This document shows positions 1-64,000 of a DNA stretch of 64,000 nucleotides, one piece after another (within the stretch, counting starts at the first letter, position 1; every line of letters begins with the position of its first letter). The DNA is from Haliotis cracherodii (taxonomy: Eukaryota). The position numbers and the translations under genes were made by a program. The notes under the pieces are model-generated. The model saw nothing but the letters and a program-made list of their open reading frames with translations. It was not told the origin of the DNA and did no database searches. The stretch is taken from positions 33,790,001 to 33,854,000 of the forward strand of contig NW_027266330.1 of NCBI RefSeq assembly GCF_022045235.1, given 5' to 3'.

Positions 1-42
1 AACATGGGAATTGAAAAAAAACTAAAATATAGTAGTGATTCA

Positions 43-130
43 GTGAGTATGGTTTTACGCTTAAGCAATATTCCAGCAATATCACGGCGGGGTTTACAAA
101 AATGGGCTTCAAACATTATACCCATGTCGG
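43..130 (-). mobile_element. Short tRNA-derived SINE (family C), 3' part, interrupted by a family B element
   Basis: Matches the 28453-28617 element (AATGGGCTTCA..CATT.TACCCATGTCGGGA; GCAATATTCCAGCAATATCACGGCG tail). Confidence 0.7.
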
Positions 131-143
131 GACTGAACTCATG

Positions 144-409
144 TTTGTTTGTTTGTTGTTTAACGCCGCACTCAGCAATATTCCAGCTATATGATGACAG
201 TCTGTAAATAATCGAGTCTGGACCAGACAATCCAGTTATTAATATCATGAGCATCGATCCACGCAATTGGGATCGATGACATGCATCAACCAAGTGAGCG
301 AGCCTGACCACCCAATCCCGTTAGTCGCCTTTTACGACGAGCAGAGTCACCTTTTGCGGCAAGCATGGGTTGCTAAACAACGTATTCTACCCCGGAATCT
401 TCCCGGGTC
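144..409 (-). mobile_element. Short retroposon family B (no tRNA head), full length
   Basis: 5' end GACCCGGGAAGAT, (AAAC)n tail; target duplication GACTGAAC[T/A]CATG at 131-143 and 410-422. Confidence 0.85.
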
Positions 410-610
410 GACTGAACACATGGAAACCGTCACGTGCCTTACCTGGACCAGCTGATGAGCCAGATTATTCGTTGATGTTTATATTTACATTCATTTTATT
501 ATTTGCAGGTTTTCATATATTTCTTGTGTCCCCCACCGTGATATTACTGGAATATTGCTATAAACGGCGCAAAACCATACTCACTCACGAATATTTGCAG
601 ATCAACTTAC

Positions 611-1240
611 GTCCTTTGTCTTACCTGGACCATTCTCCGGACTGTGCTCCACAAACGGAGGATATGTCACATTACTGTCCTTTCCTCCATATTCCTCCAC
701 GTAATACTCCACACTCTGTGTGTTCTGTGTCTGTTGGACACGTTGCTCTGCGGCGGTGCCCGAGTGCACATCCTTCCTTATGCCCCTTACTGCTCTGTTC
801 ACATCCTTCTGGCTGTCTCTGACTGCTGTGTGCACATCCTTCTGGCTGTCTCTGATTGCTGTGTGCACATCCTTCTGGCTTTCGCTTACTGTTGTGTGCA
901 CATCCTTCTGGCTTTCGCTTACTGTTTTGTGCACATCCTTCCTTATGTCTTTTAATGCTGTGTGCACATCCTTCTGACTGTGTCTGACTGCTGTGTGTAC
1001 ATCCTTCTGTCTGTCTATCGCAGCCGTGTGTATATATGTCTGTACATCCGTCTGTTGAATATCACCAATGTGATGTAGTGCATCATCATTGTCATACCTC
1101 CTTTTCACGCCACCTCTATAAAATATTTCATCATGAAATGTTAAAAGGGCGTTTTTCAGAAACGTCCCTGCTGCATATAAAGACACCAGCAGGAAACAGA
1201 TGAATACTGTCTTGGGTGAGGCTCGCAATTGACGCTTCAT
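611..1240 (-). CDS. First coding exon of a type II membrane (Golgi transferase-like) protein with an 11-aa repeat stem
   Basis: MKRQLR basic tail, hydrophobic TVFICFLLVSLYAAGTFL anchor, then (KDVHTAVRDSQ)n encoded by a 33-bp repeat. Candidate donors AG|GTAAGA at 625/624 or C|GTAAGT at 611/610; the gene probably continues off the left edge. Confidence 0.6.
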
Positions 1241-1544
1241 GTTACTCTATAACTATGAAGGATCATCAAGATCAGTATTGAATCACTTATGTGTTGAAAA
1301 CGATCATATATATATACACACATATGTAGTCAACGTTGACAGGCGACCTGGTCTTTGTGTATTTCAACAGCTGTATGAGCAAACATGTGGCAGATGTTCG
1401 CCAAGGGGCTCAGTAAGGCATCATTTGCTGTGGCAAATTGATTTCTTTACCGCGCTCACACTGTGTCTTCGCGTACATAATCAATGCATTACAGCGCACA
1501 TTGATCAGATCATACTAGTCCAAAATATTATATCAAAAGATATA

Positions 1545-3183
1545 CACTGAAAGGCACAAGAAACGTCATGTGGATGTATCAAATAAATATCTTTATTTTC
1601 AAATGCATATTTATGTAAATAAAGACATCGGAGAAAGTCAGTGTTTGACTCACATGAAATTAACAGTGAGGGGAATGTTTTTGCGAATTGTGAATTTGGG
1701 GAGGCACCAAAGACATCACAGCTGGGGGGTTCAAAATCATTACCTGGTGTGGCCACCACGGGCGTTGACTACAGCCACACATCTCCCTTACATGGAGTGG
1801 ACTAGCCTTTTGATGAAGGCCATTTGGATATTGGCCCATATCCTCAGGAACGCTACACGCACTTCTGCTGCAGTTGTCGGCCTTGGATGTCGCCATGATT
1901 TGGATGTTGTGCTGCTGGAGGAAGTCCCTGGTGACTCTGGCAGTGTGGGGGACGGGCGTTGTCTTGCTGAAAGGTGTGGTTTTCATGACAGGCAAAAAAA
2001 AAGGCACGATATGGGGTCTGAGGACTTTGTCAATGTAGCGGAGAGCTGTGATGCCATTACCCCTGCTTAGACCAATATTCTGAAAGACCACAGGTCCCAC
2101 TCTCTGGTTCAGTCCGATTCCACCCCAAACCATGATGCTTGGGCCGCCCCAATGGTCTCGTCCCATAACAAAAGCCTCAGCATAACGTTCGCCCCCTCCT
2201 TCGCAAGACCCTGACTCTGCCATCCAACGTTGAAACACAGTAGCGACTTTCATCAGTGAAGATGATTCTTCTCCATTGCTACTGACGCCAATTTTTATCC
2301 TGCCTGGCCCATTGCAGTCGGGCCTGTCTCAGGATGGGTACACGAGCAGGACGGTGGCACGAGATGTTAGGCAGTTAGGCGACGTCGGACTGTACGATCA
2401 CTGATGGCACGCTGGTGGTTGCCAACGGTTTGCCGAGCTGTTTTAGTGGCCAATCGTAATCGGTTTTGCAGATGTTGGCGTATCATGAACCGATCTTGTC
2501 TGGGAGCAGTGACTCTTGGACGACCACTACACGGTCGGTCGTCGGTGGTGTTGGTGGTGTTGTGGCGATGTTGCGAACAATATATCGTTCTGACGTTGAC
2601 ATTGAATGCATTTGCAACGACCTGTGCACTCTGGCCTGCTTGCAGTCTTCTGATCGCTTTTTGTCTCTCATTTCCTGATAATCTTGGCGTGGCTGATGAA
2701 TCGAAATAACGAAAGCCAGCTTAACAGTTTTGGGTGTCTTTTATACCCATACCATCCACGATATGCACGTGCATCATGTTTTTGACAAGACTTTTCCGCA
2801 ACTGAGTCCCATTGCACTTTTGTTGGCTGTGTTTGGGCAAAGCACTCCATTTTAAACTCAATTGTAAAATGTACTTTAAGGTTGGTTGGTTGATTAATAT
2901 CATGAACATCAATCCATGCAATTGGGATCGATGACGTTCATCAACCAAGTCAGCGAGCCTGACCACCCGATCCCGTTGGTCGCCTTTTACGACAGGTATA
3001 GTCGCCTTTTACGGCAGGCATGGGTTGATGAAGACCTATTCTACCCCGGAATCTTCACGGGTCGGACTTTAAGGCAACAAAAAGAAGCAGTAGAACGATG
3101 AATGAGTTTATTGACCACAGAACATGTAACTGCCAGTGTCTGTTAAGTAATTTCAGAAGTGACGTTTCTTTTGCCTTTCAGTG
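1545..3183 (-). mobile_element. Decayed Tc1/mariner DNA transposon
   Basis: TIRs CACTGAAAGGCACAAGAAACGTCA (1545-1568) and TGACGTTTCTTTTGCCTTTCAGTG (3160-3183) flanked by TA. Frameshifted transposase with PRLSGNERQKAI HTH start, IIFTDESR, GGPSIMVWGGI and FQQDNARPH motifs. Confidence 0.9.
2881..3063 (-). mobile_element. Family B retroposon nested in the Tc1 element
   Basis: Same 5' end GACCCGTGAAGAT; ACTTTAAGG on both flanks; internal deletion near the tail. Confidence 0.8.
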
Positions 3184-3309
3184 TACGATGGCACAGGTGG
3201 ATGAAGAACTTTGAATCTTGAATCTGCGCAAGAAAATGGAAATTGATTGCATATGATTTCTTTGGAGACGCCTGAAAGTCGGGCCGGGCCAAAGTTTTAT
3301 TCGCTTATT

Positions 3310-3510
3310 ACTCCACGGTCTAGTGGTGTATAGCTAGTGGAGAGAGAAGGTTCGAGGTACGCTCCCCGGTCGTGTCATACCAAAAGACGTTGAAAGATGG
3401 TACTTGTCATTCCCTACCTAGCGCTCAACATGAAGGGGCTAAAACATGGACTGGTCGGCTCGGGGTGAGTATACTTTGTCTGAGTGGTGTATTAATGTTA
3501 AACGATCACG
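3310..3510 (+). mobile_element. tRNA-derived SINE family D (Meta-domain-like), degenerate
   Basis: GGTCTAGTGG A box, then GTCATACCAAAAGACGTTGAAAGATGGTACTTG core; homologous to 61493-61840. Confidence 0.65.
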
Positions 3511-3605
3511 GAGGCAGTCTACAGGTTCATAGACAGGTATAGGTATATATACAAAATACAGATACCTCTTTGGTGGCAAGATCACAATAACATTTTAATT
3601 TGGTT

Positions 3606-3880
3606 TGAGTGAGTTTAGTTTCACGCCGCTTTTAACAGTTTTCCAGTTATATCACGGCGTGTCAGCTTAATGTGGGAGGAAAGCCCGAAGTGATGCAGGT
3701 CTCAGACGTTTACCACTTCGGTGAAACCCACGAGCACGGGTATGGTGCTGACAAACCTAGAAACATAATCGGGGCAAACCGGGATTCGAACCCACAATCA
3801 TAGGTTTCTGGCGTGCCCAAGGGACGCAACTCTGCACAGCGAATCGCGGCGCCTTAGACGACTGGGCCACCCGTGCCCCC
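3606..3880 (-). mobile_element. tRNA-derived SINE family A, full length
   Basis: A box GTGGCCCAGTCGTCTAAGGCG, B box GGGTTCGAATCCC, TTTCCTCCCACA core, (TCAC)n tail; TAATTTGGTTTGA duplicated at 3596-3608 and 3881-3893. Confidence 0.9.
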
Positions 3881-4289
3881 TAATTTGGTTTGACTGTATG
3901 TGTGGGTTGTGTGCTGGAGAAAGGCCTGACAAGTGTGGTTGAACTGTAAGTGATTATGAGAGTGAAGTTATGTAAGCTGGTTAAAGTGAGTTGACAGGCT
4001 TGCATGCTTTGCTTGATTTGCTCATGTAACCATCATGCAATATGGGCAATCTGAATCATTATTCTGGGCAGTCACCGAAGAAACGTTGACCAGGTTGGGC
4101 TGTGTGTCGTGGTTTGACCCTGGGGTATGAGTGATGTCCCTAGCTTTGGTGGCGTGAGTGTTATACTTTCATTGATTATATTGGTTGTACGTATTGTCAA
4201 TTTGCAAATATATGCAGTATGGCATTTACGATTTGGAAGTTACATGATTGTGTATACATTATGAATATACATTATGAATATACATAATA

Positions 4290-5843
4290 TACTCAACAAC
4301 AAAAGTTCCTGTGACACCAATATTATAGTGTATTTTTCAAACCAGTTTGGTGTTTATGGCAACGTTGGCAACAGACGAATGCAGTCAGAGACCATCCTCG
4401 GAGTGGCACGCCACGCGTAACCAATAATCGACAAGACGACTGGATTCGAACAACACACCTACGAAATCGATTCCAGCCAGCAACAGTGACTGCAAGAAGT
4501 ATCCCTGGCCTTCGACGAATATCTTCACAAATCGTACGTCGTCGCCTCAGATGTGCAGACATTGTCGCCAGAAGACCAACCAGACGTCCCAGTTTGACAG
4601 GAAACCACCGTCAAGCACGTCTACAGTGGTGCAGACGGCGTCTACGCTGGACGGCCATGCAGTAGGGACAATTTCTATTCATCGACGAGTCTCGTTTTCA
4701 CCTCAGCCACAGCGATGGACGGATTCGAGTGTACCGCCGTCGAGGTGAACGTTACGTCAATCATTGTGTCATGGAAAGAGATCGGTTCGGGGGCGGCAGC
4801 GTTATGGTATGGGGTGGGATTACAGCAAGACAGAACCCCTTTGATAATGGTAGAGGGAAATCTCAATGGACAGCGCTACCGCGACGAGATCGTCGGCCCA
4901 CTGTTCTACCGTTTTTGCGTCGTCATGGCCCAGGCATTACCTTTCAACACGACAACACCTGGCCTCGTATTGCTCCACTTGTTCAGGATTCTCTTCAACA
5001 AAACAATGTCACAGGAACGTTTGTTGTTCAGTATATAATATGCTTGAGCAATGCATAGTGTTACCTGATAGGTTCAGTGGGTGTTTTCAAGGTATTTCTT
5101 CTGTCGGATTCGAGTGTACCGACGTCGAGGTGAACGTTACGTCAATCATTGTGTCATGGAAGAAGATCGGTTCAGGGGCGGCAGCACTGTAGACGTGCTT
5201 GTCGTCTGGCGGATCTTCTGGCGACAATCTCTGCACATCTGAGGCTACGTACGATTTGTGAAGATATTCGTCAAAGGCCAGGGATACTTCTTGCAGTCAC
5301 TGTTGCTGGCTGGAATCGATTTCGTAAGTGTGTTGTTCGAATCCAGTCGTCTTGTCGATTATTGGTTACGCGTGGCGTGCCACTCCGAGGATGGTCTCTG
5401 ACTGCATTCGTCTGTTGCCAACGTTGCCATAAACACCAAATGGTGTTTCTGTGGACGTTAAATTGTCTTGCAACATCACGTTGACTCGATCCTGCTTCAA
5501 GCATACCAATGACTCGCAGACGCTCATTTCCTGGTATGCGTGGCATTTCGTAATGTTGAATAATTGGCTAATTGTTTTTCTGAGTGGTGGTTGTCAGCAC
5601 GATTCTAAACAATGCATATGGAATCCCGTTAACGCACATGTTTTTTTTACACCCATTCTTGGGTAGTGAAATGTATGGGGGCTTGCCTTAAAGTCAACTT
5701 TTGCATGGAATGCATGCTTTTCTGTACCAATTCCGTTTTTGTGACTTGTTTCCATTCATGTACTACAATATTGAAAACCAAACTTTACCTGTTTGAAAAA
5801 TACATTAAAATAGTGGTGTCACAGGAACTTTTGTTGTTGAGTA
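4290..5843. mobile_element. Rearranged Tc1 element: two partial copies in inverted orientation
   Basis: 30-bp TIR TACTCAACAACAAAAGTTCCTGTGACACCA at 4290-4319, its complement at 5814-5843, TA flanks. Plus-strand transposase fragments (FLFIDESRF, GGGSVMVWGGI, FQHDN); minus-strand N-terminus MPRIPGNERL at 5546-5271; extra TIR-like end near 5007-5034. Confidence 0.88.
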
Positions 5844-6291
5844 TACATTTATTAAAACTTGTATAACGCACACTAGCTGTTGTACATTTAATGGTATTTT
5901 TAACACTTATGAGCTCTCTGTGCTATTAATTTCAACAGAGATAAGGCAATATGCGGGAATTTTGGCACGAAAGGGAACAGCGTTATCCAAGGTCATGGTC
6001 ACCTCTGCAGACCCAGAGAAATATCTCAAAACAGGCGGACCAAAGAAGAACTAATGACCTTGGTGGAGGTGAAATTGCAACATGTGCAGGTATAAAACGT
6101 GTGCGCTTGATAATATATATAGGTTAACCTATGAACATAGGATTATTACTACCTTTGGTATTCTTTGGTATGTATTGCATTTATATTTTTATGGGTATAT
6201 TAATATAGTAGTGTTTCAGGCTGATGACATGCGTCGTCAATTGAGGACTATACGCTACACTACAAAGACCCAAATTGTTGTCTTTCATAAA

Positions 6292-6435
6292 GAGCATGAG
6301 CATCGATCCATGCAATTGGGATCGATGACATGCATCAATCAAGTCAGCGAGCCTGACCACCCGATCCCGTTAGTCGACTTTTACGACAAGCATGGGTTGC
6401 TGAAGACCTATTCTACCCCGGAATCTTCACGGGTC
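6292..6435 (-). mobile_element. Family B retroposon, 5' half
   Basis: Ends at GAATCTTCACGGGTC, the shared 5' terminus. Confidence 0.8.
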
Positions 6436-8559
6436 TCGTAATGAGGGTAAACACCTACTTTTTGATTAATTAGTTACCATTTTAATCAAAGTAAGTTTCT
6501 GCTTTGAAAAACTTTTGGCCCTGTCCTTCGGGTCATCAATGAATGAAGGCTTGTCCTCTTGGACCCGTGCGGTACCTTTTTGTTTTGGAGGACGTCTTCA
6601 GGATACTTAAAGCTTGCTGTCTTTTCCCACGTTGCTCTCTTACTTTTAGCTTTCATCTGTACATTACTTTCCTTTTAAAGTAATAAACAATGTTGTATCA
6701 TCAATGTGTCAAAAATCCAAATTTAATATAGATTCAGCTTGATAATGACATTGTAATACATCTATTTATGTAAATCAATGTTTTCCCATGCAATTCGGTG
6801 ATTTTACATCTTTAAGCCATGACATGAGTGCATTGTTTACTCCCTTGTCAATGTACTCGAATTGTGTCCCTTTCGGTTCACCATGGTTTCTTGCGAAATC
6901 TGAAGGTTACATAACCAAATGTTTTCAACAGTAACGTTATATTTTTGTAACAATTAGAAGGCATCAAAAGTCATTACTTATACATGCAGAGTCTGGCCTT
7001 AGAGCTGAAATGAAAACACAAATTTTGGCTAGGTTAGCCAGCTCCTTTTCCGAGTACAGTGAGTGAGTGAGTGAGTTAAATTTTAAGTCACATCGGCAAT
7101 GTTTCAGCCATATCGTGACTATCAATAACTAAACATTATACATATATTTAAACTGATTTAAAAACTGAACGAAGGACAGTAAAATAACTAGATTTATCAC
7201 AGAAAAAAGTTATAAAACTAGTAAGGAATTATAAAAGAGCATAGCACAATACATGACGATACCTTTCCGAGTACAGGAAGCTGAACACACCAACCCCAGT
7301 TTATTTTAAATTTAGTGTAGTGTTCTGATTTAGTGTAGTAGAACCTGTAGACACAATTGTCTAACATGGCACTGGGCAAATTTGTGATGCATTTATTGTA
7401 AATATATGTAGCTTCTTAGAAACAAATGGAAATAGGTTCAAGTTTAATACTTTTTGTCCTGTCGTGACATGTCCATATGACACCAATATACACATATCTG
7501 ATGTACCAAAAGAGCTGTGTTGAATTATTTAGATTTTGACAACTTATAACAAAATGCATTTCTGGATTAATAACGAACTTTCTACGATCGTACACAGGCC
7601 TTTATTGGTCATGTCATGGTCAAGGAGGGACTCACAGGTCAATTCCATGATTGGCAGACGCTGCTTCGAACATATCACCCTAAAAGTATCTTTTCGAACC
7701 TGAATGACAGACAATGCTGGGAAATTCAAAACATATTAGGCCTTCATGTTTTAATTTAATTAATGGTGAATTTGCAGACCTGTGTTGACAACTGAGTCTG
7801 ATACATAACATGGAATTTGTGAGACTAATGAGCTTAAGTCCTACAAGAGGCTGTACTCAGTGAGCTTGTTGGAACTGATACCCCTACATCGTATACATAG
7901 GCAAATATGATATTTTAAACTATGGGAGGGCAAGAACCAATGTTGATGTTTATATTCCATAGACAAATGCATAGTGTCAGCATCTTGGACCTACACTTGA
8001 AACATGGGGAGACATCGAAAGAATTTGAAAACATCCTTTAAAGCGGGACAAAGCTTGGAAATCACATGAAAAGCGACAAAAACTGTCAAGTTGACAACTG
8101 AGCTCTACAAGAAAGTGCATGTGCAGTGTACGGGTGACTGGTGTCCAGCAAGATCAAACACTAAGAAGTGATCCGTACGTACCGTCTTTAAGGCCAAGGA
8201 AGGAAAACCTGAAATAAGTGAAATGTATAAAACACTTAAATCTATATATTCCTTTGGCCCAGATTTTGAAATACTTGCAGGGAATAAAAAATGCTCACTG
8301 TTAAATGATATAGTTGGATAAACTTACCAAGTTCAAGTATTTGTCCTTTAATGAGGCCACTTCATAAACTTTCAGTTTTTTATGGACAAGGTTCAGTTAT
8401 TAGGCATCAAATTCACATACATAATAAACTTTTTTAAAAGTGTTGTTACACAGTTGATCCACCAGGGGAGATAATTCAGAAATGTAGAACACTGCCACAA
8501 ACTTGAAAGGCTTATTAAGAAGTTTCTACAGAAGTTAATGGTTTTTTTTTTTTTTTGCA

Positions 8560-10150
8560 GGGCTGATGCTTACCACTTGTTGCATGTTGGGGAGACTGAC
8601 AAATTGTACAACGAGGCATTCCGTGAGCACGCCAAGACTTCGCCAATGTGTAAGGGTGACATTGTCGTGGACAATGAACAGCAGTGGGGACTTAACTGGA
8701 CAGAGAGTTAAATGTACTGTCTCTACCTACCTGTCAGATGACCGTAGAGGGTGGTGAGGTGAGAAGAGAAGGGGACGTCGATCATCTACTACCAATACTG
8801 GACTACAGATAGGCCTCACAAAATGTCCTATTGGAAGTGAGAGTTTCCGTGTCCAGTGCATGAGCGCCGATAAACCTCCACCATCCCATCCAGGCATGCA
8901 AACAGTTTGCGATGACATCAAATCTCAGAACACAAAGGACATGAGAGCCAGGAGGGTGGAAATGAGGGAAATAAATAAATACAGGGGAACAAATTTGAAT
9001 AACATCAACTGATGCAATGAACAACAGTCCACTGTGTTCAGGGGTTGGGAAAACCCCTTTTCAGCCAGCAACTCAAGTAACCAAATTTTGGCTTTAAACA
9101 CTAAAATCAACTTTGTTCAAAGCAGTTGTGTTGCAATATTTCTGGTGTAAACAACCCAGACTACACATCTGATTTGCACATGTCAGAATCAATTGGAAAT
9201 GAAAAACAGTTAGCTGTAGAGTGTTTCAGGCACTTAAGGAAAGACCAAATCGAGGTAGAACAGATGCTGACAGTGCAGCTCATAGCTCACTGAAATGTGA
9301 AATGGATGTTTCGCCACAAACCTTTCTCGATACGCGGCATCTCTCGGCCAGCCATAGAAAGTTTATTAAGAATTATATATTTGTTGTGGATATGATGCCT
9401 GCTAGAGGCAAACAAGACAAACAAAATCTGGCAAATACATTTTCTTCAGACTTCGCAGCTGAGTTTTCAGCTGCTTACTCAAGTCATGCAGGTGACCTAC
9501 CAAGGTTGAAGAAAACTATCATACTTCTGATGGTATTGCAAAATGTTACACGGGGGAAATCACAGAAAACGCAGAGATTTGCAAGGGGCAGAAGCAAAAT
9601 TGGTAATTGCACAGTAAATATGAAACTTTCAATATTTGAGAAGATGCACTAACTTTCGTCTCGACCCTAAAAAATGGTCGAAAAGACCTTGTTCAACCTC
9701 AATAGTCAAAAGTGTGAAGCAACAAACAAGGCAATGTGCCGGTCATTACCTCGTGATACAACCTTTGCTCGTAACTTTCATGGTGGAGCTCACAGTGCTG
9801 CTCATAGCGTCAACTGCCCGAGTCCGGTCAAGTAAATTCGCAAACTTCGAATTGGGTGTGCTGTCACTGCAGAAGGAAAAATAGATGAGATTAGCAAAAG
9901 CCATAATAAAGAACTTAAGCTAAAACATACAAGAAATTCTAGAAAAGTAATATAGGGAACGTCGTCGAAGGAAAAAGCTAGAATTATTCAAACTCCATTG
10001 TAAAAAAAGTTATTCGAAAAACATTGAAAAAATGAAAAGTCATATTTGAGAAATTTACACCAAAAAGAGGATCATCAATACACAAAAATGACCCCAAACA
10101 GAACGATCTAATGGCTAAATACATTACTTTAACCAAACAGCAGGGTTTAT
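8560..10150 (+). pseudogene. Decayed Mutator-like (MULE-type) transposase, copy 1
   Basis: Broken frames give EQQWGL, TDADSAA, LDTRHL (DxxH) and CEATNKAM..SLPRD.TFARNF.G.AHSA.HSVN, consistent with a MULE DDE core; recognised by eye only. Confidence 0.5.
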
Positions 10151-10520
10151 GACTGTTGGTACACAAGCCCTTTTGTCGGCAGTGCAGTGTCTCCATGTTA
10201 ATTTCATGGGACTCTACAGTCAAATGGTCAACCTTCGCAAAATAATTGTTGTGAAAGAGGTGCCAAAGTTGTCAATTTTGCCAAAACCATCTGGAAGGCA
10301 TTTGTGCTCAATCCAGAGTGCACCTTGAATGGCCACAAAGAAACGACCATAGTCCTGCTTATCAAGGCAGCCAAACAATTTCTTGCAACCCCATGTTTAA
10401 CTTGCCTCTACAATTATTCCAAAGGGTCTATGGAAATAAATATAAAGGAAAACATAAATTAGGAAACGCTGAAATATACACTTACCCTACAGGTTACACA
10501 CAACCAAATGTTTTCCGATA

Positions 10521-10650
10521 GTGAGTGAGTGAGTTGGGTTTAACGCCGCTTTTAACAGTATTCCAGTTATATCACGGCGTGTCAGCTTAATGTGGGAGGA
10601 AAGCCCGAAGTGATGCAGGTCTCAGACGTTTACCACTTCGGTGAAACCCA
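10521..10650 (-). mobile_element. Family A SINE truncated at the duplication junction
   Basis: Nearly identical to the 3' half of 13200-13476, cut at GAAACCCA. Confidence 0.85.
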
Positions 10651-11209
10651 TCGAAAGAATTGGAAAACATCTTTTAATGCGGGGCAAAGCAGCTTTAAAG
10701 TGACAGAAACTGTCAAGTTGACAACTGAGCACCACAAGAAAGTGTACATGTGCAGTGTACGGGCGACTGGTGTCCAGCAAGATCAAACACTAAGAAGTGA
10801 TCCGTACGTACCGTCTGTTTAGGCCAAGGAAGGAAAACCCGAAATAAAAAAGTGAAATGTATAAAACACTTCAATACATTTATTCCTTTGGCCCAGATTT
10901 TTTAAATACTTACAGGGAATAAAAAAATGCTCACTGTTAAATGATATAGGTGGATAAACTTACCAAGATGAAGTATTTGTCCTTTAATGAGGCCACTTCA
11001 TAAACTTTCAGTTATTAGGCATCAAATTCAAATGCATAATATTTAAACAAAAGTGTTGTTACACCCTAATGAAGGGCTTGAGGGGGATAGTAATAGAACA
11101 TGCAGTTGATCCGCCAGGGGAGTTAATACAGAAATGTCTAACACTGCCACAAACTTGAAAGGCTTATTAAGAAGTTTCTACAGAAGCCAATGGGTGTTAT
11201 TTTTATCTG

Positions 11210-12780
11210 CAGGGCTGCTGCTGATGCTTACCACTTGTTGCATGTTGGGGAGACTGACAAATTGTACAACGAGGCATTCCGTGAGCACGCCAAGACTTCG
11301 CCAATGTGTAAGGGTGACATTGTCATGGACAATGAACAGCAGTGGGGACTTAACTGGACAGAGTTAAATGCACTGACTGTCCCTACCTGTCAGATTACCG
11401 TAAACTGTACAAGGAGGTAGCGGGTGGTGAGAAGAGAAGGGGACGTCGATCATCTACTGCCAATACTGGACTACAGATAGGCCACTAAAAATGTCATATT
11501 GGAAGTAAGTTTCCGTGTCCAGTGCATGAGCGCCGATAAACCTCCACCATCCCATCCAAACAGTTTGCGATGACATCAAATCTCAGAACTCAAAGGACAG
11601 AGTGGAAATGAGGGAAATAAATAAATACAGGGGAACAAATTTAAATAACAATTGATGCAATGAACAACAGTCCACTGTGTTCAGGGGTTGGGAAAACCCC
11701 TTTTCAGCCAACATCTCAAGTGACCAAATTTTGGCCTTTAAACATAAAAAATGACTTTGTTCAAAGCAGTTTTTTTGCAATATTTCTTGCGTAAACAACC
11801 GAGACTGCACAATCTGATTTGCACATGTCAAAATCAATTGGAAATGAAAAACAGTTAGCTGTAGAGTTTTTCAGGGACTTAAGGAAAGACCAAATCGAGG
11901 TAGAACAGATGCTGACAGTGCAGCTCACAGAAATGTAATGCTATGATGCAGGTGAAATGGATGTTTCCCCACAAACCTTTCTCAATACGCGGCATCTCTC
12001 GGGCAGCCATAGAAAGTTTATTAAAAATTATAATTTTATTGTGGATATGATGCCAAGACAAACCAAATCGGGCAAATACATTTTCTTCAGACTTCGCAGC
12101 TGAGTTTTCAGCTGCTTACTCAAGTCATGCAGGTGACCTACCAAGGTTGAAGAAAACTATCATACTTCTGATGCTAGTGCAAAATGTTACACGGGGGAAT
12201 CACAGAAAACGCAGAGATTTGCAAGGGGCAGAAGCAAAATTGGTAATTGCACAGTAAATATGAAACTTTCAATATTTGAGAAGATGCACTGACTTTCGTC
12301 TCGACCCTAAATAATGGTCGAAAAGACCTTGTTCAACCTCAGTAGTCAAAAGTGTGAAGCAACAAACAAGGCAATGTACCGGTCATTACCTCGTGATAAA
12401 ACCTTTGCTCGTAACTTCCAAGGTAGAGCCCACAGTGCTGTTCATAGCGTCAACTGCCAGAGTCCGGTCAAGTAAATTCGCAAACTTCGAATTGGGTGTG
12501 CTGTCACTGCAGAAGGAAAAATAGATGAGATTAGCAAAAGCCATAATAAAGAACTTGAGCTAAAACATACAAGAAATTCCAGAAAAGTAAGGACCGTCGA
12601 AGGAAAAAGCTAGAATTATTCAAACTCCATTGTAAAAAAAGTTATTCGAAAGACATGTTATTGAAAAAAAAAAAAGATCATATTTGACAAATTTACACCA
12701 AAAAGAGGATCATCCATACACAAAAATGACCCCAAACAGAACGATCTGATGATTAAATACATTACTTACACCAAACAGTA
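11210..12780 (+). pseudogene. Decayed Mutator-like transposase, copy 2
   Basis: Duplicate of 8560-10150; QKCEATNKAMYRSLPRDKTFARNFQGRAHSAVHSVNC is readable near 12348-12458. Confidence 0.5.
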
Positions 12781-13199
12781 GGGTTTATGACTGTTGGTAC
12801 ACAAGCCCTGTTGTCGGCAGTGCAGTGTCTCCATGTTAATTTCATGGGACTCTACAGTCAAATGGTCAACCTTCGCAAAATAATTGTTGTGACAGAGGTG
12901 CCAAAGTTGTCAATTTTGCCAAAACCATCTGGAAGGCATTTGTGCTCAATCCAGAGTGCTACACTCCTGTCCGCACCTTGAATGGCCACAAAGAAACGAC
13001 CATAGTCCTGCTTATCAAGGCAGCCAAACAATTTCTTGCAACCCCATGTTTAACTTGCCTCACTCATTTTGACTTCAAATTTGCCTCTACAATTATTCCA
13101 AAGGGTCTATGGAAATAAATATACAGGAAAATATAAATTAGGAAACGCTGAAATATACACTTACCCTACAGGTTACACACAACCAAATGTTTTCCGATA

Positions 13200-13476
13200 G
13201 TGAGTGAGTGAGTTGGGTTTAACGCCGCTTTTAACAGTATTCCAGTTATATCACGGCGTGTCAGCTTAAAGTGGGAGGAAAGCCCGAAGTGATGCAGGTC
13301 TCAGACGTTTACCACTTCGGTGAAACCCACGAGCACGGGTATGGTGCTCACAAACCTAGAAACATGATCGGGTCGAACCGGGATTCGAACCCACAATCAT
13401 AGGATTATGGCGTGCCCAAGGGACGCAACTCTGCACAGTGAATCGCGGCGCCTCGGAAGACTGACACCCGTGCCCA
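13200..13476 (-). mobile_element. Family A SINE, full length
   Basis: (GTGA)n tail through GGATTCGAACCC to the head at CCCGTGCCC. Confidence 0.88.
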
Positions 13477-14164
13477 CTATTCCCTATGGTTGGTCAGGAG
13501 ATTCTTGTAAACTGTACAACTTGATTTGGGCTTTTGTGAAGGTTGACTTAACATTGGCTTTTTGTTGTTTTAGTTTCAAAATGTGCTCACATTTTAACAG
13601 AGACCCGTTTGTTTCTCTTGCCTTCCTTCCGCATATACGACATAATCAATTGGACTTACCGCTTGCTTCCATATGGGAATGAGGCAATTCTTATTCCCAA
13701 TTAAATAAACAAGTCAAAAAGATCATGTCGGATATTTAATTATAATGAGGTTAACAAAAAGGACAGAAACGCTAACCTTCTTTACAAAACTGCAAATAAT
13801 CCGCCAACAGAACACGTTGTCTGTATATTCAACGAAAGAGTGAATAATTGACCACTTTCCTTTATAAAGTAGATTTAACTTCCCGATAATGCAAAAGCAA
13901 TCTCCTGACAAAAGTTCTCAGAACGTCTTCGTCACACAACGAATAAATGTCAACTCAAATGTAACGCTGTTCAACGTAGTGGTCTGTCACATACAGAACA
14001 TGAAAACCACGAGATTTACAAAAAAAGAACATGCGCAAGTAGTACAGCAACGGGTGTGTTTGGGCGAGCATTTCGAAGTTAATCGAGTGTATTTGGACGA
14101 GTTATACCAAAACAAACCGAAAACAACTGTTTCCTTCTGCCAACTGTCAATGGATGCCAACAGT

Positions 14165-14690
14165 CGGTAAGATCCATGTGAAAACTAAATGGCAGCAGAT
14201 ATGGGCATCATCCTTAAAAGGACGTCATCTCTATGCCATCGAGCCTTTTTTAAACACATTCGAAATATCTCGAAACAATCCGAGAGAGGAGGTTCTATTA
14301 ACCAGACTTAGTCTTGGGCATTGTGGTCTTGGTGCTTATCTCAGTGTTGTTAATAAAGACATTTCTGAACACTGTCAAGCTGCTCACACACACTGTACAA
14401 TGTGGCTCATATATATTTACTTCATTGCCAAAACTATGTAACTCAGCGTAAGGCAATGGTGGAGTCTCTAACAGTTCTCAATATTGATCTCACATTGGCT
14501 GGACTTTTATGTTCTAGGATTATCGTTCTCCATGACGTTAAAAATGTCATTCTTGCTTACATTGAAGCGTGTGGCAGTTCATTACTCTATGAACTATCTA
14601 GGTACTTAGCAAACCTTTATTATGGGCAAGGTGTAAATGGGCCTAGTTGCTCGAACACTTATAAAGCTTTTTGATAATCAATCAGTCAGT
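14165..14690 (+). mobile_element. 3' end of an I/Nimb-clade LINE (ORF2 C-terminus and tail)
   Basis: WQQIW..KGRHLYAIEP..REEVLLTRLSLGHCGL..HCQ..HIYLLHC zinc-knuckle region, followed by a short UTR and ATCAATCAGTCA tail. Confidence 0.7.
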
Positions 14691-15009
14691 GGCTGCCAAA
14701 CTGGGAATGAACTGGAGTATGACTGAACAGCCGCTTTTCAGGCTGCAGACAAGGCGGCATTTTAACACGGGGATTTCAAGATACCAAAGCAATTCGACGC
14801 CAGCATATGAAACAAGTGGTACGTGTATGTGTTGCTTAATTGTGGGTGTTTTGGTATGAATTGCATCATGTTTGGTAAGTTGTTGTTTCTAGTTCCTGTG
14901 CTGTGACTCCAGTGAAGTCGGCACATTGTGAGTTTTCGTGGCCTTTCGAAGGGAGTGTTTTCTGATGGCCTTTCAAATCCCCTCCTGACAAATCCTAACG
15001 TTTTGGTTT

Positions 15010-15235
15010 CTTTGCTTGTTTATCTGTTGTTTAACGCCGCACTCAGCAATATTCCAGCTATTTGATGGCGGTCGATGATGGACCACAATCCAGTGATTGA
15101 TATCATGAGCACTGATCCACGCAGTTGGAATACAATGACATGCATCAACCAAGTCAGCGAGTCTCACCACCCGCGGCCGATCCCGTTAGTCGCCTTTTTC
15201 GGCAAGCATGGGTTGCTGAAGTTGGTAATTCACGG
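15010..15235 (-). mobile_element. Family B retroposon, degenerate
   Basis: TTAACGCCGCACTCAGCAATATTCCAGCTA tail and ACCAAGTCAGCGAG..ATCCCGTTAGTCGCC body. Confidence 0.75.
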
Positions 15236-15430
15236 AGATGGCGCAAGAAGGTTTGTAAACAAGATATTGTCTTGAATAAAGTTTTTTAAAACACTTTTTA
15301 TTTTATTTTACTTTCATTAGGCCTATCATTTATTTCAAAGGGAAAATTACCTGTTCGCGACTGAATGTCCCTAACGGTTTCATAAACGTTATCATTTGTA
15401 TGCAAAAGATATGCCTTCGTTAAGTCTTGT

Positions 15431-15678
15431 TTGTCTGTTTGTTTGTTGCTTAACGCCACCCTCGGGAATATTCCAGTTATATGATGGCGATCTGTAAATA
15501 ATCGAGTCTAGACCAGACAATTCAGTGATTGAAACCGTGAGCATCGATCCACCAATTGGGATCGATGACATGCTTCAACCAAGTCAGCGAGCCTGACCAT
15601 CCGATCCCGTTAGTCGCCTCTTACGACAAGCATAGTCGGTTGCTGAAGACCTATTCTATCCCCGGATCTTGACGGGTC
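15431..15678 (-). mobile_element. Family B retroposon, full length
   Basis: Perfect 12-bp target duplication GTTAAGTCTTGT at 15419-15430 and 15679-15690. Confidence 0.9.
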
Positions 15679-15764
15679 GTTAAGTCTTGTAATCTCATCG
15701 AAGCAGTCAGGGTTACGGCCTTTAAGGCCAACATTGTCGCTAAAAACATCCCTTATCAAGCGTA

Positions 15765-15877
15765 CCGTATTTCCTCTATTAGACTCTCGGACTATTAAAT
15801 TTCGTCAACCCGGCGTGTGTCAGAGCCCTATCTTGTATTAGAGACCAAGCGCCTAAATGGAGGAAATATCGATACGG
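15765..15877. mobile_element. Small pogo/Tigger-like MITE
   Basis: TA-CCGTATTTCCTCTATT ... AATGGAGGAAATATCGATACGG-TA imperfect inverted ends. Confidence 0.5.
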
Positions 15878-16819
15878 TACACAGTTAACGTTCTTATTGG
15901 TGATCGGCAGCCATTTGTTTATGGATCGATATGAAGGCTATCGATGTTTTCAAACTCACCGTATTTGTGTGAAAAGACAGGTTTCTGTTGCAAAAGGAAC
16001 CTTTTTTAACCAATCAGAATCAAGCATTCTTCAATGTCATGGTAGAATGTTTATTACACAGTAACAACTTTTGAATTCGTATTAATAGGGACGTAAATTG
16101 GAAATTTGACATACGTCAAAATTACACCGTAATTAATCAATAACCTACATCTTGAATACTATTAATGGATTCAGAACTACACATGAACGATTCTATGCAG
16201 TGCAGTTAGCACAGGATAACAACTGTCGTGAATCAGCTTCTTAGTCTGCCTTGGTTTAATCTGAGGCCATTGCGCCGGTCAAGGAGCTGTATAGATTCTC
16301 TCATCTTTGCAATACAATTTGTGGTTTTAACAGCACCGACAGTGTGCATGGAAGCAGTCTCGACGTGCTTGTTGTTTCACGCTACACCCAGCAACATTCC
16401 AGCAACATTCCAGCAATATTATCGAGTCTGGACCAGAAAATCCATTGAATGATATCATGAGCATCGATCTGCCGTAACTGCGTTTGGGGCGTCAAGGGAC
16501 CCTACAACAGCGTATTGCAGTTCCGTGTCGTCATGGTCAGTTAAGCCATAACTCTGCAACGTGGAGTGGGGGGTCCGACTACCGTTACTGCTACTTATCC
16601 CATAGACATTCATGTACGGGTAAACAAACATACAAGGACTAAGGCAACGCAAGGTTTCATACTCACAAACCCTTACTACACCTAGTCCATCCATCAATAA
16701 ACGACAGAGTCAGACCAGCCAGCCAGACTCGTCACTGAGTCGGGAACTTAGAACAATCGAGGTTCTCTCCTAATGTTGACGGCGTCATTTGGGTGGGGTT
16801 TTTTGGGTGTAAAATAATA

Positions 16820-17990
16820 ACATGAAGTATGTGACAGCAAGACCCACAGTAAACTATAGCACTTCAGTGGATCATGAAATGCGTGACCTAAAGACCTAAA
16901 GTAAACTATAGCACTTCAGTGGATCATGAAATACGTGACAGCAAGACCTACAGTAAACCCTAGCACTTCAGTGGTTCAATAAATGTGTGGCAGTCTGGTC
17001 TTCGGTAAACTTTTGCACTTCAGTAGATCATGAAATACGTGACATCCTGACCTTCAGTAAACTAAAGCTCTTCAGTAGATCATGAAGTGCGTCGCAGCCT
17101 GACCTTCAGTTAAATAAAGCTCTTCAGTAGATCATGAAATACGTGACATCCTGACCTTCAGTAAACTATAGCTCTTCAGTGGATCATGAAATACGTGACA
17201 GCCTGGCCTTCAGTAAACTATACCACATCAGTGGATCATGAAATACATGACAGCCTGGCCTTCAATAAACTATAGCTCTTCAGTGGATCATGAAATACGT
17301 GGCAGCCTGGCCTTCAGTAAACTATACCACATCAGTGGATCATGAAATACGTGGCAGCTTGGCCTTCAGTAAACTATAGCTCTTCAGTGGATAATGAAGT
17401 ACGTGGCAGCCTGACCTTCAGTAAACTATAGCTCTTCAGTGGATCATGAAATACATGGCAGCCTGGCCTTCAGTAAACTATACCACATCAATGGATCATG
17501 AAATACGTGGCAGCCTGGCCTTCAGTAAACTATATCTCTTCAGTGGATCATGAAATACGTGGCAGCCTGGCCTTCAGTAAACTATACCACATCAGTGGAT
17601 CATGAAATACGTTGCAGCCTGACCTTCAGTAAACTATAGCTCTTCAGTGGATCATGAAATACGCGGCAGCCTGGCCTTCAGTAAACTATACCACATCAAT
17701 GGATCATGAAATACGTGGCAGCCTGACCTTCAGTAAACTATACCACATCAGTGGATCATGAAATACGTGGCAGCCTGGCCTTCAGTAAACTATACCACAT
17801 CAATGGATCATGAAATACGTGACAGCCTGGCCTTCAGTAAACTATACCACATCAGTGGATTATGAAATACGTGGCAGCCTGACCTTCAGTAAACTATAGC
17901 TCTTCAGTGGATCATGAAATACGTGGCAGCCTGGCCTTCAGTAAACTATACCACATCAGTGGATCATGAAATACGTTGCAGCCTGGCCTT
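16820..17990 (+). repeat. 52-bp minisatellite, ~22 copies
   Basis: Unit CAGTAAACTATAGCTCTTCAGTGGATCATGAAATACGTGGCAGCCTGGCCTT; two interspersed variants (TAGCTCTT / TACCACAT). Confidence 0.95.
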
Positions 17991-18309
17991 AAATACACGT
18001 TATTGTGATAGTAAAGGTAGAATTAAAACGTGTATCCATAAAGTTCAATAATACGTATTTGGTTCAGTACACAGCGTAGGCCAAAATTGTGCTCCCAAAG
18101 TTTGCAGTAAAAAATGAACTTCTAACTTCTAACAGTAATGATTTTACTTGGACAAGTGAAATGTTTGTTTATATTAAACAGAGGCCAGATTGCCATTCAC
18201 TCGATGCCTCTAAGTTGCACACAGTTTCAGTAACACATCACTTCAAGTCGTGATACGTTCTAACATCGGCACGTCAAAATCGGTAGTTATATTATAAGTG
18301 TAACGCTAT

Positions 18310-18418
18310 TTTTCAGGGCATTATCATTTGCAGAAGCCCCGGGTCTTCCATTAACTGCCCGACGAAGAAGGGCAGTTGAAATGACCGAGGGCTTCTGCAA
18401 ATGATAATGCCCTGAAAA
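18310..18418. repeat. Long imperfect palindrome, probably part of a non-autonomous DNA element
   Basis: TTTCAGGGCATTATCATTTGCAGAAGCCC...GGGCTTCTGCAAATGATAATGCCCTGAAA arms with inner AACTGCCC/GGGCAGTT. Confidence 0.85.
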
Positions 18419-18913
18419 AAAGCGTTACCGTTATTATAGCTAAAATGGATGGAATTTGTTATCAAATAAAAAGAAACAACAATATCGGTTTTGAAACATT
18501 TACTGAAATCAACACGAATGTCACGAAAACCCACTTTTACAAATAGGGAAACAAACCAGATGACGTCACTATTGAACGTGACGTCACGTATCCCTATCCT
18601 ATGACATCACCTAACAACGGGCGTGATAATGGCCGTCGTCAAGTAATATGAGGGCATTATCAAGTTACACTGGCCCGCTCATTTCTGATAACATGCGGGC
18701 GTTTTAATGATAATTCTATCCATTTAAGCAATAAGATACAATGAACTATATTTGTTCTGACTGCATATGACATCAATATGTTTTTTACAGGAAGTAGGAT
18801 TCATGAAATAGCATGCGGCACAATGTTCATGGGCTAAATGGATAATATTATATAAGCATTAAATTAGCTATACAAGTGTGATAAACGGTTCAATTAGTGA
18901 CCGCAGCGTAGTT

Positions 18914-19767
18914 CTATTTCTTTTTCATTTCATCGATTCTCATTGAAATGTTGTTCCCCGATAAGGGATCTGAAGACACAAACAGTGACTTGAAGTCCCC
19001 AGAATCAACTCGGGCGAAGAGACGCATGAACGGGTCACTGCCAATCCAACATGGTGTGACAACAGACAGGAGTTTTGACTCACTCCCCTCCCCTATAATC
19101 ACCGTCAGGTGGGTTGACAGTTCTCCAAGCCCCATGTGCATCCTAGTCATATGGTTTCCGCTCTTCACCTTCAGTTCTAATTCGCTATCGGTAACAGCTA
19201 CAGCAACAGTATCAATGTCGAGGCCAGTTGTTTCCTGTCCGTCTTCAGGACTCGTCAAGTAAAACTTGGGTTGAGCATACACTGGATGGTAAGGAAAAAG
19301 TCGAAAATGACCGTCTTGGTAGAATATCAGCTTCGGTGACATTTGTCCAAAATTTGGTGCAGGAACTGAAACGATAAGGACTGAAACTTCAGCGTCCTTG
19401 CCGTCCATCACAACCCACATATTCTTTCCTCGGCCAGAAAAACCTTCAATAAGGACAGTTGGTCGTGATTCTGTAAAATCGGGTGTGGTGCTTAGGGCAA
19501 AGCTTGGATGCACTGGAGCGGTGATGGTTGTTCTATGTAGTGTAGATACATGAAGAATGTTCGTGTCTCTCGAAGTGACAAGGAATTTGGCCATCTCTTC
19601 CTGGCAGACAAACGTGGTGGCTCGGCGGAGAGAAATCACTTTAGAACCACCCTGGAATACAACAGTCTCTGATCGAACAGGAACTGCAGCTGTAGTTGTT
19701 ACTGAAGACACTGTTGGAGTCATGGTTGTCGTGGCATCAGTTCTTGTAGGAATGTTTGCTGATGTGT
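18914..19767 (-). CDS. Secreted protein, exon 2: Thr-rich linker and uncharacterised C-terminal domain
   Basis: Acceptor TTGCAG|AC at 19768/19767 matches the phase of exon 1 and joins the 269-aa ORF, giving ~470 aa. Confidence 0.7.
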
Positions 19768-20229
19768 CTGCAATTCAAAATCAGACTAGATTATATTGTG
19801 AAAAATAATTGCTACATGAAACCGTTATACCGGGGCTCGTTTTGTTAATAGTTTTCCGAATCCAGATATCATGTATTGCCCATCAAATAATGGTTATACC
19901 CCGAATTGTCATAGTTCAATACAACAGTGCTTATCCGTAATGTTTACGTAGTGATACAGTTTTATCTTGCCATTGACGTCGAATTTAGAAGCGTGTGCAA
20001 GTTATTGTATCTTATGGCCGACGTTATTGACATGAGAGTGAGAGCTGCAGTGGCATCGCGAAGCATGAGCATTATGTAGCATACCTAACCGAGTAAAAGG
20101 AGAGTAATACGAATAGAGAACTACCTGATATATTGTCAAACTACCATCATTTTGTTGTGTTTTGTTGTTTGTAATGTTTGTTGTTTAACCGCGACCTCAG
20201 CAATATCACAGTTATATGATAGCGGCCTG

Positions 20230-21197
20230 CTTGTGATGACACGCAAGATGGGACCATAGCAGGATATTGTGACAAGCAAGATGGGACCATAGCAGGATGT
20301 TGTGACAAGCAAGATGTTGTGACATGCAATATGAGACCGTAGCAGGATGTTGTAACACGCAAGATGAGACCGTAGCAGGATGTTGTGACAAGCAAGATAG
20401 GACCGTAGCAGGATGTTGTAACACGCAAGATGAGACCATAGCAGGATGTTGTAACACGCAAGATGAGACCGTAGCAGGATGTTGTGACCCGCAAGATGAG
20501 ACCATAGCAGGATGTTGTAACACGCAAGATGAGACCGTAGCTGGATGTTGTGACATGCAATATAGGACCGTAGCAGGATGTTGTAACACGCAAGATGAGA
20601 CCATAGCAGGATGTTTATGACATGCAAGATGAGACCATAGCAGGATGTTGTGACAAGCAAGATGAGACCGTAGCAGGATGTTGTGACACGCAAGATGGGA
20701 CCGTAGCAGGATGTTTATGACAAGCAAGATGAGACCGTAGCAGGATGTTCTGACACGCAAGATGGGACCGTAGCAGAATGTTGTGACATGCAAAATGAGA
20801 CCATAGCAGGATGTTGTGACACATAAGATAGGACCGTAGCAGAATGTTGTGACATGCAAGATGGGACCATAGCAGGATGTTTATGACATGCAAGATGAGA
20901 CCATAGCAGGATGTTGTGACAAGCAAGATGAGACCGTAGCAGGATGTTGTGACAAGCAAGATGAGACCATAGCAGGATGTTGTGACAAGCAAGATGAGAC
21001 CATAGCAGGATGTTTATGACTAGCAAAATGAGACCGTAGCAGGATGTTGTGACAAGCAAGATGAGACCGTAGCAGGATGTTGTGACACGCAAGATGGGAC
21101 CGTAGCTGGATGTTTATGACAAGCAAGATGAAACCGTAGCAGGATGTTGTGACAAGCAAGATGAGACCGTAGCAGGACGTTGTGACATGCAAGATGG
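20230..21197 (+). repeat. 33-bp intronic minisatellite (~29 copies, some 34-bp variants)
   Basis: Unit GCAAGATGAGACCGTAGCAGGATGTTGTGACAC. Confidence 0.95.
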
Positions 21198-21525
21198 AGA
21201 CGGCTGCTGCTGACTTGTGGTACATAAGTCACTACTATTATTTTTATCAAACTGACCTTGTCGAAAGCTACTATACTTTGATAATATCTAACTAGTGGAG
21301 GACATGGTTTCAAATGTATCGATACGGATCCCGTTAAGGTTAAAAAAGGAGTCCTCGCTTTGGACATAGGCGTCACATTAAATCCTGGGATTCAGTAAGT
21401 TTCACTTCCAATATTAGCTCTTAACAAGAGCGGCGATATCTGGTGTCTAATAAAAGATTGACAGGGCCTTTGATCTCGCCTCGATAAAGCAGTAATCGAA
21501 TAAGTATTTGATGCATATAACTCAC

Positions 21526-22084
21526 CTTTGAGACGACATGGGTGAGACGCAAACTGTGTGGTCACAGTCGTTTCTGTCTCTTTACATAGAGTGTTGTCCT
21601 TGGAGACTTTGCGGCTGAACTCCAGATTCAGGTAGTCAAGCTCCACGCCGTATTGGTCTGTGGAAGGAGCTCTTATGACCAAAGTCAACCTTCCAACGTC
21701 TATGGTCCATTTCTCCCCGACGGTGGAGCTTTTGTGAAATAAATTCCAATCACTGCCAAACTTCGTCTCGTTGTTCGTGATAACGCTACCGATCGTCTTT
21801 CCGTCAGCTATAAATGAGATATTGTCGCTTGCTCCATCATTTGAATAAGCTAGTTGTTTGATAGACACCATCTGTTTCCGAGTAATGCACAAGTCGATGT
21901 GTAAAGTCTCTCCTTCATACAGCAACACTGTCTTCTCATTAGACGCGTTAGAACGAGGTTTTATGCGACAACTGGGATACTTTTGAGCTGCTGCAATTTC
22001 ATCCAACTCCAGAGTCAAGATGTCAATCCCAGCAATGCGGAAGACAAGCCACGTCAATAACAGAAATACTGTCTTCATACACAT
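21526..22084 (-). CDS. Secreted protein, exon 1: signal peptide and CBM6/CBM35-like jelly-roll domain
   Basis: MCMKTVFLLLTWLVFRIAG signal; RSNASNEKTVLL, YSNDGASDNI..DG, WNLF, GVELDYL pattern; donor AAG|GTGAGT at 21526/21525 (phase 1). Confidence 0.7.
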
Positions 22085-22601
22085 GATCCTATAACAACTA
22101 TTACTTTGACCAGTATATGGACTTTTACATCTGTCTGGTTGTTTCCACCCAATCCTATTTCCAAGTCCTTTCTCTTATGAAGACCCTTACTACGTCAATT
22201 TTACGGCTTGTGACGGTCGGAATTCTCGTCCTGTGAATGTAACTGTTTACAATATTACAAGATACAGAAAGTAGGTTGTATCCTTGTCTGCTTAAGGACA
22301 CGTTGCATAACATCCTATTCAGGCATACCAAGCATCGCTTGCTTCAAGTCTATATTTCCCGCCTTCCTGCTGAAGGTGAACCGCAGATCCGGCTCACGAC
22401 GCCAGTCACGATTGTAGAAACTCGATATATTGAAACATTGTCTTGATGGTTCACAGCTCATCAGATTAAAAGTATAATCCTGATAATCCACGATTTTTCT
22501 CATCAGAAGGAAATTTTGACATTTTGACATTTTTGCATTTTGTACAAACGAACTCCAAGGAGTGCTTTACATTTACTTTAACTGTCAGTGAGAAACAAAT
22601 G

Positions 22602-22876
22602 NNNNNNNNNNNNNNNNNNNNNNNNNNNNNNNNNNNNNNNNNNNNNNNNNNNNNNNNNNNNNNNNNNNNNNNNNNNNNNNNNNNNNNNNNNNNNNNNNNN
22701 NNNNNNNNNNNNNNNNNNNNNNNNNNNNNNNNNNNNNNNNNNNNNNNNNNNNNNNNNNNNNNNNNNNNNNNNNNNNNNNNNNNNNNNNNNNNNNNNNNNN
22801 NNNNNNNNNNNNNNNNNNNNNNNNNNNNNNNNNNNNNNNNNNNNNNNNNNNNNNNNNNNNNNNNNNNNNNNNNNNN
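22602..22876. other. Assembly gap (275 N)
   Basis: Run of N. Confidence 1.
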
Positions 22877-23100
22877 GTGTGGTGCGGTGTGGTGGTGTGT
22901 GGTAGTGTGGTGTGGAGTGGGATGGGTGGGTTGTGGTGTGGTGTGGTGTGGTGTGGTGTGGTGTGGTGTGGTGTGGTGTGATTGGATAAGATGTGATGGG
23001 GTGGTCCGAGGTGTGGAGGGGTTGGATGAGGTGTGGTGGGATGGGGTGGGATGTGTTGGGGTGGAGTGTGTTGGGGTGTGGTGTGGTGTGGTGTGGTGTG
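22877..23100 (+). repeat. (GTGTG)n degenerate pentanucleotide microsatellite
   Basis: Directly visible; abuts the gap. Confidence 0.95.
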
Positions 23101-23639
23101 ATATAGCTAAAATCCAAAGGAAAACACAAACTACTATTGCCATCAACAAAGACAGCGACATAACAATTTCCGAGTTTGTAGGATGTTATGAATTGTACAG
23201 ATTCGATGTCCTGGGAGGATTTTTTTTCTGTTTTAATAAGGGTAATATTTGAAATAAGGAAGGAAGGTTAGTCATATTCAGTGTAGCTGGAGGTAAGAAT
23301 ATGCTGGCCCCTAAAGGGGTCTGTCATATAAGAAAACAGAAATTGTTTACACATGAATACTTTTCACCCATAATGCAACAGGTAGAATCAAAAATCTATT
23401 TTAGACTTAAATTACCATATATGCCCTTGCATTACATTTCTTAGATTTATTCCAGTTGCCGAATACAAGGTGTGCAACTATGTCCAACTCGTTTGATGAA
23501 TGATGACCATATTCAACATAATAATCAAGGCGCGAACCGTTTACTGAATGTCATGGCCCTTAGAAGGCAAATATCACGACACATCATTCTCCTCCATTGT
23601 TCATGTTAGTTGATTCCATACGTTTCATAATTCATGTCT

Positions 23640-23825
23640 CCTCATGAAGATCCGGGATGGAATTAATCTTCATCAACCCATGCTTGCCGTGAAAGGCGAC
23701 TATGCTTGCCGTAAGTGGCGACTAACGGGGCCGGGTGGTTAGGCTCGTTGACTCGGTAGATGCATGTCATGGTATCCCAATTGCGTAGATCGATGATCAT
23801 GATGTCAGTCACTGGATTGTCAGAT
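23640..23825 (+). mobile_element. Family B retroposon, diverged and 3'-truncated
   Basis: TGAAGATCCGGG...CAACCCATGCTTGCC..GGCGACTAACGGG body. Confidence 0.75.
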
Positions 23826-23959
23826 CAAATATACTTCATGTCACCTTTAAGAAAGAGAGTTATTTCTTACAGCTGGACGATTTGTGATTGATCTTAATCA
23901 CATGTACAGACTGCGGTAATGTCGAGCCTGATACTAACCGATCTGAAGCACGCCATTCG

Positions 23960-24218
23960 AGTGAGTGAGTGAGTTCTGTTTAACGCCGCTTTTAACAGTA
24001 TTCCAGTTATATCGCGGCGTGACAGTTTAATGTGGGAGAAAAGCCCGAAGTGATGCAGGTCTTAGACGTTTACCACTTCGGTGAAACCCACGAGCACGGG
24101 TATGGTGCTGACAAATCTAGAAACAGAATCGGGGCAAACCAGGATTCGAACCCACAATCATAGGTTTCTGGCGTGCCCAAGGTACACAACTCTGCACAGA
24201 GAATTACGGCGCCTTAGA
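23960..24218 (-). mobile_element. Family A SINE
   Basis: Same body and (GTGA)n tail as 3606-3880. Confidence 0.85.
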
Positions 24219-24283
24219 TGTATGTAAACCTAAATATTTACGTATGACTTCGTTCTCATATTGATGAGTGTTTTAAGGACCAC

Positions 24284-24551
24284 GACGGAAGCGTAGTAGG
24301 GCCACGGTGAACATTATTTTTGTCTAGAAATCTCCTACGTAGGTCTTAGTATTTTCTATGTAGGACTTAGTATCTCCTACATAGCACTTACTATCTCCTA
24401 CGTAGGACTTATTATCTATTACGTAGGACTTAGTATCTCCTCCGTAGGAGATAGTGATTCTAGGTCATACTAAGTCCTACGTAAGAGATAGTAAGTCCTA
24501 TGGAGACACTTAGACAAAATAAAATCACCTTGGCCCTACTACGCTTCCATA
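24284..24551. mobile_element. Non-autonomous TIR element, IS3EU-like
   Basis: TIR (G)ACGGAAGCGTAGTAGGGCCA / TGGCCCTACTACGCTTCCATA; 6-bp duplication GACCAC at 24278-24283 and 24552-24557; internal ~21-bp TATCTCCTACGTAGGACTTAG repeats. TAYGG termini with a 6-bp TSD fit IS3EU. Confidence 0.7.
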
Positions 24552-25500
24552 GACCACTAATACAGCTGATCAGTTCATGCGGGAAAACAGTATAGTCAGC
24601 TGGCCGCAAAGGATGACAGAAAAATTAGGAAACTATTGCAATGGAAGAGTAATTCAGTGGGCAATACTAGGAATTTGCTTGCATGAAATATATAACCCGC
24701 GGTCCAGGTGTATATTTTGTCGCCTCTTACGACTAGCAATGGGGTGCTGGGGACACATTCTACCCCGGGTCCACACGCGGCGTCTAATGTGTGAATGATA
24801 TAACCTCAGTTTAGTTGGGAGAAATGGGCACGGAGGGCCTTTACCCAGAATATGTCTCTTGGATAATAAAGATTCGACAAACATGCCTGAATAAAGTTTT
24901 ATAGACTAAAGTCGCTTGGACTGCGCAAGAAAATTCTAGACTTCCCGAAAATTCAGGTACATTTGTACTTCAGAGTATCTGGACTCACAACAATGAAACG
25001 CTACTTGACCAAACGAGTAATTTATGAAAAAGGTACTCGATGGTTGACTAGATAACCCCTAGAAAATTGTTTTTCAAGGATTACTAGAAAGAAGGGTATA
25101 AATAATAACACCATAGCCAATGCGTGTAGTCCAGTAACACCAGTGTAAGTCAGTACAAGATCAAGATTGCCCCATAGTTACTTACCTGCGAAACTAAGTT
25201 TCGACCTGACCACCTGACTCGAGATAACAAGCGGATGCCGAACACCTTCACACTGACACCAAGACCCTATAACCTGGCTGGAAATTGTACACAGAGCACA
25301 TGTTGAACGAAGGTCCAATTCCTTCCGATTGTCTTGAAGAAACGTGCCAAGTCTCCCAGTATTAAAGTCAACATTGATAGCATCATCGGGTGTGACCTGC
25401 CACCCCTACTGAGAGAAGCGCCCTACAATCCTAGTGAGTGACGTCACCCGGCTATTATCGACGCGGAAGTATAAATACTTTAAATGTTCACGCAGCAAGC

Positions 25501-25597
25501 GGGCGGGCTCCAGTCATGTGGTTACTTCGTTTACTGAAACACTCTTTCGATGGAATGGGTTCGTACCTTGTGCCACGGACGCCATCCAGCCTCTTTT
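25501..25597 (+). ncRNA. Vault RNA-like Pol III gene, copy 1
   Basis: GGGCGGGCTCCAGTCATGTGGTTACTTCG...GGGTTCGTACC (B box)...CCACGGACGCCATCCAGCC-TCTTTT; TATAAATA at 25470-25477; TGACGTCA at 25439-25446. The terminal stem has one mismatch (GGCGGG vs CCAGCC). Confidence 0.8.
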
Positions 25598-25778
25598 GTA
25601 ATTTTCTTTTTGAAAGTTTTTGCATAATAACATTTTCCAGGCAACCCACCTGTAATGGTGACGGGTGTTATTTACTTTCATGTCATGCATGGTTAATACT
25701 TAAATAACATGTGAAAGTGATTAAAACACTTTTTGTTAAAAACACCTGAGCAATGAATGTATATATAATTATATATAT

Positions 25779-26002
25779 ACAAATGTTATATTTGGGATAA
25801 CACTTTCTTAGTAAAGTACAAATTCTCGTATCTTTAGGGGGTTGAGTCCCGTGCGGGATTCGAACCCACACTTGCCAGAGTGAGGCACCTAATCGCCAGC
25901 ACACAAAGTCAGCGGTCTAGCCTACTCAGCCACCGAGGCTTAAAAAAAAGTACCAGAATCTGTACATTAATAAGAAAGTGTTATCCCAAATATAATATTT
26001 GT
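25779..26002. mobile_element. MITE-like element enclosing a tRNA-like A/B-box unit
   Basis: ~42-bp inverted ends ACAAATGTTATATTTGGGATAACACTTTCTTAGTAAAGTACA / TGTACATTAATAAGAAAGTGTTATCCCAAATATAATATTTGT; inside on the minus strand TGGCTGAGTAGG and GGGTTCGAATCCC. Confidence 0.75.
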
Positions 26003-26639
26003 TACATTTGACAACATTCAAATGGCATTGTGTATTCAATGAATGTATAAGTTAGTTAAATCTATGCAGAAGGATTCAAAAACATTCATAAAATAATCAC
26101 TAGAACCTAACGTTAAAATGATAGTACCTTTATTACACACAAAGTGTCTTTTCCTCTATTATTTCGAACAAAGACAATGCTCAAACAGAAGTAGTAACAG
26201 ATCTAATCACGTCAGTCTTGCATTAGCACATGTCACTCACTCCCCCACTCCCTTAACTTAAACTGATTCACCCAAAACTCACTCACCCATCCAATCTTCC
26301 TCAAGCCATACTCGCACAGCCACAACTCACTAACGCGACCATTCACTCGTCCACCTGCGCTAGAAGTAAAGGTGACCAGTCAGACATATTTAGATAATCA
26401 CTAGAACCTAACGTTAAAAGATACCTTTATAATACAAAGTGTCTTTTCCTCTATTATTTCGAACAAAGACATTGCTCAAACAGAAGTAGTAACAGATCTA
26501 AGGCGGGGTGTTGACTGTAATCACGTCAATGTCTTGCATTAGCACATGTCACTCACTCCCCCACTCCCTTAACTTAAACGTACTCACCCATCCAATCTTC
26601 CACAAGCCACACCCACAACTCACTGACGCGACCATTCAC

Positions 26640-26797
26640 ACACGCCCACAACTCACTCGTCCACTCGCCCACAACTCACTCGTCCACTCGCCCATCTATA
26701 ACTCACTCGTCCACTCGCCCACCCACAACTCACTCGTCCACACGCCCATCTATAACTCACTCGTCCACTCGCGCACCCACAACTCACTCGTCCACTC
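26640..26797 (+). repeat. Short tandem repeat (23-27 bp unit)
   Basis: AACTCACTCGTCCACTCGCC core, about 6 copies. Confidence 0.85.
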
Positions 26798-26969
26798 AGA
26801 GAAAGTCACGAGAAACAATATTGTTTTCATGTGGTCGTATATCGTGTGACAGTACACTCTTACTGTGAGGGGCGCCCGGCAATCGCGATGTCTGTCGTGG
26901 CTATTCTTGTAACGTACAAAGCGTTATCGACTGGAAGCTATAAATACCTTAAATGTCCACTCAATCAGT

Positions 26970-27073
26970 GGACTGGCGACAGTCATGTGGTTACTTCGTT
27001 TCAACATGAAAACTCTTTCTACCCAAGGGAAAGGGGTTCAAACCCCAGTACCACAGACGCTATCCAGTCTTTT
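26970..27073 (+). ncRNA. Vault RNA-like Pol III gene, copy 2
   Basis: GGACTGGCGACAGTCATGTGGTTACTTCG...GGTTCAAACCC...CCACAGACGCTATCCAGTC-TTTT; TATAAATA at 26939-26946; perfect GACTGG/CCAGTC terminal stem. Confidence 0.85.
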
Positions 27074-27524
27074 ACTATTTTTTAATTTTGTATGGTTTTA
27101 CAAAATACCGCTTTGGGCACTACATCTTGTTCTTCATATTAAATGTTTGGAAAGGCAATTGAGTGAATTACTCCTGAATTATAAACCGAAGTATGGCAGT
27201 AATAGGTGCATATATGAAATAGCACCCTGCTGTAGAATACTCATCCCCATGCACACCATGACATGTATGCTGGAAGCGCAAGCCTTCCAAATTTGAGACT
27301 AAGAGACTAAACTAAGTTTCGCCCTGACCACCTGACTCGAGATAACAAGCTAATGCCGAACCCCTTCACACTGACACCGATACCCTATAACCTGGCTGGA
27401 AATTGTACACAGAGCACATGTTTAACGAAGGTCCAATTCCTTCCGATTGTCTTGAAGAAACGTGCCAAGTCTCCCAGTGTTAAAGTCTACATTGATATCA
27501 TCATCGGGTGTGACCTGCCACCCC

Positions 27525-27610
27525 TACTGAGAGAAGCGCCCTACAATCCTAGTGGGTGACGTCAGTTCTTGCACCACACAGCTATTAACGACGCGGAAGT
27601 ATAAATACTT
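27525..27610 (+). promoter_or_regulatory. Upstream Pol III promoter of vault-like copy 3 (representative of all six copies)
   Basis: Distal block TACTGAGAGAAGCGCCCTACAATC, CRE TGACGTCA, TTCTTGCACCACACA at -65..-51 (PSE position), TTAACGAC, TATAAATA at -31. Homologous blocks precede the other copies. Confidence 0.7.
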
Positions 27611-27630
27611 CAAATGTTCACACAGCTAGC

Positions 27631-27732
27631 GGGCTGGCTCCAGTCATGTGGTTACTTCGTTTAATCAAACACTCTTTCAACACAAAGGATTGGGTTCGTC
27701 CCTTGTGCCACGGACGCCATCCAGCCTCTTTT
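27631..27732 (+). ncRNA. Vault RNA-like Pol III gene, copy 3
   Basis: GGGCTGGCTCCAGTCATGTGGTTACTTCG...GGGTTCGTCCC...CCACGGACGCCATCCAGCC-TCTTTT; TATAAATA at 27600-27607; TGACGTCA at 27557-27564. Confidence 0.87.
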
Positions 27733-28232
27733 ATATTTTCATTTTGAAAACTTTTGCATAATAACATTTTCCAGACAACCCACCTGTAATGGAGACGCGA
27801 TGTTATATAGTTTCATGTCATCGGTATCAGCATGTCCGTCACCACCTGTGCTCCCCTTCTTGCTGCTTTGTACAAGGTAATTTGACCAGGGCGTGTAACC
27901 TAAACGCCAGGCATATCGATAATCTGGTACCCTTCAATAACCATCAAATAGCCAATTCACCCACCTGCACTAGAAGTAAAGGTGACCAGTCAGACATATT
28001 TAGATAATCACTAGAACCTAACGTTAAAAGATACCTTTATTATACAAAGTGTCTTTTCCTCTATTAAGTCACGAGAAACAATATTGTTTTCATGTGGTCG
28101 TATATCGTGTGACAGTACACTCTTACTGTGAGGGGCGCCCGGCAATCGCGGTGTCTGTCGTGGCTATTCTTGTAACATATAAAGCGTTATCGACGGGAAG
28201 CTATAAATACCTTAAATGTCGACTCAATTTGC

Positions 28233-28342
28233 GGACTGGCAACAGTCATGTGGTTGCTTCGTTTCACCATGAAAACTCTTTCTACCCAACGGTAAGGTGT
28301 TCAAACCCCAGTACCACAGACGCTATCCAGTCTTCATTTTTT
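28233..28342 (+). ncRNA. Vault RNA-like Pol III gene, copy 4 (variant boxes, possibly weakened)
   Basis: GGACTGGCAACAGTCATGTGGTTGCTTCG...TGTTCAAACCC...CCACAGACGCTATCCAGTC-TTCATTTTTT; TATAAATA at 28202-28209; duplicate of copy 2. Confidence 0.75.
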
Positions 28343-28452
28343 ATTAATTTTCTATGGTTTTACAAAATACCGCTTTGGGCACTACATCTTGTTCTTCATA
28401 TTAAATATTTGGAAAGGCAATTGAGTGAATTACTCCTGAATTATAAACTGAA

Positions 28453-28617
28453 GTGAGTGAGTGAGTTTGGTTTTACGCCGCTTTTAGCAATATTCCTGCA
28501 ATGTCACGGCGGGGGACACCAGAAATGGGCTTCACACATTCTACCCATGTCGGGAATCGAACCCGGGTCTTCGGCGTGACGAGCGAACGCTTTAACCACT
28601 AGGCTACCCGACTGCCT
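28453..28617 (-). mobile_element. Family C tRNA-derived SINE, full length
   Basis: GGTAGCCTAGTGGTTAAAGCG A box, GGTTCGATTCCC B box, (TCAC)n tail; absent from the paralogous site near 27190; degenerate TAAAC.GAAGT duplication. Confidence 0.9.
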
Positions 28618-30618
28618 CTTAAAACAGAAGTATGGCAGTAATAGGAGAATATATGAAATAACACCCTGCTGTAGAATACGTATCCCCATACACACCATGA
28701 CATGTATGCTGGAAGCGCAAGCCTTCCAAGTTTGCTTCCAAAGCTAGTAATTAGACAAAGACAGAAAAATCATTGTATAAAGGTGTTAAGAACAATGATG
28801 CAGAATGTGTTCGCATCTTAGTTCTTTCAAATTATTAAACTTTAACTGAAAACAACAACGAAACAAATTTAATATTATAATCCCAAAATTAAAAAAAACA
28901 AACTGTTCTGTCAGAAACTTTCGTTTATGATAGCAGCTGTATGTGAAATCAACTTCAATTAAAACGTAAAAGTGCATATTCAGTACAAGTATTTAAAAAC
29001 AGAAACTAAATTACCTTGCTCTTCCCCGATAGGAAATAGGCAAGCAACTATTTTACATACAAGACTCAGACATGCATTCATTATTTTAGTGCTTTCAAAT
29101 ATAGAAAATCATATATGGAATTGTTTTACATTCTGATATTGTTTTACATTATTTTCTTCAATGTCCTAATTATATTAGTTCTCGTAGTTTCATTTTACAT
29201 GAGTTTTTTTAATCTGAGGGTAAAAATAATGTAAAAGCCCATGTTTGATGGAGACTAAAAAGAAAGAAACAAGAAATGGTTTATTGACGTTGATGTTGAT
29301 TATACGGGTATCATGGGTGTATTTTTTACCTTAAGTTTTTAGTGTTTCTGCGGCTGTTTGCAGCCTTGTAACATTTTGATAACGTTTGTAATTAACTCTT
29401 TGGCTAAATCCGGCTTTCAGGTATAATTTGTTTTCCCGGCAGGTTATATCTAGCATAGATTTAACTTTAATGCAATTCTATTTGACTCAAATGATAGTGT
29501 AAGTGAAATCCTTTTGGAAGCTGTGAACAATTTAGTCTCCAATTGTTTGTTGTAAAGAATACTGTTGTTTGCAAATATCAAATATTGATCAGATTGTACT
29601 TTTGAAAAGGAAACTATCAAGTATTTTCGTTGAACTCTTTCCTCGTTGTTCTTATTGTCTTCAGCCAATAAAATATTATTTGATTTGTGATATCATCATA
29701 TCTTGTTACTAAACACTGTGATGAACTGTGAATTAATTTTGATATTTCAAGTTGGTATTGCCGCTATCCAAACTGTGCAGTGGGGCCGTCTGATCGTAGA
29801 TAGTCATTTTTCAGACATAAATGAGAAGTTAATTAATGCGAGAAAAGACCACTCGCATTTTACGCTTTTAATACCCGCCCGCGTTAATTTCAAAACTTAC
29901 AGTTGTTGCAAGACTGAACATTGACAAGCAATAAGTTTATATTTTACACTCACATATTGAGAAAGAAAATATTTATGGAAATAATTCACTTCCGCAATTT
30001 GCTCCTGGTATGTATTTATTTAACCGTCTCACACATGAACTACCGAATGCGAAATCTGGTCCTCCTGAAGTGCTCTTTGAATATCCAACATCTTCAACAA
30101 GAGACCTCAACAATCACTTAAATGTATTCGGTTTTCCCAACTTTAATCTCAATTTTCCCAACTTTAATCTCAAACCTGTTTAAATGTTTTACTAACCATG
30201 TATCCTTCTGTGAATATACATGCCCGTATCAGAATTGTGTTTGTTTTGGTGCATGCCGGTGTCATACTTAATTAAAGACGTTTCGACATATCACCACTTA
30301 TTGCGACCGTCGTCGACCCATTCAAGTAAAAATCTTATAGTTTCCCCCTACCCCTAAACTGGCCCCTGTACACACTGATACATACACACTGCACACGCCC
30401 CCTTTTCTGTTGAAGAATATAATAAAATTTCAGAATTTTTACTAGTTTCTGTTTTCAATATGAATTTTAAAGAATAGCTCACACAATCCGAGATATGGTT
30501 TCTCCCACTACCCTGGTGTAGGCCGATGCAAACCTTTGTAAAATAGTTTATAACTTTTAGTGACAATGTTTCAATTTGTTCTTGCATCTTTTATTTTCTT
30601 CTCTATGACTGTTTCGCG

Positions 30619-30894
30619 GGGACACCGGTGGCCCTGTCGTCTAAGGCGCCGCGATATTCGCTGTGCAGAGTTGCGTCCCTTGGGCACGCCAGAAACCTAT
30701 GATTGTGGGTTCGAATCCCGGTTCGCCCCGATTATGTTTCTAGGTTTGTCAGCACCGTGCTCGTGGGTTTCACCGAAGTGGTAAACGTCCGAGACCTGCA
30801 TCACTTCGGGCTTTCCTCCCACATTAAGCTGACACGCCGTGTTATAACTGGAACACTGTTAAAAGCGGCGTTAAACCCAACTCACTCACTCACT
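30619..30894 (+). mobile_element. Family A SINE, full length
   Basis: Head-to-tail match; ACTGTTT[C/T]GC on both flanks. Confidence 0.9.
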
Positions 30895-31637
30895 GTTTTG
30901 CTGTTTAGATGTTACTGTAATAACGCGGCTAATGCTCCAAGCTAGTCCATCCCATACCATGCATACCGGGTGGCACCTACATATGTATATACAAAAAAAT
31001 GATTCTAGCATTTATCATTCCCAAGCATGTTAAAATCAAATTTACCTTGACGGATTTGTTATCTACTAAAGGAACATATCTTCCTCCCTTCCCAGTCAGT
31101 TTAGGAAAGAAGTCATGAGGATATAAAGGTGTCCAATTAAGAATTGATTAAGGTACACACTTGACACTGAGTGAGATTTCTCAGTTCGCTATACACGTGA
31201 TGTAGATGTGCTCGTCGGTGATCAAATAACAGTTCGCTGTATCCGTTAGTTCGTTGTAGAGAGTTCGTTATATACGTAAATTTTATATGATATTATATAG
31301 GAGATAAATCGGGGATTTTTTAACAGTTCGTTGTATCCGTTTGCTGCTATATCCGTGTTCGTTATATCCGCGTTCTACTGTATTAACGTTCAAACCGGTG
31401 TGCACACTGTGTAAATCCTCAAAGAAACATATTTGAGTAATTAATAAATAAAAATAATAACTTCACAGGCTGCTTATTTAATAACAAAAAGTGTAGACAA
31501 TCGATCAGTTGTTGACATAGCTCAAAACTGTCATCTCAAGCCCCGCCCACCCTATTATCATCCAATCAGGAAACAGTAGACCCCCTCTGAGAACATACCA
31601 TGCTAGCACTGGCAGTATATAATTGCATGTGAATGTA

Positions 31638-31892
31638 ACTCGTGAAGATCCAGGGTAGAATAGGTCTTCAGCAACCCATGCTTGTTGGAAAAGGCGACTC
31701 TGCTTGTCGTACGTGGCGACTAACGGATCGGGTGGTCAGGCTCGCTGACTTGGTTGATGCATGTCATCGTGTCCCAATTGCGTGGATCGATGCTCATAAT
31801 GTCTATCTCTGGATTGTCTGGTCCATACTCGATTATGTACAGACCGCAGCTGGAGTATTGCTGAGAGTGGCGTTAAACAACAAACAAACAAA
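31638..31892 (+). mobile_element. Family B retroposon
   Basis: CTCGTGAAGATCCAGGGTAGAATAGGTCTTCAGCAACCCATGC head, (AAAC)n tail; ends just upstream of the copy 5 promoter. Confidence 0.85.
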
Positions 31893-32012
31893 GAATGTGA
31901 ACGTCCAGGCATACCGAGTGAAGCGCCCTACAATCATGATGACTACTCTTGCACCACACACTGTGTTTATCGACCGCAGGCTATAAATACTTTTAGTGAC
32001 CATTCAGTCAGC

Positions 32013-32131
32013 GGGCTGGCTACAGCGGTGTGGTTACTTCGCTAAAAATAATAAAACTGAAAAAGCTCTGACGCAAAGAACGGCGTTCGAGCCCCAGTAC
32101 TATATGCGCGATCCAGTCTATCAACTTTTTT
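32013..32131 (+). ncRNA. Vault RNA-like Pol III gene, copy 5 (divergent central loop)
   Basis: GGGCTGGCTACAGCGGTGTGGTTACTTCG...CGTTCGAGCCC...GCGCGATCCAGTC-TATCAAC-TTTTTT; TATAAATA at 31982-31989. Confidence 0.8.
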
Positions 32132-32214
32132 GTTTAATTCTTTTTTTTTTAATTTACATATATACGAGATATAAACGATTTTTTCTTTCAACAGTGTTTG
32201 TAAGTTGCGTAAAC

Positions 32215-34490
32215 ACTCTCCGTATATTGTCTCCCCTCTACCCGCTGTGTCTATAGTCTCCCTTCTATCCGCTGTGTCTATAGTCTCCCTTCTATCCGCT
32301 GTGTCTATAGTCTCCCTTCTATCCGCTGTGTATATAGTCTCCCCACTATCCGATATATCTATAGTCTCCCCTCTATCCGATGTGTCTATAGTCTCCCCAC
32401 TATCCGATATACATGTATCTATAGTCTCCCCTCTATCCGCTGTGTCTATAGTCTCCCCACTATCCGATATATCTATAGTCTCCCCTCTATCCTCTCTATT
32501 TATAGTCTCCCCACTATCCGATATATCTAAAGTCTCCCCTCTATCCGCTGTGTCTATAGTCTCCTCACTATCCGCTGTGTATATCGTCTCCCCTCTATCC
32601 GCTGTGTGTAAAATCTCCCCTCTATCTGCTGTGTCTATAGTCTCCCGTCTATCCGCTGTGTCTATAGTCTCCCTTCTATCCGCTGTATCTATAGTACCCC
32701 CTCTATTCGCTGTGTCTATAGTCTCCCCACTATCCGATATATCTATAGTCTCCCCTCTATCCGCTGTGTCTATAGTCTCCCCACTATCCCACATATCTAT
32801 AGTCTCCCCTCTATCCGCTGTGTCTATAGTCTCCCCACTATCCGATATATCTATAGTCTCCCCACTATCCGATATATCTATAGTCTCCCCTCTATCCTCT
32901 GTGTCTATAGTCTCCCCACTATCCGATATATCTATAGTCTCCCCACTATCCGCTGTGTATATCGTCTCCCCTCTATCCGATGTGTGTAAAATCTCCCCTC
33001 TATCCGCTGTGTCTGTAGTCTCCCCACTATCCTCTGTGTCTATAGTCTCCCTTCTATCCGCTGTGTATATAGTCACGCCTCTATCCGCTGTGTATACAGT
33101 CTCCCCTCTATCTACTGTGTCTATAGTCTCCCCTCTATCTACTGTGTCTATAGTCTCCCCTCTATCCGCTGTGTCTATAGTCTCCCTTCTATCCGCTGTG
33201 TATATAGTCTCCCCTCTATCCGCTGTGTATACAGTCTCCCCTCTATCCGCTGTGTCTATAGTCTCCCCACTATCCGTTGTGTCTATAGTCTCCCTATCCG
33301 CTGTGTCTATAGTCTCCCCTCTATCCGCTGTGTATAAAGTCTCCCCTCTATCCGCTGTGTCTATAGTCTCCCCACTATCCGTTGTGTCTATAGTCTCCCT
33401 ATCTGCTTTGCATATCGTCCTCCCTCTATCCGCTGTGTTTATAGTCTCCCCTCTATCCTCTGTGTCTATAGTCTCCCCACTATCCGCTGTGTATATAGTC
33501 GTCTTCCCTCTATCCGCTGTGTATATAATCTCTCCTCTATCCACTGTGTCTATAGTCTCCCTATCCGCTGTGTCTATAGTCTCCTCTCTACCCGTTTTGT
33601 CTATAGTCTCCCCTCTATCCGCTGTGTCTATAGTCTCCCCACTATGCGCTACGTATATAAGCTCCCCTCTATCCACTGTGGATATAATCTCTCCTCTATC
33701 CCCTGTGTATATAGTCTCCCCTCTATCCCCCGTACATATAATCTCTCCTCTGTCCACTGTGTATATAATCTCCCCTCTATCCCCCGTATATATAATGTCT
33801 GCTCTGTCCACTGTCTATATAGTATCCCCTATATGCGCTGTGTATATAATCTCCCCTCTATCCACCGTGTATATAATCTCCCCTCTATCCACTGTGTATA
33901 TAATCTCTCCTCTATCCACTGTGTATATAATCTCCCCTCTATCCACTGTGTATATAATCTCTCCTCTATCCACTGTGCATATAGTCTCTCCTCTATCCAC
34001 TGTGTATATAGTCCTCCCTCTATCCGTTGTGAATATATTCTCCCCTCTATCCGCTGTGTATATAGTCCTCCCTCTATCAACTGTGTATATAGTCTCCCCT
34101 CTATCCGCTGTGTATATAGTCCTCCCTCTATCAGCTGTGTATATAGTCCTCCCTCTACCCGCTGTGTATATAGTCTCCACTCTACCCGCTGTGTATATAG
34201 TCTCCCCTCTATCTGCTGTGTATATAGACCTCCCTCTATCTGCTGTGTATATAGTCTCCCCTCTATCCGCTGTGTATATAGTACTCCCTCTACCCGCTGT
34301 GTATATAGTCTCCACTCTACCCGCTGTGTATATAGTCTCGCCTCTACCCGCAGTGTATATAGTCTCCCCTCTATCTGCTGTGTATATAGTCCTCCCTCTA
34401 CTCGCTGTGTATATAGTCCTCCCTCTACCCGCTGTGTATATAATCTCCCCTCTATCCGCTGTGTATATAATCTCCCCTCTATCTGCTGTG
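32215..34490 (+). repeat. 27-bp minisatellite (~84 copies)
   Basis: Unit TCTCCCCTCTATCCGCTGTGTCTATAG; explains the 780-, 589-, 290- and 231-aa overlapping ORFs. Confidence 0.95.
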
Positions 34491-34900
34491 TTTCGACACC
34501 TGCGCAACAATTGTGAAATAAGCCGGTTTCTTCAAGATGGGCGGTGAGAATGGGGGTGAGTGAGTTTGGTTTTACGCCGCTTTTAGCAATATTCCAGCAA
34601 TATCACGGCTACCCCACCGCCCCGTGACAAATGTACACTTAAGTGGTGTAAGTGGTCTTAGAGTTAAGACCGAGAGAAAAGATGTGCTTTGTTGACTGCA
34701 TGTCCGAAATTAAAAACAAATGTGCTCTAAGCCTTTCCCCCAAAATACGTACACGACAGTTTGACTGCCCCATGCTTTGACAGTACCCCGTACTGAGTGA
34801 AGCGTCCTACAATCCCTATGACTCATAAGCCTATTTTTACACCATGCATTGCTTTATCGACGCTGACACTATACATACTACAAATGTCCCGGCGACAGAC

Positions 34901-35008
34901 GGGCTGGCCACAGCTATGTGGTTACTTCGTTTCATTTGAGAAAACTCTTTCTGCATAGGAGAAGGGGGTTCGGTCCCCTGTACCACAGGCGCGATCCAGC
35001 CTTTTTTT
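34901..35008 (+). ncRNA. Vault RNA-like Pol III gene, copy 6
   Basis: GGGCTGGCCACAGCTATGTGGTTACTTCG...GGTTCGGTCCC...CCACAGGCGCGATCCAGCC-TTTTTTT; TATA variant TATACATA at 34870-34877; TGACTCA at 34819-34825. Confidence 0.87.
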
Positions 35009-35904
35009 AAATCTTTCTATTTTGATGATTTTATACATGACCATTTTTGACAGGTGGTTTTTATGCGGGCGTGAACAACGAGGATGGATCATTAGTAATT
35101 GCAACCCTTCTCGAGGGGCATAAGGTTTGATGTTACCTGTGTGTGAGCCCCTGTGCCCCCAGCCGTCACTACCTGGACTCACACACAGGGTACATCACAT
35201 CACAGGGAACAGTTGACAACGATTATACCTTTCCGACATTCATTCATAGAAGCCCGGAATATGTACCTGGAGTTTAACTCTGCAAAACTCGAAGCACACG
35301 ACGCAAAGAAGAACTTTGCTTTACACAATGTAATCAATCGGTTCGTTCCAAATGATCGATAATTATTCGAGTCATGCACGATATGCTCCGATTGATTTCT
35401 TCGTGGGCTACATGAGCCGACTAGATTGAAAATAATTGCCCGCTCCTTAATCAATCAAGAGCTTGTATTTTTATGTAAGGTGAGATATTTCGTCTTATCA
35501 ACGTGGGAAGTCATACCTGGTACTGTATACCGTTGGGTTTTTTTTCGTCTCGGGGATATCAGGTCAGCGTCGATAGTGTGGCTGGATTTGAAGTCGGTTT
35601 TGACCAATCCTTTAATGCTGTATGTTTCTATATGATCATGAGACACCGTGAATGATTGCTAAAATATATGCTTTGAATAATTGGTTGTTCATTTCTTTAA
35701 ATATACAATATGCATATTTCAACCTGTTATAGGTACTTTGAGCCATATGCTGCTGATATGTGAATGTAGAATAAATCCTGTTTGAATGTTTGAGTTTTAA
35801 TTACAGTATATGTTTGTAGTTAATTGAAACGCTGACTAACGGGAGAGGTATATGTAACCATAGAGTGTGGTTTACTCACACTATATGGTGTGCAATGGTT
35901 GTTC

Positions 35905-37070
35905 AGGTTGTATGGGTGTGGTGGATTACCTCCGGTGTAAGGGTGTGGTGGATTACCTCGGGTGTATGGGTGTAGTGGATTACCTCCTGTGTATGGGTAT
36001 GGTGGATCTCCTCGGGTGTATGGGTATGGTGGGTGACCTCGGGTGTATGGGTGTGGTGGATTACCTCGGGTGTATGGGTGTGGTGGATTACCTCGGGTGT
36101 ATGGGTGTGGTGGATTACCTCGGGTATACGGGTGTGGTGACCTCGGGTGTATGGGTGTGATAGAACACTTCGGGTGTATGGGTGTGATAGAACACTTCGG
36201 GTGTATGGGTGTGATAGAACACTTCGGGTGTATGGGTGTGATAGAACACTTCGGGTGTATGGGTGTGATAGAACACTTCGGGTGTATGGGTGTGATAGAA
36301 CACTTCGGGTGTATGGGTGTGATAGAACACTTCGGGTGTATGAGTGTGATAGAACACTTCGGGTGTATGGGTTTGATAGAACACTTCGTGTGTATGGGTG
36401 TGATAGAACACTTCGAGTGTATGGGTGTGATAGAACACTTCGGGTGTATGGGTGTGATAGAACACTTCGGGTGTATGGGTGTGATAGAACACTTCGGGTG
36501 TATGGGTGTGATAGAACACTTCGGGTGTATGGGTTTGATAGAACACTTCGTGTGTATGGGTGTGATAGAACACTTCGGGTGTATGGGTGTGATAGAACAC
36601 TTCGTGTGTATGGGTGTGATAGAACACTTGGTGTGTATGGGTGTGATAGAACACTTCGGGTGTATGGGTTTGATAGTACACTTCGTGTGTATGGGTGTGA
36701 TAGAACACTTCGGGTGTATGGGTGTGATAGAACACTTCGGGTGTATGGGTGTGATAGAACACTTCGGGTGTATGGGTGTGATAGAACACTTCGGGTGTAT
36801 GGGTGTGATAGAACACTTCGTGTGTATGGGTGTGATAGAACACTTCGGGTGTATGGGTGTGATAGAAAACTTCGGGTGTATGGGTGTGATAGAACACTTC
36901 GGGTGTATGGGTGTGATAGAACACTTCGGGTGTATGGGGCAAATGAATCACCTCGGGTGTATGGATGTAGTGCATCACCTCGGGTGCACGAGCGTAGATG
37001 TATCACTTCGGGTGTATGGGAGTACGTGGACCACTTGGGGTGTATGGGTGTGATAGATCACTTCAGGTGT
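35905..37070 (+). repeat. Second 27-bp minisatellite (~43 copies)
   Basis: Unit GGGTGTATGGGTGTGATAGAACACTTC; homogeneous core with diverged edges. Confidence 0.95.
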
Positions 37071-37336
37071 TCCGGATCGCCTCATATTGGTGGTCACACA
37101 AACATATTAGCCCAGTACATGAATGACATGCAACATTGCCAGTTCACTTAGATACAGAACTTGTGCCAATCCTTTTTTCGGGATACAAAACGAGCACAAA
37201 TGCTGGCCCCTATTGAATGATTTCTCCCACTTAACCATGCTATGGTTGATATATTATTTCTCTCTAATTTTGCACAGTAAAATATAGTTGCGTCAGTTTT
37301 AACACCCAGTGATTTCCTGGCACAGAATCAACAGAA

Positions 37337-37771
37337 GGGGTGGCACAGTCGTCTAAAGCGCCGCAATTCGCTGTGCAGAGTTGCGTCCTTTGGATATGTG
37401 AGAAACCTATGATCGGGGTTTAAATCCCGGTTCGCCCCGGATATGTTTCCTTTTCTCGGCGGCTTGTAACCACCCCATGGTATATTATTCCGAAGAAAGC
37501 ATACAATTGAATATTGGGTGTCTAAGGCGCCGCGATTCGCTGTGCAGAGTTGCGTCCCTTGGTCACGCCAGAAACCTATGATTGTGGATTCGCCCCGATT
37601 ATGTTTCTAGGTTTGTCAGCACCATACCCATGCTCGTGGGTTTCACCGAAGTGGTAAACGTCTGAGACCAGCGACACTTCGGAATTTCCTCCCACATTCA
37701 GCTGACACGCCGTGATATAACTAGAATACTGTTAAAGGCGGCGTTAAACCCAACTCACTCACTCACTCACT
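37337..37771 (+). mobile_element. Family A SINEs: partial head (37337-37445) and near-full copy (37518-37771)
   Basis: GTCTAAGGCGCCGCGATTCGCTGTGCAGAG heads and (TCAC)n tail. Confidence 0.85.
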
Positions 37772-37989
37772 TGTTTGCCCATTGGTGACGAACGTGGTTT
37801 AGAATTTTCATGATTAGATACAAATAATAGCTGGGTTCGGTTAAGACACTCTCTGTGAATTTTGTACACAATTTTACATTCCCTTTCGTTTCTGCTTTTG
37901 AATGAAATGAACCCCCACATGTTATGACGACAATATTTCGACAAAACACAAAAGCGAAAGCGCTACCTTACAAATGCGGACCGATCATG

Positions 37990-38262
37990 AACGTGTGTGT
38001 GTGTGTGGATTGTTTCTACTAGTCCGGACTGATGTCGTTTTCATACTTCACGCCCACTGAGCCAGACACCATGCTGCAGATTAACATGGCTTCCCCACTC
38101 AAACACAACCGACTAAACCAATCATCTTTGTATCCACTTAAAGCCGAGCGCCAGGCAGGGTAACAACAAGTTATCTTTCTACGTAATTCTGTATGACGCG
38201 GACGGGGTTCGAATCACCGATCTCTGGGCAGACACTCTTTCCACCAGACCACTGAGGCGGTC
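37990..38262 (-). mobile_element. Family D SINE, diverged
   Basis: GCCGAGCGCCAGGCAGGGTAACAACAAGT core; head ends at GAGGCGGTC. Confidence 0.7.
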
Positions 38263-38479
38263 TAACGTCAGCCATAACTACACGGTATAACTATACGATA
38301 TTAGTATAGCTGAATACTTCTCACGCTCGACATAACGTCCTTGACCTTCATTGTGGGTGTAGCTGCGTGGTTCATTGCATATAGCGTCATTTCGATAACG
38401 GCAAGAGAATCCACATCGAAACGTCGCTATATGCATTGAACTAGAAGTTGTTATCCATATAGTTGCGCTCACCAACTTC

Positions 38480-38650
38480 TAGAATGCCAATCAAAAAGTT
38501 GTAACGTTTTACATTGACGCACTTACTGTGTATTTAGGCGGTAGTGTATATCTTAAAGCATTGTGCACCAATGTGTCGCCACGGGGCCCCTTTAAAGCCC
38601 CACCCTGACTATAAATAGCGGGCAAGGTGGCGGTGTTCCAGTTTCGAACA
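38480..38650 (+). promoter_or_regulatory. Candidate Pol II core promoter (TATA + initiator)
   Basis: TATAAATA at 38610, CCAGTTT (YYANWYY) with A at 38640 exactly 30 nt later, two upstream CCAAT motifs. Confidence 0.4.
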
Positions 38651-38905
38651 GTGACCGGCAACGTAAACACAAGTGTCGAAAGAAGCTTTTTGAAAACCGT
38701 ACGTAAACAGAATCACCATGGCCAAAAAACATCAAACTTCGTATCAACTTGGACAAACCTTGGATACCGCAAAAGGCTCTATAAATTAGTCAACAAATGT
38801 AGATTTATCATGAACAGATCTAATCTGTCATGTTTGGGTGACTGCCTCAATCACAGTGGGCCGAGCTTAATTAGGGCTGCGCTACAAATAGCAAAGCACA
38901 TGGTA

Positions 38906-39080
38906 CCGTAAACTACGATTATAACGAACTCGAGGGGACCACAAATTTTAGTTCGTAATAACCGCAGTTCGTTATAAGCATACATACAGCATATGTACAA
39001 CAACTGGTCGGGACTAAAAAATAAATTCGTTATATCGGTCAGTTCGTTATAAGCGTGTTCGTTATAACCGTAGTTTACTG
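38906..39080. mobile_element. Tigger/pogo-like MITE
   Basis: TA-CCGTAAACTACGATTATAACGAAC ... GTTCGTTATAACCGTAGTTTACTG-TA. Confidence 0.8.
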
Positions 39081-39662
39081 TAATGTTGACATGTGGCATA
39101 TTCGATGCATTTAAAGTCGAACTGTATTGTGGTTTATATATTTACGGCAGAACAACAGCACAACAACAGTTTCGGTAAATGTAAACAGTAACGACACGTA
39201 GATACGAAAACTAAGTGCGCTCGACAGAAAATATAAATATGATACATGCATTGGACCGTATCTGCATCGCTTGACAGTAATTAAATCATGCAACAATTTT
39301 CAAATAACGTGAGTGTGCTGTAATATCTACAGATTGCCTAGGATTACACGTGATATAGAAGAACGGAGGGAGGGTGTTCGTGGGTGGGTGAGTGTTTTGT
39401 TGGTGCTGCAATCAGGGTGGGAATAAAGAACTGATGATGAAAAAAATATGGCTGCGGGAGCCACTGTGTAACAAAGTACAACCACATTAATAGTACTTAT
39501 TGTTTGTTTCATACTTGGGTAAGCCACTGCTGACGTTAAAGCTATCGTATTCCAAAAGGAACTGTAGACAAACACGCAGTATACGCCCAATTGCAGTCAC
39601 CTAAGCGAAGCAGTTTAAGAAATATAGCAATACTATTACATCCAAGACAAAACAGTTGCCAG

Positions 39663-40010
39663 CTTCCCGAGGCAAGAGAGATAACTGACTTTAAAAGTCC
39701 AGTTTCCACCCTTGCCCAACTAGGCTGGAAATCCTGGGTTCTATCGTAGCGCCACCAGTGGCTAGTACCAGCTATGTCCCTTCTAAGCCTCTCCTTTAGA
39801 CCAATCAGGTTCCACCTCTCGTATCAATTGCATTTGCTTGAAATCTGCACGACAGTTTACGAACCGGATTTCGATTCCGTTGCACGATTTTGATTGGACT
39901 ATGCATAGACTCGTTAGTCCAGCCAAAATGTAACTCCATAATACCAGTCTAGCTCGGCAAGGATGGAAACCGGACTTTTATAGTCAGTTATACTCCCTTG
40001 CCTTGGGAAG
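39663..40010. mobile_element. MITE with ~67-bp imperfect inverted arms
   Basis: CTTCCCGAGGCAAG..ATAACTGACTTTAAAAGTCCAGTTTCCACCCTTGCC..CTAGGCTGG mirrored at 39943-40010. Confidence 0.7.
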
Positions 40011-41099
40011 ATGTACAGTTGCATAAACGATAATTACTTGATAAAGACTGTGTCAGGAAGGTACTAAATAGAGCTAGGAAATTGCTCAATACAATGTGAA
40101 ATGCGTATCACGCTTCTTAAAACTGTTAACGTGCCAAATGCCAACTTATAGACGTCTATAGAAAGTCAAAGTCGGATCCGAGTCCAAGGTTCGAGATTGG
40201 GCTAAGTGTTTATCTCGAATTCAAGATCAGTTTGTTGTGCATTAATAATGGTCGGGGCAGGCGAATAGGTTCGACATGTTGGTACATTTAAGATAACGAT
40301 GTCGAGATCGGGGTCCGACTGTATGCTCATTAAAGATGCACATCACAACATAGGAAGGTACTCGCTCCCCCTCTCTGTGAACAGGTATATCAATTCGGCA
40401 CTTCATTTCTCTTGATAAAATATTTTGTACGAGAAACTATTTTGGAACGAGAAATACAATTTGTCATATAAGTAGTATGTATCAATTACAACACGAACAT
40501 GGGACAAAATTGACGCAAATCGTAGACTTGAAAAACTTCAGAATCAGTAAAGAATTACGGATTCTTTTTAAACCCACGTTCACATGATTTTGGCATGACA
40601 GAGGGACGTAACTCTTCATGGGCCGGATGAGAGCGGTGATACACTTAGTCCAATCACACAAATACCTACTTTCTCTTACATGACTTCTCACTTATCATTT
40701 TAATAACAGGTCAGTTATTCGCCGGTTAGGACATATTTTATAATGTTTAAAACTCGGTTGCCGTGACTTATTGTTTTAGGTATGGCCCCTTTAATAATAT
40801 ATTCATTAATTATGTCGCGAAATTGGTCTCTTTAAGTAAGACACATAATACCCTTGTGTGTGAGAATGCCCCTGGTATCTGTTCTGTTTTCATCACATGT
40901 GAATGTAACGGCATTTTCCTGATATGAAATTCCATGTATATTAATATGCATCACGTGTGGAACGTTAATTCATTTGAAATCCATATTGTTATCTATGAAA
41001 TATGAGCCTCCGTTACGATAACGATTTGGAGTGCATGAATCATGGGAACCCTAAAATGTCACACATATAGCTATTACATTACTACAACGGCAAAGTCAG

Positions 41100-41225
41100 G
41101 AGCACAGGTATGGTGCTGACGGACCTAGAAACATAACGGGGCTAACCAGGAATCGAGCCCACAATCATAGGTTCCTGGCGTGCCCAAGGGACGCAACTCT
41201 GCACAGCGAAATGCGGCGCGGTGCC
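41100..41225 (-). mobile_element. Family A SINE, head half
   Basis: CACAATCATAGG..GGCGTGCCCAAGGGACGCAACTCTGCACAGCG match. Confidence 0.75.
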
Positions 41226-42174
41226 TTAAACTTACTTACTTTCTTAACTTAGAAATTTAACGTGCGCTTTCCGACATATGCGAATTTCGCGCACAGGCCA
41301 TTTGGTGTTTGGTCGAAAAGGGTATGTCCAAAAAGGTAAGGCAAAATAGGTGGATTTTTTAAAGTTGCTTACATAATTTGGAGAAAAAAATTGGAATTTT
41401 GAAATAAAAAAGTTGAAGGGCGGGAGGGGAGAACTAAAAGGAGTTTGTGTGTTTTTATAGGTCAAGAGTTTTAAGGTTTATTGGCAACTTGTTTGTTGTA
41501 CTTTAATTTTTAAATGCGGCCAAGTAGGCCTGTTTTGATTAGATATATGCCTAGAGCTTTAAAGTTTTGTAAATCATTTAGGGGGTTTAGTACAGTTGCT
41601 AGTGTCATTTGATTGTTGCAATTAGTGTGGATTGGAGTGTTTGTCTGTGTTGCTGGTAATGTGTGCAATATAGTATTACATGTTCAGGTGTTTCTTTCAA
41701 GTTGCAGTGGGGGCATACCGGTTTTGTGTTTTTTAATTTGGTGTAGGCGGGAGTTAGGGCCACCCTAAGTGGGCCAGGTAGTGTAAATTAACTGACGTAC
41801 TTTAAACAAACCCGTAAGAAGAGGGTTAGCGAAGGTCCAGGAAGTCTCTATTGATTCTTGGAAGAGATGATTGCATTGGATCTAGTGGTCAGGCTCGGTG
41901 ACCTGGATGAAGGCGCATTTTCGAATACCGACGGCGAGCGATCATAAAATAAACCATTGGTTTGTCGGGCTCAGGGTAAGACTCCGTTGATCCAATCCAT
42001 GGTCAGGTGCCTGCGTGACATTTATATATCTCTTACATCCCGTTTTATGTTATATGAGCCTGTAGATAAACATTCAGCAAAAGTTTTAAATACTTAATTA
42101 CTGCTGTCAGGTGAGACTGTTGAAGTGGCTTCATCCTCAAAGGAAACGTGGTGTAGAGTTCGTGACTTTTTATC

Positions 42175-43975
42175 TCACACAGGCTGCTACTGTGCATACA
42201 CCAGGGAGATTGATACAGCTCTTACATGCTGCTCATCGTGTATACACGAGGGAGATTGATACAGCTCATACAGGCTGCTCATCGTGTATACACGAGGGAG
42301 ATTGATACAGCTCATACAGGCTGCTCACTGTGTATACACGAGGGACATTGATACAGCACATACAGGCTACTACTGTGTATATACGAGGGACATTGATACA
42401 GCTCATACAGGCTGCTACTGTGCATACACCAGGACGATTGATAGGGCTCATACAGGCTGCTCACTGTGTATACACCAGGGACATTGATACAGCTCATACA
42501 GGCTGCTCACTGTGTATACACGAGGGACATTGATACAGCACATGCAGGCTGCTCAAAGTGTATACACGAGGGACATTGATACAGCACATTCAGGCTGCTA
42601 CTGTGCATACACCAGGAAGATTGATAGCGCTCATACAGGCTGCTCACTGTGTATACACGAGGGACATTGATACAGCACATACAGGCTGCTCATCGTGTAT
42701 ACACGAGGGAGATTGATACAGCTCATACAGGCTGCTCACTGTGTATACACGAGGGACATTGATACAGCTCATACAGGCTGCTACTGTGCATACACCAGGA
42801 AGATTGATAGCGCTCATACAGGCTGCTCACTGTGCATTTACCAGGGACATTGATGCAGCTCATACAGGCTGCTCACTGTGTATATACCAGAGACATTGAT
42901 ACAGCTCATACAGGCTGCTCACTGTGTATTCACCAGGGACATTGCTACAGCTCATACAGGCTGCTCACTGTGTATTCACCAGGGACATTGATGCAGCTCA
43001 TACAGGCTGCTCTCTGTGTATTCACCAGGGACATTGCTACAGCTCATACAGGCTGCTCACTGTGTATACACAAGGGACATTGATACAGCTCATACAGGCT
43101 GCTCACTGTGTATACTCTAGGGACATTGATACAGCTCATACAGACTGCTCACTGTGTATTCACCAGGGACATTGCTAAAGCTCATACAGGCTGCTCACTG
43201 TGTATTCACCAGGGACATTGATGCAGCTCATACAGGCTGCTCTCTGTGTATTCACCAGGGACATTGCTACAGCTCATACAGGCTGCTCTCTGTGTATTCA
43301 CCAGGGACATTGCTACAGCTCATACAGGCTGCTCACTGTGTATACACAAGGGACATTGATACAGCTCATACATACTGCTCACTGTGTATACTCTAGGGAC
43401 ATTGATACAGCTCATACAGACTGCTCACTGTGTATTCACCAGGAACCTTGATACAGCTCATACAGGCTGCTCACTGTGCATACACGAGGGACATTGATAC
43501 AGCTCATACAGGCTGCTCACTGTGTATACACCAGAGACATTGATACAGCTCATACAGGCTGTTCACTGTGTATTCACCAGGGACATTGCTACAGCTCATA
43601 CAGGCTGCTTGCTCACTGTGTATTCACCAGGGATATTAATACAGCTCATACAGGCTGCTCACTGTGTATACACTATGGACATTGGTACAGCTCATACAGG
43701 CTGCTCACTGTTTATACACCAGGGACATTGATACAGCTCATACAGGCTGCTCACTGTGTATACACCAGGAGGATTGAAACAGCTCATACAGGCTGCTCAC
43801 TGTGTATCCAACAGGGACATTGATACAGCTCATACAGGCTGCTCACCGTGTACACACCAGGGACATTGATACAGCTCATACAGGCTGCTCACTGTGTGTA
43901 CACCAGGGGCATTGACACAGCTCATACAGTCTGCTCATTTTTCGCCAAGGATATTGATACAGCTCATACAGGCTT
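42175..43975 (+). repeat. 46-bp minisatellite (~39 copies)
   Basis: Unit CTCATACAGGCTGCTCACTGTGTATACACCAGGGACATTGATACAG. Confidence 0.95.
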
Positions 43976-44739
43976 CATAGTTAAAACCGACAAAGACATT
44001 TGATATCTGCAGTATCGACATGTGGATGTATAACATCGTCATACCTCTTAGGGTGAGTAAACTTGGATGTGGAAAGGATCCACCCTTGTTCCTGTGCATG
44101 TACAAATGTGCTTACGAAACAGTTTGTACCAACCTGAACCGTGACAAAACTGTATGCACACGGTACGTTGTTCTGCTTAGTTACATGCATTTTTTAATTG
44201 CATTAAACACTCCAATGACGTTATAATATGCCAGTAAAGTATTCGTTATTCTGTGTTGGATATATGAATTTTGACACCGAGCATTAAATATGTTGAGTGT
44301 GTCGAGTGGATGTTCGTCAGAAGCTTTGAGATAATATTTGAACGTCATTGGAGCGTATAATAAACTAATAACGTAACTTGTGCATAAAGTTTTGTTTGCG
44401 ACAGTTCAGTTCGATCACTGCTTCAAGACAAACCATTTTTATCTTGAAGAGGGCGCTGGCACTGAAAAGGTGGCATCAGGCCGGACCAGTAGAAGCAGAA
44501 ATAGAGCGCGCTAGTGTGCGCATAATGTACACGCCGCGATACAGACAGACAGACAGATATGTTCGTCTCACCGCTGCACATTGTAAAAACATGCAAAAAA
44601 TAGACGTTTATACATAAAAATAATAATACAGCGCTACTCATATAAAGTTATGAGAGACGATAGACAACACTGGATGATATATACAGATAAAAATGTAAAC
44701 AATGTGTGACATTAACAAGTGGGTTTAGGCAGAGACTTA

Positions 44740-45365
44740 AAAAGTTGGACATTTTAGCCGTTATACTCGTAAAAAATGTAGTTATTAGATCATCTTATGG
44801 TGGACATTGGAATAAAACATGTTTTTCATCTTCAATATGATCATTACAGTTACAACACACTCTGTCTTCAACCTTTGAATTAATAGATCTGCCTTTTTCG
44901 ATTCTTAAAGGTAAAATTCCACATCTAAATTTTGTAAAGGCAGATCGGGGCATATAACTCTTGATATAGTTTTTGCACATTATCTTTCTATAAAAAATCC
45001 TTTCATCTTTTCAGATATTTTCCCATAAGGACATCTTGTATTTCGCCACGATTAACATCAAACCAGGATGTAAACATACCATTTACTCGCACACTACATT
45101 TAACGTTTCGATGAAATGACTGAAGCGCTACTAGCATGTTCCCATTGAAACCAGCATCGCGAAGTTCATGCCATAGCAGATTTCTGTTGACCCAATCATA
45201 GGCTTTTTTTAAATCTATAAAAGTAGTAAACGTTGAATTTTTTCATACTTTTTCTAGTTTCTATAATTGAACATACGGTGTGAACATGGTCTACAGTGTA
45301 CCTCTTCTTAACAAAACCAATTTTGGCATTATTCAAAACACCGGTAGATTCTGCCCAAGATCGTA
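44740..45365 (-). mobile_element. LINE fragments (RT domain piece joined to ORF2 C-terminus), RTEX/L2-like
   Basis: FIDLKKAYDWVNRNLLW RT motif and RSAFTKFRCGILPLRIEKGR..CCNC..EDEKHVLFQCP zinc-binding tail. Confidence 0.75.
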
Positions 45366-46177
45366 ATCATTGATTAAGGACAATTATATATAGACGCAAT
45401 AATCGTGAGGGTGACGACGTTAAACCCCATTTCACCTCACCTCACGTGAAATGTGGAACAATTTAACGATTTTGCACAATATATTTTATAACGACGTGTC
45501 AGGGCTACTTCTTGTCCCATCCTCAACAACAATAACGAAACTGTTATCCAGAAATATATATATATACTTTTATTCCTCCATAGGAGAGTTACAAGGTATA
45601 ATATTAAAGATAATTACAAGAAAATAATTACATTGTCAGAGAATACCACCATATACCACTGTGGTAACGGATTTTCTTAGTAAATTCCGTCCATAAGCGG
45701 TAGAGTCCTCGAATTACACTTCGTGAGTAAGAGCGACTGGTATCTGGATCAGTATCTAATTTAAAGGTGGCTTACAGGACTACAAACAAGCTACACGATC
45801 ATAGTCTGATTTGCCGTGGAGTTCAACGCTGATGTCACACACACAATGTCACACCATAAGTTCTCTCTTATTTTTCCCATACTCACACAGTGGCACAGTA
45901 CGTGAGTCAGTAAGTCATGGTAGTTAATACCACAATGTGTACAGGGACCATGTAATTTCCCCGGTCTCCACATCGCACACATGGGAAAAAAAACAGGCAG
46001 CTGCCTTTACCTCAGGACATTCTCTAGCTATCCTCCACGCCACGTGTGGAGTCACATCTCTCAAACTGCACAGTGTCAGGGTCTGATGAAAGTCTTTCCC
46101 GACATTTTCCTGGCAGCATTGGCTCCTTCAGGCGCCCCAGAAATCTCTAATAATGGATTAATTACTTTGTGTTTCAG

Positions 46178-47287
46178 AATGGACGTCTCATGTGGGTCTT
46201 CCTGGGATGTGTGACCCTTTGTATTATTGTTACATGCGCCATGCAAGTGAAGATGTATGTGTTTAGCATCGTGAACATGGGAGAAACTGGCGGAATGAGA
46301 ACATCATCATCCAGAATCAGTGATAAGAACATGCATGGAAGACCAGATCAAAAGGAGACAGTCAAGGATAAGTACATCGTCTACACCTGTAACACAGGAC
46401 GTTGTGGCGGGCTGGCGGACAGACAGAAGGGCATTGTCACAGCCTTTGTGTTGTCGCAGATGTTAGGACGGCTGTTTGGCATTAGTATGTTCAAGCCGTG
46501 TGACATCTCAGAGTTCGTCATCCCTAAGGACGTGGATTGGACACTTGATAGTAGAACATTAGCACATTTGAAAAAGGAATGGTTTGTTGATATGGATGGT
46601 AATGGCATGGGTGTTGCTATGGCTACAGGAGATCTGGAAGCAATGTTTCAGAACGACGGTACTATGTACACTGGAAATATAGATTTGGTTCCTTATCTCA
46701 TGAAAAATCCGTTGTTTCACAAAGTCTCTTGGGCTCGGAAATTAAGTCATCTTGATATTTATAAATACGCATTTGAAAAACTATTCAAACTTTCGCATAA
46801 AACACAAGATAAATTTGATGAAATAATAGGAACAATTGATTCAAATCACCAAAAGCTGGTGTGTGCCCATATACGAATGGGAAAAAGCCGGACAATCCCC
46901 AGAGATAATAGTCGAAAGGCTCACCGGCCTGATCCGGAAAGTCTGATCCGTTTTTTCAAAACGAGGCTACATCCGGGTTCTGATAAGCTGTTCATTGCAA
47001 CAGATTCACAGCAGGTCAGGATTCGGTTTAAAAAAGCATTTCCTGACTCCTATCTAGAAGCAAAAGGGCAGATTGTTCACATAGATCGCCCATCAGGGAC
47101 GTTTGAGTGTTCGGCGATGGAGAAGGTTGTCCTGGACCAGTATGTTTTGTCAGAATGCGACACTTTGGTGATGTCTGTTAGTGGTTTCAGTCGACTTGCT
47201 GCAATAATGAGAGGGCGAGACGAAGATCTGTTTTTAGCCAGGGGAAAGAACGTTTCAGAGAGTCCCAGGCTTTCTCCAACACTATGA
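46178..47287 (+). CDS. Type II Golgi glycosyltransferase, alpha-2/alpha-6/O-fucosyltransferase superfamily (GT-B)
   Basis: Acceptor TTTCAG| at 46177, in-frame Met at 46190, TM anchor, CGGLADRQKG, motif I CAHIRMG, motif II LFIATDS, motif III DQYVLSECD..SVSGFSRLAA; uninterrupted ~370-aa frame. Confidence 0.85.
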   Translation, partial: NGRLMWVFLGCVTLCIIVTCAMQVKMYVFSIVNMGETGGMRTSSSRISDKNMHGRPDQKETVKDKYIVYTCNTGRCGGLADRQKGIVTAFVLSQMLGRLFGISMFKPCDISEFVIPKDVDWTLDSRTLAHLKKEWFVDMDGNGMGVAMATGDLEAMFQNDGTMYTGNIDLVPYLMKNPLFHKVSWARKLSHLDIYKYAFEKLFKLSHKTQDKFDEIIGTIDSNHQKLVCAHIRMGKSRTIPRDNSRKAHRPDPESLIRFFKTRLHPGSDKLFIATDSQQVRIRFKKAFPDSYLEAKGQIVHIDRPSGTFECSAMEKVVLDQYVLSECDTLVMSVSGFSRLAAIMRGRDEDLFLARGKNVSESPRLSPTL

Positions 47288-47927
47288 ACCTGTGTTCTTG
47301 TGGGTTCTGTATTTATCTTGGCAGAGACAGGATATTTTACATTCACTACTTCAAAACATACTTTTTAATATTTTTCTCTAAAGGGAGGGCCGTATTATTT
47401 TGACTTTCGGGACATCCAACATTCCCCACAAACTATTGAAAAAAAACAGAGGACAAATATGTTTTGATTAACTATGTTTTCTGGAACAAATGATTTAAAA
47501 AAAGAAAGGTCAGCACCCACCTACAATCTAATGGTGAGTTCCTAACTGTTGCAACTGCTGAATGTGGTGTGAAAACCTTGGTGTGATAATTGTGGGGAAT
47601 CTTGGAATCTATAAGGTTTTAGCGTGTCATGTTTTTAAAACAATTAATACCAATAAAATAAAACATTTTCTCTCATGTTAATGCAATCAGTTATCCATGT
47701 AAACATGTTGCTATCTGCACAATGTCGATGTTACCACGGTTGCAACTTTTTGTATGAACAATAATTGGCCGTTCCTATTTATCAGAATATTGTGAGAAAT
47801 GGCAGATAGACTATTAAATGCATTAGAATTGATTATTTGATTCATTGATTGTTTGCTGCTTAACAAGAGGCGATGATGTCAATCAAGCAAGACAGGCCAC
47901 ACAATCCATTTCGTCGACCATTACGTC

Positions 47928-48350
47928 AAGGTGAAGATCTATGTCCACCTGCTGTTCCACTACCTACAGCGTGAAACCCTATGTCTATATGATGCTCCCC
48001 TACCTGCCAGAGTGGAGACCTATGTCCACCTGCTGTTCGGCTACCTACAGCGTGAAACCCCATGTCTATATGATGCTCCCCTACCTGACAGAGTGGAGAC
48101 CTATGTCCACCTGCTGTTCCGCTACCTACAGCGTGAAACACCATGTCTATATGATGCTCCCCTACCTGACAGAGAGAAGCCCTATGTCCACCTGCTGTTC
48201 CGCTACCTACAGCGTGAAATCCTGTGTCTATATGATGCTCCCCTACCTGACAGAGTGAAGACCTATGTCCACCTGCTGTTCCGCTACCTACAGCGTTAAA
48301 CCCTATGTCTACATGAAGTTCCACTACAAGACAGAGTGAAGACCTATGTC
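47928..48350 (+). repeat. 81-bp tandem repeat (~5 copies)
   Basis: CTATGTCCACCTGCTGTTCC recurs every 81 bp. Confidence 0.9.
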
Positions 48351-48604
48351 CGCGTGATGTTCCACTGTTGCGAAGGTGAAGAGTCACAGATCGTAATTTC
48401 AATGATGCCATCTGGGTTGGCTTGGAGACAGAGCTGGAGTAACCGATGGAACAAAGTATCGTCCTGAAAAGAGGATGTGGAACACAGAGTTACTGTAGGT
48501 ATAAAATACACGTTGAAGAAACAAAAAGGACGAGCTATGATATGAGTCCCTTTGACCACTTGAAAATTGAGAAAATTATTCCACTATTGTTATGGAAAAT
48601 ATCG

Positions 48605-48832
48605 CATACGACACACGACACACACCACACAAAACAGATCACACGATACACAAGACAAAACACAGATCCCATGCATGCCACGACACACACGAGACACAAC
48701 AGATCACACGACACACCACAGAGCACACGACACACCACAGATCACACGAAACAAACTACACACCACTGATCACACCACAGATCACATGACACACACACAC
48801 GACACACCAAAGATCACACGACAAACGACACA
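48605..48832 (+). repeat. CA-rich low-complexity repeat
   Basis: CACACGACACACCACAGAT-like units. Confidence 0.8.
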
Positions 48833-51171
48833 GTCGAAATTGAAAGTTTTTTTTCATGACTTCTGAATCATGTAGTCACGAATCAATCCTTGGAGGATAT
48901 TAAATTCTGGTTTCCGTGTAACCTTCTATTCAGTGTAATGTTGATAGTAAATCTTGCAGTATTTCCGTCCATTGACTATGCGCCAGAATTCGTTTTTCTA
49001 TGAAATCGTTGCCTCCTCTGAATCAAAGGCGGGATTTTGTGCCTCCGTGTGGGGATATTTTATGTGAAGCCTGCGTTGCCATGTCCGTCTCCGTCAGGTT
49101 CTTTAAGTAGAGACGAAGTAATTCGATTGTCAATAGCAACAAGGGGGAATATATTAGTTAGCCTATCATTTAGGTTGACAAACATTTTAAGCAGGTTAAC
49201 GTGGACCAAAACCATAAGTACTCTGTGGTCATTACAACGACATATTTTGCAGGTAAAATTTGGCAATTCACTTGAATCGTCATACTGCCTTGTGATATCA
49301 AATAATCTCCTATGGGGTCGGACATTAAACTCAGAGGGTAACTAACTGCACTGCCAATCATTCAACTATGATGACGTACCTGGTGCAGTCATAATCAATA
49401 GCTTGTCGTCGTCGTTAGCCGATTGGTGAGATCATTGTCTGCATGGTTCTTATCAGGAACAAACAAATAGTAAATATAGTGGGTGATCTAAACCCGGTAG
49501 CAAATCTTGGCCCGATCCAAAGTGAACTGTGAAGTGAAGTAACTTATTTTTTTATTGTTGATTGGGGAGGGATTGTAATGTTTGCTGCGAGCTCTGTGTT
49601 CACTGATTGTTGACAGCAACAGGTGGTATCCAAATACCATTTGCCCAGACAGGAACAACTACTGAACCAGTTGAATAGTCAAAGTATAAGAATGAAATGT
49701 TATGACATTGTTTTGCTGTACCAGGTAATCTAAGACTAAAATCAAGGTAGACACTAAATCGGCAACGACTTGAAAATGTTGTTCTATTTAAACGTCACCG
49801 ATAGTGATGGGAAGTAAAACTTGTCCTAATATTGGGAATATATATTTGATCTATCACTTGAAGAGATAACAAATCTGACTTTACCTGCCTGATAAGTCAT
49901 GTCATTATTAGGGTGAGTAGGAGCATTGTGAAAACTGTGCACGACGCTTATGGAGTGCCTTAATCTCTGCCTTCTCGAAGCGACGTTCCTCTTCCGAGAA
50001 GACGTTCCAGAAGCAATATCGCCTCCCTCCATTTTCGCGACTACGGCCCAACCAGACATGAATCTGTAGATTAATCTGATATGCTTGTTTCACCTGTTGA
50101 TGGCTCAAGCAATATTCTCTGAATATTCAGAATACTTATGTTGGAGATATCTGAAGGATGAATCTACTTTGTCCGAAAGAGTACAATATAATTTAAAGTA
50201 CAACTGATGTCCTTTAGATGTAAAGAACGGTTTCTCAGAATATTTGCGAGCTGTTGATAAGGCAGAAAGCGTTCTTTGTTCTGATTCATCAACAATGTCA
50301 CATTGAAATGTATTTAGGTTGCAATCCATATATTCTTTATTACCTTCAACATAATCCCTTGGTCTGTCAGTCTGAATTTCCTCGGAAGCGTGGATCAGGG
50401 ATAACAGAGAAGCTCCATTAGTACAAGGTGGAAAATCTGGCCGCCTGTGTAAGGAGAAGCCGTCAAATGGCGCAACAGTCAGCGGACATATACGTCACCT
50501 TTATGACTTGGCACTCTTTTCAGGTGCAATATACCCAGCTACGACTCGCAAACTCTTACGGTATTTACCTGTAATTTATAATAAATATAGTTTCCCTGTG
50601 TCGGTCCAACCTAGCACAAATGTGCAATGTCATGGTTGTGTCAGCTAACAGTGAAAGTAGGCTGACTCCTTCACCATTACAACATTATGACCCTCATCAC
50701 CAAATGTTACAAATGAAAAAGACTCTTTAGCTCAGGCTGTGGAACTATTAAGTGAACACACTGGCATTCCTCAAGATGAGAAGAGCTTGCGATCGAGGCA
50801 CGGCGGCGCTTTACACAATAATGTTCAAAGTCACGTAGCCCTATGACCCACTTCCCTGCCGCTTATGCGGTCATGTCAAAAGGGCGGTGTATTGCGACAG
50901 CAGCGTATGTGAACTGATACCTGGAAACACCTTCACCTGCATTGAACTATCGTTGATCCTAGAATGTAAGTACACTGCAATTTTTATGCGTAGTAGCATA
51001 CAGGAAACAGTGCAAATATAGTGTTATGGTAGTGCACAACTGGTATCACTGACTAGCCTAGCAGTGACGCGCAGAAGTGCACGGTAAATATAGTACACAA
51101 GAAAGTAGTTGACATCGGGTGCTTTGACTGGCCTAGTAGTGATCTAATTGCCTAGTAATATTTATTGTTAT

Positions 51172-51433
51172 TGTTTGTTTGCCTTTTAACGCCGCACTCA
51201 GCAATATTCCAGTCATATGACGGCGGTCTGTAAGTAATCGAGTCTGGACCAGACAATCCAGTTATTGACAACATGAGCATCGATCCACGCAATTGAGATC
51301 GATTACATGCATCAACCAAGTCAGCGAGCCTGACCACCCGATCCCATTAGTCGCCTCTTATGACAAGCATAGTCGCCTTCTACGGCAAGCATGGGTTGCT
51401 GAGGACCTTTTCTACCCCGGATCTATACGGGTC
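51172..51433 (-). mobile_element. Family B retroposon, full length
   Basis: Tail to the shared 5' end (…ATCTATACGGGTC). Confidence 0.85.
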
Positions 51434-52061
51434 TCCAGTGTTATTGACAAGCATAGTACGTGTGCACAGCGATACGTAGTACGCAGCGCAGTATTAGTTA
51501 AAGAAACAAAGTAGACACAATATATATAAAACAACTTCTTTATTCACTGTAAAACGACGTTCCGATGAAGATCCTTATACCGTTGTCCAGCAAGCCTGAA
51601 TAATGATCATAGTACAGAATATATATCCACTCAAACTCATCCGTCAACTTCTAAGCAATGCCTATCAAACAATACAGTATGAGCCATTATGTAGTATCAT
51701 ATAGTATTATCCACACATACCCATTGATAGTACCCATCAAATGCTATTGACTGGGAGTGACGTTGTAAGTAAGAGAGTAAAACTACGAATACTGCTCTAG
51801 GCCATAACAACGATTTAACGTTTCCAAAAACGACTTAATTTGAGAGTGTAAAACAATGCGCTCACTGACATATTGTTTGTAATACGCAGACATAAACACC
51901 GTTGAGGATTGTAAATGCATATAATAACAAGGCTTGTTGTGTTTACTGTTCCATGTGTTTATTACTTTGTGACAAAACTATATGAGAATTAATATCAGAT
52001 CATACTAAAATTGTAATCCGTTACTATAATATAGTCAAAGCGGTCACTCACTCACTTTAAT

Positions 52062-53272
52062 ATGTTAGTCAAGATGTCGACGCCAGCAGAGAAAGCAATG
52101 GCGGCAGGGGTCAGTGTTGACCTTGTGATGCTTGATGGATGTGTGCAGGCAGCTTTTCTTGCAGACAAGTTGAAGACAGTAAAGTATCTCCCCATCCGTG
52201 ACGACGACATCTTGCTCTGCACATACCCAAAGTCAGGTAATGTCCTGTTGGAAATGATCACGAATAATGTCTTTGAACTATATCCAATGTTTGTGCTCGA
52301 CCACCAGAACAGAATTACACAGGCGTTATGCCTCCAAAGGGTAAGTGAAGAGTGGGAATACCTGATGTCATTTGGAAAATGGGTGATGGCGTAAAAACTA
52401 TTCATCTCACGAGCCAATATTTTAACTTAACATATACGTCGGCGTTGCGTAAACCCAATTCACACAAACATTCACTTACCCGTCAGTAAAGCATTCATAT
52501 TCGGACAATTAACAACTTGCAATAAACATGATACTATGCCGAAATAGGGGAGTATTTATTTTATTGAGTGATTGAGTAAAGGCAGCTTTTTTAATGTAGA
52601 TATGAATGACGCACACACAAATTACATCTGCTTCAGTTGTTCTTACTTTTTTAAGTAAGGTCGACTATTTAAAAGATGTGTCAATATATTTTGGAAGGTA
52701 AGACAGAAAAACACTGACTAAAATAATCTAGAAACATCATGACACATTGCAAATGTCTAGAACAAATGTATGACATCATTGTGATGTGCATATGAGAAAG
52801 TAATGTAGTCCCTGCATGTTCTATTTGCCCATTAAACTATTTGAACCAAGATGATTCACAAGAATATTGTTTCATTTAAGAATACATATCAACACCTGTT
52901 TTCGTAGTAGAGGTTTTCAATCATATCACATGTTTAAATTAATAAAATAATGCTCGTTCTCTTGGAATGACAATGATGTGCATGTAATCTATGATCATCA
53001 AGACACGACAATTCATTACAAAAAAAGCTTATGTAAAATTTAAATGTAAGATACAATAATAAGCATAACCATCAACAGATAGGTTATCTGTGTATCAATC
53101 TACATTAAAACATGTTTTACATGCGCATTAAATTATAGATGCACATTTTGATGAGTAATTGCAACAATGAATTTGAATTCGACCGCATCAGTGGTCTAGT
53201 GGTAGAGCGTCTGCCCGGGGAGGAGAATGGGATAGCATTATAAAATCGACATAACTAGTACACATAACCACA

Positions 53273-53304
<32 letters not shown>

Positions 53305-55534
53305 CACACGCACGCACGCACGCAGGTGGGCGCGTATGCTCGTCGCAATATTAGTGCATTAATCTTGGACGCGACGTTAAGCCAAATTTCACCTCACCTC
53401 AATTCCGTTCACAAGGTACACACTGGACGTGGGAGATCCTCAACATGATCGTGGCAGGCAAGGCTGAGTACGCCAAACACTGGCAGAACTCTGCATGGCT
53501 GGAATACAGGACCGAGGAAGAGCTCGAGGAACTGGCATCACCAAGGATCCTTCACACCCATTTACTTCCTAGGTAGGCAATATTATATATAAAGCTAAAT
53601 ACACGGCGATTTAAAAAGGAAAAATAAATAATGGTTAAAGTACAGTGAAAGAATGTATGTTAATTTCTGTCGTGTTGTGTCTGTCGGTTTCAAAAAGTAG
53701 CATTTCAAAGTTCTATTCACAATGGATTCAGCCAACTACCAGATGCAGTATGGGACAAAAGATGTAAGGTGGTGTACGTCAGGAGGAATGCAAAGGATTG
53801 CTTGGTGTCGGCTTATAGTCAGTACAGCAAGCAGATCTGGAAGGACAACCCTTTAGGGATACGATCCTACACCGGCACCTGGGAGGCCTTCGTTGATCTT
53901 TTTCTGGACGGATGCTGTAGGTGTTTACGTTAAATAATACCAACAAAAGCCCTTTCCATCGTCAAAAGAGATATATGTCATAAAAGCAGGGTCCAGATAT
54001 GAAAGCATGTGTTTATGAACCACTATCAAAAAGATGGTATCGGGTGTTCCAGAAAAGGTGTCCCTGGACAAATTCCAATGTTTTGATTTACATTAAGAAA
54101 CAAATGAAGGAGACGTGATTGTTGCAGACAAATTGATGTGTAACTCAGATGTGACAGTTTAGAAAAAGTCCTTTGTTTTACATAGAAACTTCATAAAAAC
54201 TAAAACGACCAAACTTTACACTGGGCTGATTACCACATTATTATCAAAAACACTATTATCCCTAGCATCAATATAATTTCAGCATCCACTACTTCAATAT
54301 TATTTTCCATTTGTTTTCAAGTGATTGGTGTACCCTATTTCAAACACACAATCGAGTGGATCAATATTTCTGAAGCTCACAAAGGTTTTGAAATATGTGG
54401 ACTGCAGTATGAAGACATGAAAAAGGTATTGCTCAATTAATGCGGCTCGGGAACTGTTGTGGTGTATTCCATTTCATGTCTTACGTGTACGCCTATCTAT
54501 ACGTATATAATAAGGGTAAAACATCCTCAATAGCTGATACTTTGTTCTGTTCAAACAATAATTATAAAGCGTACATGCTTTTATTAGAATAAATAGATTG
54601 CAAGTGATTCCATGGCATGTGATTGTCTAAGAAGGCAATTGTTGTGCGTTTGTAGATTCATAAACCAATAAGAATAGGCCACGCCCACTACCTCTCTTTT
54701 GTGACCAGTCGATGCCTGGGGGTGGGGCTTCGGATGCACTATGGGGCCGAATCATGTAACTCGATCGTTTTCTGTGTGTTTAAGCAGTTTGTGAAGCTAC
54801 TAATGTTTTTGCTTCGCGGATGTGCACAACAGAATGTGTCTTCAATGCTTAAGTATCCAATATCAAGATTTTATGTATCTAGATATAACAGAGTATCAAA
54901 TCACGTTACTCCAAAGAACATCTATACTTACAAAAAACAACAGTAAACAATATTAAGCTATGGTATACATAGGTACCATAACAATCTCATGTCATGAATC
55001 CCTTTTTGTAGTATCTGTCAGTGAACATTTTCATTAAATTGTACCCTTTTCAGGATTGCGTCCAGGAAATAAGAAGAATGGCAGATTATCTAGGTCGTCC
55101 TCTATCGGATACAACATACCAGGCAATATCCGATGCTTGCTCTTTCAAGAAACTGAAGCACGCTAACGAGAAAATCAAAGATCAAACCTACCACTTTCAC
55201 TGGCAAGATGGTTCAAGTGGATATTTCAGAAAAGGTAATTGGACAACCTACACTAAAACCTGAAACATAGTTGTCTATAGTTTGGTATATTTGTGTATAT
55301 TTGTCTCATAAATCAACATGTTTGAAGACAGCGCTCATGTAAGTCAGGAAGCACTGCTTTACTCTACATGACATGTAAAAATATACACGTTGGAGTATTA
55401 AATATGCTCAATAAACTGATAACTATGATGTTGCAGGTACAACTGGTGACTGGAAGAACTGGTTCACTGTGGCCCAGAGCGAGCGATTTGATAAAGTATA
55501 TGAAGAAAGGCTGAAGGAAACATTTCCATATTGA
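52062..55534 (+). CDS. Cytosolic sulfotransferase (SULT1-like), six coding exons: 52062-52236, 53416-53572, 53732-53916, 54322-54425, 55054-55234, 55437-55534
   Basis: All GT-AG junctions are phase-compatible, 900 nt in total (299 aa; 295 aa from ATG 52074). Motifs: TYPKSGTHW (5'-PSB loop), LHTH catalytic His, RNAKDCLVS (3'-PB), [31 protein letters not shown] at 55729. Confidence 0.93.
53181..53400 (+). mobile_element. Family D SINE remnant with internal (GCAC)n microsatellite, in SULT intron 1
   Basis: GACCGC..GGTCTAGTGGTAGAGCG head, (GCAC)n at 53270-53323, ATCTTGGACGCGACGTTAAGCC..(CACCT)n tail. Confidence 0.7.
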
Positions 55535-57525
55535 CATTGGTAAAAACATGACTGATCCTTCTCAAATTTGAGTTTAATTGCACAATCGACTGGATGTGGA
55601 AAGGGTCTTGTCACTTTTAATCTGATAGGGACTATGAATATTGCATGTATTATGTACAAACGGACCTTATTTAATTATTATTGCAATGACTTTTCATGAT
55701 TCTGAAAAAATACATAGTTAACATGCAGAATAAACAGAACTGTTTTCAAAATGCTATAGCCACATTTCAGTTGTCGCGTGTGTGTGACACTTTACAGAAA
55801 TATTTATGTAATATGCGGATGACAGAATAAATATAATCCCCAAAAAGGATGTGAGTCATGTTCCCAGTCATAAAAGACCGAGAAAGACATATGTTTAAAC
55901 ACAGTGTAGCCTAGATTGGAAACCCGAGGTTGTCCACAAGGACACTGTGGACTTGCTTAAGGGCTGCTCCATCGTACGTGCAAACCTACAATATCAAGGT
56001 AAGCGTGGTGCATCGCACGGAATCGTCATAACTTGCGATCTGGAAACGAATTCACGACTCAGACGAAAGTCGTCACTATCTGCAGGCAACTGACAGCAGA
56101 TCAGGAAAACACTACACAAGGGATGCGCAGATACAGACGAAAGTTTTCTCTTTCTTCGAAGCATGCTCTCTCCACCAAGATGTCAAAGAGCGTCATACGA
56201 CTCTTGCTCAAAGGTTGTTGGGTCAAGATTACAACACTTAAGGCCTCAGTCAGGCTTTCAAAACATTTTATTGTAGACATGTTGAGAACAACTAAAACTT
56301 TGACACATCAATATAAAAATGATGTGTGAAGTAATTCCATATATTGACTTCTTTCTACTTCTTTGAAAGATCCTATTTATTGTATACATAGAATAGGGAA
56401 TTGAAAAGGGTATTTGCTTTCCTTTAAATAACCATGTACACGTAATTTGCATATCATTATGTCATTGAAGATTACATCATATGACCTGCATTGGTTCATC
56501 CTGTGCAGTGTGACGAAAGTCATCACAAAACGTTAAGCTTTCAGAACATGTCGGAAACTTAACTCGACACCACGAGTGTTAAACCCAGTTTCCTCTTTCC
56601 CCCGTGGATTCAATTATTTTGACAAACTTACAGAGAAAGTTTTATGCAATGTAGCAAATGTGATGGGAACAGCATGATGGTGAACAGCTCAATACGAACC
56701 GAGGTAAGAGCCAGTCAAACTAGAGAGCCGTTTTAAAGAGGAGCTATGCTACCCGGGTTGAGCCTATTTTCAGTTGTTAGTGACATGAGTGAAACCTAGA
56801 AAATATAACTGGGTACATAAAGTGAACTGCTGCATCGATTAACATAATGGAACTGAGTTTGCATCTAACCCGAGTTGTGTTTGAATGGTTTGAATCAATC
56901 CCGCTTCATTCAATTTGCCAGCGAATGTTTTCCCCATCTGTGAACAACTGACGATCACAATTATTTGATGATAAGGAAAAGCCGTTTCACCGTTTCACCA
57001 TCACTTTGCACTCATTGACCTGAGGCACGGCAATCTGATTGGTTAATGAACGAATGACGTCACGCTAAAAATAGGCATGACCAGTAGGGCACCGGACTTT
57101 ACAAGTGATTGTGCAGTAACCGTGAATTCCCGCGCTAAATATAGCCCAACGGCCATACATTGAAACATCAGTATAATTACAACTATACAACAGTATGTAA
57201 TTAATTCTTTTGAAAAAGAAGGGTGCAATGTAGTTAGTTCTTTTATGTTTATATAATATTTATTGGTATAATAGATTTCTCTTGTTGCTGGGAACACGGT
57301 GACGAACTAGGTCACATAGCAGCCTTGTCCACTGAAGGCAAACAGTTGTGTAAACAAACTGTTGAGGAAGGCAGTCATCTGTATCCACGAGTTAACATAC
57401 ACATATAAGAGCGTGTTTTGTCATTGAATGTAACCAAGCTCCTTCTCCATAGTTATGAATGACTATGTAGTGGATAAACATATAAGCCCTATTTGCATCG
57501 TTTATGCTTCATTTCACGTGTAACC

Positions 57526-58627
57526 ATGTCGGCTGATGGTTGGAAAGTTTATTTATCTGGTATTTATTTTAATCCCAAACACCCAGCTTTCTTTTCTGGG
57601 CCCAATAAGCTGTATCACATTGTCAAAAAGGAGGGGAAATTTGATATTAGTTTACATCACATAAAGAAGTGGCTAAATTCAGAAGATGCCTATTAGCTTC
57701 AGCGACCTTTAAGATACAAGTTCAAGCGGAACAGAGTGGTGGCTTCAGGCCTCAATGCTCGATGGGATATTGACTTGGCTGATGTATCTAACATAGCCTC
57801 GGACAATGACGGTGTGAAGTACTTATTCATAGCTATAAATGTTTTTACACGGTTTCTGTGGTTATCAAGGCCATGAAGAATATATTTTCCCATGCTACTC
57901 TACCACGAATTATACGATCTGACAAAGGTCGTGGATTTGATAATAAGAAAATGAGGTCTTATTTAAAAAAGCATGGGCATCACTTACTATGTCACACAGA
58001 ATGAAACCAAGGCTTCCTATGCGGAGAGAGTGATACGGACCCTCAAGACAACGATGTACAGATATTTTACATACAAACAAACGTATCATTACCTGGACAT
58101 TTTACAAGATGTTGTCCTTGATTATAACCACAGACCTCACAGATCACTGAATGAACGATCATCAAATGATATCTATCCTACCAATGAAGCTCTATTATGG
58201 AAGGAACAATACATTGACACTTTGATAAAAACCAGTCGCAAAGCAAGCTGAAATCAAACAGAAGTCAATGAAAAAAACCTTTAAGTTTAAAGTGGGGCAT
58301 CAAGAGGAACTCTCTCATTTGAGGCACACATTTCAATGAGACTATCACGAAAAATTGACTGAGGAAATCTTTATCATCAGAAGAAGGTTCTATCGTGATG
58401 GTATGCCTATCTATCTGTTGAAAGATATGGCTGATGATCTAGTTCAAGGTAGTTTCTATGCAAATGAACTACAGAGAGTAGACAAGCCTGCAGACACAGT
58501 GTGGAGAGTGGAGAAGGTTTTGAAGAAAAGGAAGCGACCTGGTGTAAAAGAGGTGTTTGTGAAATGGATGGGCTATCCCAAAAAGTTTAACAGTTGGATC
58601 CCAGAGGCTGATCTGGAGAGTATATAA
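57526..58627 (+). pseudogene. Decayed Polinton/Maverick-type integrase with C-terminal chromodomain
   Basis: YFNPKHP..SGPNKLY, WDIDLAD, IRSDKG, KASYAERVIRTLK, YNHRPHRSL, GSFYANELQ, VEKVLKKR..VFVKWMGYPKKFNSWI; several stops and frameshifts. Confidence 0.85.
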
Positions 58628-58799
58628 GGCTCATCTTCTTATCTCATAGTCAGTAGTAATTCAATCGTCATGGAGTCCTCATCATGAAAAACAATTTTCT
58701 AGGAAAGATGCTATGCTGAGACATAGACGGAATAAGCATTCACCACCACCACCACCGCAGTGCTCATGTTAAAGAGTGCAAAGCCCGACTGAAAATTAT

Positions 58800-60590
58800 T
58801 TAGTCAAACATGTTTGAGAAGCGGCAAAAAGAAGATTGGCCAACGTGTTAATAAGAAGGAGCCGTTACCGTAGAATTATTAGAGGAATTATATGATGTAA
58901 CAATGCTTAATCCTACACTTTGTAATTTACGGATTATTTGCCTTGTAGCATATTCGGGATTCCTGCGGTCTGCAGAGCTTGTACACATTAGACGATCTGA
59001 CATTGTCTTTTATGAGAGTCATATAATGTCATTTATTGAACAATCAAAAACAGACATATACAGGCACGGTTCATGGCTTGTCATTGGTAGGACAAACTCA
59101 AAATGATGTCGACTTACCAGTGTGGACACATACCTCTCCTTATCCGGAATATTGACTCATTTTGATGAATATATTTTTAGAAGCCTTATTAAGACGAAGA
59201 TTGGTTATAAGCTTCGGAATTGTGACTCCCCTTTGTCTTACGCTCACATGAGAGAATTGTTTATAGATGCCTTTACGCCATGTGTGTGCAACATCAAGAG
59301 TTATTGGCTTCATAGCTTGCTTTGTGGTGGGATGTCAGCAGCGGCAAATAACAGCGTACCAGACGGAATATTTGAAAGACACGGACACTGGAGAAGAGAG
59401 CATGCCAAGGACGGTTACATGAAGGATCCTCTTCAGAGACGATTTTCTGTTTCCCTGTCTCTAGGTCTTTAGACTTTCTTTGAGTCTCTGCCCGTGTCGA
59501 CGGTGCGACGGGTCCATTGTAAACATTTGTGTTATGTTGTATGTATGTATGTCTCTGTATGTAGCATTGCATAGTATGGAGAGGAGAAATGATGTTTCTC
59601 TCGGTTGAATGCATTATGAATAAGAGAGGAACTGCTTTCACCTTAGTGGTATGCAATGGCTAAGGGAGGTAATTAGCTTGGGTATGTTACGGGTATAAAT
59701 AAGTGGCGTGGAAAGCAGCTCGTCCCTCGCGCTAGTCATCACGGAAGTAATAGTGAACATAAGTTTTGTAATCCGTTATTAATATGTATAATTTAGTAAA
59801 ATAATTATGTATGTTTTGGTTTGCAGAATTTCAATTCTGACGAAAAGGATTGCGTGATCGGAGAAGATTTCAAGTGTTGAAATTTTCAGTGAGCAGTTAC
59901 CCCCATGTCGGGTTGGTTTATATATGTATGTGTCTGAGTTGACTTCCGATCCGTCATAATACGCGAGAAAGTTATTTGTATATGTAATACATACAATTTT
60001 GGAAGCTAGGCTGTAGAGCCGTCATCATAAAATTATGCACATGTAATACATGATGTAACTATATATTCCGTTATGGATTTGGCTGACGAGCCTTTATATT
60101 ACGTGCATGTATAATGACCTAAATGTTTATTCCGTATTAGGAGGCTGGGTAGCCTGTATTATACGAGTGTAATGAATCTATATGCATTTTTGGATTTGGC
60201 TGAAGTCAGTAATAATATTAGACCACTTAAATTTCAAGTGATAATATGGTATACCTCATAAGGTTTATGTACATGATCAAATAGTTATTCTGTAAACTCT
60301 CCCGAAAAGGGACGCTTTACTTCGTTTAGAGAACACGGTCCATTGCAATTTGCTCTTAAATGCTCTTTTTGATCTCTGGTTGACGTTTCGGACAGCAGTT
60401 CCGCACTTAATGATGTACTGTGGAAGTGTATATATGTTGATGGAAGGAGTTGGTGTATTAAACATGTATGTTAATAAACTGCATGTGTCGACACTGCGAC
60501 CTGGTCGTTGAAAATATTAGGGTTATGTTGTATGTATATATGTCTTACTGTATGGAGCATTGCATAGTATGGAGAGGAGAAAGGTCTTTC
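58800..60590 (+). mobile_element. 3' part of a DIRS/Ngaro-type tyrosine-recombinase retrotransposon
   Basis: YSGFLRSAEL, SKTDIYRHG, HSLL.GG.SAAAN, RHG.W..AKDGY motifs (catalytic R of HSLR lost, internal stop); ~100-bp split direct repeat at about 59495-59592 and 60486-60583. Confidence 0.8.
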
Positions 60591-61492
60591 TACAAATGGC
60601 CGACCACGAGCTGGTCATGGTACGATCGTATAGTAATTTGACTCGTCATAAAAATACTAGAAACATAAGCAGCCAACATCCCGATTGCGCTATTACAGGA
60701 TCATGTATTAAAGCTGTTCGATCACACACTTATCTCAGTCTGGACTTATCTGTGTCCCTGTGTCAGCAAAGCCTAACACGGAATGGGCAGTGTCGTGGTC
60801 ATTTCAGCATTTTGTGAACGGAGGCTGATTTCGTCCTAGAGCACGATTATAAGCCTCATAACCCTCCCCTTGTAGCAAGCGAGTAATGAGTAAGAGTTCA
60901 GATTGCAAATGTCGAAAAGACGCATGAACGTATGTTTGCCTATTCATATTTACATAAACCCGTGACCTACATAACTGCCGCTAAAAGATCTGATCTTGTC
61001 AAACGGGTGAGGTATTGCGACAACAGTCTATTTTGAGATAGTCCACTGACACAGGCGAGGTCTAACAACATTGAAATATCGTTGATCTATCACCTCGATA
61101 TGTAAGTACGATGTGATGTTGATTACTTGGGGTATAGTGTATAAGTGACGCAAAGCAGTGTTATTTGAGTAGTGCTCTCGAGTATTATTGACGTACCAGG
61201 CCGCGGTACACATCTAGTCTCAGTGTAGATGAAACAGAGACGCACTGTGTTGGATTGGACATCAATAATATAATGTATGGTACAGATCTAGGTAATTGTA
61301 GTACATACCTACACGTATTACTGTTCACTTATAGTTAAATAGAAAACATCGGGATTAAATGACGAACAGAGGCAGAATAAAGTAAAAAAAACCACTACAC
61401 TTCGGGATTTATTTACGAGCTACAGACCAGCACAGTGATATATAATATCTAGTACACGTCTTGCGTCGTTGACAAGCCTCACAGTAATAGCC

Positions 61493-61840
61493 GAGGTGAA
61501 ATTGGGTTTAACGTCGCGTCCAAGATTATTGCACTTATATAGCGACGTGCATGTACGTGTATGTGTTTGTGTGGCTGCTTGTACTAGTCCGGACTATGCC
61601 GATTTATAGTGCTAGCTCACTGAGATACCATGCCACAGTTTAACATGAATACTCCACTCAGAAACAGTATACTGACTCCGAGCCGACCAGTCCTTGTTTT
61701 AGCCCCTTAATGCCGAGCGCCAGACAGGGTAACAACAAGTACCATCTTTTAACGTCTTTTGGTATCATGCGGCGGGGGATCGAACCCCGGACTTTCTGCT
61801 CTCCGGGCGGACGCTCTACCACAAGACCACGGAGGCGGTC
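61493..61840 (-). mobile_element. Family D SINE, full length
   Basis: Head GACCGCCTCCGTGGTCTTGTGGTAGAGCG, GGTTCGATCCCC, core GATACCAAAAGACGTTAAAAGATGGTAC; CTCACAGT[A/C]ATA on both flanks. Confidence 0.85.
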
Positions 61841-61849
61841 CTCACAGTC

Positions 61850-62945
61850 ATAAAAAGTGGTATGCACTATGTAGTATACATCTAGTGTTGTTGACCAGCC
61901 TCACAGTAATGCACAGTGGTATGCAATATGTAGTACACATCTAGTGTTGTTGACCAGCCTCACAGTAATGCACAGTGGTATGCAATATTTGGTACACGTT
62001 TAGTGTTGTTGACTAGCCAAGTAGTAATGAAATGTGTATGCAATATGTAGTACACGTCTGGTGTTGTTGACCAGCCTCACAGTAATGCACAGTGGTATCC
62101 AATATGTAGTACACGTCTAGTGTTGTTGACCAGCCTCACAATAATGCACAGTGGTATGCAATATGTAGTACACGTCTAGTGTTGTTGACCAGCCTCACAG
62201 TAATGCACAGTGGTATCCAATATGTAGTACACGTCTGGTAATATTGACTAGCCTCACATTAAAACAAAGTTACGTGAACTATAATGAGAGTTGGATAGAC
62301 GCAAATATTTTGCTAACACTCCAGTAGTTTGAGTATGGGTACTAAATCGTCCGATAGTCTTCCTTGAAAGGTTCCCCTCCCATAGTTAAACAAGAGCGGT
62401 CACCCTCCTATAGTATATCACAGTATAGTGAATATCACTTGAAGATTAGTTTGGGACATTAACTTGATCGAACTTTGTTTTAAGTAGGAGAAAGTCCGAA
62501 ATCTCGCGATTATTTTCGCACGTGAAACTTCATCTCGGCCTAACGATCTCGAACAAGCTCAAATCGCGAGATTTCGGACATTCTCCTACACGTAATGCAC
62601 AGTGGTATACAATATATAGTACACGTCTAGTGTTGCTGACCAACTTTACAGTAATGCACAGTGGTATGCAATATGTGGTACTCGTTTAGTGTTGTTGACT
62701 AGCCAAGCAGTAATGCACAATGCTATGCAATATGTAGTACACATATGTTGTTATTGACTAGCCTCACAGTAATGAAATGTGTATGCAATATGTAGTACAC
62801 GTCTATTGTTGTTGACTAGCCTCACAGTAATGCATAGTGGTATGCAATATGTAGTACACGTCTAGTGTTATTGACTAGCCAAGCAATATGTAGTACTCAT
62901 CTAGGGTTATTGATGAGCCTGGCAGTGATACACAAGTAGTACACA
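61850..62945 (+). repeat. 59-bp minisatellite interrupted by a ~320-bp insertion
   Basis: Unit CACAGTGGTATGCAATATGTAGTACACGTCTAGTGTTGTTGACCAGCCTCACAGTAATG; break at about 62265-62590. Confidence 0.9.
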
Positions 62946-63065
62946 TCTAATGGAATGATAATGTACAACATCACTTCAATCTTCAATGTTGGTATTATCA
63001 TGTTGATTTTTCTTTGTGTGAATGAATACCGGATCATGTTAGAATAGTATTTCTGTTACTTAAAT

Positions 63066-63240
63066 ATGTTAGTTAAGATGTCGACGGCAGCGGAGAAAGT
63101 AATGGCGGCAGGGGTCAATGTTGACCTTGTGATGCTTGATGGATTTGTGCAGCCTGCTTTTCTAGTGGACAAGCTGAAGACAGTAAAGTATGTTCCTATC
63201 CGTGAAGATGACATCCTACTCTGCACATACCCAAAGTCAG
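63066..63240 (+). CDS. Second cytosolic sulfotransferase, first coding exon (gene continues off window)
   Basis: Close paralogue of 52062-52236 ending TYPKSG|GTAATA; the start of intron 1 is also homologous. Confidence 0.85.
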
Positions 63241-63250
63241 GTAATATCCC

Positions 63251-63533
63251 GTTGGTTGGTTGGTTTGTTGGTTTGTTGTTTAACGCCGCACTCAGCAATA
63301 TTCCACTTATATGACGGCGGTCTGTAAATAATCGAGTCTGGATCCAGTGATTGATATCCAGTGATTGATATCATGAGCATCGATCCACGCAATTGGGATC
63401 GATGACATGCATCAACCAAGTCAGCGATCCTGACCACCCGATACCGTTGTTTGCCTTTACGACAAGCATAGTCACCTATTACGGCAAGCATGGGTTGCTG
63501 AAGACCTATTCCACCCCAGAATCTTCATGGGTC
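63251..63533 (-). mobile_element. Family B retroposon inserted just after the SULT2 exon 1 donor
   Basis: AATATCC[C/T]GTTGG duplicated at 63243-63255 and 63534-63546; the paralogous intron at 52237 has the empty site. Confidence 0.9.
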
Positions 63534-63725
63534 AATATCCTGTTGGAAGTGGTTGAGTCATTGACACTTACCCCATTTTGTGCTCAACCACCAGAACGGA
63601 GTTACACAAGCGTTATGCCTCCAAAAGGGAAGTGAATAGTCAGAATACCCCACGTCATCTGGAAAATGACTAGTGGTTTAAATTTGTATCATCTCACAAG
63701 CCAATATTTTGACTTAACATATACA

Positions 63726-63830
63726 CTGGGGTGGTCTAGTTGTTCAAGCTTTCGCTCGTCGCACCGATGACCCCACTTTGATTCCCCTTGAAGTGCGGCA
63801 CCCCCTTTCAGAGACATTACAAGAATATTG
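63726..63830 (+). mobile_element. Family C SINE, degenerate
   Basis: GGTCTAGTTGTTCAAGCTTTCGCTCGTCGCACCGATGACCC..TTTGATTCCCC head and GACATTACAAGAATATTG tail. Confidence 0.6.
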
Positions 63831-64000
63831 TGACATTTTACTCTGCACATACCCAAAGGCAGGTAATATGTTAATGGAAATGAAGAGGAATGATATCCTT
63901 AACCTTCAACCAGAAACCAAACTCACTGAGAAAAATAAAATGTTCTGTTTCTTATATATGACTTTTCAATTTATTAATTGTTTCAAATTAATGCAAAACT

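What the first reader, a model, noticed from the sequence alone, without database searches (positions are those of the whole stretch)
25400..35010. Cluster of six vault RNA-like Pol III genes in a probable mollusc genome
Seen: six co-oriented ~97-119 nt units starting at 25501, 26970, 27631, 28233, 32013 and 34901. They share a 5' GG[G/A]CTGGC, GTGGTTACTTCG, a variable centre, a GTTCR B box, a 3' CGC.ATCCAG[C/T]C and an oligo-T, with no internal T4 run and a TATA box about 31 nt upstream. Established: vertebrate vault RNAs begin GGCUGGC, contain GGUUACUUCG after the A box, carry an internal B box, end GCGCUCUCCAGUCCUUUU, occur in small clusters and use mixed internal plus upstream Pol III promoters. 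Inference: this is the organism's vault RNA locus. Vault RNAs are best described in deuterostomes and I know of no characterised gastropod cluster, though I cannot check the literature. The units lack the tails and target duplications of the SINEs in this window, and flank similarity among the divergent copies is confined to promoter blocks.
Basis: partly seen in the sequence, partly recalled or inferred. Interest (0 to 1): 0.92.

Follow-up and report, generated by a model that had tools for sequence, protein, structure and literature searches.

The report
Vault RNA gene cluster in abalone

Summary
All six units match Rfam Vault (RF00006) end to end, at 40.2-54.9 bits against a cut-off of 34. 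No other family matches them at E<=1.

Each unit has:
- a TATA box at exactly -31;
- internal A and B boxes;
- a first T4+ run only after the conserved 3' end;
- a panhandle fold.

Across 18 paralogues the panhandle is 86.5% paired, against 28-45% in slid controls, and 5 pairs show compensatory changes.

This is not a SINE. The 1.18-Gb genome holds about 28 such loci in a few clusters, 20 of them on the window's chromosome. The copies also share about 100 bp of untranscribed upstream promoter.

The genome encodes MVP and a TEP1-like gene.

Assembly size points to Haliotis cracherodii.

Novelty is low. Vault RNAs were predicted in lophotrochozoans in 2009, and Rfam already holds those of the gastropod Lottia gigantea.

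The scan noted this same stretch twice before (s1-834500, s1-834560).

Verdict: a new member of a known kind.

The parts
25391..25500 (+). Upstream promoter of unit 1. It has TATA at -31, the TTAWCGAC block at -46 and a palindromic CRE-like octamer at -62. A deletion of about 12 bp relative to unit 3 removes the -65 block.
25501..25597 (+). Vault RNA gene 1 (type A, 97 nt). Position 5 is G, which breaks one pair of the terminal stem. This copy is possibly weakened.
   Evidence: RF00006 41.0 bits; its fold z-score is 0.08, so it is no more stable than shuffled sequence
26860..26969 (+). Upstream promoter of unit 2, with TATA at -31 and conserved blocks at -46, -65 and -98.
26970..27073 (+). Vault RNA gene 2 (type B, 104 nt). 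The terminal stem carries a compensatory G-C to A-U change.
   Evidence: RF00006 49.0 bits; fold z-score -3.66; pair counts
27521..27630 (+). Upstream promoter of unit 3, with TATA at -31, blocks at -46, -64 and -95, and the CRE-like octamer at -74.
27631..27732 (+). Vault RNA gene 3 (type A', 102 nt).
   Evidence: RF00006 47.6 bits; panhandle minimum-energy fold
28123..28232 (+). Upstream promoter of unit 4, with TATA at -31 and blocks at -46, -65 and -98.
28233..28342 (+). Vault RNA gene 4 (type B', 110 nt). It has a base change after box A and one in box B, and its terminator is displaced by 4 nt.
   Evidence: RF00006 40.2 bits
31903..32012 (+). Upstream promoter of unit 5, with TATA at -31 and blocks at -46, -66 and -90.
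32013..32131 (+). Vault RNA gene 5 (119 nt). It is the most divergent copy, and its terminator lies 7 nt beyond the conserved 3' end.
   Evidence: RF00006 42.7 bits
34791..34900 (+). Upstream promoter of unit 6, with a TATA variant at -31, blocks at -47, -66 and -99, and an AP-1-like heptamer at -82.
34901..35008 (+). Vault RNA gene 6 (108 nt). It is the best match to the family and ends in a T7 terminator.
   Evidence: RF00006 54.9 bits. A 96% identical copy lies about 363 kb away on the opposite strand
25191..27295 (.). First copy of a tandem segmental duplication. It carries genes 1 and 2.
   Evidence: Self-BLAST: 25191-25686 matches 27309-27821 at 90%; 26803-27192 matches 28066-28454 at 94%; 27179-27295 matches 28619-28734 at 92%
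27309..28734 (.). Second copy of the tandem segmental duplication. It carries genes 3 and 4 and is interrupted by a tRNA-like SINE at about 28457-28618.

Best explanation
These are six paralogous vault RNA (vtRNA) genes, each an independent RNA polymerase III transcription unit of about 100-120 nt.

Shown from sequence:
- Every unit has internal A and B boxes about 45-50 nt apart and an oligo-T terminator just after the conserved 3' end.
- Every unit has an upstream module of about 100 bp, with a TATA box at -31 and three or four further conserved blocks.

Inferred: transcription uses a mixed internal-plus-external promoter, as reported for the rat vtRNA gene.

Shown by folding and covariation: the RNA forms the family's panhandle. 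The 5' and 3' ends pair, a second helix closes a variable central domain, and that domain differs between paralogues.

Shown from flank homology: the cluster grew by local duplication, and an A+B gene pair was duplicated in tandem.

Inferred only: the RNAs bind a TEP1-like protein inside MVP vault particles, with a free cytoplasmic pool as in mammals. The genome encodes both proteins.
For: - Family match: RF00006 matches all six units full length, above the gathering score. It is the only family hit at E<=1 with permissive filters.
- Fold: all six minimum-energy folds pair the two ends.
- Covariation: on 18 paralogues the two panhandle helices are 88.5% and 97.2% paired. Five pairs carry double changes. 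Slid controls give 28-45%.
- Fixed signals: TATA at -31 in 6 of 6, a conserved block at -46/-47 in 6 of 6, and no T4 run before the 3' end.
- Constraint: between old paralogues only the span from -110 to the gene end is similar (promoter 57-75%, gene 72-80%). Flanks are at background, 35-52%.
- Copy number: about 28 loci in the genome.
- Vault proteins: MVP repeat and shoulder exons lie at C3:5.046-5.056 Mb, with a second locus on C80. TROVE exons followed by a DUF4062 exon, the TEP1 domain order, lie at C80:51.63-51.646 Mb.
- Precedent for the promoter type: the rat vtRNA gene needs both internal and upstream elements (PMC10218354).
Against: - There is no expression evidence.
- Vault association cannot be tested by computation.
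- The third helix of the Rfam consensus is poorly kept here: 65% paired and no covariation.
- Some copies look impaired. Unit 25501 has a broken stem pair, a promoter deletion and a fold z-score of 0.08. Unit 28233 has base changes after box A and in box B.
- The TEP1 N-terminal repeat family (PF05386) was not found in the genome.
Confidence: 0.85

Rival explanations
1. The units are copies of a SINE or another retroposed Pol III element derived from a tRNA or a vault RNA. On this reading they are not functional genes.
For: The window does hold tRNA-derived SINE pieces at 25844-25939 and 28542-28613. Vault units of another cluster also score as tRNA above the Rfam cut-off.
Against: Only about 28 loci exist in 1.18 Gb, grouped in a few clusters. 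The copies share about 100 bp of upstream, untranscribed sequence with TATA fixed at -31, and retroposition cannot carry that. The 3' ends carry oligo-T terminators, not A-rich tails. Compensatory stem changes are present.
Confidence: 0.03
2. The units are true homologues of vault RNA genes, but the RNAs work mainly or only outside vault particles, or several of the six are decaying pseudogenes. The locus would then not be a vault-particle RNA locus in the functional sense.
For: A preprint abstract states that at least 95% of human vtRNA is not vault-associated (PMC13404743, listed). Units 25501 and 28233 carry damaging-looking changes. Three copies at 13.1-13.8 Mb have broken terminal stems, and two of them lack a T4 run.
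Against: MVP and a TEP1-like gene are present. Promoter and gene are kept at 92-96% in pairs whose flanks have decayed to 36-72%, which argues for ongoing constraint or gene conversion on most copies.
Confidence: 0.1
3. The units belong to a different, undescribed Pol III RNA family. They would hit the Vault model only because they share A/B boxes and a terminal stem.
For: Vault RNAs are poorly conserved, and much of the model's signal lies in the boxes and stems. The model's third helix is not kept here.
Against: The matches are full length, 6-21 bits above the cut-off. They include the family-specific block after box A and the conserved 3' end, not just the boxes. That same block after box A was used as the signature of the Lottia and Helobdella vtRNAs held in Rfam. 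No other family matches.
Confidence: 0.02

Closest known systems
Vertebrate vault RNAs (human VTRNA1-1/1-2/1-3 and VTRNA2-1; rat vtRNA), Rfam RF00006
   Same: The length is about 100 nt. Both have the same 5' start motif, A and B boxes, the block after box A, the conserved 3' end with an oligo-T, and a panhandle fold. Both form small tandem clusters. Both combine a TATA-bearing upstream region with internal promoter elements.
   Different: Abalone has many more loci, about 28 against 4 in human, spread over several clusters. Inside this window the cluster is flanked by minisatellites and SINE pieces, and the only protein-like ORF is a weak fucosyltransferase-like one at 46169-47287, about 11 kb downstream. 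No jaz zinc-finger hit, which would mark a ZMAT2-like gene, lies nearer than about 9.6 Mb on the same chromosome. The vertebrate linkage to ZMAT2 and the protocadherin cluster is my recollection of Stadler et al. 2009. The upstream blocks are unrelated to the abalone U6 promoter. The central helix of the Rfam consensus is not kept.
Predicted lophotrochozoan vault RNAs in Rfam: Lottia gigantea (gastropod) and Helobdella robusta (annelid). Source: Mosig, Zhu and Stadler 2009, as cited in PMC2770079.
   Same: They come from the same phylum, or superphylum, and share the block after box A that PMC8824774 used as a search seed. Like the present units, they are known only from homology prediction.
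   Different: I could not fetch those sequences, so no direct alignment was made. No cluster architecture, promoter description or copy-number census for a mollusc turned up in the open literature I searched.
Fasciola hepatica vtRNAs (PMC8824774)
   Same: They are lophotrochozoan vtRNAs found through box A and its flanking block. They have a panhandle fold and several paralogues.
   Different: The Fasciola RNAs have expression support and are enriched in extracellular vesicles. The abalone units have no expression data here.
tRNA-derived SINEs
   Same: They also have internal A and B boxes and Pol III terminators, and they occur in this same window.
   Different: SINEs are dispersed in high copy number, lack shared upstream promoters and carry tails. 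The vault units do none of these.

Membership tests
Vault RNA (Rfam RF00006) | Full-length match to the family covariance model at or above the gathering score (34 bits) | tested here: met
   All six units score 40.2-54.9 bits over model positions 1-99 of 99. It is the only family matching at E<=1.
Vault RNA (Rfam RF00006) | Panhandle secondary structure: 5' and 3' ends paired, plus a second helix | tested here: met
   Helix 1 is 88.5% paired and helix 2 is 97.2% paired on 18 paralogues. Five pairs show compensatory change. Slid controls give 28-45%. All six minimum-energy folds show it.
Vault RNA (Rfam RF00006) | Inner helix of the Rfam consensus, between the block after box A and box B | tested here: not met
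   It is only 65% paired, one position never pairs, and there are no double changes. This helix is a detail of the consensus rather than a defining trait of the family, so I do not treat it as excluding membership.
Vault RNA (Rfam RF00006) | Pol III gene anatomy: internal A and B boxes, an oligo-T terminator, no internal T4 run, length 80-150 nt | tested here: met
   Box A starts at +11 and box B at +57 to +70. The first T4+ run lies 0-7 nt after the conserved 3' end. Lengths are 97-119 nt.
Vault RNA (Rfam RF00006) | Upstream (external) promoter elements in addition to the internal ones, as in rat vtRNA | tested here: met
   TATA is at -31 in 6 of 6 units. Conserved blocks lie at -46, about -65 and -83 to -99. 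Their function was not tested. The rat precedent is in PMC10218354.
Vault RNA (Rfam RF00006) | Low copy number in small clusters, not a dispersed repeat | tested here: met
   The Rfam search found 15 hits, a DNA search 9, and the species-specific model 28. All fall in a few clusters. These counts are lower bounds, because only the best candidates are scored.
Vault RNA (Rfam RF00006) | The genome encodes the vault proteins MVP and TEP1 | tested here: met
   MVP repeat and shoulder exons lie on C3 and C80. TROVE and DUF4062 exons lie in TEP1 order on C80. The TEP1_N repeat was not found.
Vault RNA (Rfam RF00006) | Expressed as a stable RNA of about 100 nt | not tested
Vault RNA (Rfam RF00006) | Physical association with vault particles, or binding to TEP1 | not testable with these tools
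   This needs vault purification or MVP/TEP1 immunoprecipitation.
tRNA-derived SINE | High copy number, dispersed, no shared upstream sequence, 3' tail and target-site duplications | tested here: not met
   There are about 28 clustered loci. The copies share a 100-bp promoter. They end in oligo-T terminators. Target-site duplications were not searched for systematically.

The most novel reading that the evidence does not exclude
Abalone carries an unusually large vault RNA family: about 20 strong and 8 divergent loci in roughly seven clusters, 20 of the loci on one chromosome. Its genes are driven by a family-specific upstream module of about 100 bp, with TATA at -31 and CRE/AP-1-like and other conserved blocks. 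That module is unrelated to the U6 promoter of the same genome. This would imply regulated, paralogue-specific Pol III expression. With expression and vault-binding data, it would be the first characterised protostome vault RNA locus.
Probability: 0.35. Interest if true: 0.4.

Novelty: new member of a known kind. Interest (0 to 1): 0.25.

Why it matters
Vault RNAs have been studied experimentally almost only in vertebrates. Outside deuterostomes they are mostly database predictions. A well-resolved mollusc locus, with six paralogues, defined promoters and visible covariation, gives ready probes for asking two questions. Do protostome vaults carry RNA? What is the upstream promoter code of invertebrate mixed-type Pol III genes? 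For genome annotation the result is ordinary: a standard Rfam scan finds these genes.

Tried and rejected

2. Shared snRNA-type PSE. I aligned the -110 to -32 regions of abalone U6 genes to the vault promoters. Scores of 10-16 equal the shuffle means of 12-13. Four vault-to-vault pairs scored 19-42, and three of the four beat every shuffle. No common PSE was detected.

3. Vertebrate-like synteny with ZMAT2. The nearest zf-C2H2_jaz hit on this chromosome is at 24.23 Mb, about 9.6 Mb from the cluster. This gives no support for synteny, and the test is weak.

4. TEP1 N-terminal repeat (PF05386). No hit in the genome. TEP1 is instead supported by TROVE plus DUF4062. The two strongest TROVE hits turned out to be intronless Ro60 genes, not TEP1.

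5. Protein-coding neighbours. ORFs in the window gave no solid Pfam hits. The long ORFs at 32-37 kb are minisatellite artefacts.

6. Stadler et al. 2009 (Mol Biol Evol) is not held in the library. What I say about it rests on citing papers and on my own memory.

7. RNAalifold alone predicted only 3 pairs of the terminal stem, because degenerate copies break it. The full stem was scored explicitly.
Full report
OBSERVATION. A gathering-threshold scan of the whole window against Rfam 15 returned six full-length matches to Vault (RF00006, model positions 1-99 of 99):

| Unit (window coordinates) | Bits |
|---|---|
| 34901-35006 | 54.9 |
| 26970-27074 | 49.0 |
| 27631-27731 | 47.6 |
| 32013-32123 | 42.7 |
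| 25501-25596 | 41.0 |
| 28233-28337 | 40.2 |

The family cut-off is 34 bits, and E-values run from 1.4e-9 to 2e-5. A permissive re-scan of 25300-35200 at E<=1 found no other family on these units. In particular there was no Y RNA or tRNA hit. A species-specific covariance model found exactly these six in the window and no more.

ANATOMY. A script over the six units shows the following.
- The TATA box starts at exactly -31 in all six. Five carry one identical 9-mer and unit 34901 a one-base variant.
- An 8-nt block lies at -46 or -47 in all six.
- A 9-nt block lies at -64 to -66 in five. It is missing from unit 25501 through a deletion of about 12 bp relative to its sister, unit 27631.
- A 13-nt block lies at -83 to -99 in all six.
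- Units 25501 and 27631 also carry a palindromic CRE-like octamer. Unit 34901 carries an AP-1-like heptamer at the equivalent place.
- Inside the genes, box A starts at +11 and box B at +57 to +70.
- The first run of four or more T always follows the conserved 3' end, by 0-7 nt. There is therefore no internal terminator.
- Predicted RNAs are 97, 104, 102, 110, 119 and 108 nt long.

Unit 25501 has G for T at position 5. Unit 28233 has G for A after box A.

STRUCTURE. Each of the six sequences folds with its two ends paired and a second helix closing the central domain. Fold z-scores against shuffles range from -3.97 to 0.08. Unit 25501 is no more stable than shuffled sequence.

I aligned 18 paralogues from this genome (alignment A1) and scored a named structure on them. 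Overall, 86.5% of cells are paired, against 28-45% when the 3' partners are slid by 1-3 columns.

| Helix | Paired |
|---|---|
| Terminal helix | 88.5% |
| Second helix | 97.2% |
| Third helix of the Rfam consensus | 65% |

Five pairs change on both sides while keeping the pair, for example C-G/U-A/U-G at columns 14 and 98. None of 500 shuffles reached the observed covariation score. The third Rfam helix shows no double changes, so I do not claim it here.

The paralogues are related to each other and the structure was partly derived from them. The shuffle control therefore overstates significance. The slid control is the fairer one, and it is also clear.

NOT A SINE.
- RF00006 on the whole 1.18-Gb assembly gave 15 hits above the cut-off, all on the window's contig C67.
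- A DNA search with unit 34901 gave 9 hits from 9 candidates.
- My model R1, built from the 18 copies, recovered those 18 at 78-117 bits. It added 10 weaker loci at 34-50 bits: two more on C67, two on C4, and six in a cluster on C5 in which three successive spacings are about 2.3-2.4 kb.
- The weaker loci I re-scanned score 26.5-34.6 bits on the Rfam model. Some lack TATA or box B.
- The family therefore has about 28 loci in roughly seven clusters. The tools score only the best candidates, so these are lower bounds, but nothing points to hundreds of copies.
- Most decisive, the copies share untranscribed upstream sequence, which retroposition cannot copy.

DUPLICATION HISTORY AND CONSTRAINT. 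Self-BLAST of 24-36 kb shows a tandem segmental duplication.

| First copy | Second copy | Identity |
|---|---|---|
| 25191-25686 | 27309-27821 | 90% |
| 26803-27192 | 28066-28454 | 94% |
| 27179-27295 | 28619-28734 | 92% |

A tRNA-like SINE is inserted in the second copy. Genes 1+2 and genes 3+4 are thus a duplicated A+B pair.

For older pairs, segment-wise identities show similarity only from about -110 to the gene end. For units 27631 and 34901 the values are:

| Segment | Identity |
|---|---|
| Distal upstream | 39% |
| Promoter | 68% |
| Gene | 76% |
| Downstream | 49% and 39% |

Unit 34901 and its copy at C67:34188036, about 363 kb away on the opposite strand, are 95% identical in the promoter and 96% in the gene. 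Their distal flanks are 49% and 36% identical, and the first 100 bp downstream 62%. Either purifying selection or gene conversion acts on exactly the promoter-plus-gene block. In both cases that block is the functional unit.

PROMOTER TYPE. Abalone U6 genes also have a TATA box, at -30. They form a tandem array of more than 40 copies on C34. Their -110 to -32 region shows no similarity to the vault promoters beyond shuffles. The vault upstream blocks are therefore family-specific, not a generic snRNA-type PSE. The rat vtRNA gene is reported to need both internal and upstream elements (PMC10218354). The abalone layout is consistent with that, but its function was not tested.

VAULT PROTEINS.
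- MVP repeat exons (PF01505) and MVP shoulder exons (PF11978) lie in order at C3:5.046-5.056 Mb. A second locus lies at C80:34.86-34.88 Mb.
- TROVE exons at C80:51641049-51645893 on the - strand are followed downstream by a DUF4062 exon. This is the domain order I recall for human TEP1.
- The strongest TROVE hits are two intronless Ro60 genes.
- The TEP1_N repeat was not found.

ORGANISM. The assembly has 1,182,234,246 bases in 80 contigs. The published primary assembly of Haliotis cracherodii has 1,182,252,637 bp in 81 scaffolds (PMC9709981). Earlier notes of this scan also call the genome black abalone. I take it as a vetigastropod mollusc, most probably that species. I did not verify this by sequence comparison.

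WHAT IS KNOWN.
- A 2022 Fasciola paper took box A plus its flanking block from the Lottia gigantea and Helobdella robusta vtRNAs held in Rfam as its search seed. It also compared its vtRNAs with that mollusc sequence (PMC8824774).
- Full-text searches pairing 'vault RNA' with mollusc, snail, oyster, Lottia, Crassostrea or Aplysia found no experimental study of a mollusc vault RNA. They also found no description of a mollusc cluster.

The kind is therefore known and already predicted in a gastropod. What is added here is one more species, a cluster map, a copy census and a promoter description.

LIMITS.
- No orthologues from other molluscs could be fetched.
- Vault binding cannot be tested by computation.
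- The run of N at 22602-22876 was left alone.

The same stretch carries two sister notes in this scan, s1-834500 on covariation and s1-834560 on promoter grammar. My own tests agree with the first and partly with the second.

Noticed in passing
window 32222-34491; also 35909-37070, 20308-21201 and 26645-26797: Large minisatellites fill the spaces around the vault genes: 27 bp x 84 copies, 27 bp x 43, 33 bp x 27 and 27 bp x 6. They create spurious long ORFs of up to 780 aa on both strands.
   Followed up: partly
window 25844-25939 (-) and 28542-28613 (-): These are tRNA-like SINE pieces. ARAGORN calls the first tRNA-Thr-like, and it sits between inverted repeats at 25779-25835 and 25947-26002. 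The second reaches the Rfam tRNA cut-off at 31 bits and interrupts the second copy of the segmental duplication.
   Followed up: no
G000:C67:46.430-46.438 Mb (loci L011-L015, L063): This is another vault RNA cluster of six units, three of them spaced 977 bp apart. Its subfamily starts with A instead of G. One of its units also scores as tRNA above the Rfam cut-off (35.2 bits at L063:341-413), and a second scores just below it at 28.6 bits. These units could be mis-annotated as tRNA pseudogenes.
   Followed up: partly
G000:C5:27.950-27.965 Mb (L064-L069) and C4:36.914-36.922 Mb (L062, L070): These are divergent vault-like units scoring 40-50 bits on my model. The three re-scanned against Rfam (L062, L064, L065) score 30-31 bits, below its cut-off. 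The C5 group holds six units, three successive spacings being about 2.3-2.4 kb, and lacks TATA and a clear box B. The C4 unit in L070 is 151 nt long, has TATA at -31 and shows compensatory changes in the terminal stem.
   Followed up: partly
G000:C34:17.60-17.68 Mb: More than 40 near-identical U6 snRNA genes form a tandem array with a period of about 1487 bp.
   Followed up: no
G000:C80:49525578-49537931 (L038, L039): Two TROVE-domain ORFs on opposite strands, about 10 kb apart, are each an uninterrupted open frame of about 550 aa. The one scanned against Pfam (L038, 548 aa) is Ro60 (TROVE plus the Ro60 vWA domain). No Y RNA was looked for.
   Followed up: no
window 46169-47287 (+): A 372-aa ORF gives weak hits to NodZ and glycosyltransferase family 11, which makes it fucosyltransferase-like. 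Both hits are below the Pfam cut-offs.
   Followed up: no
G000:C67:34188036 and 34191188 (-): About 363-366 kb from the window cluster there is an inverted partial copy holding a gene-1-like and a gene-6-like unit in the same relative order. The gene-6-like unit is 96% identical to gene 6.
   Followed up: partly

Follow-up and report, generated by a model that had tools for sequence, protein, structure and literature searches.

We analyzed a 64,000-nucleotide stretch of the Haliotis cracherodii (abalone) genome, hereafter the window, and found that it holds six tandem vault RNA genes, the first starting at 25501 (Table 1). All six scored above the gathering cutoff of 34 bits against the full Rfam Vault model RF00006 (40.2 to 54.9 bits), which firmly places in this family the paralogues that a preliminary description had called vault-like. 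The span given there, 26970 to 35008, covers copies 2 to 6; copy 1 (25501 to 25597) lies outside it. Matches to miRNA, snoRNA, and tmRNA families were all below cutoff, and no protocadherin or ZMAT2 neighbor was present among the window open reading frames scanned.

Table 1. Vault RNA genes and associated elements in the window.
Feature	Position	Strand	Score or remark
Vault RNA gene copy 1; shortened center, terminal-helix G.A mismatch, T4 25594-25597	25501-25597	+	RF00006 41.0 bits
Copy 1 upstream: shared motifs 25418-25430, 25455-25462; perfect CRE 25439-25446; TATA 25470-25477	25418-25477	+	putative function
Vault RNA gene copy 2	26970-27073	+	RF00006 49.0 bits
Copy 2 terminal arms; inner helix	26971-26976/27064-27069; 26982-26994/27048-27058	+	
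Copy 2 B box; terminator T4	27035-27045; 27070-27073	+	
Copy 2 eroded three-arm center	26999-27048	+	p 0.0005, post hoc test
Copy 2 D-like hairpin	26999-27011	+	4/4 pairs, no GG
Copy 2 5-bp arm with 7-base loop, then B-box hairpin	27014-27030	+	5/5 pairs
Copy 2 upstream elements; TATA 26939-26946	26872-26946	+	
Vault RNA gene copy 3; 5-bp/7-base arm 27673-27689 (5/5); T4 27729-27732	27631-27732	+	RF00006 47.6 bits
Copy 3 upstream: perfect CRE 27557-27564, TATA 27600-27607	27536-27607	+	
Vault RNA gene copy 4, duplicate of copy 2; D-like hairpin 28262-28274; T6 28337-28342	28233-28342	+	RF00006 40.2 bits
Copy 4 upstream elements; TATA 28202-28209	28135-28209	+	
Vault RNA gene copy 5; five G-U pairs; altered B box (32084); T6 32126-32131	32013-32131	+	RF00006 42.7 bits
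Copy 5 upstream elements; TATA 31982-31989	31923-31989	+	
Vault RNA gene copy 6; B box 34967-34977; T7 35002-35008	34901-35008	+	RF00006 54.9 bits
Copy 6 D-like hairpin; 5-bp/7-base arm	34930-34943 (4/4); 34946-34962 (5/5)	+	
Copy 6 upstream: perfect TRE/AP-1 site 34819-34825, TATA-like 34870-34877	34802-34877	+	

A TATA element lies 31 bases upstream of each of the six copies, and each ends in a terminator of four or more T residues located 0 to 7 bases past the stem. Perfect CRE sites occur in two of the six copies and a TRE in one; TATA and CRE/TRE-like upstream elements are reported for vault RNA genes elsewhere in the accessible part of PMC7058938. Internal A and B boxes are present, the B box of copies 1, 3, 4, 5, and 6 deviating from the tRNA-type consensus. 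We considered and rejected a U6-type promoter, the vault upstream motifs not being visible upstream of the four U6 loci inspected. The -90 motif has 14 matches in the genome, six of which are unrelated to vault genes. In two read runs, presumed to be RNA, either the promoter flanks were covered as well as the genes or nothing was covered. The window copies are likely to give functional transcripts.

Genome-wide, we found at least 19 full copies, all on one contig at five places, and duplicated along with their upstream promoters. A group of sister copies (the d series) lies 12.6 Mb from the window cluster. Degenerate copies (a2, a4, and a5) and fragments are also present. None of the four plus two pattern matches off contig C67 matched the model, and none of 20 pattern matches on viral contigs fit it; metagenome contigs gave 26 pattern matches, of which 20 were due to chance and six were real vault loci. 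Within the window, copies 2 and 4 and copies 1 and 3 are tandem duplicate pairs. Copy 5, the most diverged, shows signs of decay, its A box being disrupted in one haplotype, and is possibly under relaxed constraint. New copies appear to arise by tandem or segmental duplication together with their promoters, some decaying afterwards.

Across the six window copies, 107 of 108 panhandle cells are paired, compared to 31 to 49% in slid controls. The terminal- and inner-helix pairs listed in the preliminary description are all present in the sequence, as is the pairing of GTGGT(T)AC. In every copy, the A-box half is base-paired to the strand that follows the B box (with G-U variants in copies 1, 3, 4, and 5). 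Terminal pair 3 is G-C in copies 1, 3, and 6, A-U in copies 2 and 4, and G-U in copy 5; inner pair 14 is U-A in copies 1 to 4 and C-G in copies 5 and 6; and inner pair 15 is C-G in copies 1 to 4, U-G in copy 6, and G-U in copy 5. The last of these is a double change that had been missed, and the G.A mismatch at terminal pair 5 of copy 1 had been omitted. The 3-bp inner segment of copy 5 has a pairing probability of 0.12 in the register first proposed, and the folding energy of copy 1 is no better than that of shuffles (z -0.06). Because copies 2/4 and 1/3 each form a tandem duplicate pair, the G-C to A-U change at the terminal pair counts as a single event. The tree does not place copy 5 as sister to copies 2 and 4 (low support); therefore, the idea that its G-U pair is an intermediate is unsupported.

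Under a tree-aware null, the 16 parsimony changes in stem columns broke one cell, versus 8.0 to 12.1 expected (P ≤ 0.00075). Across six duplicate pairs, differences amounted to 7/204 in stems, 28/199 in loops, and 123/570 downstream; stems diverge four to six times less than loops and flanks. The compensatory changes claimed earlier do exist, but they represent few events: three double-change columns in the window (P 0.012 to 0.028), with no significant excess over 16 copies (five columns versus 3.1 to 3.3 expected, P 0.15 to 0.21). Double changes across the sister and metagenome-contig copies affect 5 of 15 panhandle pairs. The proposal that selection acts on the RNA structure of the paired ends is supported, mainly by the near absence of pair-breaking changes and less by the few double changes. 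A conserved panhandle is by itself ordinary; the vault RNA panhandle is already known, as are mollusc vault RNAs; Rfam members include sequences from a mollusc (Lottia) and a leech (PMC8824774).

The central loops had been described as diverging freely. We found instead that four of the six window copies retain a D-like hairpin, a 5-bp arm capped by a 7-base loop, or both; these are the arms of an eroded three-arm domain. A relaxed three-arm test, designed post hoc after the cloverleaf-model scores of the window copies, gave p values of 0.0005 for copy 2, 0.0085 for copy 3, 0.0045 for copy 4, and 0.002 for copy 6; it was failed by copy 1 (p 0.61), copy 5 (p 0.80), and the metagenome loci L120, L124, and L129 (p 0.54 to 0.71). 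Strict tRNA geometry is not reached by the window copies (p 0.04 to 0.98), copies 1 and 3 being too short. Copies 1 to 4 have no match to the tRNA model RF00005 at E ≤ 10, and the cloverleaf-model scores of the window copies, 6 to 18 bits, are on par with those of SINE heads. The elbow appears to have been lost in this lineage: the D-loop GG is absent from all six copies, the variable region is shortened, and the T-loop A is missing in three. Conservation of the B-box hairpin in all window copies was rejected, its probability being 0.93 in copy 2, 0.29 in copy 6, and ≤0.07 in copies 1, 3, 4, and 5.

In the sister copies d1, d2, and d4 and the metagenome loci L112 and L117, all 14 cloverleaf pairs are present in tRNA geometry (p ≤ 0.0015 in a shuffle test that holds the T arm fixed). 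Matches to RF00005 are nested in the vault genes of d2 (35.2 bits), d4 to d6 (28.6), L117 (38.3), and L124 (24.6), with none in d1, d3, L112, or L120. ARAGORN called a tRNA in two of the six metagenome vault loci and in none of the abalone vault loci. When sequences were aligned with MAFFT only, the cloverleaf was 91.5% paired and 7 of 14 pairs showed a double change (0/500 shuffles); we prefer these figures to those from per-sequence placement (118/126 paired, 10/14 double-change columns) because such placement biases pairing counts. The D-loop GG and the T loop are invariant in 9/9 sequences, the T-loop letters of the metagenome loci being imposed by the search pattern. The 7-base loop is identical to that of the genome's tRNA-Asp(GUC) in d4 to d6, L112, L124, and L129, and the triplet at the anticodon position is variable (GUC, GUG, CGA, AGG). 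The acceptor helix has two mismatches in d2 and d4, comprises 5 bp in L117, and runs on into the panhandle; none of these three has the full 7-bp acceptor stem and free 3' end of a tRNA. The stability of cloverleaf-type central domains alone is not unusual (z +1.1 to -1.2). An earlier description of a vault RNA cloverleaf was absent from the literature searched, to which Stadler 2009 and Kolev 2019 did not belong. The predicted cloverleaf is near-perfect in sister copies and metagenome vault RNAs; therefore, vault RNAs likely mimic or descend from tRNA.

We put at about 75% the probability that these are vault RNA genes with a composite promoter, a panhandle acting as a handle, and a tRNA-like center that is intact in the sister copies and eroded in the window. 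The promoter (TATA at -31, a CRE/TRE-type site, and internal A and B boxes) would drive transcripts of approximately 95 to 110 bases ending at the T run. Their ends are predicted to fold into a 6- to 7-bp terminal helix and an 11-bp inner helix separated by a 5x5 internal loop, and this panhandle, by analogy with mammalian and trypanosome vault RNA, would be the handle for the TROVE domain of TEP1. The Rfam consensus lacks the 5 to 17 extra bases that follow the B box here, and these may let the B box adopt a T-arm fold. Copies of the intact type would bring the D-loop GG and the T loop together in a tRNA elbow read by tRNA-modifying or tRNA-binding proteins, as in bacterial YrlA. The center would take part in neither decoding nor aminoacylation, since the "acceptor" helix extends into the panhandle. 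The window lineage would have lost the elbow but held the arms in four copies.

Alternatively, the vault genes and panhandle could be real and the cloverleaf convergent, a B-box hairpin beside two AT-rich hairpins with no tRNA descent or tRNA-like recognition. B boxes are partly self-complementary, the stems are unlike those of the genome's tRNA-Asp, and the varying anticodon-position triplet, the mismatched acceptor-like helix, and the tolerated loss of the elbow in the window lineage all lend themselves to this account. We nevertheless judge it unlikely, given that five sequences still reach p ≤ 0.0015 with the T arm fixed, that the 5-bp/7-base geometry, the pyrimidine-U loop start, and the D-loop GG recur at only 57 to 70% sequence likeness, and that the tRNA-Asp 7-base loop is found in three lineages. 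It is improbable that the RNAs partner Ro60 in the manner of Y RNAs rather than TEP1 and the vault. The genome has two Ro60 genes, tRNA-like domains are known in bacterial Y RNAs (accessible part of PMC4201824), and reviews call vault and Y RNAs similar; but the genome also contains MVP exons (C3:5.045-5.056 Mb) and a TEP1-like gene in which TROVE is followed by DUF4062 (C80:51.63-51.65 Mb), its likeness resting on these two domains. Moreover, all six copies pass RF00006 and have vault-type A and B boxes, the window has no Y RNA family match at E ≤ 1, and there is no match to Rfam Y RNA or YrlA.

Constraint on promoter DNA, combined with recent duplication or gene conversion, might leave most copies silent and their pairing inherited rather than selected. 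Such an origin would suit the overlap of the panhandle 5' strand with the A box, the closeness of the duplicates, the mere three double-change columns, the degenerate copies a2, a4, and a5 and fragments, and the A box of copy 5 disrupted in one haplotype. We regard it as very improbable: changes in the 3' strand preserve pairing even though neither box covers it, one cell is broken where 8 to 12 were expected, and stems are four to six times less diverged than loops and flanks. That the copies are tRNA-derived SINEs or pseudo-tRNAs matching the Vault model through their boxes is largely refuted, for although tRNA-derived SINEs abound in the region, one of them carrying an Asp-type loop, these recur every few kilobases, whereas the 19 full vault copies found lie on one contig with co-duplicated upstream promoters, retain external TATA elements and terminators, and lack the SINE hallmark of high dispersed copy number without an upstream promoter.

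Extending the reading of vault RNA genes with a tRNA-like center, we tentatively propose, at somewhat less than even odds, that vault RNA arose by domestication of a tRNA (probably tRNA-Asp), whose cloverleaf would ancestrally have sat on a TROVE-binding panhandle, making the RNA the eukaryotic equivalent of bacterial YrlA. The cloverleaf would persist as a tRNA mimic in many invertebrates, vertebrates would have collapsed it to the "variable loop," and the abalone cluster would represent erosion in progress beside intact sisters. What vault RNA does and where it came from have long been open questions, and its center has been taken to lack both structure and conservation. A conserved tRNA-like domain would give a testable origin and connect vault RNA structurally to bacterial Y RNAs, which are likewise TROVE partners; it also predicts tRNA-type modifications, an elbow, and binding by tRNA enzymes, and would provide a better search model. 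One genome with intact and eroded versions allows direct comparison. A further implication, from the ARAGORN calls in 2/6 loci, is that some invertebrate vault genes may be annotated as tRNAs.

As far as the accessible parts of PMC9179338, PMC7058938, and PMC11012908 describe them, RF00006 vault RNAs resemble the abalone genes in length (approximately 100 bases), A and B boxes, panhandle, T-run terminator, composite promoter (TATA, CRE/TRE-like), and young lineage-specific clusters. Unlike the Rfam consensus, the abalone copies have 5 to 17 extra bases behind the B box, and the 3' half of the A box takes these, not the B box, as its pairing partner; Rfam models the center as an unpaired loop, whereas here it is a cloverleaf or its relic. 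In mammals, the available text of PMC7058938 reports the central loop as open, with opening raising TEP1 affinity. Cloverleaf-type copies share with tRNA-Asp(GUC) (RF00005) a GG-bearing 4-bp D arm, a 5-bp arm capped by a 7-base loop, a 4- to 5-base variable region, and a 5-bp T arm with a canonical loop; unlike tRNA-Asp, they have a longer panhandle around this domain, an imperfect acceptor helix, no free 3' end, and stems unrelated in sequence, and the window copies retain relics only. Human vtRNA as an ELAC1 substrate offers a likeness limited to the terminal stem, which with its U tail is compared to a pre-tRNA acceptor stem and trailer in the accessible text of PMC13692180, where T-arm and T-loop go unmentioned. 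For Y RNAs, the portion of Chen et al. 2014 (PMC4201824) available to us states that a tRNA-like module is not apparent in metazoan members and describes bacterial YrlA. Unlike YrlA, the abalone RNAs would come from a eukaryotic Pol III gene, have TEP1 rather than Rsr as presumed partner, and show a middle arm with anticodon-arm geometry and a closing helix in the acceptor position; like YrlA, they would combine a TROVE-protein-bound stem with a tRNA-like domain bearing D and T arms.

A search of the window against Rfam returned six RF00006 matches above the cut-off (40.2 to 54.9 bits), corresponding to six tandem vault RNA genes, copies 1 to 6; Rfam is reported to include mollusc and leech vault RNAs already (PMC8824774). 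In every copy, a TATA-type box lies at -31 and common motifs lie at about -46 and at -83 to -99; four or more T residues in a row follow the stem after 0 to 7 bases. A perfect CRE follows the -90 motif directly in copies 1 and 3, as does a perfect TRE in copy 6; comparison of the upstream regions found neither perfect element in copies 2, 4, and 5. This upstream layout agrees with that of vertebrate vault genes, whose promoter is described as composite (PMC7058938), and transcription would be by Pol III. Copies 1/3 and 2/4 are duplicate pairs, flanks included.

The preliminary description held that compensatory changes support a conserved panhandle, or handle, formed by the paired 5' and 3' ends, and the base pairs it listed are present. 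Scoring 18 pairs across the six copies gives 107 paired cells out of 108, compared to 31 to 49% in slid registers, and the panhandle appears in every one of the six minimum-energy folds (z -0.06 to -3.70). Double changes occur at 3 of the 18 pairs, a number reached in 39 of 500 shuffles. Using a null test on a tree built from non-stem positions, we found that 16 parsimony stem changes among the six copies left one broken cell against 8.0 to 12.1 expected (P <= 0.00075), with three double-change columns against 0.73 to 0.94 expected (P 0.012 to 0.028). Among 16 distinct copies, broken cells numbered 23 against 67 to 76 expected and double changes were not significant (P 0.15 to 0.21); for the 12 copies having both TATA box and terminator, the double-change P was 0.021 to 0.025. 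Six non-independent duplicate pairs differ at 7 of 204 stem positions, 28 of 199 central-loop positions, 71 of 749 positions in the 130 upstream bases, and 123 of 570 in the downstream flanks.

The G-C to A-U change in the terminal helix is real but represents one event only, and the G-U pair of copy 5 is not supported as the proposed intermediate, since copy 5 branches separately from copies 2/4 (support 50 to 66%). With differences close to sequence ends left out, contigs from two other organisms carry a copy 5 orthologue in which pair 15 is A-U and the B-box G is restored; within the abalone species, one haplotype carries four A-box changes and another has pair 14 broken. Tree-aware pairing statistics and stem versus loop and flank divergence support selection on the handle: pair-breaking changes are few, but covariation is modest and there is some decay. 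The main point was correct in the main, and it is ordinary; a panhandle with a variable centre is the standard description of vault RNA (PMC9179338, PMC7058938, PMC11012908). Anatomy, family match, and pairing statistics are established.

Genome-wide, Rfam gave at least 15 vault matches among 49 candidates scored, every one on contig C67, which holds the window. A custom vault model, trained on 16 copies and run over 33 sequence sources, found 18 full copies and one truncated, and one further copy was reached through the upstream motif, for 19 full copies at five places on C67. Copies a2, a4, and a5 score under the Rfam cut-off. Scanning 61 selected frames of 81 listed showed Ro60 genes, MVP exons, and a TEP1-like gene with TROVE ahead of DUF4062 in the genome. 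TROVE, common to TEP1 and Ro60, is described as the vault RNA binding domain of TEP1 (PMC3762200, PMC7916137, PMC12547018, PMC9326685), and TEP1 would bind the handle. The tRNA-derived SINEs recur every few kb across all regions examined, one with an Asp-type anticodon loop, and arrays similar to the 27-base minisatellite array before copy 2 precede a2 and a3.

Vault RNA copies and neighboring features (window coordinates unless a contig or sequence stretch, L, is named)
Feature	Location	Strand	Description
Copies 1-6	25501, 26970, 27631, 28233, 32013, 34901	+	Full vault copies; RF00006 match starts
a1-a4	C67 13.14-13.25 Mb		Full vault copies
a5	C67 13.81 Mb		Full vault copy
b1, b2	C67 34.19 Mb		Full vault copies
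d1-d6	C67:46430954-46437781 (L028 5953-9890, L029 713-2781)		Full vault copies; intact tRNA-like cloverleaf centres (predicted)
L112, L117, L120, L124, L129, L130	about 283-405		Metagenome contigs; three central arms in all
Debris	L022 892-970		Birth-and-death debris: copy truncated at 5' end, adjoining microsatellite
Debris	L028 5650-5731		Birth-and-death debris: 3' fragment with T arm
Debris	L101 about 1500-1580		Birth-and-death debris: promoter without gene, inverted relative to a4
Element divergent from d2	L028 about 8290-8400 (minus), 6331-6351		TATA-like box, T-arm/B box, T6 run
27-base minisatellites	32222-34491, 35909-37070		Either side of copy 6; 84 and 43 copies
27-base array	26645-26797		Precedes copy 2
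SINE families	28452-28620, 30618-30894, 31638-31895, 25844-25939		tRNA-derived
ORF	46223-47284		94% identity to Haliotis rufescens protein; Haliotis top 11 of 13 matches where named, marking the genome as an abalone's
Sulfotransferase exons	52035-55260, 63048-63311		Tandem genes
Transposon fragment	57967-58624		Integrase and chromodomain
MVP-like loci	C3:5.045 Mb, C80:34.86 Mb		Two
Ro60	C80:49.53 Mb		Two intronless copies, inverted
U6 tandem array	C34:17.60-17.68 Mb		>40 genes, unit about 1.48 kb
tRNA-Asp-type motif array	C56:41.26 Mb onward		381-base tandem unit; 131 matches genome-wide

The notable result concerns the centre between the paired ends, which in sister and metagenome copies is predicted, with good computational support, to be tRNA-like. 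RF00005 matches are nested within sister copies d2 (35.2 bits; cut-off 29) and d4 to d6 (28.6 bits). Their D, anticodon, and T pairs are all standard; the inner panhandle helix takes the acceptor position and has two mismatches. The inverted duplicates d1 and d2 are 92% alike, and a G-C/C-G swap in the middle arm and a wholly different 7-base loop set them apart; d4 to d6 are nearly identical, within a 977-base tandem repeat. The element divergent from d2 scores weakly on our cloverleaf model (13.9 bits), has no Rfam family, and may be a further Pol III gene.

Scanning metagenome contigs with a sequence pattern yielded 26 matches, six of which fit the custom vault model. These six pass RF00006 (46.9 to 58.4 bits), have TATA boxes and T4 ends, and form three groups 57 to 70% alike to abalone copies. 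ARAGORN calls L117 tRNA-Pro and L124 tRNA-Asp (RF00005, 38.3 and 24.6 bits). When the T arm was held fixed, the remainder shuffled, and tRNA geometry required, d1, d2, d4, L112, and L117 had 14 of 14 pairs (p <= 0.0015), d3 gave p 0.037, and L120 gave p 0.17; L124 and L129, outside this test, have arms of 4/4, 4/5, and 5/5 with a longer spacer. In a MAFFT alignment of six of nine distinct centres, 91.5% of 82 cells are paired and 7 of 14 pairs show a double change, a pairing score reached by none of 500 shuffles in a control that ignores relatedness. All nine centres share the same D-loop GG and the same T loop, the latter being imposed by the search pattern in five. The 7-base middle-arm loop of d4, L112, L124, and L129 is that of the genome's tRNA-Asp(GUC); d3 differs by one base, and d1, d2, L117, and L120 are further off. 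The cloverleaf model, trained on six centres, scored held-out L120 at 59.6, L129/L130 at 54.4 (close kin of training rows), and d3 at 22.1 bits, with real tRNA-Asp at 26.5 bits.

By the strict tests (shuffle geometry, RF00005), the six window copies are not tRNA-like. Cloverleaf-model alignment places a 5-bp arm with a 7-base loop 0 to 1 base ahead of the B-box arm in copies 2, 3, and 6, and a post hoc relaxed test allowing a 0- to 6-base variable region beat shuffles for copies 2, 3, 4, and 6 (p 0.0005, 0.0085, 0.0045, and 0.002), with copies 1 and 5 no better than shuffles. A/G variation in the arm's 3' strand is confined to positions where U-A or U-G pairing persists, and the loops are not alike. 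In the first hairpin, the window type has C-G and d1/d2/d4 have G-C. The tRNA-like centre is predicted to be present as a relic in window copies. With other organisms as outgroup, trees place d copies nearer the outgroup than the window type (support 68 to 82%); therefore, erosion of the cloverleaf in the window lineage seems the likelier direction. A tRNA-like elbow would be formed by the intact type and lost in the window type.

Our full-text literature search turned up neither a paper on abalone vault RNA nor a claim of a vault cloverleaf; the comparative studies Stadler 2009 and Kolev 2019, outside that search, may mention one. In sea urchin, vaults are described as containing RNA, and RNase makes the particles fall apart (PMC550661). 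The nearest likeness among the papers found concerns the terminal stem, not a cloverleaf (PMC13692180), and YrlA is described as carrying a tRNA-like domain (PMC4201824).
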